From: an uncultured Alphaproteobacteria bacterium
GTDB lineage: Bacteria > Pseudomonadota > Alphaproteobacteria > HIMB59 > GCA-002718135
Direction of reading: 5' to 3'
Assembly (NCBI GenBank): GCA_902619045.1
Contig: CACNCX010000001.1
Coordinates: 592-64,591 of the forward strand
DNA length: 64,000 bases
Below the pieces are notes generated by a model, which ran no database searches, was not told the DNA's origin, and saw only the letters and a program-made list of their open reading frames with translations. Positions within the stretch are counted from its first letter, which is position 1; each line of letters opens with the position of its first letter. Position numbers and translations under genes: made by a program. Below, piece after piece: positions 1-64,000 of this stretch.

Positions 1-1
1 T

Positions 2-100
2 TTTATTTTTGATGAAAAGGTTAATAATAAATGGAATGATGCATTTAACTTATTAGGAATAGATGCAAGTAAACTTTCAATATTTTCAGGCAGCTGTTAA
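2..100 (+). CDS. 3' end of an unidentified CDS entering from the left edge (...FIFDEKVNNKWNDAFNLLGIDASKLSIFSGSC*)
   Basis: Frame 2 is open from the window edge to TAA at 98-100. The peptide is not low-complexity. No family recognised. Confidence 0.3.
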   Translation, partial: FIFDEKVNNKWNDAFNLLGIDASKLSIFSGSC

Positions 101-292
101 TTATAAAATAATATCAAAAACTCTTTCCTTATCTTTTTCTAAAACTTTTTTTATTTTAAACTTTGCAGTTTTTGTAAGCTTCATACCTTTATTAGTCACA
201 AATGATTTCATTTTAATTACTTCTTTTTCCGGCATTTTTCTTTCATATTTCAAAATATGTTTCTTTCCACTAATCATAAATGCTGTCTTCAT
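101..292 (-). CDS. Hypothetical small basic protein (63 aa, Lys-rich)
   Basis: ORF track. AAAGGAG Shine-Dalgarno about 7 nt upstream of the ATG at 292. The purine-rich coding strand matches the other minus-strand genes. No family recognised. Confidence 0.55.
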   Translation of the reverse strand: MKTAFMISGKKHILKYERKMPEKEVIKMKSFVTNKGMKLTKTAKFKIKKVLEKDKERVFDIIL

Positions 293-310
293 ATTTTATC
301 TCCTTTATGT

Positions 311-343
311 TTAAGAGAGGTAGATTACCTCTCTTAATTTTTT
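311..343 (+). terminator. Perfect 10-bp hairpin followed by T6, terminator-like only in the + orientation
   Basis: Stem ttaagagagg (311-320) / cctctcttaa (328-337), 7-nt loop, TTTTTT at 338-343. On the minus strand the hairpin is followed by AAACAUAAAGGAG, with no U-tract. Confidence 0.45.
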
Positions 344-352
344 ATATAAGTA

Positions 353-1639
353 TTAATCTCTAATTGAATAAGCTACCACTCCAACCTCGGCTTTATCAGT
401 ACCAAGTTTTTCAGCTTCTTCACTTATTCTTAATCCCATAATATTTTTAATTAAATATATTACAATATATGAGAAAACAAAAACAAAGATACACACTGAT
501 GCGACACCCAGTAATTGAATTGAGTATGATGCATCAGGATTAGTTAGAGGGACAACTAATGTTCCCCAAATACCAGCAAACATATGTACGGGTATTGCAC
601 CAACAACATCATCTAGTTTTAATGAATTTAAAAAGTTAGTTCCATAATACATTATTACTCCACCAACTGCCCCAATTCCGATTGCAAGCAATGGACTAGG
701 CATTAATGGCTCAGCTGTTATTGAAACTAAACCTGCAAGTGCTCCATTAAGCATCATGACAATATCAGTTTTTCCACCTATTAATCTTGTTATTGCTGCG
801 CCAGCCATACATCCACCACACGCTGCAAGTTGAGTGTTCATGAAGATTTTTGACATTGCTGTTGCATCTTCATAAGAACCTAATGCAAGTTGCGATCCGC
901 CATTAAAACCGTACCAACCCATCCATAAAATAAATGTTCCTAATGTAACTAAAGGAATTGATGATGGAGCAAATGGAGCCATATTAGCTGGTTCTCCACT
1001 CGCACTGAATCTTCCAAGTCTTGGACCTAAAAGAATTACTCCTGCTAAAGCTGCAGAACCACCGCAAGCGTGGACTAATGTTGAGCCAGCAAAATCTGCA
1101 AAACCTAGGGCGTCTAACCATCCTCCACCCCATTCCCAACCCATTTGAATTGGATAAATTACTCCTCCAAGAACTGCAGCAAAAGTGAAGAAAGGCCAAA
1201 TTTTTATTCGCTCTGCAACAGCACCAGATACAATTGAAACAGTTGCACAAACAAATAAAGCTTGAAAAAACCAATCTGACGCATCTGAATAACCTGTTTC
1301 CATAGATGAATTATCAGTCCATATAGATGGTGTACCAACATAACCTCCTTCAGGAACAGAATATCCAAGATTATAGCCAATTAAATAGAAAACAATTGAA
1401 ACAATTGCGAACTTTCCAATATTTTTAGCAGCAATAGTTGATACACTTCTCGTTGTAACGAGACCTGATTCTAAAAATAGAAATCCTGCAGCCATCCACA
1501 TGACTAAAAATCCACATACTAAAAAAGAAAATGTATTAAATATATATGCTACTTCAGCGTCAACCTCTGCTCTCACAGATGAACTTAGCAATAAAATAAA
1601 AGAGAAAATTGCAAAAAGACTAAAAAATTTTTTATACAT
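353..1639 (-). CDS. amt: Ammonium transporter (Amt/AmtB family), paralog 1, 428 aa
   Basis: The translation has Amt-family blocks (AAGFLFLESG, FAGSTLVH, GFNGGS, VGAIPVH). N-terminal signal-like segment ...SSSVRA/EV. SD uauauGGAGuu upstream of the ATG. Confidence 0.95.
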   Translation of the reverse strand: MYKKFFSLFAIFSFILLLSSSVRAEVDAEVAYIFNTFSFLVCGFLVMWMAAGFLFLESGLVTTRSVSTIAAKNIGKFAIVSIVFYLIGYNLGYSVPEGGYVGTPSIWTDNSSMETGYSDASDWFFQALFVCATVSIVSGAVAERIKIWPFFTFAAVLGGVIYPIQMGWEWGGGWLDALGFADFAGSTLVHACGGSAALAGVILLGPRLGRFSASGEPANMAPFAPSSIPLVTLGTFILWMGWYGFNGGSQLALGSYEDATAMSKIFMNTQLAACGGCMAGAAITRLIGGKTDIVMMLNGALAGLVSITAEPLMPSPLLAIGIGAVGGVIMYYGTNFLNSLKLDDVVGAIPVHMFAGIWGTLVVPLTNPDASYSIQLLGVASVCIFVFVFSYIVIYLIKNIMGLRISEEAEKLGTDKAEVGVVAYSIRD

Positions 1640-1667
1640 TATTTAACTCCATATAAAATTATAAACA

Positions 1668-1688
1668 CATAACTAACCTTTAGTTATG
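1668..1688 (-). promoter_or_regulatory. Leader hairpin between the riboswitch aptamers and the amt1 SD (expression-platform candidate)
   Basis: Minus strand CAUAACUAA-AGG-UUAGUUAUG followed by UGUUUAUAAUUUUAUAUGGAG. The amt2 leader has a hairpin at the same position with a different sequence. Confidence 0.5.
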
Positions 1689-1730
1689 CATTACTTCATG
1701 CGTAGCTATGGAAATTAATTAATAAGATCC

Positions 1731-1781
1731 GCGTTCCTTCGGGTATACCTACTTCCGATTTGCAAACTGCAAATTGAACGA
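1731..1781 (-). promoter_or_regulatory. Glutamine riboswitch (glnA RNA motif)-like aptamer, gene-proximal copy, amt1 leader
   Basis: Minus strand UCGUUCAAUUUGCAGUUUGCAAAUCGGAAGUAGGUAUACCCGAAGGAACGC. It has a CGUUC...GGAACG closing helix, an internal hairpin, CGGAAGUAG, a short hairpin and GAAGGAACGC, as I recall the glnA RNA consensus. Confidence 0.75.
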
Positions 1782-1797
1782 TTTAATAACTTTGCAT

Positions 1798-1848
1798 GCG
1801 TTCCTTCGACTTTCGTCTACTTCCGTCACCCTATAAGATGATGAACGT
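1798..1848 (-). promoter_or_regulatory. Glutamine riboswitch (glnA RNA motif)-like aptamer, distal copy, amt1 leader
   Basis: Minus strand ACGUUCAUCAUCUUAUAGGGUGACGGAAGUAGACGAAAGUCGAAGGAACGC. Same signature, with a GAC-GAAA-GUC tetraloop hairpin. Separated from the proximal aptamer by a 16-nt linker. Confidence 0.75.
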
Positions 1849-1916
1849 GATATGACTTATAACAACTATTTAGAAAGTATCAATAAATAGTATTTAATTT
1901 AATTACTAAAATATAA

Positions 1917-2291
1917 TTAGTTTTCTAAACTCATTTTATTAAAAAAAGTTCCTTCTTTTTTTAACCAACCATTAATCGTATCAAGAAAATTGTTGCTTAA
2001 ATAGTAGTTTTTGATTCGTTTGTCAGATTTACTTTGCTCTTTAACAAAAATATTTTTTTCTAAAGCTTCGTTTAAAATTGATTGAATAGATGATCTGGAG
2101 CCAATTGATTTAGGTATATTTGCACATATTGCTTCAAATGAAATTCCACTTAGCATATTATTTTCATAAATTTCTAGAGAGATCACGTGGTGTAAAATTG
2201 ACTTGAATAAAAATTTTGAGACATAATCTTCTGAAAAGAAGCTTGAATATATATTTCTTTTCTTTTCTTTAATAATTTCTGTTTCTGTCAT
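1917..2291 (-). CDS. Hypothetical 124-aa protein, possible winged-helix DNA-binding protein
   Basis: ORF track. GGAG 8 nt upstream of the ATG. The segment ISFEAICANIPKSIGSRSSIQSILNEALEKNIFVKEQSKSDKRIKNYYLS resembles helix-turn-helix plus a wing (D-K-R-x-K-x-Y-x-L-S, MarR/PadR-like). Judged by eye only. Confidence 0.6.
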   Translation of the reverse strand: MTETEIIKEKKRNIYSSFFSEDYVSKFLFKSILHHVISLEIYENNMLSGISFEAICANIPKSIGSRSSIQSILNEALEKNIFVKEQSKSDKRIKNYYLSNNFLDTINGWLKKEGTFFNKMSLEN

Positions 2292-2321
2292 TTGAGTCTC
2301 CGACTAATATTTAGCAAATTC

Positions 2322-2341
2322 GGGAGAGCAAATGCTCTCCC
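2322..2341 (-). terminator. GC-rich hairpin downstream of amt2 (terminator-like)
   Basis: GGGAGAGC-AUUU-GCUCUCCC on the minus strand, followed by GAAUUUGCUAAAUAUU (weak U-tract). It lies 50 nt after the amt2 stop. Confidence 0.5.
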
Positions 2342-2391
2342 ATTTATTAGTGACCAACTATAAGGAGTTGATTTGCTAATCACTAAATTCA

Positions 2392-3678
2392 TTAGTCTCT
2401 GATGCTGTAAGCCATAACACCTACTTCAGATTTATCAGTACCAAGTTTTTCAGCTTCTTCACTAATTCTAATACCAAAGAGCATTTTCATGATGTACCAA
2501 ATGATAAATGATACAACAAAAACGAAAACATTAATTGCAATTATACCGTAAAGTTGTGCGCCAAAACTTGCTGCACTATTAGAAATTGGAACAACTAATG
2601 TTCCAAAAATTCCAGCAAAACCATGTACAGGAATTGCTCCAACAACATCATCAATTTTAAATGAAATTAAAAGTCTTGTTCCATAGAACACAATTAATCC
2701 ACCAATTGCACCAATGATTACTGCTAGGAATGGCGAAGGTGCTAATGGTTCTGCAGTAATTGCTACTAAACCACCTAGTGCACCATTAAGCATCATTACA
2801 ACATCTGTTTTACCAGTTACTAACCTTGAAATAACTGCACAAGCCATTACACCTGCACCAGCTGCCAAGTTAGTATTTATATATATAGTCGCTACTGCTG
2901 TAACGTCATCGAATGTACCCATTGCTAATTGTGATCCACCGTTAAATCCGAACCATCCGAGCCATAGAATAAATACACCAAGAGTTGCAAGAGGTATTGA
3001 AGAATTTGCAAAAGGCTCCATTGGAGCTGCTTCACCGCTATCAGTGAAACGTCCTAATCTTGGACCTAGTAAAATCGCACCAGCTAGTGCTGCTGCTGCC
3101 CCTGCACTGTGAACTAGAGTTGATCCAGCAAAATCTGAGAAACCTGCTTCTGCTAAGTATCCTCCACCCCACTGCCAACCCATTTCGATTGGATAGATGA
3201 AACCAGTTAATAAAGCACAAAAAATAAAGAATGGCCAAATTTTGATTCTTTCAGCTAGTGTTCCAGATACAATTGAGCAAGTTGTTGCACAAAATACCAT
3301 CTGAAAGAACCAGTCAGAACCATCTGAATAACCTGTATCAAGAGCGCTACCATCACTCCAAGGAAGTGGAGATCCAATAAAACCGCCTGCAGGAATGCCA
3401 TATGCCATGTTATATCCAACTAACCAGAACATTAAACCAGCTATTGAATATAAGCCTATATTTTTTGCAGCAATTGTTGCTACACTTTTGGACGTAACAA
3501 GTCCTGATTCAAGCATTGCAAATCCTGCTGCCATCCACATGACTAAGAACCCAGATACAAGAAATAGGAATGTATTTAAAATGTATTGCACTTCACCGTC
3601 TACTTCGGCTCTTGCATATGAACTGAAGAGCATAAAGACAGCAAGAATGCTAATGAAATATATAGATTTTTTTAACAT
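2392..3678 (-). CDS. amt: Ammonium transporter (Amt/AmtB family), paralog 2, 428 aa
   Basis: About two-thirds identical to paralog 1 by eye, with the same length and C-terminus (RISEEAEKLGTDK.EVGV.AYSIRD). Start moved from 3708 to the ATG at 3678 (MLKKSIYF...). That start has a GGAGG SD at 3683-3687 and aligns with the paralog 1 N-terminus. Confidence 0.95.
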   Translation of the reverse strand: MLKKSIYFISILAVFMLFSSYARAEVDGEVQYILNTFLFLVSGFLVMWMAAGFAMLESGLVTSKSVATIAAKNIGLYSIAGLMFWLVGYNMAYGIPAGGFIGSPLPWSDGSALDTGYSDGSDWFFQMVFCATTCSIVSGTLAERIKIWPFFIFCALLTGFIYPIEMGWQWGGGYLAEAGFSDFAGSTLVHSAGAAAALAGAILLGPRLGRFTDSGEAAPMEPFANSSIPLATLGVFILWLGWFGFNGGSQLAMGTFDDVTAVATIYINTNLAAGAGVMACAVISRLVTGKTDVVMMLNGALGGLVAITAEPLAPSPFLAVIIGAIGGLIVFYGTRLLISFKIDDVVGAIPVHGFAGIFGTLVVPISNSAASFGAQLYGIIAINVFVFVVSFIIWYIMKMLFGIRISEEAEKLGTDKSEVGVMAYSIRD

Positions 3679-3705
3679 TAATCCTCCATTATAAATTTCA
3701 CTGTA

Positions 3706-3726
3706 CATGACTCACATTGAGTCATG
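3706..3726 (-). promoter_or_regulatory. Leader hairpin between the riboswitch aptamers and the amt2 SD (expression-platform candidate)
   Basis: Minus strand CAUGACUCA-AUG-UGAGUCAUG, followed by UACAGUGAAAUUUAUAAUGGAGG. Same position as the amt1-leader hairpin, but the sequence is unrelated. Confidence 0.5.
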
Positions 3727-3770
3727 CGTTACTTTTCATGCTTAGCTATGGAAATTAAATAATAAGATCC

Positions 3771-3822
3771 GCGTTCCTTCGGGTTCAACCTACTTCCGAT
3801 TTGCCATAGGCAAATTGAACGA
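3771..3822 (-). promoter_or_regulatory. Glutamine riboswitch (glnA RNA motif)-like aptamer, proximal copy, amt2 leader
   Basis: Minus strand UCGUUCAAUUUGCCUAUGGCAAAUCGGAAGUAGGUUGAACCCGAAGGAACGC. The internal helix differs from the amt1 copy by a compensatory A-U to C-G change. Confidence 0.75.
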
Positions 3823-3838
3823 TATTATAACTTTGCAT

Positions 3839-3889
3839 GCGTTCCTTCGACTTTCGTCTACTTCCGTCACCCTGTAAGGTGATGAACGT
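3839..3889 (-). promoter_or_regulatory. Glutamine riboswitch (glnA RNA motif)-like aptamer, distal copy, amt2 leader
   Basis: Minus strand ACGUUCAUCACCUUACAGGGUGACGGAAGUAGACGAAAGUCGAAGGAACGC. It differs from the amt1 distal copy at 2 positions: one converts a U.G pair to C-G, the other is in a loop. Confidence 0.75.
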
Positions 3890-3965
3890 GATTACTGATT
3901 TAGTTTAATATTAATTTTTAGTAAGATTATAATCGTTAACATTAATATGCAAAAAATGCATATAG

Positions 3966-3995
3966 TAATATTTCCCTGTTTTATGGGAAATATTA
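3966..3995 (-). terminator. 11-bp hairpin immediately after the upstream oxidoreductase gene
   Basis: taatatttccc (3966-3976) / gggaaatatta (3985-3995), 8-nt loop, starting 1 nt after the stop at 3997. On the minus strand it is followed by CUAUAUGCAUUUUUUGC, a displaced U-run. Confidence 0.5.
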
Positions 3996-3996
3996 G

Positions 3997-5148
3997 CTAT
4001 TTTATTGTTGATAAATCAGTCCAAGCAGAGTTATTGTTACTAGAATTTACACTTGCATTAATAAATTTCATAATATGCAAACCATCATCAATATTTGGGA
4101 GTAACTTTAATAAATATTCCTTATTTTCCTTATTTTGTATAACATCGGCAGCGTCTGAATAAATCTGTGCAAATGCTTCAAGATACCCTTCTGGATGACC
4201 AGCAGGGATTCGCACGTTAGCCTCAGTTCCTTCAACTTTGATAGAACCGCCCCTTGTTATTATTTGGCTAGGTTCTCCTACTTTACTAAATGTTGCATAA
4301 TTTGGATTTTCTTGACTCCATTTTAAAGCTCCCTTTTCTCCATAAATAGCTACAGTAAAATTATTTTCTTCTCCTGTCGCAACTTGAGAGATAGATAATG
4401 AGCCCTTAGCTCCGTTGTTTAATCTTATCATTATTGACGCATCGTCATCTAATTTTCTTCCTTCAACAAATGTTGTAAGATCTGCACTAACTGATTGTAA
4501 TTTTAATTGAGTTATAAATTCCAATAAATGCATAGTGTGACTACCAATATCACCTACACCTCCTGCAGCTCCACTTCTTAAGGGATCTGTTCTCCATTCT
4601 GCTTGTTTATTTGAACCAGAATCCTCTTCTTTTGATCCAAGCCATCCTTGCAAATAAGATCCTTTAACAATTCTTATTTTTCCAAGTGCTCCATTTTCAA
4701 TAAGTGATCTCATACCTCTAACAACTGGATATCCAGAATAATTATGAGTTAAGAAAAAATGAGCATCAGATTTAGAAACTGCATCAACTAATTTATGAGC
4801 ATCTTCCATTGAAGAGGTCATAGGTTTGTCACAAATGACATGAATATTTTTATTTAGAAATTCAATTGCTGGTGCAGCATGCATATGATTTGGTGTAACA
4901 ATAGATACTACATCAATACCATCATCTCTTTTAGCTTCTTCCTCAGCCATCGTTTTAAAATCAGGATAACTTCTTGAAGGATCGAGACCAATTTCTTCAG
5001 CAGATTTTGCTGCTTTTTCTGGAGTTGAAGATAAACAACCAGCAACAAATTCATATTTATCATCCATTCTTGCACATAGACGATGAACAGCTCCAATAAA
5101 AGCTCCTTGACCACCACCTATCATTCCTAATTTTAATCTTTTTGCCAT
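3997..5148 (-). CDS. Gfo/Idh/MocA-family NAD(P)-dependent oxidoreductase
   Basis: N-terminal Rossmann motif LGMIGGGQGAFIG, plus typical family length and C-terminal alpha/beta domain. Confidence 0.85.
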   Translation of the reverse strand: MAKRLKLGMIGGGQGAFIGAVHRLCARMDDKYEFVAGCLSSTPEKAAKSAEEIGLDPSRSYPDFKTMAEEEAKRDDGIDVVSIVTPNHMHAAPAIEFLNKNIHVICDKPMTSSMEDAHKLVDAVSKSDAHFFLTHNYSGYPVVRGMRSLIENGALGKIRIVKGSYLQGWLGSKEEDSGSNKQAEWRTDPLRSGAAGGVGDIGSHTMHLLEFITQLKLQSVSADLTTFVEGRKLDDDASIMIRLNNGAKGSLSISQVATGEENNFTVAIYGEKGALKWSQENPNYATFSKVGEPSQIITRGGSIKVEGTEANVRIPAGHPEGYLEAFAQIYSDAADVIQNKENKEYLLKLLPNIDDGLHIMKFINASVNSSNNNSAWTDLSTIK

Positions 5149-5160
5149 TTAAATTCCTTC

Positions 5161-6213
5161 CTAAATACCTAAAAGTTTTTTATTAGTTTCTTCATCCATT
5201 CCTGAGTCAGCAAAATCATCAAATGCTTTTTCAGTTACATCGATAATATGTTCTTTTATAAATTTGGCACCCTCTTCTGCTCCTTGTTGAGGGCTTTTTA
5301 TACAACATTCCCATTCTAGCACTGCCCATCCATCAAAATTATAACCAGATAGTTTTGAAAAAATAGATTTAAAGTCAACCTGACCATCTCCCAATGATCT
5401 AAATCTGCCTGCTCTATTAATCCAAGATTGAAAACCTCCGTATACACCTTGTTTCCCACTTGGATTTAATTCTGCATCCTTTACGTGAAACATTTTTAAT
5501 TTGTCATGATAGATATCAATATGATCTAAATAATTTAAATGTTGAAGAATAAAATGACTTGGATCATAAAGCATATTACATCGTGGATGATTACCAACCT
5601 TTTCTAAAAACATTTCAAAAGTAATGCCATCATGGAGGTCTTCACCAGGATGAATTTCATAACAAAGATCTACCCCAGCTTCGTCAAATTTATTTAAAAT
5701 TGGTTTCCATCTTTTTGCAAGTTCATTAAAAGCTTCATCTACTAATCCTTCTGGTCTTTGAGGCCATGGATATAAATATGGCCAAGCTAGCGCACCAGAA
5801 AAAGTTGCATGTGCATTTAGTCCAAAGTTCTTTGAAGCCATTGCTGCTTGCATTAATTGATCAATGGCCCATTCTTTTCTTTTAGTTGGATTACCTCTTA
5901 CTTTTTCATCTGCGAATCCATCAAAAGGAATATCGTATGCAGGATGAACAGCAACAAGCTGACCTTGAAGGTGAGTAGATAGCTCTGTCAGTTGTAAATT
6001 ATTATTTTCAAGAATTCCTTTTATATGATCACAATAATCTTTACTTTCAGACGCTTTTTTTAAATCTATTAATCTTGAATCCCAAGAAGGTATCTGTACG
6101 CCTTTATATCCTAAATTAGAAGCCCATTTTGAAATTGACTCTAATGAGTTAAAAGGTTCATCATCACTTACAAACTGGGCAAGAAATATTGCAGGGCCTT
6201 TTATTTTTTTCAT
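5161..6213 (-). CDS. Sugar phosphate isomerase/epimerase (xylose isomerase-like TIM barrel) family protein
   Basis: The 350-aa translation shows family-typical blocks (YEIHPGE, FHVKD, AVLEWE). Paired with a Gfo/Idh/MocA gene, a common arrangement. Confidence 0.75.
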   Translation of the reverse strand: MKKIKGPAIFLAQFVSDDEPFNSLESISKWASNLGYKGVQIPSWDSRLIDLKKASESKDYCDHIKGILENNNLQLTELSTHLQGQLVAVHPAYDIPFDGFADEKVRGNPTKRKEWAIDQLMQAAMASKNFGLNAHATFSGALAWPYLYPWPQRPEGLVDEAFNELAKRWKPILNKFDEAGVDLCYEIHPGEDLHDGITFEMFLEKVGNHPRCNMLYDPSHFILQHLNYLDHIDIYHDKLKMFHVKDAELNPSGKQGVYGGFQSWINRAGRFRSLGDGQVDFKSIFSKLSGYNFDGWAVLEWECCIKSPQQGAEEGAKFIKEHIIDVTEKAFDDFADSGMDEETNKKLLGI

Positions 6214-6247
6214 ATTAAATCTCCATAATTATTTAAACACGAAACAG

Positions 6248-6976
6248 TTAGGTAGTCATTAAATTTTTAAAATTTTCGTAAAGTTTTTTAGTATTTTTGT
6301 TCATTTCTTGAATATTATTTCTAAGCGATTTATCCAGTTCATCAATAGAATTTTTTCCTAAATATTTTTCTAAAGCATTTTTTAATTCAGGAACTTTAGA
6401 CCATTTAATAATTGTGTTTTCATCTACTTCTATATGAAATTGAATGCCATAAGCATGATTTTTATACTTAAATATTTGAAATTTTGTAATATCTGATGAA
6501 CCCAAAATAGTAACTTCAGAATTATTTAGTTCACTTACTTCGTAACTATGCCATTGCAATGCTTTAATCTGATTATCAAAATTTTGAAAAATTTGATCCT
6601 TTTTTTTATTATCTAAAATATTAATATTTAAAATCCCAATTTCTGGAGGATTAGATTTAATTACTTTACCGCCAAGAATTTCACCTAAAAATTGACAGCC
6701 TAAACAGATTCCGAGATATGGTTTTTGATTATTTAGAACAAATTCCTTTATCTTATTTTTTTCATCAATCATCCACGGATATTGTTCTTCCATCCAAGTA
6801 TCCATTGGTCCACCTAAACATATCATTCCATCAAACATATCAAGATTAACAGGAACCTTTTCTCCTTGATCCAATCGAATAATAGTTGGTTCTACTAAGT
6901 CTTCATTCATTAACTTGGTAAAGTACCCAGGTGTTACTAAGGGAGTATGTTGAAGAATAATTATTTTATGAGACAC
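6248..6976 (-). CDS. Class I glutamine amidotransferase (stand-alone GuaA-like GATase domain)
   Basis: Nucleophile elbow GICLGCQ and a downstream FHIE His/Glu motif. Confidence 0.8.
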   Translation of the reverse strand: MSHKIIILQHTPLVTPGYFTKLMNEDLVEPTIIRLDQGEKVPVNLDMFDGMICLGGPMDTWMEEQYPWMIDEKNKIKEFVLNNQKPYLGICLGCQFLGEILGGKVIKSNPPEIGILNINILDNKKKDQIFQNFDNQIKALQWHSYEVSELNNSEVTILGSSDITKFQIFKYKNHAYGIQFHIEVDENTIIKWSKVPELKNALEKYLGKNSIDELDKSLRNNIQEMNKNTKKLYENFKNLMTT

Positions 6977-7406
6977 TTTGTTCTAAGTTGAGTAATCTTT
7001 TTTTTAATTTGATTCCCCCTCTACCAGAAAATCCTCCAAGTTTACCATCACTACGAATTACACGGTGACAGGGGATAATAAGTAAAAGTTTATTTTGTCC
7101 ACAAACATTACCTACATATCTTGGAGACGTACCAACTTTTTTTGCTATTTCTCCATATGTTGAAACTTTACCATATTTAATTTTAGATAATTCTTTCCAA
7201 ATTTTTTTTTGTAAAGGGGAGCCTTCAAGAGAATAGTTAATTTTAAAATTTTTAAGTTTTCCAGAAGCATATAAATTAATCTGATTTTTAATGTTAATTA
7301 AATCAATTGTTTTATTTGTTTTACCAAAGCTAAGTGAATAAACATTACCACTGTTTTTTTTCACTGTAATCCAACCAAGTTTAGTTTCAAAACAAGCTGT
7401 TTCCAT
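6966..7406 (-). CDS. ogt: Methylated-DNA-protein-cysteine methyltransferase
   Basis: Active-site motif IPCHRVI. The size is typical of Ogt/Ada C-terminal domain proteins. Confidence 0.9.
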   Translation of the reverse strand: METACFETKLGWITVKKNSGNVYSLSFGKTNKTIDLINIKNQINLYASGKLKNFKINYSLEGSPLQKKIWKELSKIKYGKVSTYGEIAKKVGTSPRYVGNVCGQNKLLLIIPCHRVIRSDGKLGGFSGRGGIKLKKRLLNLEQSVS

Positions 7407-7459
7407 ATAAAATTAATAACATTATTGAATGAATCTATCAAAATAATTTATAGTAAATC

Positions 7460-7666
7460 ATGGATGAAGATAATTTAAATTTAGAAATTAGAAAATTTCT
7501 TAAACAAGTTGGTATTAGCTCGCAACGTGAAATAGAAAATTACATACGAAAAAAATTTTCTGAAGGAAGTATCAAAATAGGTGAATCTATAAAAGTGTCT
7601 ATGAATTTATCATCTGAAGATGGAGAACTTAATCATTCAATTAATGAATCTTTGAAAATAAAATAA
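7460..7666 (+). CDS. Small conserved hypothetical protein (68 aa)
   Basis: ORF track. The N-terminus (LEIRKFLKQVGISSQREIE) resembles a small alphaproteobacterial protein family I cannot name with certainty. Confidence 0.55.
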   Translation: MDEDNLNLEIRKFLKQVGISSQREIENYIRKKFSEGSIKIGESIKVSMNLSSEDGELNHSINESLKIK

Positions 7667-7690
7667 ATAATTTTTAGTATGGTTTAAAGT

Positions 7691-8944
7691 TTAATTTATA
7701 CGTGATTGGATTTTATCAATATTTTCAAGTTTAGATAATGGTCCAATACTTGATATAGTTATTGGCCCTTTTACAATTTCATTAGCAATCTTTTGAACAG
7801 TTTCTTTAGAGACCTTGTCTATATTTTTAATAGTTTCAGCTGGGTCGATTATTCTATTAAAGACCAGAAGTTGTCTAGCAGCACTTTCACATCTTCTAAA
7901 TGCACTTTCTCTTCCCATCATTAAACTTGCTTTCAACTGAGCTTTACCTCTATTAATTTCCTTGTCTGTAATTGAGTTAGGACTTTCGTTTAATTGATCA
8001 CATAAAACAGGTATGAGTTCTTGAATTTGATTTTCTCCTGTCCCACAATAGATACCAAAAACACCTGTATCAGTGTAAGATGAGCTGAAAGAGGAAATGC
8101 CATAAACAAGGCCACGTTTCTCTCTAATCTCTTGAAACAATCTTGATGACATACCTCCACCTAATAAAGAAGAGTAAACCAATAAAGAGTAGTAGTCATC
8201 ATGGTGGTAATCTATACCTTCAAAACCAAGCAATAGATGAATCTGTTCTAATTTTTTATCTTCTCTGTATTCTCCAGATTTATAATCTGCTTTTTGTCTT
8301 TCAGTATATAATCCAGTTGGAAGATTAGTGCATGATTTTTTGATTGATTCTACAAATTGATCATGGTCAATTTTTCCTGCTGCGCTTATAATCATTTTTT
8401 TTGGATTATAATGATTCATCATAAAATCTTTTACTTCGTCTCTTGAAATATTTTTAATAATATCAGTTTTACCCAATATGGAACGTCCCATTGGCTGATC
8501 TGGGTATGCTTTTTCTTGCCAATAATCAAAAATCATGTCGTCAGGAGTATCAAGGTACATTCCAATTTCTTGAATTATAACTCCTCTTTCTCGGTTAAGT
8601 TCATCTTCAGCAAATGTAGAATTTTGCAAAATATCTGTCAGAATATCTATTCCATAATGTAGATCATCAGCTAAGAGCTTTACATAATAAGCTGTTATTT
8701 CCTTTGAAGTATAAGCATTTATATCTCCACCAACATTTTCAATTGTTTCAGCAATTTGAAGAGCATTTTTAGTTGATGTACCCTTAAAAGCCATATGCTC
8801 TAAAAGATGAGCAACACCATTTATGTCTTTTGTTTCATCTCTACCACCAACAAAATTCCAAATACCCATTGATACTGTTTCCAGCCCTGGCATATTCTGG
8901 GTTACTATTCTTAATCCGTTTTCTAGTGTTGTAATTTTATGCAT
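7691..8944 (-). CDS. M16-family zinc peptidase (processing-protease-like)
   Basis: Inverted zinc motif HLLEHMAFKG (HxxEH). 417 aa. Confidence 0.9.
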   Translation of the reverse strand: MHKITTLENGLRIVTQNMPGLETVSMGIWNFVGGRDETKDINGVAHLLEHMAFKGTSTKNALQIAETIENVGGDINAYTSKEITAYYVKLLADDLHYGIDILTDILQNSTFAEDELNRERGVIIQEIGMYLDTPDDMIFDYWQEKAYPDQPMGRSILGKTDIIKNISRDEVKDFMMNHYNPKKMIISAAGKIDHDQFVESIKKSCTNLPTGLYTERQKADYKSGEYREDKKLEQIHLLLGFEGIDYHHDDYYSLLVYSSLLGGGMSSRLFQEIREKRGLVYGISSFSSSYTDTGVFGIYCGTGENQIQELIPVLCDQLNESPNSITDKEINRGKAQLKASLMMGRESAFRRCESAARQLLVFNRIIDPAETIKNIDKVSKETVQKIANEIVKGPITISSIGPLSKLENIDKIQSRIN

Positions 8945-10313
8945 TGCTTATTTTTTCTAAGATAAAGTTTTTTACATCTATAGTACTATTGGGTAATATA
9001 GTCATCTTTTCCTCTTTATCAAAGAGATTGCTTAATTCTTTCGGTATATCAATTTCTTTATTAATTGCTTTATTCACGGCATAGTCAAATTTTGCAGGAT
9101 GTGCACAAACCAAAGATACCCAAGCTTCATCATCTTTTTTATCTAATAATACTTTTAGTCCTGTTGCAGTATGTGGATCAGCAATATAATTATATTTTTC
9201 ATATACATATTTAATTGTCTCCAGAGTCTGATTATCATCAATTGAAGAAGCCTTATATATTTGCTGAAACTTAGCTAATACTGAGTCATCAAATTGATAA
9301 AAACCTTTTGATGAAAAGTTTTCAAATACTTCATTTACTCTTTTGCTATCTCTATTAAGGCTTTCAAAAATTTGCCTCTCAAAGTTACTTGAAACTTGTA
9401 TATCCATACTAGGGCTATATGTTTGAGAAACAGATTTTTTTTTCATTTCTCCATTGTCTACTATTGACTTTAAAATATCATTAGAATTAGTTGAAATATG
9501 TAAATGACTAATAGGTAATCCCATTTGTTTAGCAACAAAGGCTGAAAAAATATTACCAAAATTTCCTGAAGGAACAATAAAATTAATTTGCTGTTTATCA
9601 GTTTGCAAGTAAGCCCAAAAATAATAAACAACTTGCGCAATTAATCGTGCCCAATTTATAGAGTTTACAGCAGTTAAAGAAGTGGACTTTTGTATTTCAT
9701 CATCAACAAATAATTCTTTGACAATTTTTTGACAATCATCAAAATTACCATCTATAGCAATATTATAAATATTGTTATCGATTACTGTGGTCATTTGTTT
9801 TTGTTGAATAGGTGATACTTTATTATGAGGATGTAGAATAAATACATTTATATCTTTTTTTGATTTAAAAGAATGAATTGCAGCTGAGCCAGTATCACCA
9901 GAAGTTGCACCTAAAATAGTAATTTTTTTTGGAGAAATCTTTAAACTTGTAGAAAATAGGTTGCCAAGAAATTGTAAAGCATAATCTTTAAACGCATAAG
10001 TAGGCCCATAAATTAACTCTAATAAAAATTTATTATTTTCTAATTCTACTAAAGGAGCTATTTTTTCATGATTAAAATTTGCATAAGTTTCATTTAAAAT
10101 TTTTTGTAATTCAAATTTTTCTATATTTTCATTTACATAAGGAAAAATAATTTCACATGCTACTTCTTCGTATGATTTATTTTTTAAACTTAGTAAGTCT
10201 ATTTTGGGCCAGCTTTGGGGTAAATATAGACCACCATCTCTCGATAATCCTTGATAGAGAATGTCGTTGAATGATCTGCTTAGAGAATCATCTCTTGTGC
10301 TTAAATATTTCAT
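8937..10313 (-). CDS. thrC: Threonine synthase
   Basis: PLP-lysine context PTYAFKDYALQ, GATSGDTGSA loop, 458 aa long form. Confidence 0.9.
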   Translation of the reverse strand: MKYLSTRDDSLSRSFNDILYQGLSRDGGLYLPQSWPKIDLLSLKNKSYEEVACEIIFPYVNENIEKFELQKILNETYANFNHEKIAPLVELENNKFLLELIYGPTYAFKDYALQFLGNLFSTSLKISPKKITILGATSGDTGSAAIHSFKSKKDINVFILHPHNKVSPIQQKQMTTVIDNNIYNIAIDGNFDDCQKIVKELFVDDEIQKSTSLTAVNSINWARLIAQVVYYFWAYLQTDKQQINFIVPSGNFGNIFSAFVAKQMGLPISHLHISTNSNDILKSIVDNGEMKKKSVSQTYSPSMDIQVSSNFERQIFESLNRDSKRVNEVFENFSSKGFYQFDDSVLAKFQQIYKASSIDDNQTLETIKYVYEKYNYIADPHTATGLKVLLDKKDDEAWVSLVCAHPAKFDYAVNKAINKEIDIPKELSNLFDKEEKMTILPNSTIDVKNFILEKISNA

Positions 10314-11791
10314 TAAAGATAGCGATTAGTAATATATTCTTTGAAATATTTAGCATTTAAAGGCGACTTTGTAACCTGTTCTAAAACCTCATTAGTTGAA
10401 AAAAAACTAGCTTTTTCATGGATATTTTTTTTAAGCCAATTTACTAAATTTGAAAATTCACCATTTTCTATTTCCTTATCTAATTCCTTTTGATCAGTTC
10501 TCAATTGAGACGCAAATTGAGCAGCAGTAAGTGCTCCTAATGAATATGTTGGAAAGTATCCAAATAATCCAGCAAACCAATGAATATCTTGCAAACATCC
10601 ATCAGTGTCTTTATTTATCGATAAATTAAATAATCTATTAAATTCACCATTCCAAGCATCAGGAATGTCTGCAACATTTATTTCATTGTTAAAAATTTTT
10701 CTTTCTAAATTAAATCTTAAAATAATATGCAGGGGGTAGGTAACTTCATCTGACTCAACTCTTATAAAAGATTTGTTTACTCGAGTACCTAATTTGTAAA
10801 GATTGTCAGGATCTGTAGCTTTGTCTTTAAGATTAAATTGTTTATTTAAAGTATTAGATAAAAATTTTTTAAAAGCTAAAGATCTTGTGATTTGCATTTC
10901 AATTAATAGTGATTGACTTTCATGCATAGCCATTCCTCTAGATTTACCTGCTGGCTGATGCATCCAATCTTTTGGTAGGTTTAGCTCATATAATGCATGA
11001 CCAGTTTCATGCATAACACCATCTAAAGATGAAAATGGATTGTCATTATTATATCTAGTTGTAATTCTAACATCATTTGTAGATCCTCCACAAAAAGGGT
11101 GGACACTTTTATCAAGTCTTCCCCTTGTAAAATCAAAACCTATTTGTTTCATTATATATTCAGAAATATTTTTCTGCTTTTCTTCATCTATACATGTTTC
11201 AAATTGAAGTGTTTCTTCATTTCTTTGCTTATCTATAATTTTGTCAATAAGTGGTGATAGAAATTTTTGTAAATCATCAAATACTTCAGATATTTTATTT
11301 TCTTCTGAAGAAGGTTCAAATTTATTTATTAGAGCTTCATACGGAGAAACTTTAAAAGTTTCTCCTAAAATATTAGCTTCTTCTTTCGTTAAATTTATGA
11401 GTTCTTCTAAATCTTTTTTTACTAAATTAAAATCCGACTTTTCCCTGGCCTCTTGCCAAACACCTTCACAATTAGCTGAAGATTTTGAAATTTTTTCTAC
11501 AAGCTCCGTTGGTATAGCAGAAGCTAATTTATATTCTCTATCCATTTCATTTAAGTTTTTCAGATCACTATTATTTAGGTTAAGTTTCTTTGAGTCTTCA
11601 ATTAAATCACCAACTTCAGAAGATGAAATTTTACTATGACTAAGTTTTGATAAATAGGCTAATTGCTCTGATCTTTGATCTCTTGAGCTGCTCGGCATCA
11701 TTGTTGCCATATCCCAGTGTAAAATACCTGCAATATCTGATGTCAGTGAAGCTTCATTAAAGATTTCTTTAAGTTTAAAATATGTTTTCAT
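10313..11791 (-). CDS. M32 carboxypeptidase (carboxypeptidase Taq family)
   Basis: HETGHALY (HExxH), plus DIHW and HESQS blocks typical of M32. Confidence 0.9.
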   Translation of the reverse strand: MKTYFKLKEIFNEASLTSDIAGILHWDMATMMPSSSRDQRSEQLAYLSKLSHSKISSSEVGDLIEDSKKLNLNNSDLKNLNEMDREYKLASAIPTELVEKISKSSANCEGVWQEAREKSDFNLVKKDLEELINLTKEEANILGETFKVSPYEALINKFEPSSEENKISEVFDDLQKFLSPLIDKIIDKQRNEETLQFETCIDEEKQKNISEYIMKQIGFDFTRGRLDKSVHPFCGGSTNDVRITTRYNNDNPFSSLDGVMHETGHALYELNLPKDWMHQPAGKSRGMAMHESQSLLIEMQITRSLAFKKFLSNTLNKQFNLKDKATDPDNLYKLGTRVNKSFIRVESDEVTYPLHIILRFNLERKIFNNEINVADIPDAWNGEFNRLFNLSINKDTDGCLQDIHWFAGLFGYFPTYSLGALTAAQFASQLRTDQKELDKEIENGEFSNLVNWLKKNIHEKASFFSTNEVLEQVTKSPLNAKYFKEYITNRYL

Positions 11792-12477
11792 TTTTTCATC
11801 CTAAATAAATAAATTATAAAAATAATCAAAAAAGAAAAGCTCATCAAAAACCATGTAATTGCATACTGCAAATGATTATTTGAAAAATTATGATTTTGAG
11901 ATGAAGGTATTAAGAAATTCTCTGCATAATTGCTCATATTTTTAATGAAAAATTTCTGATTAATCTTAACATTTAAGTAAGTTTGAATTTGCTCCAGATC
12001 ATAATAATACCATTCATTTGAAGAGATAGAATTCTCAGGAGTAAACATCTGTTTTTGAGTTGGGTATCTGATATACCCAAGAATCTCACCATTTATTATT
12101 TCATTATTGTTTTTAAAATAATCATATCTACTTTGTTCAAACCAACCTTCATCAATTAAATAATTATTACCATGATTATCTGATAATAAACTTGCTATTC
12201 TAACACCAGAAATACCATTCAATGTTTTTGCAGGGAAAAAAATTTTTTTACTTCTGTCAACAGTTCCAAAAGTGATAACTTTAGTAAACTCATCAATGTT
12301 TGGATACTTCATTTTTCCCATTGAAAGTGAAAGTGGTTTTTGGTCCTTAAGTTCATTAAATTCGGCTATAATTTTTTCTTTCCATTCCAATCTCTGCAAT
12401 TGCCAAATTCCTAAAAATATTGTCAGTGCAACACAAAATAAACTGAATAAAAAAAATTTTAATGGAAAGTTTTTAAT
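11788..12477 (-). CDS. surf1: SURF1 cytochrome oxidase assembly protein, N-terminus extended to a non-canonical AUU start
   Basis: The track ORF starts at a TTG inside the conserved GIWQLQRLEWK motif. The 26 codons upstream (IKNFPLKFFLFSLFCVALTIFLGIWQ) are open, encode the expected N-terminal TM helix and begin directly after the coxC TAA. They contain no ATG, GTG or TTG. Confidence 0.8.
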   Translation of the reverse strand: MKNFPLKFFLFSLFCVALTIFLGIWQLQRLEWKEKIIAEFNELKDQKPLSLSMGKMKYPNIDEFTKVITFGTVDRSKKIFFPAKTLNGISGVRIASLLSDNHGNNYLIDEGWFEQSRYDYFKNNNEIINGEILGYIRYPTQKQMFTPENSISSNEWYYYDLEQIQTYLNVKINQKFFIKNMSNYAENFLIPSSQNHNFSNNHLQYAITWFLMSFSFLIIFIIYLFRMKK

Positions 12478-13326
12478 TTATGCACCCCAAACATAAACGC
12501 AGACAAACAAGAAAAGCCAAACTACGTCAACAAAGTGCCAGTACCATGCAGCTGCCTCTAATCCAAAATGCCTATCTGGAGTAAAATGATTTTTATAAAC
12601 ACGATACAAACAAACAGCTAAGAATGCTGTTCCAACCATTACGTGAAATCCATGAAAACCGGTCGCCATGTAAAATACTGATGGATATATCCCATCTGTA
12701 AAACTGAAATAATGATGAGCTGCCTCGTAATATTCTACACCCTGCATAATTGAGAAGAAAATTCCAAGACCAACAGTACACCATAATGCTTGAATAGCTT
12801 GATCTCTATGGCCTTCTCTAACAGCGTGGTGAGCCCATGTACAAGTAGTACCCGACATTAATAAAATTAATGTATTTAAAAAAGGAACATCAAGAGGATC
12901 AAATGTTTTAATACCCTCTGGAGGCCAAATACCTACAGCACCATTACTGTCAAAGGTTTCTGAGAATTCTTCTATAGGTAGTTTAGGTGTTAAACTTGCA
13001 TCAAAGAAAGCCCAAAAAAAAGCAACAAAGAACATTACTTCTGATGCAATAAAAAGCGCCATTCCATATCTTAATCCGAGTTCCACAACAGGTGTGTGAA
13101 CTTTTTGGAAAGTTGATTCTTTAATTACATCTCTCCACCATAGGAACATAATAGTTAACAAACCAATAGTTCCAAGAATTAAAAGCCAAGAAGTTCCGTA
13201 GTGCATATAAAATACAAGACCAGCTGCCATTGCAAGTCCAGCTATTGATGAAAGGAAAGGAAGAGGACTTGGGTCAACCAAATGATATGGATGTTTTTGC
13301 CCTGTGGTTGTGGATTTATTAGCCAT
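12478..13326 (-). CDS. ctaE: Cytochrome c oxidase subunit III
   Basis: The 282-aa polytopic protein has conserved C-terminal blocks (GFHGFHV, AAWYWHFVDVVW). Confidence 0.95.
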   Translation of the reverse strand: MANKSTTTGQKHPYHLVDPSPLPFLSSIAGLAMAAGLVFYMHYGTSWLLILGTIGLLTIMFLWWRDVIKESTFQKVHTPVVELGLRYGMALFIASEVMFFVAFFWAFFDASLTPKLPIEEFSETFDSNGAVGIWPPEGIKTFDPLDVPFLNTLILLMSGTTCTWAHHAVREGHRDQAIQALWCTVGLGIFFSIMQGVEYYEAAHHYFSFTDGIYPSVFYMATGFHGFHVMVGTAFLAVCLYRVYKNHFTPDRHFGLEAAAWYWHFVDVVWLFLFVCVYVWGA

Positions 13327-13329
13327 TTA

Positions 13330-13845
13330 TTAATCTATATATTTAAAAAAGGTATATGACAATGTTATCTCTTCAACATCTTTCATTGTTGGATCCTCAT
13401 TAATTGAGGGATCAATGTAAAACACAACAGGCATTTCAACTGTTTCTCCAGGTTTCAAAGCCTGCTTTTCAAAACAGAAACACTGAGTCTTAATAAAATA
13501 AGGACCAACCTTTTCTGGTAAAACATTAAATGTCGCAGTACCGATAGTTTCAATATCAGATAGATTAGTAGCTGTATAATTAACAAGTTTATTTTCACCG
13601 ACTTTAAATCTGATATTTTCTGGTGCAGTAAAAGTCCAATTTATACTGTCATTAACGTCAGCGTTAAAGTTAAGGTTAATATCTCTTTCCAAAATTGATG
13701 ATGAAAGAAACTCAGATGTACTTGTCTTACCACCATAACCGGTAACACGACAAAATAAATCATATAAGGGTACCGAAAAAGCTACTAATGTAATCATTGT
13801 TAAAACAATAAATGATAATCCTATAGCTGTTCTGGTATTTGTCAT
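13330..13845 (-). CDS. ctaG: Cytochrome c oxidase assembly protein CtaG/Cox11
   Basis: N-terminal TM followed by the YDLFCRVTGYGG and CFCF copper-binding motifs. Confidence 0.95.
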   Translation of the reverse strand: MTNTRTAIGLSFIVLTMITLVAFSVPLYDLFCRVTGYGGKTSTSEFLSSSILERDINLNFNADVNDSINWTFTAPENIRFKVGENKLVNYTATNLSDIETIGTATFNVLPEKVGPYFIKTQCFCFEKQALKPGETVEMPVVFYIDPSINEDPTMKDVEEITLSYTFFKYID

Positions 13846-13952
13846 TATACTCCAAAAATATTAGCCTTAAATAAAGTCCATAAATAAAAAAATGCGACAA
13901 TACAAAGCAAGATTATTAAAGTTATAATATTTTTTCTTCTTCTGTTTTTCAT
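13845..13952 (-). CDS. 35-aa single-TM ORF between ctaB and ctaG (MKNRRRKNIITLIILLCIVAFFYLWTLFKANIFGV)
   Basis: Hand-translated; too short for the ORF track. Its ATG overlaps the ctaB stop (ATGA at 13949-13952) and its TAA overlaps the ctaG ATG (TAATG at 13843-13847). It has a basic N-terminus followed by a hydrophobic helix. Confidence 0.6.
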   Translation of the reverse strand: MKNRRRKNIITLIILLCIVAFFYLWTLFKANIFGV

Positions 13953-14869
13953 CTTAACACCACATGATCAATCAACAATGCTGAAAATAAACTAAATAAG
14001 TAAAGGATTGAAATAGCAAAGAATTTTAATCCTTCAGAATTTGGTATTGATTTTTTTTCCTTAGATTTTTTTAACTTTAATGAGCTATTAAATAGTAATA
14101 AGTTTAAAATTGTAACTATAGTTAAGTATATTATTCCAACATTGTTATCTAAATATGGAAGATAGCTCGATAAAATTAATATTACAGCATAATAAACAAT
14201 CTGTTTTTTTGTATCATCAATGCTACTTACATTTGGTAACATGGGCACATTAGCATTTTTATAATCATTATATCTATATACTGATAAGGCCCAAAAATGA
14301 GGTGGTGTCCAAAAAAATATAATTACAAATAAACTAATTGGTAAAAAACTTAATTCTGGTATAACTGCTGTCCATCCAATAATTGGAGGTATTGCTCCTG
14401 CTGCTCCTCCAATAACTATATTTAATGAAGTTGTTCGTTTAAGCCAAAATGTATAAATAAATACATAAAAAAGAATTGTAAAAAGAAGCAAACTTGTTGC
14501 TAATGAATTTGAGAACCATTGCATCAAAATTAAAGAAATAGTTCCTGTTAGTATTCCTACTACTAAGGCTTCATTTTTTGAAACTACTCCAAGTGGAATT
14601 GGTCTTAGTTTTGTTCTTTCCATAGTTTTATCAATATCTTCATCAAACCACATATTGATTGCAGCTGAAGAACCAGCTCCTAATGCAATAGCAACTATTA
14701 CCATAAAACTATTTAGGAATGTGATTTGCCCTGGTGCCAAAAACATTCCAACAAACGCTGTAAAGATAACCAAGGACATAACTCTTGGTTTCATTAGTTC
14801 GAAATAACCTTTAAATTTTCTTAAAAGAAAATTATTACTATAACCAGCTTCTAAGGATTTAGCATCCAC
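13949..14869 (-). CDS. ctaB: Protoheme IX farnesyltransferase (heme O synthase)
   Basis: UbiA-superfamily polytopic protein with MKPRV and DxDIDxxMxRT motifs, in cta cluster context. Confidence 0.95.
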   Translation of the reverse strand: MDAKSLEAGYSNNFLLRKFKGYFELMKPRVMSLVIFTAFVGMFLAPGQITFLNSFMVIVAIALGAGSSAAINMWFDEDIDKTMERTKLRPIPLGVVSKNEALVVGILTGTISLILMQWFSNSLATSLLLFTILFYVFIYTFWLKRTTSLNIVIGGAAGAIPPIIGWTAVIPELSFLPISLFVIIFFWTPPHFWALSVYRYNDYKNANVPMLPNVSSIDDTKKQIVYYAVILILSSYLPYLDNNVGIIYLTIVTILNLLLFNSSLKLKKSKEKKSIPNSEGLKFFAISILYLFSLFSALLIDHVVLR

Positions 14870-14874
14870 GTAAA

Positions 14875-17284
<2,410 letters not shown>

Positions 17285-17382
17285 TTTATTTAGATATTGT
17301 ATACACTAATAAATAAATTATTCAGTAAATTAACCAGTGATTTAGAGGCAAAATTCTAGGACAGGTTGTCGCTCATTATGAT

Positions 17383-18114
17383 TTATTCAATGACCGATTG
17401 AATAGAAAAAATTGCAGCTGTTGTTGCAGTGTCTGAGCGTAAAATTCTTTTTCCTAAAGATACAGATATACATGAAGATATAGAAGAGATGGTTTTTCGT
17501 TCCTTTTCAGAAAAACCACCTTCAGGTCCAATAATGACAGCCCATTTTTTGTATTTTTTTGTTTCATTAATTATTGAATTGTAAATAGTTGGTAAATTTT
17601 CATTTCCTTCATCACAAAAAACTAACCCTCTATCAGATGGAAAAATGTTAACTAAATCATCTAGTTTAATTGTTTTATCTAAAGTTGGAATAGACAATCT
17701 CTCAGATTGTTCTGATGCTTCAATCATATTTAATTCAAAATTTTTAAAATTTATTTTTGATTGATTTGTATATTCTGTCAAAATTGGAATAAATCTAGAG
17801 ATGCCAAGCTCTGTAGCTTTTTGAATAGTAATATTCATTCTATAAGATTTAATTGGAGCAAATATTAACCATAAATCAGTTTCCTGAGGAATATCTCTCA
17901 ATTTATTTTGTATTTGTAAAACAATGTTGTCTCTATTGATTGAGATTACTTTAGATAACCATTCACCAGTAAAACCATCAAACAAATTAATGCTATCTTC
18001 TTTTTTGATTCTAAGAACATTTTTTAAAAAGTGATGCTGCTTATTTTTTATATAAATTAAAATATTGGCTGATAATTTTTTTGAGACAAATAATCGTGTT
18101 TTAGACATTTTCAT
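17383..18114 (-). CDS. rsmE: 16S rRNA (uracil1498-N3)-methyltransferase
   Basis: C-terminal IGPEGGFSEKE ... LGKRILRSDTA motif of the RsmE family. Confidence 0.85.
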   Translation of the reverse strand: MKMSKTRLFVSKKLSANILIYIKNKQHHFLKNVLRIKKEDSINLFDGFTGEWLSKVISINRDNIVLQIQNKLRDIPQETDLWLIFAPIKSYRMNITIQKATELGISRFIPILTEYTNQSKINFKNFELNMIEASEQSERLSIPTLDKTIKLDDLVNIFPSDRGLVFCDEGNENLPTIYNSIINETKKYKKWAVIIGPEGGFSEKERKTISSISSCISVSLGKRILRSDTATTAAIFSIQSVIE

Positions 18115-18149
18115 TTTAATAATTTAGAATTATAACATTATATTCATAT

Positions 18150-19013
18150 ATGTGGGATAACTTAGTTGTAAAAAAAGTATTAGATTACTTCGAGTTAATC
18201 AGACTTAATAAACCTATTGGCTTCCTTCTATTAATGTGGCCTTGCTGGTTTAGTTTAGCGTTACTAAAGACAGAAACTTCCAAACTATTATTTTGGTATT
18301 TACTTTTTTTAATTGGTTCTTTTTTAATGAGAAGTGCGGGTTGTATAATTAATGACATCATTGATATTGATTTTGATCAAAAAGTTACACGTACTAAATT
18401 TAGACCTTTAGCATCAAAAAAGATTTCTATCACTGAAGCAATATTATTATTAATAATATTATTGGTAATTAGTTTTTTCATTCTTATCGAGTTTAATTTT
18501 AAATCAATCGTATTGGGTTTGTTGAGTGTGCCATTTGTTATTTTATATCCATTTATGAAAAGAATAACTTTCTTCCCACAGCTGTTACTTGGAATTATTT
18601 TTAATTGGGGTGTGCTAATAGTATCGATGCAATTTAATACAAGAATTACATTTGATTTTCTTTTATTGTATTTTGTATGTATATTTTGGACATTAGCATA
18701 TGATACTATTTATGCCTACCAAGATAAGGCAGATGATATTTTAAATAATATCAAATCTACAGCAGTTTATTTTGATAAAAATGGTAAAAGATTTGTTCAA
18801 GCATGCTATCTTATTATCTTAATTATATTGTCTTATTTTGTATGGAATTCCTCAAATTTTTTACTAAGTTCAATTATTATAGCAACTATCGCAATTTGTA
18901 CGTATATAGCAATTCAGAAATGGGATATAACATCACCGTTAAGTTCAAATTATTATTTCAGACAAAATAATATTTTTGCAATTATGTTGTTTTTACTTTT
19001 ACAAACTTTTTAA
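18150..19013 (+). CDS. ubiA: 4-hydroxybenzoate polyprenyltransferase
   Basis: NDIIDIDFD (NDxxDxxxD) and YAYQDKADD motifs in a polytopic protein. Confidence 0.9.
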   Translation: MWDNLVVKKVLDYFELIRLNKPIGFLLLMWPCWFSLALLKTETSKLLFWYLLFLIGSFLMRSAGCIINDIIDIDFDQKVTRTKFRPLASKKISITEAILLLIILLVISFFILIEFNFKSIVLGLLSVPFVILYPFMKRITFFPQLLLGIIFNWGVLIVSMQFNTRITFDFLLLYFVCIFWTLAYDTIYAYQDKADDILNNIKSTAVYFDKNGKRFVQACYLIILIILSYFVWNSSNFLLSSIIIATIAICTYIAIQKWDITSPLSSNYYFRQNNIFAIMLFLLLQTF

Positions 19014-20761
19014 TGTCTTCAGATAAAAAACAGTCAGTTACTTCAAGAATAGTTTTTGATTATTTAATGAGTCATAAACTCAAAATAATATTAGCTTTAT
19101 TTATGATGGTTATCTCAGCAGGAGCAACAGGTCTACATGCTTGGTTAGTAAGACCTGCACTTGATGAAGTCTTAATCAAAGGTAATAAAGAAATGTTATT
19201 TTTAATTCCAATTGCAATTATTATAGTGACACTCTGTAAAGGTTTGGCAACATATACTCACTCTTATCAAATGAGTAAAGTTGCACATTCTATTATTGCA
19301 AAACTTCAAACTCAGATGTTTGAAAAACTCATGTATCTGAATATGAAATTTTATAATGATTCTAAGTCAGGTAATTTAATTTCAAGACTCATCAATGATA
19401 CTTACTACTTAAGACTTGCAATAGTTAAATCTGTAACAGGAATTATAAAAGATGTTTTAGTAATTATTTTTTTACTAGGTAATATGTTTTACCAAAGTTG
19501 GACCCTAACTCTTTTTGCTTTTTTTGCATTCCCACTAGCAATTTGGCCTATAAGAAAAATTGGAAAGAGTATAAGAAAAATTACTTATACTATCCAAAAC
19601 GAAATAGCGATTTTTTCAAATGTATTAGCTGAGAGTATCAAAGGTATTAGACAAGTAAAAGCATACTCTAGAGAAAACTATGAAAAACAAAGAGCTTTTG
19701 AAACAATTAGTTTCATTCAAAAATATTTCACAAAATCTGCTTTTATTAGCAATCGCTTAAGTCCTTTAATGGAATTTATTGGAAGTTTAGCTGTAGCACT
19801 CTCAATTTATGCTGGGGGTGTTTTTGTTTTAAATGAAAGTATGACAACAGGTCAATTTATGAGTTTTTTAGTAAGTCTTCTTCTGGCTTATCAACCGGTA
19901 AAGGCACTTGGTAATCTAAACATTAGTGTCCAAGAAGGACTAGCTGGAGCTGAGAGAATTTTTAAACTTTTAGATACTAGCGAAAAAAATATGGAAAGTA
20001 TTTCTGCAAAAAAAACCATAGATCTTGATGGAGACATTGTTTTTAAAGATGTATCATTTGCATATAACGATAATACAGTGCTCGATAAAATAAGTTTAAG
20101 AATACCAAAAGGAAAAAAAATTGCATTAGTTGGCTTATCTGGATCTGGTAAATCAACAATAGCAAATATAATTTTGCGATTATATGATAATTATTCAGGC
20201 TCTATATTAATAAATTCTAAAGATATAAAAGAACTAAATCTGACAGATGTAAGAAATAGTGTTTCAATAGTAACACAAGAAACAATTTTATTTAACGAGA
20301 GTATATTTAATAATATTAAATATGGAAACCTTGAAGCAAGTGATGAAGAGATTAGCTTAGTTGCTCAAAATGCTGGAGTAAAAAGTTTTTCAGAAGAATT
20401 AGATCAAAAACTACATACCGTTATCGGAGAAAACGGTATAAAATTATCAGGTGGACAACGACAAAGAATTGCTATTGCCCGAGCTCTAATAAAAGATGCG
20501 CCACTTTTAATAATGGATGAAGCTACATCTTCTCTTGATAATATAACTGAAAATAAAATTCATGAAACAATAAATAATCTTATGAAAAATAAGACCAAAT
20601 TAATAATTGCACATAGATTAAGCACAATAGAAGACGCAGACATAATCTACGTTTTGGATAAAGGCAAAATTGAAAGTCAAGGATCACATGAAGAGTTAAT
20701 TTCAAAATCAACTATTTATAAAAAATTACAACTAAGAGAACAGTTGGAAAATGAGTTTTAA
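19013..20761 (+). CDS. msbA: Lipid A/LPS flippase-type ABC exporter (MsbA-like, TMD-NBD fusion)
   Basis: Six-TM domain plus Walker A GLSGSGKST and signature LSGGQRQR. Sits next to lipid A genes. TAATG overlap with the ubiA stop. Confidence 0.85.
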   Translation: MSSDKKQSVTSRIVFDYLMSHKLKIILALFMMVISAGATGLHAWLVRPALDEVLIKGNKEMLFLIPIAIIIVTLCKGLATYTHSYQMSKVAHSIIAKLQTQMFEKLMYLNMKFYNDSKSGNLISRLINDTYYLRLAIVKSVTGIIKDVLVIIFLLGNMFYQSWTLTLFAFFAFPLAIWPIRKIGKSIRKITYTIQNEIAIFSNVLAESIKGIRQVKAYSRENYEKQRAFETISFIQKYFTKSAFISNRLSPLMEFIGSLAVALSIYAGGVFVLNESMTTGQFMSFLVSLLLAYQPVKALGNLNISVQEGLAGAERIFKLLDTSEKNMESISAKKTIDLDGDIVFKDVSFAYNDNTVLDKISLRIPKGKKIALVGLSGSGKSTIANIILRLYDNYSGSILINSKDIKELNLTDVRNSVSIVTQETILFNESIFNNIKYGNLEASDEEISLVAQNAGVKSFSEELDQKLHTVIGENGIKLSGGQRQRIAIARALIKDAPLLIMDEATSSLDNITENKIHETINNLMKNKTKLIIAHRLSTIEDADIIYVLDKGKIESQGSHEELISKSTIYKKLQLREQLENEF

Positions 20762-21422
20762 AAAAAAAATTTTTAAACTTTCTATATCTCAAAAAATTTT
20801 AGCTTTTATAGGTTATCTATATATCTTATTCGTATGTTACACTTCTAAAATACAGATTATAAACTCTGAATTACCAGAAAAATTGTGGAGAGAAAATAAA
20901 CCATTTATTTTAGCATTTTGGCATGGTCAATTAATGATGATAGGACATGTATGGAAAAGTAAAGCTGTGTTAAATATGTTAGCATCTAGTCATAGTGATG
21001 GTCGTTTTGGTGCATATATTGCCGGTCATTTCAATTTAAAAAATGTTTCTATAATGTCAAAAAATAAATCACCTTCATTAAGAAAAGTTTTTAAAATTTT
21101 AAAAGATAACAATTATATCGGTATTACTCCTGATGGACCAAGAGGTCCAAATAAGAAAGTCTCAGAAGGAATTATAAAAATTGCAGTACATTCTCAAGTA
21201 CCAATTATACCACTTGGTTTTGCTTCAAATAAGAATGTTAAACTTAAATCTTGGGACTCATTTTTAATAACATATCCATTTTCAAAATGTAGATTTGTCT
21301 GGGGTGAGTCAATTATTATTCCTTCTTCTGTAAAAGACGATGATTTAGACAAATATAAGAATTACTTGGAACAAAAAATTAATGATTGCATGGAAACAGC
21401 AGAAAAAAATCTAAATGCTTAG
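20751..21422 (+). CDS. DUF374-family (lysophospholipid acyltransferase-like) protein
   Basis: WHGQLMM and TPDGPRGP blocks. The position between msbA and waaA is typical of alphaproteobacteria. Confidence 0.75.
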   Translation: MSFKKKIFKLSISQKILAFIGYLYILFVCYTSKIQIINSELPEKLWRENKPFILAFWHGQLMMIGHVWKSKAVLNMLASSHSDGRFGAYIAGHFNLKNVSIMSKNKSPSLRKVFKILKDNNYIGITPDGPRGPNKKVSEGIIKIAVHSQVPIIPLGFASNKNVKLKSWDSFLITYPFSKCRFVWGESIIIPSSVKDDDLDKYKNYLEQKINDCMETAEKNLNA

Positions 21423-22635
21423 AATATATCAAATACTCAGTACTCTTCTCATACCTGTAATTATTTTTAATATATTAATTCGCATCTATAGAAAAAAAGA
21501 GGATAGAGTAAGATTTATTGAAAGGTTTGGGAAGCCAACGGTAAAAAAAAGTAGTGAGAAAAAAATTTTATGGATACATGCAGCAAGTATTGGCGAATTT
21601 AAATCTTCAGATTTAATTATAGAACGATATCATAAAATATTTGATATTTTAGTGACTACAACAACAAAATCTTCAGCAGAATATATTGAGGAATTCTATA
21701 AAAATAAAATTACCCATCAGTATATTCCATTTGACGTGTCTCTATGGTGTTCAAGATTTTTAAATTTTTGGAAGCCAAATCTTATTCTGTGGATCGAGTC
21801 AGATATTTGGCCAAATATGCTTAATAAAATTAGTGTTAAAAATATTAATTGTTTATATTTAAATGCAAGGATTTCTCCAACTTCTTTTAAAAAATGGAAA
21901 AGTACAAAAAATTTCTACAGAAATTCATTAAAGAGTTTTAATAAAATCTTTGCACAAAGCACAGATGATAAAAATAGAATTCAAGAATTAACAAACTTAC
22001 AAATTGACTATGTTGGAAATTTAAAATTGGCTAAGAATAATAACAATTATTCAATAAATAAAGATCAATCAAATACAATCATGATTGCAAGTACTCATTC
22101 AAATGAAGAAAAAGAGATAATCAAATGTATTAAAGAAACAATTCGTGAATTTAATTTAAAAATTTATCTTGCACCAAGGCACCCAGAAAGAATTAGTACA
22201 ATTAAGAAAGAGTTAAATAATGAAGGGTTTAATATTTCTTTAGAATCTAAAAAAGAATATGAAGAAAATAATATCGTATTAATTGATAGTTTTGGAAAAT
22301 TAGATCAATATTTTAAAATTAGTGATTTAGTTATTTTAGGTGGTTCTTTTTTCAAAGATATTGGTGGACATAATCCTATAGAACCTGCAAGTTATGGATG
22401 TGCTATTATTAGCGGTAATTATGTTGATAATTGGACTAATATTTATGAAGATATGGTAAAAGCAAATTCATGTATAATTGTAAATAGGTTTGAAGATATT
22501 GATATAAAGATGAAAGAATTACTAAATAATAATTTGGAAATTAAAAAAATCCAAGCAAATGCACTTGAGTTTTCAAATAGATCTTTCTTTGAGAAAGAAA
22601 AACTTTACCAAAACATTGAAAAGTACATCAATTAA
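21415..22635 (+). CDS. waaA: 3-deoxy-D-manno-octulosonic acid (Kdo) transferase
   Basis: N-terminal WIHAASIGE motif, 406 aa, lipid A cluster context. Confidence 0.9.
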   Translation: MLRIYQILSTLLIPVIIFNILIRIYRKKEDRVRFIERFGKPTVKKSSEKKILWIHAASIGEFKSSDLIIERYHKIFDILVTTTTKSSAEYIEEFYKNKITHQYIPFDVSLWCSRFLNFWKPNLILWIESDIWPNMLNKISVKNINCLYLNARISPTSFKKWKSTKNFYRNSLKSFNKIFAQSTDDKNRIQELTNLQIDYVGNLKLAKNNNNYSINKDQSNTIMIASTHSNEEKEIIKCIKETIREFNLKIYLAPRHPERISTIKKELNNEGFNISLESKKEYEENNIVLIDSFGKLDQYFKISDLVILGGSFFKDIGGHNPIEPASYGCAIISGNYVDNWTNIYEDMVKANSCIIVNRFEDIDIKMKELLNNNLEIKKIQANALEFSNRSFFEKEKLYQNIEKYIN

Positions 22636-22636
22636 A

Positions 22637-23635
22637 ATGCTTAAAGCTCCTAAATTTTGGTATAAAAAAAATGACACATACTTATCAAACTCTTTATATC
22701 CACTTTCATTATTGTTTAGATTTGGAACGAAAATAAGAAATTTTGTAAGTAGAAAATCTTCATCTGGCATTCCAGTAATTTGCATTGGAAATATAGTGGT
22801 GGGAGGAGCTGGTAAAACTCCAGTTGCTTTAAAAATTGGAAATTTATTAAAATTTAATGGATATAATCCTCACTTTGTTTCAAGAGGATATGGTGGCGTA
22901 GAAAAATCTAATGTTCTTGTTAAAGAATGGCACTCAGCAAAAAGTGTTGGTGATGAATCTTTATTACTAGCTGAAGTTGCGCCAACTTGGATTGGTCAAA
23001 ATAGAAGTAAATCCTTTATTTTAGCTAAAGAAAAAGGTGCCGATTGTATAATTATGGATGATGGTTTTCAAAATCCAGCTCTACAAAAAGATTTTTCAAT
23101 TATTGTAATTAATGGAGAACAGGGATTTGGAAATAAAAGGGTAATCCCGTCTGGCCCTCTTAGAGAAAGTATATCAAGAGGTATTTCCAGAGCAAATCTT
23201 GTAATCGTAATTGGAGAAATATCTCAAGATGTAAAGGATAAAATTCCAAGCACTGTCCCGATTATTCATGCTAAATTTCAAATAAGTACAGATAATAAAA
23301 TATATAAGAATCAAAAAGTAACAGCTTTTGCAGGTATTGCTTATCCTGAAAAATTTTATAATTCACTTACTGAACAAGGTGCTATTCTAGAAAGAAAAAT
23401 CAGCTATCCTGATCACCATATTTTTGATGAAAATGATATGTTAAATTTAGCAGAAAATGCAAATCTTACAAAATCAGTATTAGTTACTACGAAAAAAGAT
23501 TTTGTTAGAATTCCTAAATCCTATCGATCTTTAGTGAGCACTTTGAATGGAGAAATTAAATTTGAAGATGAAAATCTACTTAAAGAAATATTAGGTAATA
23601 TTTTAGAGAATAAAATAAATGATTTAGCGATATGA
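22637..23635 (+). CDS. lpxK: Tetraacyldisaccharide 4'-kinase
   Basis: P-loop GNIVVGGAGKTP. Start moved to the ATG at 22637 (MLKAPKFWYKK), 1 nt after the waaA stop. The track's 22559 start lies inside waaA. Confidence 0.9.
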   Translation: MLKAPKFWYKKNDTYLSNSLYPLSLLFRFGTKIRNFVSRKSSSGIPVICIGNIVVGGAGKTPVALKIGNLLKFNGYNPHFVSRGYGGVEKSNVLVKEWHSAKSVGDESLLLAEVAPTWIGQNRSKSFILAKEKGADCIIMDDGFQNPALQKDFSIIVINGEQGFGNKRVIPSGPLRESISRGISRANLVIVIGEISQDVKDKIPSTVPIIHAKFQISTDNKIYKNQKVTAFAGIAYPEKFYNSLTEQGAILERKISYPDHHIFDENDMLNLAENANLTKSVLVTTKKDFVRIPKSYRSLVSTLNGEIKFEDENLLKEILGNILENKINDLAI

Positions 23636-24495
23636 AAAATATAATTTATTTTTTTGAATATATTATAGTTTTTTTAATATTTTTTTTATTTAAAATTTTG
23701 CCATTAAATTTATCTGCTAAATTTACTTCTTTTATATTTACCACTTTTGGCGCATTATCTGGTGCGAACAAGACTGCAATTAAAAATTGCAAATTTGTTT
23801 TCCCCAATATGAAAGAGGAAGAAGTTAAAAGTATAGTTAAAAAAAGTTGGGATAACCTAGGTAGGACAATTTCAGAACTTCCTAGGTTAAACTACTTATT
23901 TGATAAAAAAAAAATAAAATACAATAAAATTGAAAATATTGAAAATTTAATTAAAAATAAATCCCAAGGAATATTTATATGTATTCATCAGTCTAATTGG
24001 GAAGTCGTAGTACCTAGTCTAGATAGAATTGGTATAAATCTAGGTGCAGTATATAGGCATATTAATAATCATTTTTTAGATAAACTATTATTAAAAATTA
24101 GAACAAATTCGCTTGTATCTTCTAGGAGTTTTTATACTCCAAAAGGTAAAAAAAGTGCTAAAGATATAACTGCAGCTTTAAGAAATTCTTTATCAATGGT
24201 GGTTGTAATTGATCAAAAAGATTCTTCTGGAGAAGAAGTGTTATTTTTTAAACGTAAAGTTAAAACACAAACAGGTTTTTTAAAACTAGCTAGAAAATAT
24301 AAATTACCAATAATCCCAATTAAAAATAAAAGAATTAATAATGGAAAAATTGAGCTTACCTTTCTTGAACCTTTTTATCACAATGATGTAAATATCAGTG
24401 ATAATAAAATGATGGAAAAAATTCATTATAAGATTGAAGAGTGGATTAAAGCAGAACCAACTCAATGGTTCTGGCAACATAAAAGATTTAGTTAA
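23632..24495 (+). CDS. lpxL: Lipid A biosynthesis (Kdo)2-lipid IVA acyltransferase (LpxL/HtrB family)
   Basis: N-terminal TM, HQSNWE (Hx4E/D) acyltransferase motif, follows lpxK. Confidence 0.8.
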   Translation: MKNIIYFFEYIIVFLIFFLFKILPLNLSAKFTSFIFTTFGALSGANKTAIKNCKFVFPNMKEEEVKSIVKKSWDNLGRTISELPRLNYLFDKKKIKYNKIENIENLIKNKSQGIFICIHQSNWEVVVPSLDRIGINLGAVYRHINNHFLDKLLLKIRTNSLVSSRSFYTPKGKKSAKDITAALRNSLSMVVVIDQKDSSGEEVLFFKRKVKTQTGFLKLARKYKLPIIPIKNKRINNGKIELTFLEPFYHNDVNISDNKMMEKIHYKIEEWIKAEPTQWFWQHKRFS

Positions 24496-25819
24496 TTTTT
24501 TTTACCTTTATATCAATTGTACCATCAATAAGCTTAACAGATAACTGATCATTAGTTTCAATTTTTTTTGTAGTCTTAACAATTTTCTTTTTATTCATCA
24601 AAATAGAGTATCCCTTTTTAAGATTTGAAGAGATAGAATTTGAATTAAGTAGTCTAATATTTGCTTTATATTTTTCAAGATTATCTTTGTAGTTATTAGC
24701 AATATTTAAATTAAGATTTTTTGAAAGATTATTTATCTTTGTTTGTGTGAAGCTTACTAAAGAATCTGGCGAAATTACAGATTTACGTAAATTTATGAGT
24801 TTTAATTTCGATATGCTAAATTTGTTTTCAATTGATAATGTTAAATTTTTAAAATCATCTAAAAGTTTCTCCTTGTAATTATTAATTATTGAACTTGGTG
24901 ACTTAAGAAACTTATTTAAGTATTCATAATTTTCCTTTTTGGACTGAATTTGTGAATTAATTTTTGTGTTTAATCTAAGTTGTAAATTTTTAATCTTTTC
25001 TATTAATTCAAATTTCACTGGGGTAGCTTTTTCAGCTGCCGCCGTTGGTGTAGAAGCTCTTAAATCTGATACCAAATCAATAATGGTGGTATCTGTTTCA
25101 TGACCTATTGCTGAAATAATTGGTATTTTTGATTCAAAAACACTTGTTGCAAGATTTTCATCATTAAATGACATTAAATCTTCTGTACTACCGCCGCCTC
25201 TAGCAACAATAAGAATATCGGGTTTTCCAGATTTAAGTTTGTTGAAACCTTCGATAGCATTTATAATGCTATCTGCTGCGTCAACACCCTGTACAGAAAC
25301 AGGCCATATGTCTAAAGGCATTGGAAAACGATCATTAACTCTATTAATTATGTCGTGTACTACAGAGCCAGTGGGAGAGGTAATAATACCTAACCTCTCA
25401 GGTAAAAAGGGTAATGGGATTTTTTTATCTTCATCAAAATAACCTTTTTTTTGAAGTCTTTTTTTCCTTTCTTCAATAAGTTTTAAAAGTGCACCCTCTC
25501 CTGCAATTTCAATTTTATCAATATCTATTTGGTAAGTAGTTTTATAACGAGACCAAGTGGTTATTCTTCCAGTTGCAATTATTTCTAGTCCTATTTCTGG
25601 ATTTATATCTAAATATTTTTTTTTCTGATCCCAAATAACTCCGCTCAAAATAGAATCCTCATCTTTAAGTGTTAGATAGATTTGACCTCTTGTTGCAGTT
25701 TTAACTTCTGAAATCTCCCCTTTAATTCTTACATAATTAAAATTAGACTCAATTACTTCTTTAAAAGCTTGATTAAATTCTGAAACTTCAAATTCTGGTA
25801 TATTAATTTTATCTATCAC
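24488..25819 (-). CDS. xseA: Exodeoxyribonuclease VII large subunit
   Basis: N-terminal OB fold (VRIKGEISEV), the catalytic block RGGGSTEDL and a long coiled-coil C-terminus. Confidence 0.9.
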   Translation of the reverse strand: MIDKINIPEFEVSEFNQAFKEVIESNFNYVRIKGEISEVKTATRGQIYLTLKDEDSILSGVIWDQKKKYLDINPEIGLEIIATGRITTWSRYKTTYQIDIDKIEIAGEGALLKLIEERKKRLQKKGYFDEDKKIPLPFLPERLGIITSPTGSVVHDIINRVNDRFPMPLDIWPVSVQGVDAADSIINAIEGFNKLKSGKPDILIVARGGGSTEDLMSFNDENLATSVFESKIPIISAIGHETDTTIIDLVSDLRASTPTAAAEKATPVKFELIEKIKNLQLRLNTKINSQIQSKKENYEYLNKFLKSPSSIINNYKEKLLDDFKNLTLSIENKFSISKLKLINLRKSVISPDSLVSFTQTKINNLSKNLNLNIANNYKDNLEKYKANIRLLNSNSISSNLKKGYSILMNKKKIVKTTKKIETNDQLSVKLIDGTIDIKVKKIN

Positions 25820-26276
25820 TTTTATTTTTAAAAAATTTTTTTAATAAACTACTACATTCTTTTTCCATAATGCCACCATAAATAATTGGCATAAATATAT
25901 TTTGTCTTTGAAAAGCAACTCGAAGTTTTTCAATTCCTCCATTTTTTTCATCATATGCACCGAAATATATATCTTTAATATGTACTTCACTTATTGCACT
26001 AGCGCACATAGTGCATGGTTCTAATGTTACAAATAATGTCATATTCTCTAAATATTTTAGCTTTAGTCTTTCACAAGTTTCTTGAATTAGATTTAACTCA
26101 CAATGTTTGATAGCATTTTTATCTTTATTTACTGTATTGTAGCTTCTTGCTACAATTTTGTTCGTTGTATTATCAACAAGTATTCCTCCAACTGGAACCT
26201 CATTTAAATTATAAGCCTTGTCTGCTTCAATAATTGCTTCTTTCATAAAAAAATTAACGTTCATTCTGGAACACAC
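25809..26276 (-). CDS. tadA: tRNA-specific adenosine deaminase
   Basis: HCE and PCTMCASAI zinc motifs. The true start may be an internal Met (MKEAIIEADKA, about 26246). Confidence 0.85.
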   Translation of the reverse strand: MCSRMNVNFFMKEAIIEADKAYNLNEVPVGGILVDNTTNKIVARSYNTVNKDKNAIKHCELNLIQETCERLKLKYLENMTLFVTLEPCTMCASAISEVHIKDIYFGAYDEKNGGIEKLRVAFQRQNIFMPIIYGGIMEKECSSLLKKFFKNKSDR

Positions 26277-26304
26277 TTATGTTGTACATTATAATTGAAT
26301 TATA

Positions 26305-27003
26305 ATGAAAAAACCAATTATTGGAATAACTCTTGATAGTGAAAAAAAGAAAACATACTCAAAATTTCCATGGTATGCATTGAGAGAAAATTACTTAACT
26401 TCCTTAACAAAATTTAATGCCATTCCTTTTCCCCTGTTACATGAAAAAAAATATATTAGCGATTTTTGTGATTTAATTGATGGTTTAATTATTACTGGAG
26501 GTGATTTTGATATTAATCCTAAATTATATAAAACAAGTAATACTCAATCTAAAAATATAAAAAATAAGAGGACAAATTTTGAATTAAATATTTTCAATAA
26601 TTTTTTCAAATATAACAAACCTATATTGGGAATTTGTGGTGGTGCGCAACTTATCAACGTTGCATGTGGTGGAACATTAATACAAGATTTAAACAGAGAT
26701 CCAATAAACCATGAACAAGTAAATCCAAGAAATCAAACCAGTCACAGTGTTAATATTTTAAAAAATACTCAATTATATAAAATATGTGGGGCTCAAAAAA
26801 TTAAAGTTAACAGTGCACATCATCAGTCAGTAAAAAAAATTGGTAAAGACCTTAATGTTTCATGTTCAGCTAATGATGGTGTTATTGAAGGAATAGAACA
26901 CAAAAAACACAAATGGTGTATTGGCTTACAATGGCACCCCGAATTTTTAATTACAAAATCTGATATAAAAATAATAAAAAATTTTATTAATGAAGCAAAG
27001 TGA
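26305..27003 (+). CDS. Peptidase C26 / gamma-glutamyl-GABA hydrolase-like class I glutamine amidotransferase
   Basis: GICGGAQL nucleophile, HHQ, LQWHPE motifs. Confidence 0.8.
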   Translation: MKKPIIGITLDSEKKKTYSKFPWYALRENYLTSLTKFNAIPFPLLHEKKYISDFCDLIDGLIITGGDFDINPKLYKTSNTQSKNIKNKRTNFELNIFNNFFKYNKPILGICGGAQLINVACGGTLIQDLNRDPINHEQVNPRNQTSHSVNILKNTQLYKICGAQKIKVNSAHHQSVKKIGKDLNVSCSANDGVIEGIEHKKHKWCIGLQWHPEFLITKSDIKIIKNFINEAK

Positions 27004-27692
27004 ATATTAGAATTTCAAAATATCTATCAGGTGCTGGAATTTGTTCACGAAGAGATGCAGAAAAATTAATTGTTGAAAAGAAAATTAAAATTAATAATCA
27101 AATATGTGCTCACCCAAGTCATAAAGTAAGTGATTTAGATATTATTAAAGTTAATAATAAAATTGTTAAAAAAATAAATAAAGTTGAAGTATGGAAGTTA
27201 TATAAACCAATTAAATATATTTGTAGTACAAAAGATAATTTAGGTAGGAAAAAAATTTTTGATTTATTACCAAAAAATATCGGTCAATTGATAAGTGTAG
27301 GAAGATTAGATTATATGAGTGAAGGGTTGATCTTGCTAACAAATAATGGCGATTATTCAAGATATTTAGAACACCCATCTTCAAACATTGAGCGGATCTA
27401 TAGAGTATGTATAAGTAGTAATGTACAAAATACTGATTTAGAAAAAATAAATAAAGGCATTACAATTAAAGAAATTAGTTATAAAAAAATTAAAGTTGCC
27501 TTTGAAAAAAAATTAAAAAAACAGAGTTGGTTAATTTTTAAACTAAAAGAAGGAAAAAATAGAGAGATTAGAAATATTTGTAATTATTTTTCATGGAATA
27601 TAGTTAAGTTAATAAGAATAGGATATGGCCCTTACAAGCTTGGTAAACTTAAAGAGGGGCAATTTCAAAAATTAAATACGATTATAAAATGA
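27000..27692 (+). CDS. rRNA pseudouridine synthase (RsuA/RluB family)
   Basis: S4 domain (ISKYLSGAGICSRRDAEKLI) and catalytic VGRLDYMSEGL. GTG start overlaps the upstream stop (GTGA). Confidence 0.85.
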   Translation: MNIRISKYLSGAGICSRRDAEKLIVEKKIKINNQICAHPSHKVSDLDIIKVNNKIVKKINKVEVWKLYKPIKYICSTKDNLGRKKIFDLLPKNIGQLISVGRLDYMSEGLILLTNNGDYSRYLEHPSSNIERIYRVCISSNVQNTDLEKINKGITIKEISYKKIKVAFEKKLKKQSWLIFKLKEGKNREIRNICNYFSWNIVKLIRIGYGPYKLGKLKEGQFQKLNTIIK

Positions 27693-28249
27693 TACGGATA
27701 ACTGGAGGGAAGTTTAAACAAAAAAAATTAGCTAGTATTAATGATTTTGTGAGACCAACTTCTTCTCTAAAAAGAGAAGCTTTTTTTTCAGTTATTGAAA
27801 GTTATGCAATCAAAAATTCAATTGAATTATATAAAAATAAAATTTTTTTAGATCTTTTCGCAGGTATTGGTACAATGGGTTTAGAAGCAATTTCTAGAGG
27901 TATGAGTGGAGTAATTTTTTTTGAAAATAATATTGAAGTTATTAATATTTTAAAAACCAATTGTTTAGATATTTGTAAAAACAATCAATTTAAAATTTAT
28001 GAAAAAGACCTTATTAATTCTAAATTAGAAATAGAATTTCAAAATATTTCAGTTGTTTATATTGATCCACCATATGCAAAGTATAATTTAACAAAGTTTT
28101 TAGAAAATTTATCAAATAAAATTAAAGATACTACTTTGATTGGTTTGGAGACAAGTATGAAAGATAATATTGTAATACCAGAAAATTTAAATCTACTTCA
28201 AAAAAAGACTTACGGTAAAACAATAATTTATTTTTTAAAATTATCTTAA
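27689..28249 (+). CDS. rsmD: 16S rRNA (guanine966-N2)-methyltransferase
   Basis: SAM motif DLFAGIGTMGLEA and DPPY motif. Confidence 0.85.
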   Translation: MIRITGGKFKQKKLASINDFVRPTSSLKREAFFSVIESYAIKNSIELYKNKIFLDLFAGIGTMGLEAISRGMSGVIFFENNIEVINILKTNCLDICKNNQFKIYEKDLINSKLEIEFQNISVVYIDPPYAKYNLTKFLENLSNKIKDTTLIGLETSMKDNIVIPENLNLLQKKTYGKTIIYFLKLS

Positions 28250-29440
28250 ATAAGTTTTCGTTAGTTTTTTACCTTGTTCAACAGCGGGCTGATCAAAAGG
28301 ATCTACATCTAAATACATACAGGAAGAAATAGTTTCTATTATACTAAATGATAATAATTTACCTAAGTTTTGTTCATCTATTTTAGGAATATAAATTTCT
28401 CTAAAACTAAAATCATTTAATTTAAAAGTTTCAATGGTTGCACGCTGTTCAGCTTCCATTAAATCTCCCATTGTTTTATCTTTAAAATAGTCAATATCAG
28501 TACCCTCAAACATATCATTATTAATTTTTATGCCCTTATTTGAATGATCTGTAGTGATAAAGGTAAAATATTTATCTTTAGGTCCATCTAAATACAATTG
28601 TAATTGACTATGCTGATCAGTGGTCCCTACTGAATGAATTGCTGTAATACCTTTATTATTTTTTCCAATACTTTCTGACCAAAGTTGAAGATACCATTTT
28701 CCAAAAAAATAAAGTGAATCAGAATATGTCATTAAAACATTATTAGTAAATTTTACATTTTCTTTTTGAGTTAAATATCTTCCAAGATCATAAGGTCTAT
28801 AATTATCAATATTATTAATTACTTCAGATGCTCCACTAAAAAGTGCATCTATATTTAATCCAGAAATGATTGCAGGAACTATACCAACATTGGTAAATAT
28901 AGAATATCTGCCTCCAACATCTTTATGATGCTCTAATAGTAAACAATTATTATCTTTTGCAATTTTAAAAAGTGGTGATTCTTTAAATTCAGTTATGATT
29001 AGAGTATTTGAAAAAAAATCTTCAACTTTGTTAGATTCTATTGCCTTTTGATAGAGACATGAAAATTGAGATAATGTCTCTGGTGTAGTACCCGATTTTG
29101 AAATAACCAAGAAGCCAGTTAGCTCAAAATTAATATTTTGAAAATTTTTTTCAAAATTAATAGGATCAACATTATCATAAAATTCTAAGATAATTTTATT
29201 ATTGGAAATAATATTATTTAATGCTCTAGCTCCTAAATTTGAACCTCCTGTACCAAATACAATTATTTTTTCTTTTTTCTCTTTAAATTGTTTTGAAATT
29301 TTTATGGTTTCTTCTAATAAATTTTTATCTGAAACAATATTCAAAGAAGGAAGTTTTTCAATTACATTAGTTATACTTTGATCAGTATCTTTATTTTGAG
29401 TGATTTTGTCAAAATTTGAATTAAAGTATTTTATTTCCAT
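28241..29440 (-). CDS. pgi: Glucose-6-phosphate isomerase (short form)
   Basis: PGI signature DVGGRYSIFTNVG and a SIS-domain GTGGSNLG block. Confidence 0.85.
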   Translation of the reverse strand: MEIKYFNSNFDKITQNKDTDQSITNVIEKLPSLNIVSDKNLLEETIKISKQFKEKKEKIIVFGTGGSNLGARALNNIISNNKIILEFYDNVDPINFEKNFQNINFELTGFLVISKSGTTPETLSQFSCLYQKAIESNKVEDFFSNTLIITEFKESPLFKIAKDNNCLLLEHHKDVGGRYSIFTNVGIVPAIISGLNIDALFSGASEVINNIDNYRPYDLGRYLTQKENVKFTNNVLMTYSDSLYFFGKWYLQLWSESIGKNNKGITAIHSVGTTDQHSQLQLYLDGPKDKYFTFITTDHSNKGIKINNDMFEGTDIDYFKDKTMGDLMEAEQRATIETFKLNDFSFREIYIPKIDEQNLGKLLSFSIIETISSCMYLDVDPFDQPAVEQGKKLTKTYLR

Positions 29441-29448
29441 TTATAAAA

Positions 29449-29949
29449 TTAAAAGAAGAAAAATCTTTTTTTCTTTTTAGGTTCACCTTCTTCGTCATCT
29501 TCATTTTCTTCTTTACTGTTGAAAAAGAAAAATCTTTTCTTCTTTTTTGTTTTTTCTATTTTTTCATTGTTAGCATCTGTATTATCTTCAGATACTTCAT
29601 CTCCTAAGTTTCCATCAAGATCTTCCCTGATACTATTATCTACTTGATCTGCTTCAGTTTCTTTTAAAATATTGTCGATAACAGAATTTTCAGAAGGTAT
29701 TTCATCATTTTCTTCATCCAGACCAAAGAGAATTTCCTTTGCAAGCTCAGTATCGGTATCATCAATATCTTTTGATTCAATTTGATCTGGTGGTAGTAAA
29801 TTAAAATTTGGTGGAATTACTAATGGAGGATTTTCAACTACATTATATTCATCTATTACTTTTCTTTCTGCACCGGCACTACTTCTTATAGTATTACAAG
29901 AAGATAGCAAAATTGATGAGATGATTGTTACAAAGATAATTTTTTTCAT
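29449..29949 (-). CDS. Acidic lipoprotein, DUF3035/BamF-like
   Basis: Lipobox LLSSC. Conserved DEYNVVENPPLVIPPNFNLLPP segment. Sits beside lspA. The C-terminus carries two KKKKRFFFF repeats. Confidence 0.6.
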   Translation of the reverse strand: MKKIIFVTIISSILLSSCNTIRSSAGAERKVIDEYNVVENPPLVIPPNFNLLPPDQIESKDIDDTDTELAKEILFGLDEENDEIPSENSVIDNILKETEADQVDNSIREDLDGNLGDEVSEDNTDANNEKIEKTKKKKRFFFFNSKEENEDDEEGEPKKKKRFFFF

Positions 29950-30398
29950 TTTACAGTTTTTGATTTTATAAAAAAGCTCATTATTAACATGATAATTCCA
30001 ATTGTAATATAGATATCTGCTAGATTAAATGCTGGCCAATAAAAATCTTTATAATGTAGTAAAATAAAATCAACAACATAACTATTTATCAATCTATCAA
30101 TGATATTTGATAAAGCCCCAATTATAACAAAGAAATAAGCCAGTTTTTCTAGTTGTTTATCTGATTTAATAAATAAATAAAAAATTAATATAACAACTAT
30201 TACGGCTATTAGTATTAATATCCAATGAGAAATATAACCAGACAATAAACCAAAAGAAACACCAAAGTTCTGAACATAAACTAAATCAAAATATTCATTA
30301 ATTTTTATTGATTGATTTAAAAACAAATTATCTTGAATTAAATACTTAGTCAGAAGATCAAAAAAAATTAATGATACTAGTATAGCTATCTTAATCAC
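29946..30398 (-). CDS. lspA: Lipoprotein signal peptidase II
   Basis: 150 aa with four TM helices and the NxGxxFG-type (QNFGVSFG) and FNLAD motifs. Confidence 0.9.
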   Translation of the reverse strand: MIKIAILVSLIFFDLLTKYLIQDNLFLNQSIKINEYFDLVYVQNFGVSFGLLSGYISHWILILIAVIVVILIFYLFIKSDKQLEKLAYFFVIIGALSNIIDRLINSYVVDFILLHYKDFYWPAFNLADIYITIGIIMLIMSFFIKSKTVK

Positions 30399-33173
30399 TT
30401 AACTTATTGCATCATTACAACGATTGCAAATTTCATTTTTCACTAATTCTTTTTCATACTTCCAGCATCTTTGACATTTTTGACCACTAACTTTTGATGC
30501 TTGTATCTTTACATTTTCAATTTCATCTATTGAAAAGCCCTGGCTATTTTCATCAAGTATATGTAGTTTAAATGATGAAGTAATAGCAATTTCATCAAAC
30601 ATTACTTCATTAACTCTATCAAAATTTTCTTTTGAAATAAATATATCCAAATGAGCTTCTAAACTTGAACGTATAATTTTTTCTTCTCTTATTTTTTCAA
30701 TAGCACCCGTAGAAACTTTTCTTATATTCTTAATCAAATTCCATTTTTCATTTAATTGATCATTTTGGTATTCTTTTTTACAATTTAAAAAATCTTGAAG
30801 ATGTATACTTTCAGTATTTCCCATAGCTTTCCAAGCTTCTTCAGAAGTAAAAGAAATAGAAGGAGCAAACCACCTTACTAAATGGTTAAAGATAATATTT
30901 AAAAGAGTTCTTGTAGATCGCCTTTTGATTGAATTTATACTATCACAGTAGATGGTATCTTTTCTAATATCAAAATAAAAAGCTGAAAGATCATTAGAAC
31001 AAAAATTTAAAAGTGTGGTAAACATTAAATGAAAATTAAAAGTTTTTACACATTTTTGAATAGTTTGATCAACTTCCCATAATCTATGAAGAAGATATTG
31101 TTCTAATTCTGGAAACTCTTTCTCATCTATCGACTCTTCATTTTTAAAATTATTTAAATTGCCAATTAAAAAACGAAAGGTGTTTCTTATTCTTCTATAA
31201 GACTCTGCTTGGGATTGGAGAATGGCATTATCAAGTTTAAGATCATCATAATAATCAGAAGCAACGACCCACAATCTTAAAATATCTACTCCATATTTTT
31301 TTAATATATCATCTGGAGAAATAACGTTACCTAAAGATTTAGACATTTTTCGTCCTCTTCCATCAACAACAAATCCGTGTGTTAGAACACTTTCGTATGG
31401 TGCTTTACCTCTAGTGCCTGAAGATTCTAAAAGAGATGAATGAAACCATCCTCTATGTTGATCACTTCCTTCTAAATACATTGATGCAGGCCATTTCAAA
31501 TCTTCTCTTTGTTCTAGACAAAAAGCATGTGTAGAACCACTATCAAACCATACTTCAACTACATCTTTTACCTGTTCATAATCATTAATTGAATATTCAC
31601 CCCCTAAAAATCTTTGTGGATCTTCAGTAAACCAAGTGTTGCTTCCTTCTTTTTCATATATATCAGCTATTCTATTGATAATGTTTTCATCTCTTAAAGG
31701 TTGACCTGTTTTTTTACTTACAAATAATGGTAAAGGTACACCCCAAACTCTTTGTCTAGATACACACCAATCTGGTCTAGTTTCAATCATTGATCTAAGT
31801 CTTGTTTGACCTTGAGGAGGATAAAAAATAGTTTCATCAATTGATTTAAGAGCAATGTCTCTTAAATTATTTTTTTCCATAGAAATGAACCATTGTGGAG
31901 TATTTCTATAAATAAGAGGAGCTTTAGACCTCCATGAATGTGGGTAGCTATGACGAAGAGTGCCCTTAAATAATAATTTTGAAAATTCTTCTAATTTATC
32001 TGCAATTTTATGATCTACTTTATAAATATGCTCACCCTCAAAACCAACGGCATGTTGATTATATTTTCCATCATCTTGAACAGTCTGGATAATATCAACG
32101 TTATTTTTTATACCTAAAACATAGTCGTCATCTCCGTGTCCAGGAGCTATATGCACAACTCCTGTTCCCTGTTCTAAGTTTACAAAATCCCCATGAAATG
32201 GTTTTACAATAAAATCGTATCCCAATTTTTTAAATGGATGCTCACATTCACAAGAAGATAAATTATCTCCTTTAAATTTTTTATTTATACTAAATTTTTT
32301 AATTCCAATTTCTTTAGTTACATTTTCTAAAAGTTCTGAAGCAAATATTAATTTATCATTTTTTTTGACTAAACTATCTGCTTCTAATTCTTCAACAACA
32401 ATAAGTGAATAATCTAATTCTTTTCCATAAGCCAAAGCTCTATTACCTGGAATAGTCCAAGGAGTTGTTGTCCAAATAACAATATTAGAATCAATTAAAT
32501 CTTTATCGGTAGAATTTTTAATTAAAAATTTAACATATATAGTGTTAGACGTATGATCTTCATATTCAACTTCTGCATCAGCTAGAGCTGTCTTTTCTAC
32601 GACAGACCAGAGAACTGGTTTTGCTCCTTTATACAAACTTTCATCAAGAAGAAATTTTCCAAGTTCTCGAACAATTTGTGCTTCTGCTTGATTTGACATT
32701 GTAAGGTAAGGATTTTCCCAATCTCCTTCAACACCAAGTCGCCTAAACTCTTTTTTTTGTATATCGATCCATTTTTCTGCAAACTCTCTACACTCATTTC
32801 TAAATTGAACAGTTGGAACATCATCCTTGTTCTTTCCTTTTTTTCTATATTCTTCTTCAATTTTCCATTCAATTGGTAAGCCGTGACAATCCCATCCAGG
32901 TACATAAATAGAATCTTTACCTGCCATTTGTTGTGTTCGCACAATGACGTCTTTTAAAATTTTATTAAGAGCTGTTCCCATATGAATATGTCCATTTGCG
33001 TATGGCGGACCATCATGAAGAACAAATTTTTCTCTTCCTTTAGATTTATGTCTTAGCTTTTTAAAAATATTTTCTTTATCCCACCCCTCTAGTATTGAAG
33101 GTTCTTTTGCTGGAAGGTTAGCTCTCATTTCAAAAGATGTTTTGGGAAGAAAAATTGTATCTTTATATTCCAT
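30399..33173 (-). CDS. ileS: Isoleucyl-tRNA synthetase
   Basis: HIGH-type (NGHIHMG) and KMSKS motifs, C-terminal Zn finger CQRCW...CNRC, 924 aa. Confidence 0.98.
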   Translation of the reverse strand: MEYKDTIFLPKTSFEMRANLPAKEPSILEGWDKENIFKKLRHKSKGREKFVLHDGPPYANGHIHMGTALNKILKDVIVRTQQMAGKDSIYVPGWDCHGLPIEWKIEEEYRKKGKNKDDVPTVQFRNECREFAEKWIDIQKKEFRRLGVEGDWENPYLTMSNQAEAQIVRELGKFLLDESLYKGAKPVLWSVVEKTALADAEVEYEDHTSNTIYVKFLIKNSTDKDLIDSNIVIWTTTPWTIPGNRALAYGKELDYSLIVVEELEADSLVKKNDKLIFASELLENVTKEIGIKKFSINKKFKGDNLSSCECEHPFKKLGYDFIVKPFHGDFVNLEQGTGVVHIAPGHGDDDYVLGIKNNVDIIQTVQDDGKYNQHAVGFEGEHIYKVDHKIADKLEEFSKLLFKGTLRHSYPHSWRSKAPLIYRNTPQWFISMEKNNLRDIALKSIDETIFYPPQGQTRLRSMIETRPDWCVSRQRVWGVPLPLFVSKKTGQPLRDENIINRIADIYEKEGSNTWFTEDPQRFLGGEYSINDYEQVKDVVEVWFDSGSTHAFCLEQREDLKWPASMYLEGSDQHRGWFHSSLLESSGTRGKAPYESVLTHGFVVDGRGRKMSKSLGNVISPDDILKKYGVDILRLWVVASDYYDDLKLDNAILQSQAESYRRIRNTFRFLIGNLNNFKNEESIDEKEFPELEQYLLHRLWEVDQTIQKCVKTFNFHLMFTTLLNFCSNDLSAFYFDIRKDTIYCDSINSIKRRSTRTLLNIIFNHLVRWFAPSISFTSEEAWKAMGNTESIHLQDFLNCKKEYQNDQLNEKWNLIKNIRKVSTGAIEKIREEKIIRSSLEAHLDIFISKENFDRVNEVMFDEIAITSSFKLHILDENSQGFSIDEIENVKIQASKVSGQKCQRCWKYEKELVKNEICNRCNDAIS

Positions 33174-34102
33174 TATAGTTGATGATATTCTTTAGCTGTA
33201 TTTATATCTTTTTTGATTTGCTTGGTTAATTCTTCAAAATTATTAAATTTTTGTTCAGACCTAATAAATGTAAGGAATTCAACAGTCAATTCTTTACCAT
33301 ATATTTCTTCACTAAAATTAAACATATGAGTCTCTAGAAGGAGTTTGCTTCCATCAACTGTTGGTCTTAAACCAAAATTTGAAACACCTTTGTATTTTTT
33401 GCCTTCTAATAGCACTTCCACACAGTAAACACCTCTTTTTGGTAATATGTGTTGATCTGGTATCATATTAGCAGTCGGAAAATTGATTTCTCTAGCTCTT
33501 TTATCACCTTCAATTATTGTTCCATGCATATGCCAGGGCCTACCTAAAGACTCAGTAACATCTTCCATATAACCATCTTTTATTTGTGATCGAATTATTG
33601 AAGATGAATATTTATCAGATTTATCATCAAGCATAATAGGATCGATTAAATGAATATTAAAATTATTTTTTTCAGCATACTTTTCTAATGTTTTAAAATT
33701 ACCTTTTCTATCTTTTCCAAATTTAAAATCAGTACCTATAACTAAGTATTTAATATTTAATTTATCAATAAGAATTTTAGTTACAAAATCATCAGCTGAC
33801 AATATTGATAGATTATTATCAAAAGAAAAATCTATAAATATATCTAAACCCAATCTTTCAAGAATATTTATTTTATCACTTTGAGTATAAATATTAAAAG
33901 GCTCATTAATTTGATTAAAGTAAACACGAGGATGAGGATTAAAACTTATTATAGAAGATAATAAATTATTGTTTGATGCAATCTCCTTAATTTTATTTAT
34001 TATTTCTTGATGCCCTTTATGTATTCCATCAAAATTACCTATTGCGAGACAAAGTTTTAATTTTTCAAAATCTGATGCTGTATCTAATTTATAAATTTTC
34101 AT
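33173..34102 (-). CDS. ribF: Bifunctional riboflavin kinase / FMN adenylyltransferase
   Basis: GNFDGIHKGH motif plus a C-terminal riboflavin kinase domain (PTANM...). Start/stop overlap with ileS. Confidence 0.9.
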   Translation of the reverse strand: MKIYKLDTASDFEKLKLCLAIGNFDGIHKGHQEIINKIKEIASNNNLLSSIISFNPHPRVYFNQINEPFNIYTQSDKINILERLGLDIFIDFSFDNNLSILSADDFVTKILIDKLNIKYLVIGTDFKFGKDRKGNFKTLEKYAEKNNFNIHLIDPIMLDDKSDKYSSSIIRSQIKDGYMEDVTESLGRPWHMHGTIIEGDKRAREINFPTANMIPDQHILPKRGVYCVEVLLEGKKYKGVSNFGLRPTVDGSKLLLETHMFNFSEEIYGKELTVEFLTFIRSEQKFNNFEELTKQIKKDINTAKEYHQL

Positions 34103-34144
34103 AATATTTATAAATCAATTAGTATAGAAACTTATGGCTAGTAA

Positions 34145-35458
34145 CTACAAATATTTATTTAAGATATTTTCCAGATATTCTTGTCTTCCTGAACGAGGTT
34201 CTGGTTCAATATTATCGTCGATTACTTTTTTATTTATATCATCTAATCCAGTATCTTTATTATGAATAAACTGCCCCAAACTTTTATTCCAGTCTTCATA
34301 TCTATCTTCAATAAACTTAGGAATAACATTATCATTCATCATTTTTTCAACAGCAATAAGTGTTTTTGCACAAACATCCATGCCTCCAATATGAGCATGG
34401 AATAAATCTTCAGCATCGATAGATTGTCTTCTTATTTTTGCATCAAAGTTCATGCCTCCTTGGCCTAAGCCGCCATTCTTAAAAATAAAATAAAATGACA
34501 TAATTAAGTCGGCAGGATTATTTGGGAATTGATCCGTATCCCAACCTATCAAAGTATCACCTCTATTAATATCAATACTTCCTAAGGCGCTGTTTGAAGT
34601 AGCGTAAGCAATTTCATGTTCGAAATTATGACCAGATAAAGTTGCATGATTAACTTCAACATTTAGTTTAATCTCATTTTCTAAACCTGCCTTTCGTAAA
34701 AACGCTAAGCAAGTTGCAGAGTCAAAGTCATATTGATGTTTAGTTGGTTCATGAGGTTTTGGTTCTAATAAAATTTGACCTTTAAATCCTATCTTGTGTT
34801 TATAATTAACGACTAATTCTAAAAATCTTTGAAGATTAGCTGTTTCCTTAGTCATGTCAGTATTAAGAATAGTTTCGTATCCTTCTCTTCCACCCCAAAG
34901 AACATAGTTTTGACCACCCAATCTCATCGTTGCATCCATACAATCTTTTACTTGTGCAGCTTTATATGCAAAAACTTCTGGGTCTGGATTGGTAGATGCG
35001 CCACTCATATATCTTTTATGAGAAAAAGCATTTGCTGTTCCCCACAATAATTTCATTCCAGAGTCATTAATTTTTTGTTCCATTAAATCTATAATATGAA
35101 AGAAATTTTTTTGTGTCTCAGCATAATTTGAACCTTCGGGAGAAATATCTCTATCGTGAAAGCAGAAAAAAGGTGTTTTTATTTTAGTGAAAAAATCAAA
35201 TGCAGCATCAAGTTTCATTTCAGCCATTTTCATTTCATCACCTGCTTGCATCCACGGTCTATCAAATGTTTGACCACCAAATGGATCCAAGCCAGGCCAA
35301 GTAAATGTATGCCAATAACAAGTAGCAAACCTTAAATGCTCTTTCATAGACTTGCCTAAAACTTTTTTAGATTCATCATAAAACTTAAAAGCGAATGGGT
35401 TTGTACTTTCTTCGCCTTCAAATTTAATCTCTGGTATTTTACTAAAGTATTCTGTCAT
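34145..35458 (-). CDS. xylA: Xylose isomerase (class II)
   Basis: N-terminal FEGEESTNPFAFKFY...HLRFATCYWHTF, plus the WGGREG and LEPKPHEPTKHQYDFD blocks. Confidence 0.95.
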   Translation of the reverse strand: MTEYFSKIPEIKFEGEESTNPFAFKFYDESKKVLGKSMKEHLRFATCYWHTFTWPGLDPFGGQTFDRPWMQAGDEMKMAEMKLDAAFDFFTKIKTPFFCFHDRDISPEGSNYAETQKNFFHIIDLMEQKINDSGMKLLWGTANAFSHKRYMSGASTNPDPEVFAYKAAQVKDCMDATMRLGGQNYVLWGGREGYETILNTDMTKETANLQRFLELVVNYKHKIGFKGQILLEPKPHEPTKHQYDFDSATCLAFLRKAGLENEIKLNVEVNHATLSGHNFEHEIAYATSNSALGSIDINRGDTLIGWDTDQFPNNPADLIMSFYFIFKNGGLGQGGMNFDAKIRRQSIDAEDLFHAHIGGMDVCAKTLIAVEKMMNDNVIPKFIEDRYEDWNKSLGQFIHNKDTGLDDINKKVIDDNIEPEPRSGRQEYLENILNKYL

Positions 35459-35481
35459 ATGATTTCCTATATTATATTACT

Positions 35482-36195
35482 CTATCTTGATGCCCAAAGT
35501 AAACCACGTTTATAAATTTTATTCATTTGTGGATGGTTTAATTCATGAGCAAAATGACCAAGAGAAATATAAAAAATTTTTCCTTCCCCAATTCGTCTTT
35601 TCCAGGCAACTGGCATTTCTACACCCTTTAACCATTCTGTGGTATATGCGTCACCACTTGATGAACCGGGTTCTTGTTCAAGCTTCCAAACTTCGTTACC
35701 TTTAAATGTCGTCGTTGCTAAAACTTCATTTAATGGATCCACATGCATGTAATATTGCTCTGAATGATAATCAAAATCTTCAATACCTTCCATGATTGGA
35801 TCATCTTTTTTTGTTATATTGACTTTATAATCATGAATACCATTTGGGTGACTTACCCATTGACCACCAGTTAAGAACTGCCAATCAATTGATTGTCTAA
35901 ACGCATCACACATTCCACCGTGATGACCAGCAAGACCACATCCATTATGAACAGCTTTAATAACATTATTAACAGCAGTTTTTTTTATTTCTCCTCTTGG
36001 ATCAAAATGAAAGGCCATCGTCACTATAGGTATAAGCAGATCCATTTCATGAACATAGTCTTCTGCAAATGCAGAAGTTTGATATTCTGCTCTTACTTCA
36101 TATCCTTCAGGCTCAAGCATGCCTTTAATTATTTCAGTACATTTTTCTGGCTCATGTCCTGGCCAACCTCCATAAACAATTAAAGCTTTTTTCAT
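35482..36195 (-). CDS. ThuA-like (trehalose-utilisation / GATase1-like) domain protein
   Basis: 237 aa with N-terminal KALIVYGGWPGHEP and the family-typical layout. Adjacent to a Gfo/Idh/MocA (ThuB-like) gene. Confidence 0.7.
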   Translation of the reverse strand: MKKALIVYGGWPGHEPEKCTEIIKGMLEPEGYEVRAEYQTSAFAEDYVHEMDLLIPIVTMAFHFDPRGEIKKTAVNNVIKAVHNGCGLAGHHGGMCDAFRQSIDWQFLTGGQWVSHPNGIHDYKVNITKKDDPIMEGIEDFDYHSEQYYMHVDPLNEVLATTTFKGNEVWKLEQEPGSSSGDAYTTEWLKGVEMPVAWKRRIGEGKIFYISLGHFAHELNHPQMNKIYKRGLLWASR

Positions 36196-36205
36196 TTTAT
36201 TCCTT

Positions 36206-37351
36206 TCACTTTAATAAATTACTAATCTCATCCTCAGAGAAGTAATTTAAATTTTTAATAGAACTTCTAAGTTCTATTTTTTTATTTTCTTTTGATGATT
36301 TAATAATACTATCTAGTATATCTAAAACGTGAAGACTTAATTCTCCACTACATCTATTTAAACGATTGTTTTTTATTGCATCAACTGTTTCGCTTACACC
36401 TATACCTCTATAGTTAGCAATACCTGCTGATTCATTTGCTTTTTCAGATTTATTTTTAATATTTATTTTACCTAAATTGTTATTCTTGGTATCTATATTT
36501 TCCCAAGCTCCATTTTTTGATTTACAAACTAAAATATCACCGCCAAACATATTTGGATCAGGGATATTTATTGAACCTTTATCACCGTATAACTCGATGT
36601 GATTCTTACTGTGTTTCCAAACATCAAAAGAAAAAAATGAATCAATTAATGCCCCACTCTCAAATTCTATTTGTGAAACTAATGTTGTTGGGATTTCAAC
36701 TTCTATTTCTTGCCCTTGTCTATCGCCACTACCAATAATTCTTTTTTGATAAACTGTTCTTGATTGCGTAAAAACATTTTTCGCAGGACCGAGTAAATTT
36801 ACTAGTGCTGTAAAATAGTATGGACCCATATCAAGAATCGGACCGCCTCCATATTTGTAATAAAAATCTGGATTTGGATGCCAAATTTCATGTCCAGCTA
36901 CACCCATTGAAATACTACCAAGATTTATTTTACCTATTTCATTTTGATCAATAATTTTTTTTGCTTCCTGTATACCAGCACCAAGAAATGTATCTGGGGC
37001 ACAGCCCACATGTAAACCTTTTGAATTGCTTAAATTTACTAACTCTTCACCATGTTCAAACTTTATTGAGAGTGGTTTTTCTGAATAAGAATGTTTTCCA
37101 GCATCAAGAATTGATTTTGAAACTTCAAAATGAACATCTGGTATTGTTAAGTTTATTATTAACTCAATTTCTTTATTAGATAATATCTGGTCTACTGATA
37201 ATTGTTCTACTCCATATTTTTCTGCATAGTTTTTTGCAGCTTCATTTTTAATATCAGCACATGCAACTATTTGAAAATTATTAAAGTACTTCTGGGAATT
37301 TCTGAAATAAATATCAGCAATATTTCCACAACCAATAATTCCTACTTTCAT
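36206..37351 (-). CDS. Gfo/Idh/MocA-family oxidoreductase (ThuB-like), paralog of 57831-58982
   Basis: MKVGIIGCGNIAD Rossmann start. Start moved to the ATG at 37351, 4 nt after the permease stop and preceded by AAGGA. About half identical to the 57831 ORF by eye. Confidence 0.85.
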   Translation of the reverse strand: MKVGIIGCGNIADIYFRNSQKYFNNFQIVACADIKNEAAKNYAEKYGVEQLSVDQILSNKEIELIINLTIPDVHFEVSKSILDAGKHSYSEKPLSIKFEHGEELVNLSNSKGLHVGCAPDTFLGAGIQEAKKIIDQNEIGKINLGSISMGVAGHEIWHPNPDFYYKYGGGPILDMGPYYFTALVNLLGPAKNVFTQSRTVYQKRIIGSGDRQGQEIEVEIPTTLVSQIEFESGALIDSFFSFDVWKHSKNHIELYGDKGSINIPDPNMFGGDILVCKSKNGAWENIDTKNNNLGKINIKNKSEKANESAGIANYRGIGVSETVDAIKNNRLNRCSGELSLHVLDILDSIIKSSKENKKIELRSSIKNLNYFSEDEISNLLK

Positions 37352-37355
37352 AAAA

Positions 37356-38186
37356 CTATTCCTTAACTGCTCCACCTGTTAAACCTGCAACAATATATTT
37401 TTGTAAAGCAAAAAAGAAAACTACTGCTGGAACTAAGGTTAATGAAACATAAGCTAATATTTTACCCCAATCAGTAAAGTACTCACCTCTAAAAACCATT
37501 ATACCCATCGGCCATGAATAAAGAGATTCATCATTAATCATTATAAGAGGCAAAAGGTAATTATTCCAGCTGCCTGTAAGTGTAATAACGCTAACTGTTG
37601 CTAAGATTGGAGTTGATAAAGGAAGAGTAAACCTAAAATAAAATTGGGTATAGCTACAGCCATCACAAACAGCAGCTTCAAATATCTCTTTTGGCATTTG
37701 TCTAAAAAATCCTCGAAAGAGAATTATAGAAAAACCAAGCCCAAATGCAATTTGTGGAATTATAACAGCCCAACTTGTACCCAATAAACCAAAATCACGC
37801 ACTCTTAAAAACAAAGGTAAAATAGCAGTTGCAAATGGAAACATTAGTCCTAGTAAAAAATAATTATAAAGAAATTTATTTGCTGCAAATTTTACATGAG
37901 CAAAAACAAAAGCTGTCATAGAGGCAAATAAGACTACAAAAAAAGTAGTTCCTACTGCGTATACTGTTGAGTTCCATAAAAAAAGCCAGAAATCAGAATT
38001 AATTAAAAGAGATGTATAATTTTCAAACTTCCAGTCTATTGGTAAGCCTAAAGAGTTTGTTCTAAGTTCACCAGTGTGTTTAAAGCCCCCCATTACAGAA
38101 ACGTATAATGGAATAATAATTACTCCTGCTAGAAAAAATAGAAGAAGATACAAATAATAAGTTCTAAAATTTGTTTTCATTATCAT
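37356..38186 (-). CDS. CUT1-type (MalG-like) sugar ABC transporter permease
   Basis: Six TM helices and an EAA loop (FEAAVCDGCSYTQFYFRFTLP). Confidence 0.9.
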   Translation of the reverse strand: MIMKTNFRTYYLYLLLFFLAGVIIIPLYVSVMGGFKHTGELRTNSLGLPIDWKFENYTSLLINSDFWLFLWNSTVYAVGTTFFVVLFASMTAFVFAHVKFAANKFLYNYFLLGLMFPFATAILPLFLRVRDFGLLGTSWAVIIPQIAFGLGFSIILFRGFFRQMPKEIFEAAVCDGCSYTQFYFRFTLPLSTPILATVSVITLTGSWNNYLLPLIMINDESLYSWPMGIMVFRGEYFTDWGKILAYVSLTLVPAVVFFFALQKYIVAGLTGGAVKE

Positions 38187-39063
38187 CCCTCATTAATGTT
38201 CTTTGATAACCAATTGCAATAAATAAACAGATTAAGAATATTACAACTCCAACCGCACTTCCAAAACCAACTTTCATACGCATTACACCAAAATAATATA
38301 AATAAGAAACCATCGAATGCGTTACATTTGAAGGCCCTCCTCCTGTTAGTGGCATAATAATATCAAATAGCTGTAAACTACCTAATAGTGATAAAAATAC
38401 TGAAAGCTTAATTGTCGGAATAAGCATTGGTATTTTAATTCTAAAGGCAGTTGTTATTGGGCCTGCCCCATCTACTTTAGCTGCTTCTAATACTTCTTTT
38501 GAAATAGCTTGCAATCCTGCAATATAAATCATCATGTGAATTCCAAAAAATTTCCAAAATATAACAATTAAAATTGCTACCAATGCCCAATCCTTATCAC
38601 CAAGTACAAATGGTGCCTCTGCACCAAAGAAACCCCAAATTGCAGCAACTAAACCATAATTACCATCATAAATGTATGCCCAGATTAACGCTGTTACTAT
38701 TTCTGCTAAAATAAATGGAAGAAAAAAAACAGTTCTAAAAAAAGCAGCTCCTCTGAGTTTATCTGAAATCATTAAAGCAATTAAAAGAGCAAATGGTAAT
38801 TGAACAAATAATGATATAGCAATTATGTAAAAATTATTTTTGAGTGACATAATAAACACTCTATTTTTGAATAAAAACTCATAATTTTTAAGTCCAACAA
38901 ATTTCTCAGGTGCGCCATAGCCATTCCATCTAAAAAAACTGTAATAGGCTGCTTCACCTATTGGAAGAACTACAAACAAAGTAAATATTGTTAAGGCAGG
39001 TATTAAAAATATTATTATTGTATAATACCTACTAAGTAGTGCATCAAATTTTGCTGATCTCAT
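38164..39063 (-). CDS. CUT1-type (MalF-like) sugar ABC transporter permease
   Basis: EAA loop LEAAKVDGAGPITTAFRIKIP in a polytopic protein. Confidence 0.9.
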   Translation of the reverse strand: MRSAKFDALLSRYYTIIIFLIPALTIFTLFVVLPIGEAAYYSFFRWNGYGAPEKFVGLKNYEFLFKNRVFIMSLKNNFYIIAISLFVQLPFALLIALMISDKLRGAAFFRTVFFLPFILAEIVTALIWAYIYDGNYGLVAAIWGFFGAEAPFVLGDKDWALVAILIVIFWKFFGIHMMIYIAGLQAISKEVLEAAKVDGAGPITTAFRIKIPMLIPTIKLSVFLSLLGSLQLFDIIMPLTGGGPSNVTHSMVSYLYYFGVMRMKVGFGSAVGVVIFLICLFIAIGYQRTLMRDDNENKF

Positions 39064-39072
39064 AGCTATGAA

Positions 39073-39100
39073 CAGGGCTCTTAATTAAAAAAGAGCCCTG
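39073..39100 (-). promoter_or_regulatory. Intra-operon hairpin between the binding-protein and permease genes
   Basis: 10-bp perfect stem cagggctctt/aagagccctg with an 8-nt loop. Only UU follows it on the minus strand, so it is not a full terminator. Confidence 0.6.
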
Positions 39101-39109
39101 ATATTTATA

Positions 39110-40360
39110 TTATTGATTAAATTCCCAAGCTTCTTGAACAGCTTGAGTAGCTTCTTCAGGAGTAATAATTCCTGCCGCTAAATCAGTAGATACGTCATTA
39201 ACAACCCTACCAATATCTGCACCCAAGAACTGATCATAAAATATTTGATGATATTCTGAGTTAGAGATATTTTGTGCAACTTGTTGCAAGAAAGGATTTG
39301 TAAGAGATACATCAGCACCTTTCACGATAGGTATATAAGCACCTTTTCCTGCATCATCTTTTTGAATATCAAGAGATACATAATGCATAATAAATTCAAC
39401 TGCTGAGTCAGGAGCACTGCTTGAGAATAGCCATCCATTTATACCACCAAGTGTATCACCAGCGTCACCGAGACCACCACTCGTCATTGGCATGTTAAAC
39501 ATTCCCATATTATCGTCTCCTAAACCTTCACCACTTGAACTGTTAGCTTTTTGAGAACCATACATCCAGTTACCCATAAGTGCCATTGCACATTTACCGT
39601 CTCCAAAAAAACCTGCCTGATCTGGCCAAGTGTGTGATAAAAATCCTTTTTGAAAAGGTTCTAAAGCAACTAGCTCGAGCATTTGCTCACCTGATTTTAA
39701 GTATTCTGGTCTATCCCAACCACCATTATTAAGTGATTCAAGGAATAATCCTTTTCCACCATTTCTTATGTGGAGGTGTGTCCAAAGAAAGTGAACAGGC
39801 CATTTATCTTTACCACCCATACAAATAGGAGTAATTCCTGCTGCTTTGATTTGTTTTACAGCACTAATTAAATCATCCCATTCTTTGATGGCTGAAACGT
39901 CAACTCCGGCTTGATTGATAAGATCTTTGTTATACCACCAAGCAACTTGTGATACTTGTAAAGGTAAACCTACTCTTTGACCTTCAAATGTAAAAGCATC
40001 TGCTGCTGCTGCACTAACAGTATCCAAATAACTATCTGGTACAACATTGGAGATATCTCTTAAAAAACCAGCTCTGGCTTGATCATACATAACTCCGCCA
40101 CTCCAGCTATAAAATATATCTGGTCTATCATTTGATTGAAGCATTGTAGGTAACTTTGCTTTGAATGATTCATTTTCTAAATACTGCATAACAACAGTGT
40201 GTCCTGTTTTAGCTTCAAATTCTTCAACAGCCCTAACCATGTTAGCATATGAACTTGAGTCTTCACCAAATAAGTGAAGCCACTTTATAGTATCTGCTTT
40301 AACAGAACTAAATGACATCAAAATAGTTAGTGAGAAAAATATTTTTAGTAATAATTTCAT
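39110..40360 (-). CDS. Extracellular solute-binding protein, family 1 (CUT1 sugar ABC)
   Basis: Sec signal MKLLLKIFFSLTILMSFSSVKA, 416 aa, strong SD (GGGAGGA). First gene of the operon. Confidence 0.9.
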   Translation of the reverse strand: MKLLLKIFFSLTILMSFSSVKADTIKWLHLFGEDSSSYANMVRAVEEFEAKTGHTVVMQYLENESFKAKLPTMLQSNDRPDIFYSWSGGVMYDQARAGFLRDISNVVPDSYLDTVSAAAADAFTFEGQRVGLPLQVSQVAWWYNKDLINQAGVDVSAIKEWDDLISAVKQIKAAGITPICMGGKDKWPVHFLWTHLHIRNGGKGLFLESLNNGGWDRPEYLKSGEQMLELVALEPFQKGFLSHTWPDQAGFFGDGKCAMALMGNWMYGSQKANSSSGEGLGDDNMGMFNMPMTSGGLGDAGDTLGGINGWLFSSSAPDSAVEFIMHYVSLDIQKDDAGKGAYIPIVKGADVSLTNPFLQQVAQNISNSEYHQIFYDQFLGADIGRVVNDVSTDLAAGIITPEEATQAVQEAWEFNQ

Positions 40361-40486
40361 TTAATCCTCCCTAAGATTATCGTAGTAAGAAATTTATAAC
40401 ACTAAAGGGATTTTTTTAAACTAAAAAAGGCAATTTTTAGGCTTAAAACCATCTATTTATGCTGTAAGATTAAGCAAAAATTTTTA

Positions 40487-41992
40487 ATGAAAAATAAACC
40501 AAACATCATTATATTTAATCCAGATCAATGGAGAGGAGATATGCTTGGATATCTTGGTTATCCAGGTGCACAAACCCCTAATTTAGATAATATAATTAAA
40601 GAAGACGCAGTTGCATTTAAGAATGCTTTTTGCCAAGCGACAGTTTGTACACCAAGTCGTTGCTCATTTATGACTGGCTGGTATCCACATGTGCATGGTC
40701 ATAGAACAATGCATTATATGCTACATACTGATCAAGGAGACTCTAGTATTTTATCCGAACTAAAAAATAAAGATTACTTTATTTGGTGGGGTGGAAAAAA
40801 TGATTTGATAGCAGGACAAGAGGGTTATCGTAATCATTGTGATATTTATTTTGAACCAACTGATAGAGATTTTCAAAAATGGGGCTATACTCAACAACCA
40901 GGCACACATGGGGGAGATTTATCATGGCGAGGGCCTGAAGATGGAGATAATTATTATAGTTTCTTCAAAGGAAAATTAGATAAAAAAGATAAAGATATTT
41001 ATTTCGATGACGATTGGTCCATGGTTTATGGAGCATTAGATTTTGTAAAAGATTATAAAGAAGATAAACCATTCTGTTTATTTCTACCACTTGGTTATCC
41101 ACATCCTCCTTACTGTGTAGAGGATCCATGGTTCTCTTCAATTGATCGAAGCGTAATACCTAATAGATATCAATACAAAACTTGGGAAGACAAGCCAAGT
41201 CTTCTAAAAGGAATTATGGATGGGCAAAGAATGCAAGATTGGACCGATGAACGTTGGAATGAATTACGAGCAGTATATCTTGGTATGTGTGCAAGAGTAG
41301 ATTATCAATTTGGACTTTTGGTCAATCAACTTAAAGAAAATAATTTGTATGATGATACTTTAATAATTTTTTTATCTGATCATGGTGACTTTACAGGTGA
41401 TTATAATTTAGTTGAAAAAACACAAAATACTTTTCAAGACTGTCTTACTAATGTTCCTCTTATTATTAAACCGCCAAAAAGTGAAAATACATTAAATGGA
41501 GTAAGCGATACAATGATTGAATTAATTGATATTGCTGGAACCATATATGATTACAGTAATATCGAGCCCTCATATTGGCATTTTGGCAAAAGTATTAAAA
41601 ATTTTATTGAACAGAAAACTGATAATCATAGAGAAGAAGTATTTACGGAGGGTGGTAGACTTAGATTAGAAAGACAAGCAAGTGAAAATCAAAGTCTTCA
41701 ATTACCCCATGGTCTTTATTATCCTAGAGTTAGTTTACAAGGTCAAGAGGATGAAATTTTAATGCATACTAAAGCAACAATGTGCAGAAATAAAAAATTT
41801 AAATATATTAAAAGAGCTTACGAGAAAGATGAGTTTTATAATTTAATCGAAGATCCTGGAGAAATTAATAATGTTATTGATGATCCTAAATATGGGTCAG
41901 AACTTAAAAAACTAAAAGATAAAATGCTTTCATGGTATCAAGAAACTTGTGATGTTGTTCCATTAAAAGGTGATGAAAGAGATTTCAATTAA
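40487..41992 (+). CDS. Cys-type sulfatase (S1 / arylsulfatase superfamily), no signal peptide
   Basis: IIIFNPDQWRGD first strand begins at residue 8. Active-site C-T-P-S-R (VCTPSRCSFMTG). LSDHGD block. Confidence 0.9.
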   Translation: MKNKPNIIIFNPDQWRGDMLGYLGYPGAQTPNLDNIIKEDAVAFKNAFCQATVCTPSRCSFMTGWYPHVHGHRTMHYMLHTDQGDSSILSELKNKDYFIWWGGKNDLIAGQEGYRNHCDIYFEPTDRDFQKWGYTQQPGTHGGDLSWRGPEDGDNYYSFFKGKLDKKDKDIYFDDDWSMVYGALDFVKDYKEDKPFCLFLPLGYPHPPYCVEDPWFSSIDRSVIPNRYQYKTWEDKPSLLKGIMDGQRMQDWTDERWNELRAVYLGMCARVDYQFGLLVNQLKENNLYDDTLIIFLSDHGDFTGDYNLVEKTQNTFQDCLTNVPLIIKPPKSENTLNGVSDTMIELIDIAGTIYDYSNIEPSYWHFGKSIKNFIEQKTDNHREEVFTEGGRLRLERQASENQSLQLPHGLYYPRVSLQGQEDEILMHTKATMCRNKKFKYIKRAYEKDEFYNLIEDPGEINNVIDDPKYGSELKKLKDKMLSWYQETCDVVPLKGDERDFN

Positions 41993-42909
41993 TATAATTC
42001 GTTTTCAATTCTTGTAAGCCAATAGTCGACATCCATTTTCTTGTGACCAGTTAATAACCTCCAAAACTTGACAACATTTATTTTATCAAGTCTATTAGTA
42101 TCTGCTTCTTGCCAAGGATAGGACCTCATTAAAATATCATTGATAGTTTGATCCTTAGTTTCATCAGTCCAATACAAAGCTCGGTTTGGTAAAGGTTGAT
42201 ATTTTTTTTCAGGATCCCATAATAGTTCCTGTTTCTCAGTAGGCTGTAATCTTACTTTAAACATATATCTGATATCATCTGAAAAATTAACTCCAGCACC
42301 ATGCCACAATCCATTATGAAAAATTCCTATTGTACCTGCTTTACATATGATATTTTTTTGTCCTTTTATATTTTGATATTTTGCGATTCCCATTTCATTT
42401 ACAATTCTTAAATGTGTACCAGGAATATATCTTGTACCACCCATTTCTTTAGTAACAGCAGTTGGAAAGTAAAATAATTGGATATCGAAAGTAGTTCTTG
42501 GATCAATTGTGCTATCTTGATGATTAACTTGTGACATTTGTCTTTGATTTGCTTTTGCATAATATTTAGAAGGAAATGTTAAGTGAAGAAATTGATGGTC
42601 AACTACAGTTTTTGAACCAACTAAACTATTGATTGCTCCTGAGACAATTTCATTTTTAAATATTTTTTCCAAAGGAGAGTTTAAAGGGTAGGCATCTTTC
42701 AATGCAGTCCCAGCAGGTATTCTAGGTATACTACTAGAGGATTTTATATTTTGAAAGTAGTGCTGAATATTATCAACATCATCAATATCAGTATGCCCAA
42801 TATCATTTAAAAATTCTTTATTGATATCTTCATCAATTAAACCTTCAAAAAAAAGACAGCCACTATTGGCAAATTCTGCCATTTGCTCAGTTGACAATAA
42901 TTTTGTCAT
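41989..42909 (-). CDS. Phytanoyl-CoA dioxygenase (PhyH)-family Fe(II)/2-oxoglutarate oxygenase
   Basis: H-x-D (VNHQDS), a distal His (GLWHGAG) and Arg (RYMFKVR). 306 aa. Confidence 0.8.
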   Translation of the reverse strand: MTKLLSTEQMAEFANSGCLFFEGLIDEDINKEFLNDIGHTDIDDVDNIQHYFQNIKSSSSIPRIPAGTALKDAYPLNSPLEKIFKNEIVSGAINSLVGSKTVVDHQFLHLTFPSKYYAKANQRQMSQVNHQDSTIDPRTTFDIQLFYFPTAVTKEMGGTRYIPGTHLRIVNEMGIAKYQNIKGQKNIICKAGTIGIFHNGLWHGAGVNFSDDIRYMFKVRLQPTEKQELLWDPEKKYQPLPNRALYWTDETKDQTINDILMRSYPWQEADTNRLDKINVVKFWRLLTGHKKMDVDYWLTRIENELY

Positions 42910-42910
42910 T

Positions 42911-43189
42911 TTAAAAATCTCCTTCTTCTATTTTTTCAAAAAAAAACTCATGCTTTAAATATGAAGTTCTAAATTCTTGACCAGGATGCTCTGGAATAGA
43001 TTGACTCGATTGAAACAATCTCCATCCATCCAATAAAGCGTCAAGACCAGTGGGATAAGGTGGTTCATCACTATCCCCTGTCATATGAAGTTTTTTTCCT
43101 GTCCCATCAAATGTTGCCCAAGAAATAACTTCTGCTTCTAGACTTGGAAACTTTAAATAAAGAACTAAAACTTTTTGTCTTTTAGTCAT
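42911..43189 (-). CDS. Hypothetical 92-aa cytosolic protein
   Basis: ORF track. Its ATG directly abuts the upstream sulfatase stop (TAAATG), and its own stop lies 1 nt before the PhyH ATG. No family recognised. Confidence 0.65.
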   Translation of the reverse strand: MTKRQKVLVLYLKFPSLEAEVISWATFDGTGKKLHMTGDSDEPPYPTGLDALLDGWRLFQSSQSIPEHPGQEFRTSYLKHEFFFEKIEEGDF

Positions 43190-44701
43190 TTAGTTTTCTT
43201 TAAAATAATTTTTTAATAATTCCTTTGGAGGATCATATGTTTTAATTTCATTCAGCATAAGATTTTTATATTTGTTTATCAAATCTTCATCATTAATAGG
43301 GTTTAATTGGCCAGGATCTTCCTTCAAATTATAAAGAGCACATTTAGTATCTTCTAATGATTTATGTGGATCCGATTTTCTAAGAATTCTATTAACTTTC
43401 ATTACTGGAATATTTTTAGTAAAGTTAAATGGCTCATGCATTGTAGCAGTTTGCAACTCTTCGTGTGAAAAAAATTGCCTCATATTGGTTGGCATCAATG
43501 TATATTGAAATCTACTTCTATCGTATTGATCAAAATTTTCTGGAAAATGAAAATATGTATAATTTCCATCGGATATATTTATTCCCCCGCCCCAATATCC
43601 ATACAAAGCAAAATGCTCATTTTCACTGTCTTTATCTAGAAAGTTTAATATAGATTTACCTTTAACCTCTTTAGGAAGATTGTGACCATGCATTGTCATG
43701 AATGTTGGCATCAAATCAATATTTTGAGTTACAACATTTCTTTGCTCGCCAGAATATTGTTTGTATTCCGGGTGATAAAAATAAAAAGGTATATTTGCAA
43801 TTTCATTATACAAAGGCATTCTGTTTTTAGCCCACCAATCATGTTCTCCGAGCATGAAACCATGATCTGTAGTTAAAATCAATGCAGTATCATTCCATAA
43901 ATTATTTTCATCAAAATAATCTAAAACCGTACCAAGTAAATAATCACATAGACCAACTAAAGCAATGTAATTGGCTTTTAACTCTGCAACCTCATCATCT
44001 GTTTCTTTCACTCTATCATACTGAGGCCAATCTAATCTTGGGCCAGTATAATTTGTTTTTAGTTTTTCTCTAAATCGCTCTGGCGCAAAAAAAGGTTCGT
44101 GAGGATCAAAAGTTTCTAGTTGAAGAAACCAATTATCAGCATCTTTATTAATATTTATAAAGTCTAAACCAGATTCAAAACATTTAACTGAAGGAAAATC
44201 TTTTTCTTCTTTAATAAATTCACTATTGATTGCGTAATGATAATAACCTGTTTCCCTATCAGTTAAATTTAATTGTGATTGATGATATTTTTCTCTTAAT
44301 TTTTCAAGTGGTGGTTGAACCATGGCTTTCCACGGGTCACTCTCTTGTCCTCTAATAAAATCCCATGAGTTAAATCTATTATGATAGGTTGCGCCACCAT
44401 CTTCAAAGTAATGATAATGATCAGTCACAAGATGAGTATACGTATTATTTAGTCTTAAGATTTCTGGAAATGAATTATCAAATGGTTCTAATGGACCCCA
44501 TGCACGGTGAAGAAAACTTAATCGACCTGAATGCATATCACGTCTTGCCGGCATACATGGCATACTACCAATATAATGATTATTAAATTGAACTGATTTT
44601 TTTGCTAATCTGTTAAAATTTGGTGTTTCAATATATTTACCACCATAAGAATTTAACATTCTTTTATTTAATGAATCAAATAAAAGAAAAACTGTTTTCA
44701 T
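43190..44701 (-). CDS. Cys-type sulfatase-family protein, variant N-terminal metal motif, no signal peptide
   Basis: C-M-P-A-R (GSMPCMPARRDMHSG). TTDHGFMLGEH block. The first strand reads LLFDSLNKR rather than the usual DD/DQ. Confidence 0.85.
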   Translation of the reverse strand: MKTVFLLFDSLNKRMLNSYGGKYIETPNFNRLAKKSVQFNNHYIGSMPCMPARRDMHSGRLSFLHRAWGPLEPFDNSFPEILRLNNTYTHLVTDHYHYFEDGGATYHNRFNSWDFIRGQESDPWKAMVQPPLEKLREKYHQSQLNLTDRETGYYHYAINSEFIKEEKDFPSVKCFESGLDFININKDADNWFLQLETFDPHEPFFAPERFREKLKTNYTGPRLDWPQYDRVKETDDEVAELKANYIALVGLCDYLLGTVLDYFDENNLWNDTALILTTDHGFMLGEHDWWAKNRMPLYNEIANIPFYFYHPEYKQYSGEQRNVVTQNIDLMPTFMTMHGHNLPKEVKGKSILNFLDKDSENEHFALYGYWGGGINISDGNYTYFHFPENFDQYDRSRFQYTLMPTNMRQFFSHEELQTATMHEPFNFTKNIPVMKVNRILRKSDPHKSLEDTKCALYNLKEDPGQLNPINDEDLINKYKNLMLNEIKTYDPPKELLKNYFKEN

Positions 44702-44732
44702 AAATACCAGACTAATACGAAAAAAATAATTA

Positions 44733-46100
44733 TTAAAGTTTTTTCTTTAATCTATGAAAAGAATCAGGATTTAATCCCATTTGACCAGGATTATTTACAT
44801 TTTTAGCTTTTGTAATTTTAGTTGTTATATTTTCAACTTTTTTAATTTTACTTTTAATCTTTTTTCTTAAGGAGGTTACTATTTCATCATAAGTACTAAT
44901 ACCAATTAAGTTATTTAATTCATACGGATCAGCATCAAGATCGTATAAATTTGTCTCTGTGTATTGATTAGATGAAGGTTTATCACTCCCATTAGAGTCT
45001 TGATCAGCAATACAATATTTCCATTTTTCAGTTCTTAAACTTCTAGCTAATTGACTCTCACTTATTTGAACAAAAATTTCATTTTCCCATTTTTTTGATA
45101 TTTTATTTACCAAGGGCAATACTGATCTACCATCACAATGAGAGGTATTTTTGACTTTTGCCAAATCTAAGATTGTTGCATGAATATCTAATATATTGGT
45201 TAGTTCTTTTATACGTCCACCTTGTTGGAAAACATTTCCAATTAAAGAAGTAGGAACCCGTATTGAACTTTCATGACATGAACGTTTATATTCTCTATTT
45301 CGTGTTTTAAAATTATTTCCATGATCTGATGTAAAAATAATTGCACTATCATCAAATAATTTTAAGCTTTTAATTACATCAATCATTCTTCCATAAGCTT
45401 CATCTATTCTCTTCACCATTCCATAATAACCTCCTAAATGTCGAGGAGAAGATCCAACCAGAGATGAAAGATCTGGAGGAGACCACTTACCTGTATATTT
45501 TTCTCTGTATCCAATAGGTGGTGGATAATCATCTGTATTGTTTTGGTGATGTGGCTCAATAAGAGAAACGAAAAGAAAAAATGGTTTTTTTTGATTTAGT
45601 TTTATAAAATTTATAGCTGCATCAGTTATTGCATCAACTCTATATCCTGGAAGAAATACTTTTTTATTTTGTCCATCATAAACATATGTTTCATAAGCAT
45701 CGGAAGTAAATTCTAAAAGATTTGATCCCAACCAATAATCATAACCACCTCTATCCTCTTTTTTAACCGGTTCAGATGAGCCGAGGTGCCACTTTCCAAT
45801 ATATCCAGTAGCATATCCTTCTTTTGATAAATGTTTTGCAAGAGTTTTAATATTTTTTTTTAAAGGTATTCTATTTTTAAAACATCCAGTCTTTGTTGCA
45901 TACATTCCTGATTGTAATGAAGCTCTTGCAGGCCCACAAACTGGTTGGCATGTAAATGAGTTATAAAGATGTGTACCTTCAACTGCATAATGATCGAAGT
46001 TCTCCATCAAGGATAATGGATTGCCATGTAAACCAGAAGTATCCCAGCGTTGTTGATCAGTAAAAAATACAATAATATTTGGTTTAGATTTAATATTCAT
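44733..46100 (-). CDS. Cys-type sulfatase, no signal peptide
   Basis: IIVFFTDQQRWD, C-G-P-A-R (VCGPARASLQSG), TSDHG. Confidence 0.9.
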   Translation of the reverse strand: MNIKSKPNIIVFFTDQQRWDTSGLHGNPLSLMENFDHYAVEGTHLYNSFTCQPVCGPARASLQSGMYATKTGCFKNRIPLKKNIKTLAKHLSKEGYATGYIGKWHLGSSEPVKKEDRGGYDYWLGSNLLEFTSDAYETYVYDGQNKKVFLPGYRVDAITDAAINFIKLNQKKPFFLFVSLIEPHHQNNTDDYPPPIGYREKYTGKWSPPDLSSLVGSSPRHLGGYYGMVKRIDEAYGRMIDVIKSLKLFDDSAIIFTSDHGNNFKTRNREYKRSCHESSIRVPTSLIGNVFQQGGRIKELTNILDIHATILDLAKVKNTSHCDGRSVLPLVNKISKKWENEIFVQISESQLARSLRTEKWKYCIADQDSNGSDKPSSNQYTETNLYDLDADPYELNNLIGISTYDEIVTSLRKKIKSKIKKVENITTKITKAKNVNNPGQMGLNPDSFHRLKKKL

Positions 46101-46112
46101 TATTATTTAGAT

Positions 46113-47612
46113 TTATTTACTAAAAGGTTTTCCTTTATATTTCCTAAGATTGTCAGCGTGTTTTTTTCTATCTGTTTTTTCAAGACGCTCAACATATGTA
46201 TTCCAGACTTTTGAATAAATATTTGCATGATGAGGACCACCTTCTCTAATTACACCTTGAAGTGGATCTCCTCTATCAGCCTCATACATATTTTCTTCAA
46301 TCCACTCATCGATTAAAAACATACCATGAGCTACGAGATCTTTATGCTGATTTGCTAGGTTATTCAACTCATGCGGATCTTTTTCAATATCAAACAGCAT
46401 ATATTTTGGAAAATCTTTTAAACCAGTATCGTACGTTCTTATTAGTAACCAATTATCCCATCTTACAGATCTTTGACAACTCCAAGCACCATGACTAATA
46501 ACTAAATAATCTCTTCCATTTGATGATTTACTATTTGTTAAATTTTCAGTGAAATTAATACCATCCCATCTGTCAGGTTGAGAAGATGAAGTAATTTGAG
46601 AAATAGTTGAAGTTAAATCTAAATTATAAAATTTATTTTCTATAGTACTTCCTTTATTTGTATCTGTTATCCCCGGCCATCTGATTATTAATGGAACTCT
46701 ATTAGTTATATGATCAGCTGTTTGGTGATCTCCCCATACATTTAACTCACCTTGATTTTCTCCGTGGTCTGCTGAAATAATTATTGCAGTATCATCCCAA
46801 AGATTCATTTTTTTTAAATCTTCAAAAACTTTATTTAAATAAAAATCTGCGTATTTAATTCCAGTGTCATACGCATCAATTTGTTCTTTAGCATCAGAAG
46901 TATTTTTAATTTCGCCCACTCCCATTGTATACTTTCCTCCAAGATCTTCATCAAATCCTGGAACTTCTCTAGCGCTATGCGGTCCAAAACTATTCCTTTG
47001 TTTTTTAATTAATTCTTCTGTCACCCATTCTTCAATAGGATCATCTTTAAAAGGATTTCCAAAGTCTTCAGGTGTATCATACGGAGTATGAGGATCCCAC
47101 ATATTTACATGTAAGAACCAATTTTCTTTTTCTCCATTATTTTCTAACCACTTTTTTATGACAGGGTAGACTTCATCAGCATTTTCTAAACCACCTTTTC
47201 CAGTGTCATACGTTTCGGTAAAACCAAACCAAACTTGATAAGCTGTATGTCTTTCAGGGAAAGGACTGATACTTGCTGTATAATATCCTGCATCTCGAAG
47301 AACTTTTCCAAGAGATGTAAAAGCATATTCTCCTCTTAAGCCGCCTTTAAATTCTCTATTCCAAATATTTTTTCTAGGAGCAATATCAGAGAATTCACCG
47401 CCATGATTAACAACTCCAGTTTTGAAACCAAAATTACCTCCAAACAAAGCAGTTCTACTAGGTAGGCACGGTGTGTCAGTTGAATAAAAATTTGTAAACT
47501 TGACTCCTTCTTTTGCTATTGAATCAATCGTAGGAGACGTATTTCTATGATAACCATAACATCCTAAGTGATCAGGTCTTAAAGAGTCTATGTCTACGTA
47601 TAAAATTCTCAT
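46113..47612 (-). CDS. Cys-type sulfatase-family protein, variant N-terminal metal motif, no signal peptide
   Basis: MRILYVDIDSLRPDH, C-L-P-S-R (TPCLPSRTALFGG), SADHGEN. Confidence 0.85.
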   Translation of the reverse strand: MRILYVDIDSLRPDHLGCYGYHRNTSPTIDSIAKEGVKFTNFYSTDTPCLPSRTALFGGNFGFKTGVVNHGGEFSDIAPRKNIWNREFKGGLRGEYAFTSLGKVLRDAGYYTASISPFPERHTAYQVWFGFTETYDTGKGGLENADEVYPVIKKWLENNGEKENWFLHVNMWDPHTPYDTPEDFGNPFKDDPIEEWVTEELIKKQRNSFGPHSAREVPGFDEDLGGKYTMGVGEIKNTSDAKEQIDAYDTGIKYADFYLNKVFEDLKKMNLWDDTAIIISADHGENQGELNVWGDHQTADHITNRVPLIIRWPGITDTNKGSTIENKFYNLDLTSTISQITSSSQPDRWDGINFTENLTNSKSSNGRDYLVISHGAWSCQRSVRWDNWLLIRTYDTGLKDFPKYMLFDIEKDPHELNNLANQHKDLVAHGMFLIDEWIEENMYEADRGDPLQGVIREGGPHHANIYSKVWNTYVERLEKTDRKKHADNLRKYKGKPFSK

Positions 47613-47628
47613 CTTTATCCTTTCTTAA

Positions 47629-49170
47629 TTAAGCACCTGAAACTCTTTTCATTTTAGATGTTTCATCTTTTAATGTGGCTTGCGCAAACTTAAATAATAA
47701 ATCTTTTTTTAATGTTTGTGCATTCGTATTGTCCCATAAATTATTATATTCGTTTGGATCATTTTCTAAATCAAAAAGTTCACCGTAATTAGCTTCTCGG
47801 TAAATAGAAATTTTATAATTATCATTTATGTAAGTTTTTAAATGAGGCATTCTTGGATTATGTCTATTTTCAACAAATATATGTGATCGGATACTTTCCT
47901 TATTACCATAAAATACTTCTGTTTGATCCACTCCTTGCATTTGAGTTGGTATATCAATGCCCGCGACTTTTAAAAATGTTGGGGCAAGATCAACTAAACT
48001 TAATAAAGATGAAGATGATGAATTTTGAGGAACTTTATCTGGCCATCTAACAATAAATGGTAAACGGAGCATGTCTTCATAGTGAAAAGGTCCTTTAGCA
48101 ATTAGACCATGCTGTCCTATAAAGTGACCATGATCAGTAGTAAAAATAATTATGGTATTATCAAGTTCACCCATTTGATCTAACTTATTAATTATTTTTC
48201 CAATATTCTTATCCATAAAACTAACCATGCCATAATAAATTGCCATGTCTTTTTTTAATTCTTCCAAAGGATACAGATGACTCATACATCCATGAGCGTT
48301 AAATGGTGAATGCCAATTTTCGAAATCAGGATTTTTCGTTTGTGTTTTTCCAAAATGAGGTGGATTTAATTCGTGCTCACCTTCTTTTAAAGTTCCAGGT
48401 GACATATCTTCTGGATTATACATTGATGCCCATGGTTCACTTAATACGTATGGTGGGTGTGGATCTTGAAAACTTGTCCAAAGAAAAAATGGCTTGTCAT
48501 CTTTTTGTTGATCTAAAAATTCAATTGATCTTTCAGCGGTCCAGTTTGTGTAGTGATGTTTTTCGTCTAACTTCCAAACCCTATCCGGTCTCGCCCAGTA
48601 GTCATATTCGCGAGCAATAGGAGGAGCGTATTTAGAAGTTTCACCAGGCACTGGTTGAAAATATTCTTTCCAATCACTAAGACCGTTTTGTTCCATCCAA
48701 ATTGCATAATGTTGACCTACATGACTTTCATCAGCATGATTACGTGCTAACTCAATATGTTCAAAGCCATACCAAGGTCCTTTAAAATTTTTCCAAAATT
48801 CCAAATCTCTTAAAGTTGGTTGTCCTTCTATAGATTCCTGACCTGGAACTGAAGTTAATGGCTGGAAATGTGCTTTACCTATTAACCCAGTTGAATATCC
48901 ATTTTTGTATAAAAGTTCTCCAATAGTTTCTACTTCTTCATCTAATTTAACTCCAATTGTCCAAGCTCCATGAGAAGACGGATATTGTCCAGTAATAATA
49001 CTTGCTCTTGATGGCGTGCAAACTGGTGATGGACAATAAGCTCTTGTAAAATTCATTCCCTCGTCACAAAGCTTATCTAAATACGGTGTTTGTATTTTTG
49101 AATTAAATTTTCCAATAGTATCATGATGTTGTTGATCGGAAGTTATTAATAAAATATTTGGCCTTTTCAT
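47629..49170 (-). CDS. Cys-type sulfatase, no signal peptide
   Basis: ILLITSDQQHHD, C-T-P-S-R (VCTPSRASIITGQYP), TTDHGH. Confidence 0.9.
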   Translation of the reverse strand: MKRPNILLITSDQQHHDTIGKFNSKIQTPYLDKLCDEGMNFTRAYCPSPVCTPSRASIITGQYPSSHGAWTIGVKLDEEVETIGELLYKNGYSTGLIGKAHFQPLTSVPGQESIEGQPTLRDLEFWKNFKGPWYGFEHIELARNHADESHVGQHYAIWMEQNGLSDWKEYFQPVPGETSKYAPPIAREYDYWARPDRVWKLDEKHHYTNWTAERSIEFLDQQKDDKPFFLWTSFQDPHPPYVLSEPWASMYNPEDMSPGTLKEGEHELNPPHFGKTQTKNPDFENWHSPFNAHGCMSHLYPLEELKKDMAIYYGMVSFMDKNIGKIINKLDQMGELDNTIIIFTTDHGHFIGQHGLIAKGPFHYEDMLRLPFIVRWPDKVPQNSSSSSLLSLVDLAPTFLKVAGIDIPTQMQGVDQTEVFYGNKESIRSHIFVENRHNPRMPHLKTYINDNYKISIYREANYGELFDLENDPNEYNNLWDNTNAQTLKKDLLFKFAQATLKDETSKMKRVSGA

Positions 49171-49172
49171 AT

Positions 49173-50024
49173 TTACCCTTTTACAGCTCCTTGAACACCT
49201 TCAACAAAATATTTTTGCATAAACAAAAACAAAATAATTATAGGCAGAATAGTTATAACAGACGCAGCTGCCATACCAGACCAATCAACAAAGTATTCAC
49301 CTTTAAAAGCGTACACACCTACAGATAGTGTTCGTATATCAGGATTACCTAATGTGATGACGACTGGTAATAAGAAGTCATTCCATGCATGCAAAACTTG
49401 TAGAATAGAAACTGTGGCTACTACTGGTTTGGTTAAAGGTAACATAATTGAAATAAATGTTCGAACAAAACCCGCTCCATCCATTTTAGCTGCTTCTTCA
49501 AGCTCTACAGGTACTCTCGAAAAATATCCTGCAAACAATAAAATATAAATTACAGGGGTGTGTCCTGCTGTTGCGAGTGTTAATCCGATTAAGTTTTTAG
49601 ATATATTCAAATTATTTAATAAATCAAAAACAGGAATAATTGTGTAACCTTGAGGAATAAAAATTGTACCAATTAAAATTCCAATAAGTATTTTTTTTCC
49701 TGGAAAAGAATATCTTCCAATTACGTAACCAAACATACCAGTTGTTACGACAACTATAATTACGGAGACAACTGTAATAATAAGGGTATTAAAAAAATAT
49801 CTGCCCATATTAGCGCCAAACCATGCTCTTTCAAAATTTTCCCAAACAAGTCGGTCAGGGATTAAGCCTAAGCCTCCCCAAATTTCAAAATCAGTTTTGA
49901 ATGAGGCTGAAAGCACCCAAAGTAATGGATAGATCCAAAAGAAAGAGAAAATAATAAAAGCTATTGTTATAATTAAATATTTAACTTGGTTTTTTTCAGC
50001 AATGAAATTTAGGTATTTACTCAT
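49173..50024 (-). CDS. CUT1-type (MalG-like) ABC transporter permease
   Basis: EAA loop LEEAAKMDGAGFVRTFISIMLP. Start moved to the ATG at 50024 (MSKYLNF...), which overlaps the upstream stop as ATGA. The Cys-rich extension in the track lies inside the upstream gene. Confidence 0.9.
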   Translation of the reverse strand: MSKYLNFIAEKNQVKYLIITIAFIIFSFFWIYPLLWVLSASFKTDFEIWGGLGLIPDRLVWENFERAWFGANMGRYFFNTLIITVVSVIIVVVTTGMFGYVIGRYSFPGKKILIGILIGTIFIPQGYTIIPVFDLLNNLNISKNLIGLTLATAGHTPVIYILLFAGYFSRVPVELEEAAKMDGAGFVRTFISIMLPLTKPVVATVSILQVLHAWNDFLLPVVITLGNPDIRTLSVGVYAFKGEYFVDWSGMAAASVITILPIIILFLFMQKYFVEGVQGAVKG

Positions 50025-50935
50025 ATTCTTCGAGTTCTCCTCATCCATAATCCCTGAAGCACTGTAATAAATAAAACGGCAACACCCCAAAATACACCTG
50101 CAGCACAAGCGTATCCAAGCCTAGGCATTGTGCCAGAGTCGGTTACAAAAGCTGTTCTAAAAATATATATTTCCATAACTTCACTACTAAAGAATGGCCC
50201 TCCAGCAGTCATAGTTTCAATTAAAGGAAAAACATTTAGCGCTCCAACTGCCTCCACAAGAATAATGACAATAGCAAAAGGTAGTACAATTGGTAAAATA
50301 ATATGGATCCATAATCTATATCCTTCAGCACCATCAATTTTTGCGGCATCGTAAACATCTTGAGGGACTGTTTGTAAAGCAGCAAGCCAATACATCATGG
50401 TTATCCCTAGCCATTTCCATACATACACTCCCATTACAGTTGGAAGCACCGTATCTGGGTTTCCAAGAAAATCAATTGGAGCAGAAGTTAAATTAGTAGA
50501 CATTAAAAATTTATTAGCAGGTCCATTAAAAGGGCTAAATACAAAAGTCATTACAATACCAATGATAGCAATTGCAGTAACTACAGGCATAAAGATTACA
50601 GTACGAAAGAAAGGGGCAAGTTTTAAAACCTGATTATTTAAAAATACTGCAATAATGAAACCTAAAACTATTTTTACTGGAACTGTTCCAAACATAAAAA
50701 TAAAAGAACGAATGAATGCATCCCAAAAGAATTCATCATTGACAGCTTCATAATAATTTTGAAGGCCAATAAATTTTGCTTCTTTTGTAAAACCACTCCA
50801 ATCTAATAAAGAAAAATACCAAGACATTCCAATAGGATAAATGACAAACATTCCTGTAAGAATTGAGCATGGTAAAACAAATAAGTAACACCATCTTGCA
50901 TCATATATTTGTTTAGATAGAGGTTTTTTGTGCAT
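50021..50935 (-). CDS. CUT1-type (MalF-like) ABC transporter permease
   Basis: EAA loop VYDAAKIDGAEGYRLWIHIILP in a polytopic protein. Confidence 0.9.
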   Translation of the reverse strand: MHKKPLSKQIYDARWCYLFVLPCSILTGMFVIYPIGMSWYFSLLDWSGFTKEAKFIGLQNYYEAVNDEFFWDAFIRSFIFMFGTVPVKIVLGFIIAVFLNNQVLKLAPFFRTVIFMPVVTAIAIIGIVMTFVFSPFNGPANKFLMSTNLTSAPIDFLGNPDTVLPTVMGVYVWKWLGITMMYWLAALQTVPQDVYDAAKIDGAEGYRLWIHIILPIVLPFAIVIILVEAVGALNVFPLIETMTAGGPFFSSEVMEIYIFRTAFVTDSGTMPRLGYACAAGVFWGVAVLFITVLQGLWMRRTRRI

Positions 50936-50942
50936 AGTAAAA

Positions 50943-50969
50943 AAAGGCGAATTTAAAAAATTCGCCTTT
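50943..50969 (-). promoter_or_regulatory. Intra-operon hairpin between the binding-protein and permease genes (attenuator-like)
   Basis: aaaggcgaattt / aaattcgccttt palindrome. On the minus strand it is followed by UUUU, then the permease ATG 7 nt later. Confidence 0.6.
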
Positions 50970-50980
50970 AGATATTTTGT

Positions 50981-52513
50981 TTAAAGTTCTTGATACTTTT
51001 CAGCACCATAATTTGAGTATACATCCCAATTAGGGAAGACCCAATCATCACGAGTTACATTAGCACCGTCTGCTCTTGCCTCTTCAACAGCTTTATCAAG
51101 AGCATCTTCATACCTTTGATTACAATCTTTAAGCTGTGCTTCCACACCTTTAAGTTGTCCAGTATACAACCCTTGAATAACTAGAGCCAAAGAAGGATCT
51201 GGTACTCTAGACTTTGCAGCTACAACACCAACATCTTTATTTCTTACAATTGGATTAGGTCCAACAAGTATGTTTTCAGCAAACATAGATAAAGCTTGTG
51301 CTGATGGTCCGGTTAAACCAGCTTTAGCAACTGCATCTGGATTAACAGCTGGATCTGCGGCACCAACAGTTTGAGCCCAGTAAATTTGACCTTGCTCAGT
51401 TCCCATAAATCTTATCAGATCACCAGCAAATGGTCCCATTGTACTATTAGCACTTAACCAAAAAGTATTTGATCCACCTTCTGCAATGTAAAGTGGTTGT
51501 GCTTCTTTTCCATCTGGAACTGGTTCACTTGCAATACCATATTTCCAATCTGGAGCATCTCTTCCCCAAACTCCAATACACCAAGGACCTTGGAATATCA
51601 TTCCTGCTGCACCTTGAGGCATCAAAGCTCTAGCTTGAGGAGCATTCATACTCATAACTCCTGGGAAGGCACTACCATCTGACTTTAATTGAAGAAGTAA
51701 TTCAACTGCTTCCATATATTGATCAGATGCAATTTGGAATTTACCGTTTTGGAAATTAATGTGTCTGTTTGTAAAGCCACCTCTTCCACTATGTGCTCCA
51801 CCTACTTGTCCAAATGTATGGACAACATCTTCCCATCGATTAACTTGGTTACCACCAATAATCCAACCATAATACTGACCATTACCATTTTTAGTAATTT
51901 TTTTAGCAGCATCTCTGATTTCAGAATATGTCATTCGACCAGCTTGAGGATCATAGCCAGCCTCACTCATATATTTTTCACTATATAGAAGACAGGTTCC
52001 CGTTCTCTTATTTGCTGTTAAACATGTTCCATAAGTCTTTCCATTGAATTGGTTGACACCAGGCAGATAAACACCACTAGGAAATGCAGCTAACCATTCG
52101 TCGATGTTTTCAATGTAGTCATCCCATGGTTGAACCCAACCTTCAGCTACTGCAACACCTGGATCCATTCCTAACGGTAATTGAAATACATCATGAACAG
52201 TTCCATTTCTTATAGCGATTGGAACAATTTTATTTATTTCTTTCCATGGCAATCCATCATATTCAATAGTGATACCTCTTGAAGCTGCATATTCTGGAAA
52301 TAATTTTTTCCAAAAGACACCTTTCATATCACCACTATCAATCCATCGCATATTACCACCAGTTGTTGGTAATGGTTTTAGTGGATCAGGAATATTATAT
52401 TCTCCAGCAAATAGTTTTGAAGGTATAGATCCTGCTGACATCATTGCACCTGCAGCAAGAGCTCCTTTCATAACTGTACGTCTAGAGATTTTTAATTCTT
52501 TTTTCTTTTTCAT
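50981..52513 (-). CDS. Large (510 aa) solute-binding protein with twin-arginine (Tat) signal peptide
   Basis: The N-terminus KISRRTVMKGALAAGAMMSAGS fits the S/T-R-R-x-F/L-K-type Tat consensus. Strong SD (GGGAGGA). First gene of the sulfatase operon. Confidence 0.85.
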   Translation of the reverse strand: MKKKKELKISRRTVMKGALAAGAMMSAGSIPSKLFAGEYNIPDPLKPLPTTGGNMRWIDSGDMKGVFWKKLFPEYAASRGITIEYDGLPWKEINKIVPIAIRNGTVHDVFQLPLGMDPGVAVAEGWVQPWDDYIENIDEWLAAFPSGVYLPGVNQFNGKTYGTCLTANKRTGTCLLYSEKYMSEAGYDPQAGRMTYSEIRDAAKKITKNGNGQYYGWIIGGNQVNRWEDVVHTFGQVGGAHSGRGGFTNRHINFQNGKFQIASDQYMEAVELLLQLKSDGSAFPGVMSMNAPQARALMPQGAAGMIFQGPWCIGVWGRDAPDWKYGIASEPVPDGKEAQPLYIAEGGSNTFWLSANSTMGPFAGDLIRFMGTEQGQIYWAQTVGAADPAVNPDAVAKAGLTGPSAQALSMFAENILVGPNPIVRNKDVGVVAAKSRVPDPSLALVIQGLYTGQLKGVEAQLKDCNQRYEDALDKAVEEARADGANVTRDDWVFPNWDVYSNYGAEKYQEL

Positions 52514-52606
52514 TAATTCCTCCCTATTTGCTTTTTATCTTACGTGAAATAAGCAAAATAACAATTGAAAATAAATTTAAAAATGTGTTAATATTTATTA
52601 GTTTAT

Positions 52607-53032
52607 ATGAAATATTTACACACAATGGTGAGGGTTGAGAACATTGATGCTTCTCTAGATTTTTACTGTAACAAACTTGGATTAAAAGAGGTGCGACGAG
52701 TTGACAATGAAAAAGGTCGTTTCACCTTAATATTTTTAGCAGCTGAAAATAGTGATGAAAGAACGGGTCTTCTTGAATTAACTTACAATTGGGATCCAGA
52801 AAAATATACCGGGGGAAGAAACTTTGGTCATCTAGCTTACAGTGTTAACAATATTTATGAAGTGTGTGAAAAATTAATGAACAACGGCGTCACAATTAAT
52901 AGACCACCTCGTGATGGACATATGGCTTTTGTTCGCTCTCCCGATGGAATTTCCATTGAGATCTTACAAGAAGGGGAATCTTTACCTGAACAAGAACCAT
53001 GGAAGTCTATGGAAAATTCAGGTTCTTGGTAG
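52607..53032 (+). CDS. gloA: Lactoylglutathione lyase (glyoxalase I)
   Basis: Collinear with the E. coli GloA pattern (HTMVRV...LELTYNW...GHLAYSV...PDGISIEILQ). Confidence 0.9.
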   Translation: MKYLHTMVRVENIDASLDFYCNKLGLKEVRRVDNEKGRFTLIFLAAENSDERTGLLELTYNWDPEKYTGGRNFGHLAYSVNNIYEVCEKLMNNGVTINRPPRDGHMAFVRSPDGISIEILQEGESLPEQEPWKSMENSGSW

Positions 53033-53033
53033 T

Positions 53034-54017
53034 TTAATTATTTAATTTAACTTTATAATATTTATTTTGATCAGTAGCCAAAGCTATAACAGCTGGCAAA
53101 ACTTTTTTATAAAAATCAAAAAGACTTGTAAACGGTTGTGGCAACTCTTTATCAATTTCTTTTCGTAATTTTTTTAAATTATATGAAGGCACCATAGGGA
53201 ACATATGATGCTCTAAATGATATTCCATATGCCAATAAAGAAAACTTAATACTGGATTAATTCTAACAGAGTAAGTACTTAAGCGGTGATCTTTTGTGTC
53301 AACTTTAGCAGCTAGATGTTGAGTCACATTAACAGCAAACCAAATTGGCTTCCCAATATAAGTTGGTAAAATAATATAAATTATTGGTAAGAAAGAACCT
53401 AAGTAAAAAGAATATGCAATAACTGTTAACCAAATAAAAACATATAATCTTGAGTTCCAAAGAATTTTTTTCTTTTCTTCTTTAGGTGCTGTTATATCAA
53501 TAACTGGAGTGAATTTTCCAAAAGCATGTTTTAGAACTTCAAACTTAATTAATTTATGTGGGTATAATAAATCTGTTAGAGGAATAAAATTTAAAAAAAA
53601 TGCAAATAATTCTATTGGTCTTGAGACTTGTATTTCGTGATCATAGTCATCTTCTGTTTGCATGGTTTTTGAATGATGAAAAGTATGACTCCAGCGCCAT
53701 CTAAAACCTTCAAAGTCACACATGAAAGAACTGATGTGGTAAAAAAATTCATTTATCCAACGAGTCTTGAATGCAGTTCGATGAACAGTTTCATGCCAGT
53801 TTGCTACACTGAACGCGTAAATTGTACCATAAATAAAAAAGAATAGATATGTCCACCACGTACCTAAAGTAATGTATGCTAAATATCCTGAAATAAATAA
53901 AGATAAAAAATAAAAGAAGAAATGGATTAGTCCAGGTAGATCTTTTCTTTTACTTAAGGTTTTTAATTTTTTTCTGTCGACTTCTGGTCTGTACCAATCA
54001 TCGAGATTAATTTCCAT
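53034..54017 (-). CDS. Membrane fatty-acid-desaturase-family di-iron protein
   Basis: Three His boxes (HETVH, HTFHH, HLEHH) and multiple TM segments. Confidence 0.8.
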   Translation of the reverse strand: MEINLDDWYRPEVDRKKLKTLSKRKDLPGLIHFFFYFLSLFISGYLAYITLGTWWTYLFFFIYGTIYAFSVANWHETVHRTAFKTRWINEFFYHISSFMCDFEGFRWRWSHTFHHSKTMQTEDDYDHEIQVSRPIELFAFFLNFIPLTDLLYPHKLIKFEVLKHAFGKFTPVIDITAPKEEKKKILWNSRLYVFIWLTVIAYSFYLGSFLPIIYIILPTYIGKPIWFAVNVTQHLAAKVDTKDHRLSTYSVRINPVLSFLYWHMEYHLEHHMFPMVPSYNLKKLRKEIDKELPQPFTSLFDFYKKVLPAVIALATDQNKYYKVKLNN

Positions 54018-54031
54018 GCTTGATAATTTAA

Positions 54032-54967
54032 TTAATTATCCCAACGCTCTAACCATGACCCATCAACTGTGGAGTCAAATTGGTCTTTTTTTGAAGTCCC
54101 TCTAAATTTAGTGTGTTCTTCTTCATAACCTTTAAACCAAGAATCCCAATCAGCTGTATAGCTTGGGTCTTCTGATTTTCTCATTATGATTGGATCAACC
54201 AAACCAGTATGAAAACCAGCTTCATCTTTTGGATTTTGAAATCTTAGGTCAACACTCCATCTTACATCCTCAGATAAATTTTCAAGTGATCGATGAGGAA
54301 CTAATTGATGTAAAAATAAAACTGAACCAGCCTTCATTTCACAAGTAACAACTTTCTCCTCTGGAATATCTTTGTCTTCAATAAATAAATACCAAGAATC
54401 TTTTACTGAACCATCTTTCTTTTCTAATTTATGATTCAAAACTCTTTCAGGTCTATGTCCACCAGGAACAACTTGCATGCATCCATTATGTTTATTTACA
54501 TCTATAAATGGAATCCACGCAGCAGGCTGAGTGGTTTTTTCTGCTCCATCTTTTAAATAAGCAGAATCTTGGTGCCATGGAACTGTCATCCTAGCTGTCT
54601 GAGGTGTTTTAGATCTAATATTCCAAACTGGATGACCAGAAATATCTTTACCAACCCAATTTTCAACCATATCTAAAAGTTTTTTTGATCCCCATAAGTT
54701 AGCAAGTGCTGGTTTTAATTCACCTCTATGATGAATTAAAACCGAAGAACCTTTAAAATCTCTTTCGAGAGCAGCTAGTCTTTTAAAAACATCTTTATCA
54801 TCATGTTTGTTTGTAATTTTTCCAGCTTGAAAAGCTTTTTCTGCAAAATCATCAACAATTTCTTCAAATTCATTTAATATTGGATTTAACTCATCCATAC
54901 TAAAAACATTTTCAACGATCGTATAGCCTTCTTCGTTATATTGTTTTATTTGCGCATCACTAATCAT
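54032..54967 (-). CDS. PhyH-family Fe(II)/2-oxoglutarate dioxygenase
   Basis: PWHQDSAY (HxD), distal His (LVPHRS), RWSVDLRF. Start moved to the ATG at 54967, preceded by GGGAGGA. The track's TTG start lies inside that SD. Confidence 0.8.
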   Translation of the reverse strand: MISDAQIKQYNEEGYTIVENVFSMDELNPILNEFEEIVDDFAEKAFQAGKITNKHDDKDVFKRLAALERDFKGSSVLIHHRGELKPALANLWGSKKLLDMVENWVGKDISGHPVWNIRSKTPQTARMTVPWHQDSAYLKDGAEKTTQPAAWIPFIDVNKHNGCMQVVPGGHRPERVLNHKLEKKDGSVKDSWYLFIEDKDIPEEKVVTCEMKAGSVLFLHQLVPHRSLENLSEDVRWSVDLRFQNPKDEAGFHTGLVDPIIMRKSEDPSYTADWDSWFKGYEEEHTKFRGTSKKDQFDSTVDGSWLERWDN

Positions 54968-54981
54968 AATTCCTCCCAAAA

Positions 54982-55719
54982 TTATCCATTTACTAATAAA
55001 TCAGTGAGATGATCTATTGTTGTATCCTTTTTATCCAAATCAGCAATTTTTTCACCTCTTGCCATTACACATAAATGATCAGCAATTGGATACACGTGAC
55101 TCAAGTTGTGAGTAATAAATATTGATGTCACGCCTTGGCTTTTTAATCCTTCTACAAACCTTAGTACTTTATTTGTTTCTTTTACTGATAGGTGGTTTGT
55201 TGGTTCGTCTAATATTAAAACTTTTGATTTAAAATACATTGCTCTTGCAATGACAACACCTTGTCTTTCACCTCCAGATAATTGGTTAACTGGTGTATCT
55301 GGAGATCGAAGATGCAGTTCAACATCTGTTAATGCTTTCATCGCATCGTCCTGCATGGTTTTAGTTTTCATCAAACCAAAATTGCCAACATTATATTGAG
55401 TTTGTTCACGTCCAATAAAAATATTTCTTGCAATAGACATTTCAGGAATCAAAGCTGAATACTGATAAATTGTTTCAATACCTAAATTCATGGCTTCTTT
55501 TGTAGATTTAAATTTAACCTTATTACCTTCAAAATATATATGACCTGAATCAGGTTGATGTGCACCAGATAAAATTTTAATTAATGTTGATTTACCAGCA
55601 CCATTGTCTCCAATAAGACCAACAACAGAGTCTTTTTTTATCTTTAAGCTTAAATCTTTTAAAGCATGAACTCCTGAATAGTATTTGTTTAGGCCCTCAC
55701 AAACAATTATATCTTCCAT
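54982..55719 (-). CDS. ABC transporter ATP-binding protein (single NBD, CUT2-associated)
   Basis: Walker A GDNGAGKST, signature LSGGERQ, Walker B ILILDEP. 245 aa. Confidence 0.9.
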   Translation of the reverse strand: MEDIIVCEGLNKYYSGVHALKDLSLKIKKDSVVGLIGDNGAGKSTLIKILSGAHQPDSGHIYFEGNKVKFKSTKEAMNLGIETIYQYSALIPEMSIARNIFIGREQTQYNVGNFGLMKTKTMQDDAMKALTDVELHLRSPDTPVNQLSGGERQGVVIARAMYFKSKVLILDEPTNHLSVKETNKVLRFVEGLKSQGVTSIFITHNLSHVYPIADHLCVMARGEKIADLDKKDTTIDHLTDLLVNG

Positions 55720-55721
55720 CT

Positions 55722-56702
55722 TTAATCCTTTGCCTTGTTTTGACCAATTCGTGTCGCTCTTCTACTTATATAAGTATTAAACACTACGGCTATGATAATT
55801 AAAGAGCCTAAACCTGCTCTAAACCATTCAGCATCTATTCTGGCCATAATGATTCCACTTTCTAAAAACCTAATTAGTATTGCGCCAATAACGGCACCAA
55901 AAACTGTTCCGATACCTCCAAATAAACTGACACCACCAATAACTGCTGCAGCAATTGACTCTAGTTCTAATAAGTATCCTTGAGATGGTAATGGTGCTTC
56001 CAATCTAAATGTTTGAATCATTCCTGCAAAGCCGGCTAAAAAACCACATAAGATGAAACAAAACATTTTAACGTTTCCAGTCTTTATTCCCATTGAAGAT
56101 GCTGCGTTTTGATCTCCGCCAGTTGCATAGATCCAGTTACCAACATTACTTCTGTGAAGCATAACACCTAAAACTACGGCAACTAAAAGAGCCCAGTACA
56201 AGGAAGCTCTAAATAACTCAAATTGATAAACGAATAACTCATTTGGTAAAATATGAGGAAATGGTGGTGGAAATCCTGCAGTAGCTACAGTTGTAAGACT
56301 TCTAGCAATATAGAGCATTCCAAGAGTTGCGATGAAAGAAGGAATACCAAATCTTAAGGTAATAAATCCATTAACAAAACCAACAATAATACCAATCATT
56401 AATCCTAGAAAAATAGCGAACCAAGGCGGTATCCCTTGATGCACCATTTGTACAATAGTCATCGGGACTAATGCAAAAACAGAGCCTACAGATAAATCAA
56501 ATTCACCTGAGATCATTAATATTGCGATGCCAATAGCAACAATAATATATTCGGGTGTAATACCCATAACTATTCTTATATTTCTTGCATCTAAAAATCT
56601 TTCATTAGCAATATAAAATCCAATCATTATTGCTAGAAACATTAAGAAGGTTGCTACTTCTGGTCTTACTAATAAACTTCTAAGACTAAAATTTTTACTC
56701 AT
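55722..56702 (-). CDS. CUT2-type (RbsC-like) sugar ABC transporter permease
   Basis: Polytopic protein of about 10 TM helices with branched-chain/ribose-type permease blocks (GEFDLSVGS, GGDQNAA...GI). Confidence 0.9.
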   Translation of the reverse strand: MSKNFSLRSLLVRPEVATFLMFLAIMIGFYIANERFLDARNIRIVMGITPEYIIVAIGIAILMISGEFDLSVGSVFALVPMTIVQMVHQGIPPWFAIFLGLMIGIIVGFVNGFITLRFGIPSFIATLGMLYIARSLTTVATAGFPPPFPHILPNELFVYQFELFRASLYWALLVAVVLGVMLHRSNVGNWIYATGGDQNAASSMGIKTGNVKMFCFILCGFLAGFAGMIQTFRLEAPLPSQGYLLELESIAAAVIGGVSLFGGIGTVFGAVIGAILIRFLESGIIMARIDAEWFRAGLGSLIIIAVVFNTYISRRATRIGQNKAKD

Positions 56703-56718
56703 ATTTTTTTTTTTAAAA

Positions 56719-56746
56719 AACCAGGCTCTATTTAAAGAGCCTGGTT
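56719..56746 (-). promoter_or_regulatory. Intra-operon hairpin between the binding-protein and permease genes
   Basis: aaccaggctct / agagcctggtt 11-bp stem with a 6-nt loop. On the minus strand it is followed by UUUU, then A11. Confidence 0.6.
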
Positions 56747-56753
56747 AACATAT

Positions 56754-57719
56754 TTATCTAACTGACATTCCTTTGAATGATCTGATTGTTTCAACATCAT
56801 CAGGACCAATCATAGCTTTACCAGTGTTGATATCAAGTGCACTTAAACCATACTTGTTCATTAAGTATAATTGGTGAACTGACATGTAACCTTGGTAGTA
56901 TGGTTGTTGATCAACTGTTAGTTGAACATAACCTTTGTCCATTTCTTCGAAAACTACGTCAACTAAGTCAAAACCAGCAAGAAGTATTTCACCAGGTCCG
57001 TAACCTAAGTTTCTTACTGCTGCAGCTGCACCAGCTTCCCAGAAACCTACATCAAGATATGCAGTTGTATTTGGGTTAGCTTGAACATAAGCTGCCACTC
57101 TGTTTCCAACAGTTGAAAGATCTAGACCTGACTCGATTTTCTCATAAGTTACTTTTCTATCAGGGTTAGCTGCTTTGTAATCATCCATGAAACGTGCAAT
57201 ACCGTTTCCTCTAGTGTATGCCCATGATTGGTTCATGTCTGCAACACCGATTAGAACGTGAATATCTCCATCAGGAAACATTTCAGAAAGATTAGCTGTT
57301 AATTCATAACCAGCTGCTTCTAAGTCTTGTCCAACATATGCTAGTCTGTTACTACCAGCAGCACCTTCTGGATCATCAGTATTAGCTGTAATTACTGGAA
57401 TACCAGCAGCTAATGCTTCATCAACTGCAGCATCAAAGATAGTTGGGTTAGTAATTGTAGTTACGATACCATCAACACCTTGAGCTATTGAAGACTCTAA
57501 GTTTTGTAATTGCTCTTGTTGGTCTCCATCACCTGAAAGAGTTAACATTTGGCAATCAGCATTAATTTGTGCACAAGCATCTTTAAAACCTTTGTGAACA
57601 GCTGCCCAGAAAGCATTGTTCGTATCACTGTGCATTACGAAGTTAAATTTGTATTCTGCCTTCGCTGAAGTAGCAAAAAGTGCTACAGAGGCAAGAATAA
57701 TTGAAGCAATTTTTTTCAT
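56754..57719 (-). CDS. Periplasmic sugar-binding protein (RbsB/CUT2 type)
   Basis: Sec signal ...ALFATSAKA, 321 aa type I PBP fold sequence, SD AGGAGGAA. Confidence 0.9.
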   Translation of the reverse strand: MKKIASIILASVALFATSAKAEYKFNFVMHSDTNNAFWAAVHKGFKDACAQINADCQMLTLSGDGDQQEQLQNLESSIAQGVDGIVTTITNPTIFDAAVDEALAAGIPVITANTDDPEGAAGSNRLAYVGQDLEAAGYELTANLSEMFPDGDIHVLIGVADMNQSWAYTRGNGIARFMDDYKAANPDRKVTYEKIESGLDLSTVGNRVAAYVQANPNTTAYLDVGFWEAGAAAAVRNLGYGPGEILLAGFDLVDVVFEEMDKGYVQLTVDQQPYYQGYMSVHQLYLMNKYGLSALDINTGKAMIGPDDVETIRSFKGMSVR

Positions 57720-57830
57720 GCATTCCTCCTATAAATAATATTTCCCTAGCAAGAATGGGTTTGTAAAACAAGGAGAAATATTGGGAATTAGACTGTAAAA
57801 TTATCGCACTAATCAATAGCTAAGCAAGAT

Positions 57831-58982
57831 TTATATTTTTTTTAGGATTTGCCTTATGAAATCGTCATGCATGGGTTCAGGCTTCACACACGAAGAACGG
57901 AGTTCTACTTCCACTTTATAAATTGAAGAAATCATAGCACACTCGATTACATCTAAAACGTGAAGAGCAAGTTCTCCATTACACCTATGCATTCTATTAT
58001 TTTCGATAGCGTCAATCATTTCAGCTAACCCAATACCCCTGTAGTTTGCTTGTTCAGGCGCCTCATTACTTCTTCCACTATGGTTAACAATATTTGTTTT
58101 TCCAAGAGGTTTATCTTCCACACTTATATCTTTCCATTCAGATCCAAACTCTCCTGATATAGATACCGGACCACCAAACATATTTGGATCAGGCACAACT
58201 AGTGATCCCTTGGTTCCATAAAGTTCCATATGATTTCGTTTATGATTTAAAACATCAAATGAAATGAAACCTTGAATGATAGCTTTATTTTGAAACTCAA
58301 TATTAAACATATAAGAAGTTGGGATATCAACATTAAAAGTTTCTCCTTTTTTTGGACCAGCTTTGTATTCTCTTTTATCAGAAAATTTTGCTCCCCTTCC
58401 TCTTATATTTTTTACGGGGCCTAAAAGATTAACAAGGGTTGTAAAAAAATATGGACCCATGTCTATTACTGGTCCTCCTCCTTCTTGAAACCAAGACTCA
58501 GGACTTGGATGAAAATCTTGAACGCCAGGAAAAGCAAATATAAAATTACCAGTTAGAACTTGTCCAATATCATTATTGTCAATTAAATTTCGAGTAAGTT
58601 GCCCTCCTCCTCCTAGAAAAGTATCGGGTGCATTCCCAATATAGAGACTATTTTTTTTTGCTAAATTTAATAATTCTTTTGCTTGATCAAACTTAACACT
58701 CATTGGTTTTTCACAATAAACATGTTTATTTGCCTCAAGAGCTCTTTTAGATATTTCATAGTGCGCTTGGGGAATTGTGAGATTAAGAATGATGTCTACG
58801 TTCTTGTCATTAAGTATTTCATCAACTGATAAAGGAATAATATTATATTGATCAGCTGTTTGTTTAGCAGCATCTAAATTAATATCAGCACAAGCAACAA
58901 AATTTATATTATTAAAATATTCCTGAGCCCGGAAGTAGGTCTCTGCAATATTACCACAACCAATCAGTCCAATATTTTTCAT
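57831..58982 (-). CDS. Gfo/Idh/MocA-family oxidoreductase (inositol-dehydrogenase-like), paralog of 36206-37351
   Basis: MKNIGLIGCGNIAE Rossmann start. Collinear with the 36206 ORF. Confidence 0.85.
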   Translation of the reverse strand: MKNIGLIGCGNIAETYFRAQEYFNNINFVACADINLDAAKQTADQYNIIPLSVDEILNDKNVDIILNLTIPQAHYEISKRALEANKHVYCEKPMSVKFDQAKELLNLAKKNSLYIGNAPDTFLGGGGQLTRNLIDNNDIGQVLTGNFIFAFPGVQDFHPSPESWFQEGGGPVIDMGPYFFTTLVNLLGPVKNIRGRGAKFSDKREYKAGPKKGETFNVDIPTSYMFNIEFQNKAIIQGFISFDVLNHKRNHMELYGTKGSLVVPDPNMFGGPVSISGEFGSEWKDISVEDKPLGKTNIVNHSGRSNEAPEQANYRGIGLAEMIDAIENNRMHRCNGELALHVLDVIECAMISSIYKVEVELRSSCVKPEPMHDDFIRQILKKI

Positions 58983-59040
58983 AAGTTGTTTCTATAAATC
59001 AATTGTAAAAAATGGAATAGTAAAAAAAAAGGCCGTAAAA

Positions 59041-59059
59041 ATTACGGCCCTTTAAAATA
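59041..59059 (-). terminator. Rho-independent terminator after the binding-protein gene
   Basis: Minus strand GGCCGUAA-UUU-UUACGGCC followed by U9. It lies 16 nt after the stop at 59075. Confidence 0.85.
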
Positions 59060-59074
59060 ATTTTTAGCTTTGAC

Positions 59075-59992
59075 TTACATAAAGTCTGCAGCGTTTTCTT
59101 TAGTAACTAATACAGTTCCAGTATCAATGTTATCTGGAATGCTTTCACCATTAGCTAATTTAAGTGCATTTTCTACACCCATGTATCCCATGTTGTATGA
59201 GAATTGAGCAATAGTAGCTGACATTTCACCAGCCATTACACTTGCAGCAGCATCAGGGTTAGCATCAAATCCAACAACGACAACGTCATCTAGCATATCA
59301 GCATTTTTTAATGCCTGAATAGCACCTAGACCCATATTGTCATTAGAAGCAAAGATTGCTTTTAGATTTGGGTTACCAGTGATGATATCTTCTGTTACTG
59401 ACATACCTTGTGCAGTATCCCAGTTAGCTGGAAGTTCAGCAACAATGTTCATGCCACATGCTTCAAGACCTTTGTGTGATCCTTCAGCTCTGTGTTGACC
59501 AGTAGTTTGCGTGATCATTCCTTGAAGGATTGCAACATCAGAACCACTTGGAACATTATCACAAATGTATTGAGCAGCTAAGGCAGCACCATTGATATTG
59601 TTTGTACCAATGAAAGTTACACCTTCATTAATTCCATTAGTATCAATGTATACAACTGGAACACCTGAAGCCATTGCATCATCAAGAATTGGTGCAACTG
59701 CGTTAGGGTCAGTTGGTGCAATCGCAATACCGTCTACACCTTTAGCAATTTGGTCTTCAATTTGCGCTACCTGAGCCATAACATCACTCTCTTGCGGTGG
59801 TGAAAGGATAATTAGGTTTACACCTAATTCTTCAGCAGCATCTTTTGCACCAGCTTCAACTGAAGCCCAAAATGGATTTCCAGCACCTGGTCCTTTTGTA
59901 CTTAGCATTATTGTTTTAGCATGCGATCCTGCAAGAAGACTGCCTGAAAAAAACAATAAAGAAGTAGTAATTATAGAAATAAAAAATTTCAT
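59075..59992 (-). CDS. Periplasmic sugar-binding protein (RbsB/CUT2 type)
   Basis: Signal peptide ...SGSLLAGSHA, 305 aa, SD AGGAGGAAAA. Last gene of its operon. Confidence 0.9.
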   Translation of the reverse strand: MKFFISIITTSLLFFSGSLLAGSHAKTIMLSTKGPGAGNPFWASVEAGAKDAAEELGVNLIILSPPQESDVMAQVAQIEDQIAKGVDGIAIAPTDPNAVAPILDDAMASGVPVVYIDTNGINEGVTFIGTNNINGAALAAQYICDNVPSGSDVAILQGMITQTTGQHRAEGSHKGLEACGMNIVAELPANWDTAQGMSVTEDIITGNPNLKAIFASNDNMGLGAIQALKNADMLDDVVVVGFDANPDAAASVMAGEMSATIAQFSYNMGYMGVENALKLANGESIPDNIDTGTVLVTKENAADFM

Positions 59993-60081
59993 TTTTCCTC
60001 CTAAAATTTTTTTTTAACCATTAATGAAAAATGAAATTCTAATCAAGTGACTGTTTGTCAGAAAATGATTATTTTTTGATA

Positions 60082-61089
60082 TTATGTTCTGGTTGCAAGT
60101 TGTCTTCTTAGAACATCAATATAAACAGCCAAAATAATAATTGACCCAATAAGAACTTGTTGCCAGAAAACACTGACATTCATTAAATTTAGACCATTTC
60201 GGAGTATACCCATAATCATGACTCCAGCGAATACACCTAAAACGGTTCCTCTTCCCCCAAAGAAGCTTGCTCCACCTATAATTACTGCTGCAATCGCATC
60301 TAGCTCAGATTGTAAACCAGCATTTGGATAAGCGGAATTCGTTCTTCCAGCTAAAATTAAACCTCCGATGCCCGCCAAGAAACCACAAAGTGTGTAAACG
60401 ACGATCAAAATTCGATCAACGTTAATACCTGCTGCCCTTGCTGCTCCTGGGTTACCTCCAATTGCATAAATCCATTTACCTATTCGTGTATGATTTAAAA
60501 ATATCCAAAAGATAAAAAATATTACAATCATTAAAATTAAACTTGTGGGTATGTACTCTCTTGCGCCTTCTCCAAAAATTACATCCAGTTTAATTTTACC
60601 ATTTCCTATAACTCTAATCTGTTCAGCAAAACCTGTTATTGGAACACCGCCGGATATAAGATTTCCAATACCTCTAAATATATAAAGCGTCCCTAGTGTC
60701 ATTATGAATGGATGAGGCATTCGAAGTAAGGTAATTCCAATACCATTAAACATGCCACACAAAAATCCAATTGTTGGCGCAACTAACATGACGACGTACC
60801 ACGGCATTCCTGCCTTCGAAGCAATAGCGAGTCCCATTAATGATAACATAATAATTGAACCAACTGATAGATCTATACCTGCGGTTACAATGACCATAAA
60901 AACACCAAGTGCTAACATAGACTGCCAAGAAACTTGTTTAAAAATGTTTGTTACATTTCTCCATGATAAAAACACATCAGGTTGCAACAAATGCAGGACA
61001 GCAATCATTATTAGGATAAGTAATAAGATCCCATATCTTTCAAAAAAAGGAATAAGTCTGACAAATAAAGATTCTTGATTCTTATCCAT
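60082..61089 (-). CDS. CUT2-type sugar ABC transporter permease
   Basis: RbsC-like polytopic protein. Start moved to the ATG at 61089 (MDKNQESLF), which overlaps the ATPase stop as TAATG. Confidence 0.9.
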   Translation of the reverse strand: MDKNQESLFVRLIPFFERYGILLLILIMIAVLHLLQPDVFLSWRNVTNIFKQVSWQSMLALGVFMVIVTAGIDLSVGSIIMLSLMGLAIASKAGMPWYVVMLVAPTIGFLCGMFNGIGITLLRMPHPFIMTLGTLYIFRGIGNLISGGVPITGFAEQIRVIGNGKIKLDVIFGEGAREYIPTSLILMIVIFFIFWIFLNHTRIGKWIYAIGGNPGAARAAGINVDRILIVVYTLCGFLAGIGGLILAGRTNSAYPNAGLQSELDAIAAVIIGGASFFGGRGTVLGVFAGVMIMGILRNGLNLMNVSVFWQQVLIGSIIILAVYIDVLRRQLATRT

Positions 61090-61835
61090 TAATCTTTTTT
61101 CCCCATGATCCATCCAATCACTTCGTCTCTTGAAGTATTTTTTAATTCTGACTCAGCAAAGTTTGTTCCTTGAAAAAGTGCCATGACTCGATCACAAACA
61201 GTAAAAATATCATCCATTCGATGGCTAATTACTATTACACTAACACCTAACTTTTTAAGATTTAAAATTAAATCTAAAACTTTCCCCACTTCCTTAACAG
61301 CAAGTGCAGCTGTTGGTTCATCCATCAATACAATTTTTGCATTAAAAGCTGTAGCTCTAGCAATCGCAACAGCTTGTCTTTGTCCACCTGATAATTCTTC
61401 AACCTTTTGATCAGCACTCTTTACGTTAATTTTTAGTTTTGCAAGATGCTCTTCAGTTAACTGTTTTCTTTTTTTATGATCTAAAAAATTGAAAGGGCCA
61501 ACTTTTCTTGTTGGCTCTCTTCCTAAAAAAATATTATCACCAATGGGGAGATTCCCAGCTAGTGCTAAATCTTGATAGACCATTTCTAAGCCCAAATTTT
61601 GAGAGTCTCTGGGACTATTTAAAGTTACTTTTTCTTTATCAAAAAAAAGAGATCCTTCACTTGGCTTATATAATCCTGATAAAACTTTCATTAATGTAGA
61701 CTTTCCAGCACCGTTATCGCCGACGACACCAAGAACCTCACCTTTATTTAAATGAAGATCTACATTTTGAAGTGCTGTAATAGTACCAAAAAATTTTGAA
61801 ACTGATTTAGCTTCCAGTACTAAGTTATCTGACAT
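61089..61835 (-). CDS. ABC transporter ATP-binding protein (single NBD)
   Basis: Walker A GDNGAGKST, LSGGQRQ, Walker B VLMDEP. 248 aa. Confidence 0.9.
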   Translation of the reverse strand: MSDNLVLEAKSVSKFFGTITALQNVDLHLNKGEVLGVVGDNGAGKSTLMKVLSGLYKPSEGSLFFDKEKVTLNSPRDSQNLGLEMVYQDLALAGNLPIGDNIFLGREPTRKVGPFNFLDHKKRKQLTEEHLAKLKINVKSADQKVEELSGGQRQAVAIARATAFNAKIVLMDEPTAALAVKEVGKVLDLILNLKKLGVSVIVISHRMDDIFTVCDRVMALFQGTNFAESELKNTSRDEVIGWIMGKKD

Positions 61836-61856
61836 AAGTGTGTTTTTAAATAAATT

Positions 61857-62885
61857 TTAATTAATATCAACTGGTTTTGAGCGTAAATATTTAACAGTTT
61901 CTCTTTCAGCTTTTTTGCATAATTTAGGAGGCAGGCCTTTTGAAATAAGTTTTAAATCTTGAATTACTAATTCACCCATCTCTTTAAATGCGCTGTCTAA
62001 TGCGCCGGCTCTGTGTGGAGAAAAAATTACATTTTTGAGTTTTCTTAATTTATGATTTTTAGGAAATGGTTCTTGTGGAAAAACATCAATGGCAGCAAAC
62101 ACATTTCTATTTTTTAAAAAATTAAAAAAATCATCAAAATTTATTATGGCCGCTCTACTCATTAAGACAAACACTGATCCATCTTTTATTAATTTAAGTT
62201 TAGAAGTATTAATCATAGCTTCATTAGAGGAAGTAATGGAAGCTAATATATAAATGATGTCAGCATTTTTGAGTAACGAATTTAAACTAGTAGGCTTAAC
62301 ATCAAATTTTTCGATTTCTTTATTGGGAATCCAAGGATCATAGGCAATAATTTTATTAGAGAATGCTTTGATTATAGGAGTAAGTGATTTAGCTAAATCA
62401 CCAAATCCAATTAAACCAAATGTTTTATTTTTTATTAAAAAATTATTCTGACTTATTGCGCCACCATATTTTTCTTTTTTTGAAATAAAGTCTGAGTGAG
62501 CAATATGAATACTTCTAGCTATAGATAAAGTAAGACCCATTGCCATTTCAGCAACAGGTTGAGCAAACACAGGCGATGTTGCTAAAACATGTATTCCTTT
62601 TCTAAAACAATAATCGTAATCCATATTGTCCATAAAATTGCTTTCTACATTAAAAATTGCTTTAAGTTTTGTGGATTTAGAAATTAAGGATGAAGGTAAA
62701 TTGGGCTGCCCAAAGATATAATCTGCCTTTGGTAAATTTTTTTCATAAAAATTATTTTTATTTTTATTTGGGGCAGTAATAAGTTTAAAATTTTTTTTTA
62801 AGTATTTTAAATTTTCTTTAGAAAAAAGTAGGTCCATTGTTCTTGGATATGGATCTAATAAAATTATAGGCTTGTTTTGACTCAT
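61857..62885 (-). CDS. D-isomer-specific 2-hydroxyacid dehydrogenase family protein
   Basis: NAD-binding block FGLIGFGDLA. The C-terminal catalytic region contains SRAAII, DVFPQEP and SPHRAG. Confidence 0.75.
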   Translation of the reverse strand: MSQNKPIILLDPYPRTMDLLFSKENLKYLKKNFKLITAPNKNKNNFYEKNLPKADYIFGQPNLPSSLISKSTKLKAIFNVESNFMDNMDYDYCFRKGIHVLATSPVFAQPVAEMAMGLTLSIARSIHIAHSDFISKKEKYGGAISQNNFLIKNKTFGLIGFGDLAKSLTPIIKAFSNKIIAYDPWIPNKEIEKFDVKPTSLNSLLKNADIIYILASITSSNEAMINTSKLKLIKDGSVFVLMSRAAIINFDDFFNFLKNRNVFAAIDVFPQEPFPKNHKLRKLKNVIFSPHRAGALDSAFKEMGELVIQDLKLISKGLPPKLCKKAERETVKYLRSKPVDIN

Positions 62886-62919
62886 ACAATTTTTAAATTT
62901 TAGAAAAAGAAATTTATTT

Positions 62920-64000
62920 TTATACGCCCTTACGTTGTTTATTTTTTCCTTCTAAAAATTCATTAAGAGCTGATTTCTTACCTTCAGTGTTATCTACTTC
63001 AAGTGTTGGGCTTTCCCAGAAAGCTGTCCCCTCTAACCATTCATACCCATCTGTTTTCATAGAAATAACATATGTTTTGTCTGATTCTTTTGCTCTTTTG
63101 AAAGCGGCCTCTAATTCTGAAATAGATTTAACAGTCTCACCATTTGCACCCATACTTTTTGCGTGAGCTTCAAAATCTACAAACTGTACATTTGTCGCTC
63201 TTGCAGCATTGAGATTGCAAAGATATTCATTCCCACCTTTTGCCAATTGCAATCTATTAATAACCATATGACCACCATTATCACAAACAACTATAATTAA
63301 TTTTTTATCATATAAAACTGAACTGTAGATATCGCTATTTTGTAAGAGGTATGAACCATCACCTACAAATACAATTACATCTTGTTCAGGTTTTGCCATT
63401 TTGATTCCAAGTGCACCTGATATTTCATAACTCATGCAACTAAAACCCCATTCAGTTTCAAAAGTATTCAGTTCTTTAGGTTTCCATATTTGAACCACTT
63501 CTCCAACTAACCCTCCAGCTGCAGTGACCACAATATCTGATGGGTCTGAGTTTCTATAAACTGCTCCTACAGCATGAGCATAGGATGGTAATTCTTGATT
63601 TGTTGGTCCGCTTTCTTTGGCAACATATTCATCCCATTTATTTCTTTCCTCAATTGAACGCTGGTACCAATTATCTGGTGCTTTCCAATCTCCTAATGCT
63701 TTTGATAATTCTTGAAGTCCAATTTTTGCATCGCTTACAACAGGAGTAGCACGATGTTTTGTAGTGTCAAATCGTGAAGTATTTATTGATACAAGTTGAA
63801 AATTTTCATTTTCAAAATTAGTCCAAGAGCCAGTTGTAAAGTCTCCTAACTTTGTTCCCACAGCTAGTGCTAAATCTGTATCAGTAGCAAGGTTATTAGA
63901 TGAGCCTTCTCCTAAGCAACCAATTGCACTTATATAATAGGGATCATCTTTATTCATACAACCAATACCCATCACAGTTGCTGTTACAGGAATATTATGT
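62920..64000 (-). CDS. iolD: Thiamine-diphosphate enzyme, IolD-like (3D-(3,5/4)-trihydroxycyclohexane-1,2-dione acylhydrolase), C-terminal part; the gene continues past the right edge
   Basis: ThDP motif GDGSYLLQNSDIYSSVLYDKKLIIVVCDNGG. The frame stays open upstream of the track's GVG start to position 64000 (...HNIPVTATVMGIGCM). The IolD assignment is from remembered similarity and is not verified. Confidence 0.7.
   Translation of the reverse strand, partial: HNIPVTATVMGIGCMNKDDPYYISAIGCLGEGSSNNLATDTDLALAVGTKLGDFTTGSWTNFENENFQLVSINTSRFDTTKHRATPVVSDAKIGLQELSKALGDWKAPDNWYQRSIEERNKWDEYVAKESGPTNQELPSYAHAVGAVYRNSDPSDIVVTAAGGLVGEVVQIWKPKELNTFETEWGFSCMSYEISGALGIKMAKPEQDVIVFVGDGSYLLQNSDIYSSVLYDKKLIIVVCDNGGHMVINRLQLAKGGNEYLCNLNAARATNVQFVDFEAHAKSMGANGETVKSISELEAAFKRAKESDKTYVISMKTDGYEWLEGTAFWESPTLEVDNTEGKKSALNEFLEGKNKQRKGV

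What the first reader, a model, noticed from the sequence alone, without database searches (positions are those of the whole stretch)
41989..44701. Tightly coupled trio: variant sulfatase, 92-aa unknown protein and PhyH dioxygenase
The sulfatase stop and the 92-aa ORF start abut (TAAATG at 43187-43192). The 92-aa stop lies 1 nt from the PhyH ATG (TAA-A-ATG at 42907-42913). Packing this tight implies co-translation and matched dosage. The PhyH protein keeps an intact H-x-D...H...R set. Fe(II)/2OG oxygenases can cleave sulfate esters oxidatively; AtsK, of the TauD family, is the precedent. A PhyH-family member here could therefore be an oxidative desulfating or hydroxylating partner for the hydrolytic sulfatase, with the 92-aa protein as an adaptor of unknown type.
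Basis: inference. Interest (0 to 1): 0.6.

Follow-up and report, generated by a model that had tools for sequence, protein, structure and literature searches.

The report
Two-subunit PhyH oxygenase beside SAR11 sulfatases
The 92-aa ORF is a real, highly conserved protein that is the constant partner of one branch of iron/2-oxoglutarate oxygenases across many bacterial phyla, and the sulfatase next to it is a lineage-specific neighbour rather than part of a conserved trio.

Summary
On the minus strand, a 503-aa Cys-type sulfatase, a 92-aa ORF and a 306-aa PhyH-family protein are joined by TAAATG and TAA-A-ATG. The PhyH protein keeps H130-x-D132, H203 and R214. Tight packing means little here, because 21 of 52 same-strand junctions in this window are 1 nt or less.

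The conserved unit is the pair, not the trio. The 92-aa protein has no Pfam, NCBIfam or PDB match. It is under strong purifying selection (dN/dS 0.02-0.07) and is 60-70% identical from SAR11-type cells to Streptomyces, Caulobacter, Gammaproteobacteria and Myxococcota. In all 101 loci examined it sits next to a PhyH-clade gene on the same strand, in either order. At least 15 protein clusters are natural fusions of the small domain, a linker and PhyH.

A sulfatase lies within 6 kb in 28 of 33 SAR11-type loci but in only 5 of 68 others. Twelve of 27 SAR11 single-cell loci have an ABC importer directly upstream of the pair instead.

Best reading: an undescribed two-subunit Fe(II)/2OG oxygenase. 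In this genome it sits inside a cassette for importing and desulfating a carbohydrate-like compound. The substrate is unknown. Oxidative desulfation is possible but untested.

The parts
42911..43189 (-). 92-aa small subunit of an unnamed family: four beta-strands and two long conserved loops, with core motif RQxVLxLYL...W..YDG...G...PPY.TG..AL.DGWRL...G.E...K.EF.FE
   Evidence: 579 homologues and 339 clusters at 50% identity. No Pfam, NCBIfam or PDB match. dN/dS is 0.02-0.07 and variable sites by codon position are 14/4/65. AF2 pLDDT 83, with no Foldseek match in the PDB.
41989..42909 (-). Catalytic subunit: PhyH-fold Fe(II)/2-oxoglutarate oxygenase (306 aa) with H130-x-D132, H203, R214 and a conserved C-terminal helical extension
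   Evidence: PF05721 at 45.4 bits. Invariant residues shown. Only remote PDB relatives by sequence: SptF E 2e-3, human PHYH E 7.5e-4 with a profile. The fusion homologue's fold matches SptF, AndA, TlxI, FtmOx1 and KanJ at 15-19% identity.
42907..42913 (-). TAA-A-ATG junction between the small subunit and PhyH
   Evidence: Equivalent spacings of -8 to +9 nt in other phyla.
43187..43192 (-). TAAATG junction between the sulfatase and the small subunit
   Evidence: Kept in 15 of 27 SAR11 single-cell loci. In the other 12 an ABC permease gene takes this position.
43190..44701 (-). Cytoplasmic Cys-type S1 sulfatase (503 aa, CMPARR, no signal peptide); a lineage-specific upstream neighbour
   Evidence: PF00884 E 5e-28. 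Nearest PDB relatives are phosphonate monoester hydrolases and GlcNAc-6-sulfatase. Orthologues (about 80% identity) occur only in SAR11-type loci.
44733..49170 (-). Three further cytoplasmic Cys-type sulfatases (455, 499 and 513 aa) in the same transcription direction
   Evidence: Spacers are 31, 12, 16 and 2 nt.
49173..52513 (-). Sugar-type ABC importer heading the operon: SBP_bac_1 with a TAT signal plus two permeases, and a hairpin after the binding-protein gene at 50943-50969
40487..41992 (+). Fifth sulfatase (501 aa), convergent with PhyH; its 3' end overlaps the PhyH 3' end by 4 nt
   Evidence: Conserved in most SAR11-type loci.
34145..40360 (-). Second sugar-type ABC importer (39110-40360, 38164-39063, 37356-38186), followed by GFO/IDH/MocA oxidoreductase (36206-37375), ThuA (35482-36195) and a xylose-isomerase-like TIM barrel (34145-35458)
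   Evidence: The GFO-ThuA-TIM set directly follows small-PhyH in loci L019 and L029.

Best explanation
The 92-aa protein and the PhyH protein form one enzyme: a two-subunit Fe(II)/2-oxoglutarate oxygenase. PhyH is the catalytic double-stranded beta-helix subunit. It binds iron through H130, D132 and H203, and binds 2-oxoglutarate through R214. The small beta-rich protein is its obligate accessory subunit. I infer that it completes or covers the substrate site, much as a dimer partner does in related PhyH-fold enzymes. This two-gene module is autonomous and widespread. In this SAR11-type genome it lies at the end of a nine-gene operon (binding protein, two permeases, four cytoplasmic sulfatases, small subunit, PhyH). 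That operon sits beside a second importer, a fifth sulfatase and a GFO/ThuA/TIM-barrel keto-sugar set. Here the enzyme most likely oxidises an imported, sulfated or just-desulfated, carbohydrate-like compound, either by hydroxylation or by oxidative removal of a substituent. Shown: gene reality, conservation, obligate pairing, natural fusions, an intact catalytic motif and the genomic context. Inferred: physical complex formation, the role of the small subunit and the substrate class.
For: The pair is adjacent on the same strand in 92 of 92 loci found through the small protein. The same holds in 3 of 3 loci found through distant PhyH-clade members and on a Streptomyces plasmid. Both gene orders occur, which rules out simple inherited synteny. 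At least 15 clusters are fusions of small domain, linker and PhyH (400-439 aa). They share 55-83% identity, come from independent assemblies and lie on contigs up to 668 kb. The fused domains keep the core motif. The AF2 model of a fusion has pLDDT 85 and pTM 0.84, with only the linker disordered. No other neighbour is conserved except a divergent AraC regulator in 31 actinobacterial loci. The catalytic residues are invariant. A carbohydrate theme recurs elsewhere: GMC/GFO oxidoreductases, MR_MLE plus TIM barrel plus GFO, an L-fucose-type cluster, sugar ABC transporters with LacI, and GFO plus TIM barrel plus iol genes.
Against: There is no direct evidence of a complex. The loops of the small domain stay at pLDDT 55-70 in the fusion model. 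The small protein is much more conserved than the enzyme (median 63% against 36% identity, in 70 of 70 loci), which is unusual for a purely accessory subunit. Most non-SAR11 contexts are heterogeneous, with 97 Pfam families among 100 neighbours. Carbohydrate genes lie near the pair in only about 20% of those loci, so the substrate class is weakly constrained.
Confidence: 0.72

Rival explanations
1. Sulfatase, 92-aa protein and PhyH form a three-way functional unit. The small protein is an adaptor between the two enzymes, and PhyH performs AtsK-like oxidative desulfation alongside hydrolytic desulfation.
For: The three genes abut in the window and in 15 of 27 SAR11 single-cell loci plus Pelagibacteraceae MAGs. 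A few Streptomyces loci place the pair next to sulfatases and a sugar ABC importer. A ketone product of oxidative desulfation would suit the adjacent GFO/ThuA/TIM-barrel genes. From my own knowledge, AtsK shows that 2OG oxygenases can cleave sulfate esters.
Against: No sulfatase lies within 6 kb in 63 of 68 non-SAR11 loci, and none within 10 kb in 5 SAR11 loci. The upstream gene is swapped for an ABC permease in 12 of 27 SAR11 loci. The Streptomyces sulfatases are not orthologues. Every fusion joins the small domain to PhyH, never to a sulfatase. PhyH has no TauD/AtsK-family match.
Confidence: 0.12
2. The small protein is the substrate of PhyH, making this a protein hydroxylase and its dedicated target. 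Candidate sites are the invariant P44, Y45, D39, D54, R57 and K79. The modified protein would be the functional product.
For: The small protein is far more conserved than the enzyme. Its most conserved residues lie in two exposed loops of lower pLDDT.
Against: Covalent fusion of an enzyme to its only substrate would give a single-turnover system, yet such fusions are maintained in many lineages. The contexts are catabolic, with AraC or LacI regulators and transporters. Y45 is replaced by Val in two fusion clusters.
Confidence: 0.08
3. The pair is a sulfatase-maturing system: an O2-dependent generator of formylglycine from the CxPxR cysteine, serving the five cytoplasmic Cys-type sulfatases.
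For: No FGE motif and no radical-SAM CxxxCxxC motif occurs in any window ORF of 150 aa or more, although five Cys-type sulfatases are present. No FGE or anSME domain was found among the genes scanned between 28 and 63 kb. The pair sits inside the sulfatase operon.
Against: Most genomes carry the pair with no nearby sulfatase. SAR11 variants keep the pair with no sulfatase within 10 kb. From my own knowledge, Streptomyces already has a canonical FGE. A 64-kb window cannot show that a maturase is absent from the genome.
Confidence: 0.04
4. The small protein regulates or inhibits PhyH, or acts as a chaperone needed only for folding, and is not part of the active enzyme.
For: It has no recognisable catalytic residues and is always co-encoded.
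Against: Stable fusions and slower evolution than the enzyme argue for a permanent structural role rather than conditional regulation.
Confidence: 0.04

Closest known systems
PhyH / phytanoyl-CoA dioxygenase family (PF05721), e.g. human PHYH, SptF, AndA, PrhA, FtmOx1, KanJ
   Same: Same double-stranded beta-helix fold. The HxD...H iron triad is present, and an Arg lies 11 residues after the distal His. The Pfam score is above the gathering threshold, and Foldseek matches reach E 1e-11.
   Different: Identity to any solved member is only 15-19%. The clade has its own conserved C-terminal helical extension. It always comes with a roughly 90-aa partner or N-terminal domain, which no characterised member has.
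TlxI/TlxJ heterodimeric Fe(II)/2OG dioxygenase (PDB 7vbq)
   Same: A PhyH-fold oxygenase that works as a heteromer with a co-encoded partner. It is among the top structural matches.
   Different: In TlxIJ both subunits are full-size oxygenase folds. Here the partner is a 92-aa four-stranded protein with no detectable relatives.
MbtH-like proteins of non-ribosomal peptide synthetases (analogy, from my own knowledge)
   Same: A small (about 70-90 aa), very conserved, non-catalytic partner. It is encoded next to its enzyme and is sometimes fused to it.
   Different: There is no sequence or family relationship: no PF03621 hit appears even at E up to 10. The partner enzyme class is also different.
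AtsK alkylsulfatase, TauD family (from my own knowledge)
   Different: It belongs to a different family (PF02668), which the window protein does not match. AtsK has no small partner, and no activity data exist for the window protein.
Formylglycine-dependent S1 sulfatases and phosphonate monoester hydrolases
   Same: The upstream 503-aa protein has PF00884, the CxPxR motif and the DHG...GEH block.
   Different: It is cytoplasmic, with no signal peptide. Its N-terminal half is divergent (an FDS motif in place of the SDQ/TDQ of its neighbours). No maturase gene is visible in the window.

Membership tests
PhyH family (PF05721) Fe(II)/2OG oxygenase | Profile match above the curated threshold | tested here: met
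   45.4 bits against a cut-off of 22, residues 40-214
PhyH family (PF05721) Fe(II)/2OG oxygenase | HxD...H iron-binding triad plus a 2OG-binding Arg after the distal His | tested here: met
   H130, D132, H203 and R214 are invariant across six phylum-spanning partners. The His-to-Arg spacing of 11 matches human PHYH (from my own knowledge).
PhyH family (PF05721) Fe(II)/2OG oxygenase | 2OG- and Fe(II)-dependent substrate oxidation | not testable with these tools
   Needs an enzyme assay
TauD/AtsK family (PF02668) oxidative sulfatase | Profile match to the TauD family | tested here: not met
   PF05721 is the only Pfam hit at E up to 0.01, and there is no NCBIfam hit
TauD/AtsK family (PF02668) oxidative sulfatase | 2OG-dependent release of sulfate from sulfate esters | not testable with these tools
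   Needs an enzyme assay
S1 formylglycine-dependent sulfatase (43190-44701) | PF00884 match and a C/S-x-P-x-R nucleophile motif | tested here: met
   E 5e-28; the sequence C-M-P-A-R is seen
S1 formylglycine-dependent sulfatase (43190-44701) | A maturase (FGE or anSME) available to form formylglycine | tested here: inconclusive
   None is detectable in the 64-kb window. The rest of the genome was not seen.
   A sulfatase lies within 6 kb in 28 of 33 SAR11-type loci but in only 5 of 68 others, and those are not orthologous
Small+PhyH two-gene module (proposed here) | Adjacency in both search directions, in either gene order, plus natural fusions | tested here: met
   92 of 92 loci, 3 of 3 reverse look-ups and 15 fusion clusters
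Small+PhyH two-gene module (proposed here) | Physical complex of the two proteins | not testable with these tools
   Only the summary of the fusion model was available (pTM 0.84). There was no PAE, no coordinates and no multimer run.
MbtH-like protein (PF03621) | Profile match | tested here: not met
   No hit in 60 family members at E up to 10

The most novel reading that the evidence does not exclude
The small protein and its PhyH partner are an undescribed, obligately two-subunit class of Fe(II)/2OG oxygenase. In abundant SAR11-type bacteria it oxidatively removes a sulfate (or methyl) substituent from imported algal carbohydrate-like compounds that the hydrolytic sulfatases cannot handle. 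The ketone product would feed the adjacent GFO/ThuA/TIM-barrel enzymes. This would add a new enzymatic route to marine sulfated-organic-matter turnover.
Probability: 0.15. Interest if true: 0.75.

Novelty: new variant of a known kind. Interest (0 to 1): 0.55.

Why it matters
A roughly 90-aa protein family has gone unnamed. It has no Pfam, NCBIfam or PDB entry and is labelled 'hypothetical' wherever a source names it. Yet it is present in at least 535 species-level genomes, is very abundant in marine metagenomes, and is more conserved than the enzyme it accompanies. Recognising it as the fixed partner of one PhyH clade has a practical consequence. Attempts to express or assay these 'phytanoyl-CoA dioxygenase family' proteins alone are likely to fail or mislead, so both genes should be annotated and studied together. 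For SAR11 biology, the module sits in a cassette-variable region that also holds cytoplasmic sulfatases and sugar-type importers. This points to the use of small sulfated organic compounds by streamlined oligotrophs.

Tried and rejected
- **Annotating the 92-aa protein.** I tried Pfam at E up to 10 on 60 members, NCBIfam, PDB sequence and profile searches, and Foldseek against the PDB. None gave a meaningful hit. The 12 weak PM2_P3 hits (best E 0.0018) are treated as noise.
- **Apparent extra fusions.** Very long open frames in L050, L054, L065 and L087 looked like PhyH-to-small fusions. They are spurious high-GC open frames upstream of a normal start. P0260, P0253, P0261 and P0286 look frameshifted and were not counted.
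- **First fusion alignment.** Alignment A4 misplaced the small proteins inside the PhyH region. It was rebuilt as A5 after local tests.
- **Neighbourhood clustering.** The first run timed out and was redone on a filtered set.
- **Other conserved neighbours.** Only an AraC regulator in Actinobacteria recurs. In other lineages 100 neighbours gave 97 Pfam families.
- **Literature.** Five searches covering SAR11 or Pelagibacter with sulfatase, PhyH or formylglycine, and 2OG oxygenases with small partners, found nothing on this module.
- **RNA and signal scans.** The Rfam scan found nothing. Promoter-like and terminator-like counts were no higher than in shuffled sequence: promoter-like sites were fewer (59 against a mean of 69.3) and terminator-like sites about equal (6 against 6.7).


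Full report
**1. The observation**

The minus strand carries a 503-aa sulfatase (43190-44701), a 92-aa ORF (42911-43189) and a 306-aa PhyH-family protein (41989-42909). The sequence shows TAAATG at the first junction. It shows TAA-A-ATG at the second, preceded by a GAAGGAG ribosome-binding-like motif. Pfam assigns PF00884 to the sulfatase and PF05721 to PhyH, and nothing to the 92-aa ORF. NCBIfam agrees. The PhyH protein has H130-x-D132, H203 and R214, all invariant in partners from other phyla.

The inference from tight packing is weak. The window has about 31% G+C and is about 97% coding. Its median same-strand spacer is 6 nt, and 21 of 52 junctions are 1 nt or less. Abutting genes are the rule here.

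**2. Setting in the window**

The three genes end a nine-gene, co-directional block. It runs from a TAT-signal SBP_bac_1 binding protein (50981-52513) through two permeases and sulfatases of 513, 499, 455 and 503 aa to the small protein and PhyH. Spacers are 0-45 nt apart from one 88-nt overlap between the two called permease ORFs (the downstream one has a TTG start), and the only terminator-like hairpin lies just after the binding-protein gene.

A fifth sulfatase (40487-41992) converges on PhyH. A second sugar-type ABC importer follows (37356-40360). Next come a GFO/IDH/MocA oxidoreductase, ThuA and a xylose-isomerase-like TIM barrel (34145-37375), and then the housekeeping genes ribF, ileS and lspA.

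All five sulfatases have CxPxR and none has a signal peptide, so desulfation would be cytoplasmic. No FGE-type or radical-SAM-type maturase is visible in the window.

**3. The 92-aa ORF is a real and unusually conserved protein**

A database search gave 579 homologues. Those from Streptomyces, Actinorhabdospora, Pelagibacteraceae and Deltaproteobacteria are 60-70% identical over the full length. A profile search of 1.84 billion cluster representatives found 339 clusters.

The closest loci (100% identity) are marine single-cell genomes labelled 'uncultured Alphaproteobacteria'. Pelagibacteraceae MAGs carry the same arrangement.

Among these SAR11-type loci dN/dS is 0.02-0.07, and variable sites fall 14/4/65 by codon position.

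The family has no Pfam, NCBIfam or PDB relative, by sequence or by profile. The AF2 model (pLDDT 83) is a four-stranded sheet with one short helix and two long loops that hold most of the invariant residues. Foldseek finds nothing in the PDB (best E 0.6).

**4. The conserved unit is small+PhyH, not the trio**

- **Adjacency.** I built HMMs from the window proteins and searched six-frame ORFs of 92 loci that encode the small protein. Every locus has a PhyH-clade ORF next to it on the same strand.
- **Gene order.** The order is small then PhyH in proteobacterial lineages and PhyH then small in Actinobacteria. Called spacings range from -8 to +9 nt.
- **Reverse test.** I looked up three distant PhyH-clade proteins that were not chosen through the small protein. 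All three have the small gene immediately upstream, including one that the gene caller had missed.
- **Fusions.** At least 15 protein clusters of 400-439 aa are natural fusions of small domain, a roughly 30-residue linker and PhyH. They share 55-83% identity, come from independent assemblies and NCBI genomes, and lie on contigs up to 668 kb. The fused domains keep the core motif of the free protein.
- **Fusion model.** An AF2 model of one fusion has pLDDT 85 and pTM 0.84, with only the linker disordered. I could not inspect the interface because coordinates and PAE were not available.
- **Fold.** The PhyH part matches PhyH-fold enzymes (SptF, AndA, TlxI, FtmOx1, KanJ) at E about 1e-11 but only 15-19% identity.

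**5. Sulfatases are facultative neighbours**

| Locus group | Sulfatase within 6 kb of the pair |
|---|---|
| SAR11-type | 28 of 33 |
| Actinobacteria | 5 of 38 |
| Other lineages | 0 of 30 |

The actinobacterial sulfatases are only 25-30% identical to any of the window's five, so they are not orthologues of the upstream sulfatase.

Within the 27 SAR11 single-cell loci, the upstream sulfatase abuts the small gene in 15. In the other 12 an ABC importer (binding protein plus two permeases) takes that position. Five of those loci have no sulfatase within 10 kb.

The only other recurrent neighbour anywhere is a divergently transcribed AraC-family regulator in 31 actinobacterial loci. In the remaining lineages, 100 neighbouring proteins hit 97 different Pfam families.

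**6. What it probably does**

The pair behaves as one enzyme: a PhyH-fold Fe(II)/2OG oxygenase with an obligate small subunit. Related PhyH-fold enzymes depend on a dimer partner to shape the active site, and TlxI/TlxJ is a heterodimer (PDB 7vbq, among the structural matches). By analogy, I infer that the small subunit completes or covers the substrate site.

The substrate is not identified. A carbohydrate or cyclitol theme recurs in a minority of contexts:

- SAR11: sugar-type ABC importers with GFO, ThuA and a TIM barrel.
- One MAG: small, PhyH, GMC oxidoreductase, Gluconate_2-dh3, GFO.
- Another MAG: aldo-keto reductase, small, PhyH, MR_MLE, TIM barrel, GFO.
- A fusion inside an L-fucose/rhamnose-type non-phosphorylative cluster.
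- A fusion behind LacI and a sugar ABC importer.
- A Streptomyces plasmid: alkaline-phosphatase-family protein, AraC, PhyH, small, GFO, TIM barrel, iolDBC.
- Streptomyces: sugar ABC importer, two sulfatases and a 436-aa protein of unknown family, with no Pfam match.

Such genes lie near the pair in only about one fifth of non-SAR11 loci. Some contexts look lipid- or xenobiotic-related instead, with P450, SCP2 and acyl-CoA enzymes. For this window, the most economical reading is oxidation of the compound that the operon's importer brings in and its sulfatases act on.

Nothing here tests it, and the enzyme is not of the TauD/AtsK family.

**7. Rivals**

- **Adaptor linking sulfatase and PhyH.** Contradicted by the distribution and by the fusions.
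- **Protein substrate.** This would explain why the small protein is more conserved than the enzyme (median 63% against 36% identity to the window, in 70 of 70 loci). It fits poorly with the maintained fusions and the catabolic contexts.
- **Formylglycine-generating role.** Attractive only because no maturase is visible in the window. It conflicts with the many sulfatase-free contexts.
- **Regulator or chaperone.** Not favoured by the fusions or by the strong constraint.

**8. Unexplained**

The reason for the extreme conservation of the small subunit is not explained. There is no invariant Cys or His. The invariant residues are W24, D39, Y45, D54, W56, R57, E72, K79, E81 and E85.

**9. Novelty and verdict**

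I found no description of this module in five literature searches. The family is absent from Pfam, NCBIfam and the PDB. The enzyme is a new variant of a known kind: a 2OG oxygenase with a dedicated small subunit.

Its refutation test on protein-level conservation is passed, and its co-occurrence test fails for the trio but holds for the pair. Interest is moderate at 0.55. The structural-genomic finding is solid and widely applicable, and it touches SAR11 use of sulfated organic matter, but the chemistry remains open.

Noticed in passing
window 53034-57719 (-): A second, more canonical PhyH gene (54032-54979, Pfam E 1e-30) has no small partner. It lies between a fatty-acid-desaturase-family gene (53034-54017) and a ribose-type ABC importer (ATPase 54982-55719, permease 55722-56702, binding protein 56754-57719). 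Pelagibacteraceae locus L004 has the same set as FA_desaturase-PhyH-FA_desaturase.
   Followed up: partly
L012-L038 compared with window 43190-52513: The region directly upstream of small-PhyH varies by cassette among SAR11-type single-cell genomes. It holds the 503-aa sulfatase in 15 of 27 loci and a binding protein plus two permeases in 12 of 27. Blocks of three sulfatases are present or absent, and a 686-aa GHL6 glycosidase-like gene appears in L020 and L029. The downstream GFO-ThuA-TIM barrel-ribF-ileS set is constant, so the pair sits at the edge of a hypervariable region.
   Followed up: partly
window 1-64000: Five cytoplasmic Cys-type sulfatases are present, but no ORF of 150 aa or more has an FGE-like (LPTEAEWE, RGGS) or radical-SAM CxxxCxxC motif. 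No FGE or anSME Pfam domain was found among the genes scanned between 28 and 63 kb. How these sulfatases are matured is open, since the rest of the genome was not seen.
   Followed up: partly
window 50943-50969 and 39073-39100: A G+C-containing hairpin lies immediately downstream of each of the two ABC binding-protein genes and ahead of the permease genes. This would fit attenuation that gives more binding protein than permease.
   Followed up: no
L100 (Streptomyces sp. NBC_00316 plasmid NZ_CP108024.1) 5376-16593: The pair (AraC, PhyH, small) lies between an alkaline-phosphatase-family gene and a convergent Gfo/Idh/MocA gene, a TIM-barrel gene and the inositol catabolic genes iolD, iolB and iolC. 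This hints at a cyclitol or keto-sugar link in at least one actinomycete.
   Followed up: no
L099 4298-5059: In one MAG the small-PhyH pair is followed by a second, distantly related PhyH gene of 253 aa, which scores only 25 bits against the partner-clade HMM.
   Followed up: no
P0403, P0414; L036: There are two likely database errors. JGI labels two PhyH-clade proteins 'ribosomal protein S27AE'. A 5.6-kb contig binned as Flavobacteriales (L036) is 91% identical to the SAR11-type locus, which suggests a binning error.
   Followed up: no
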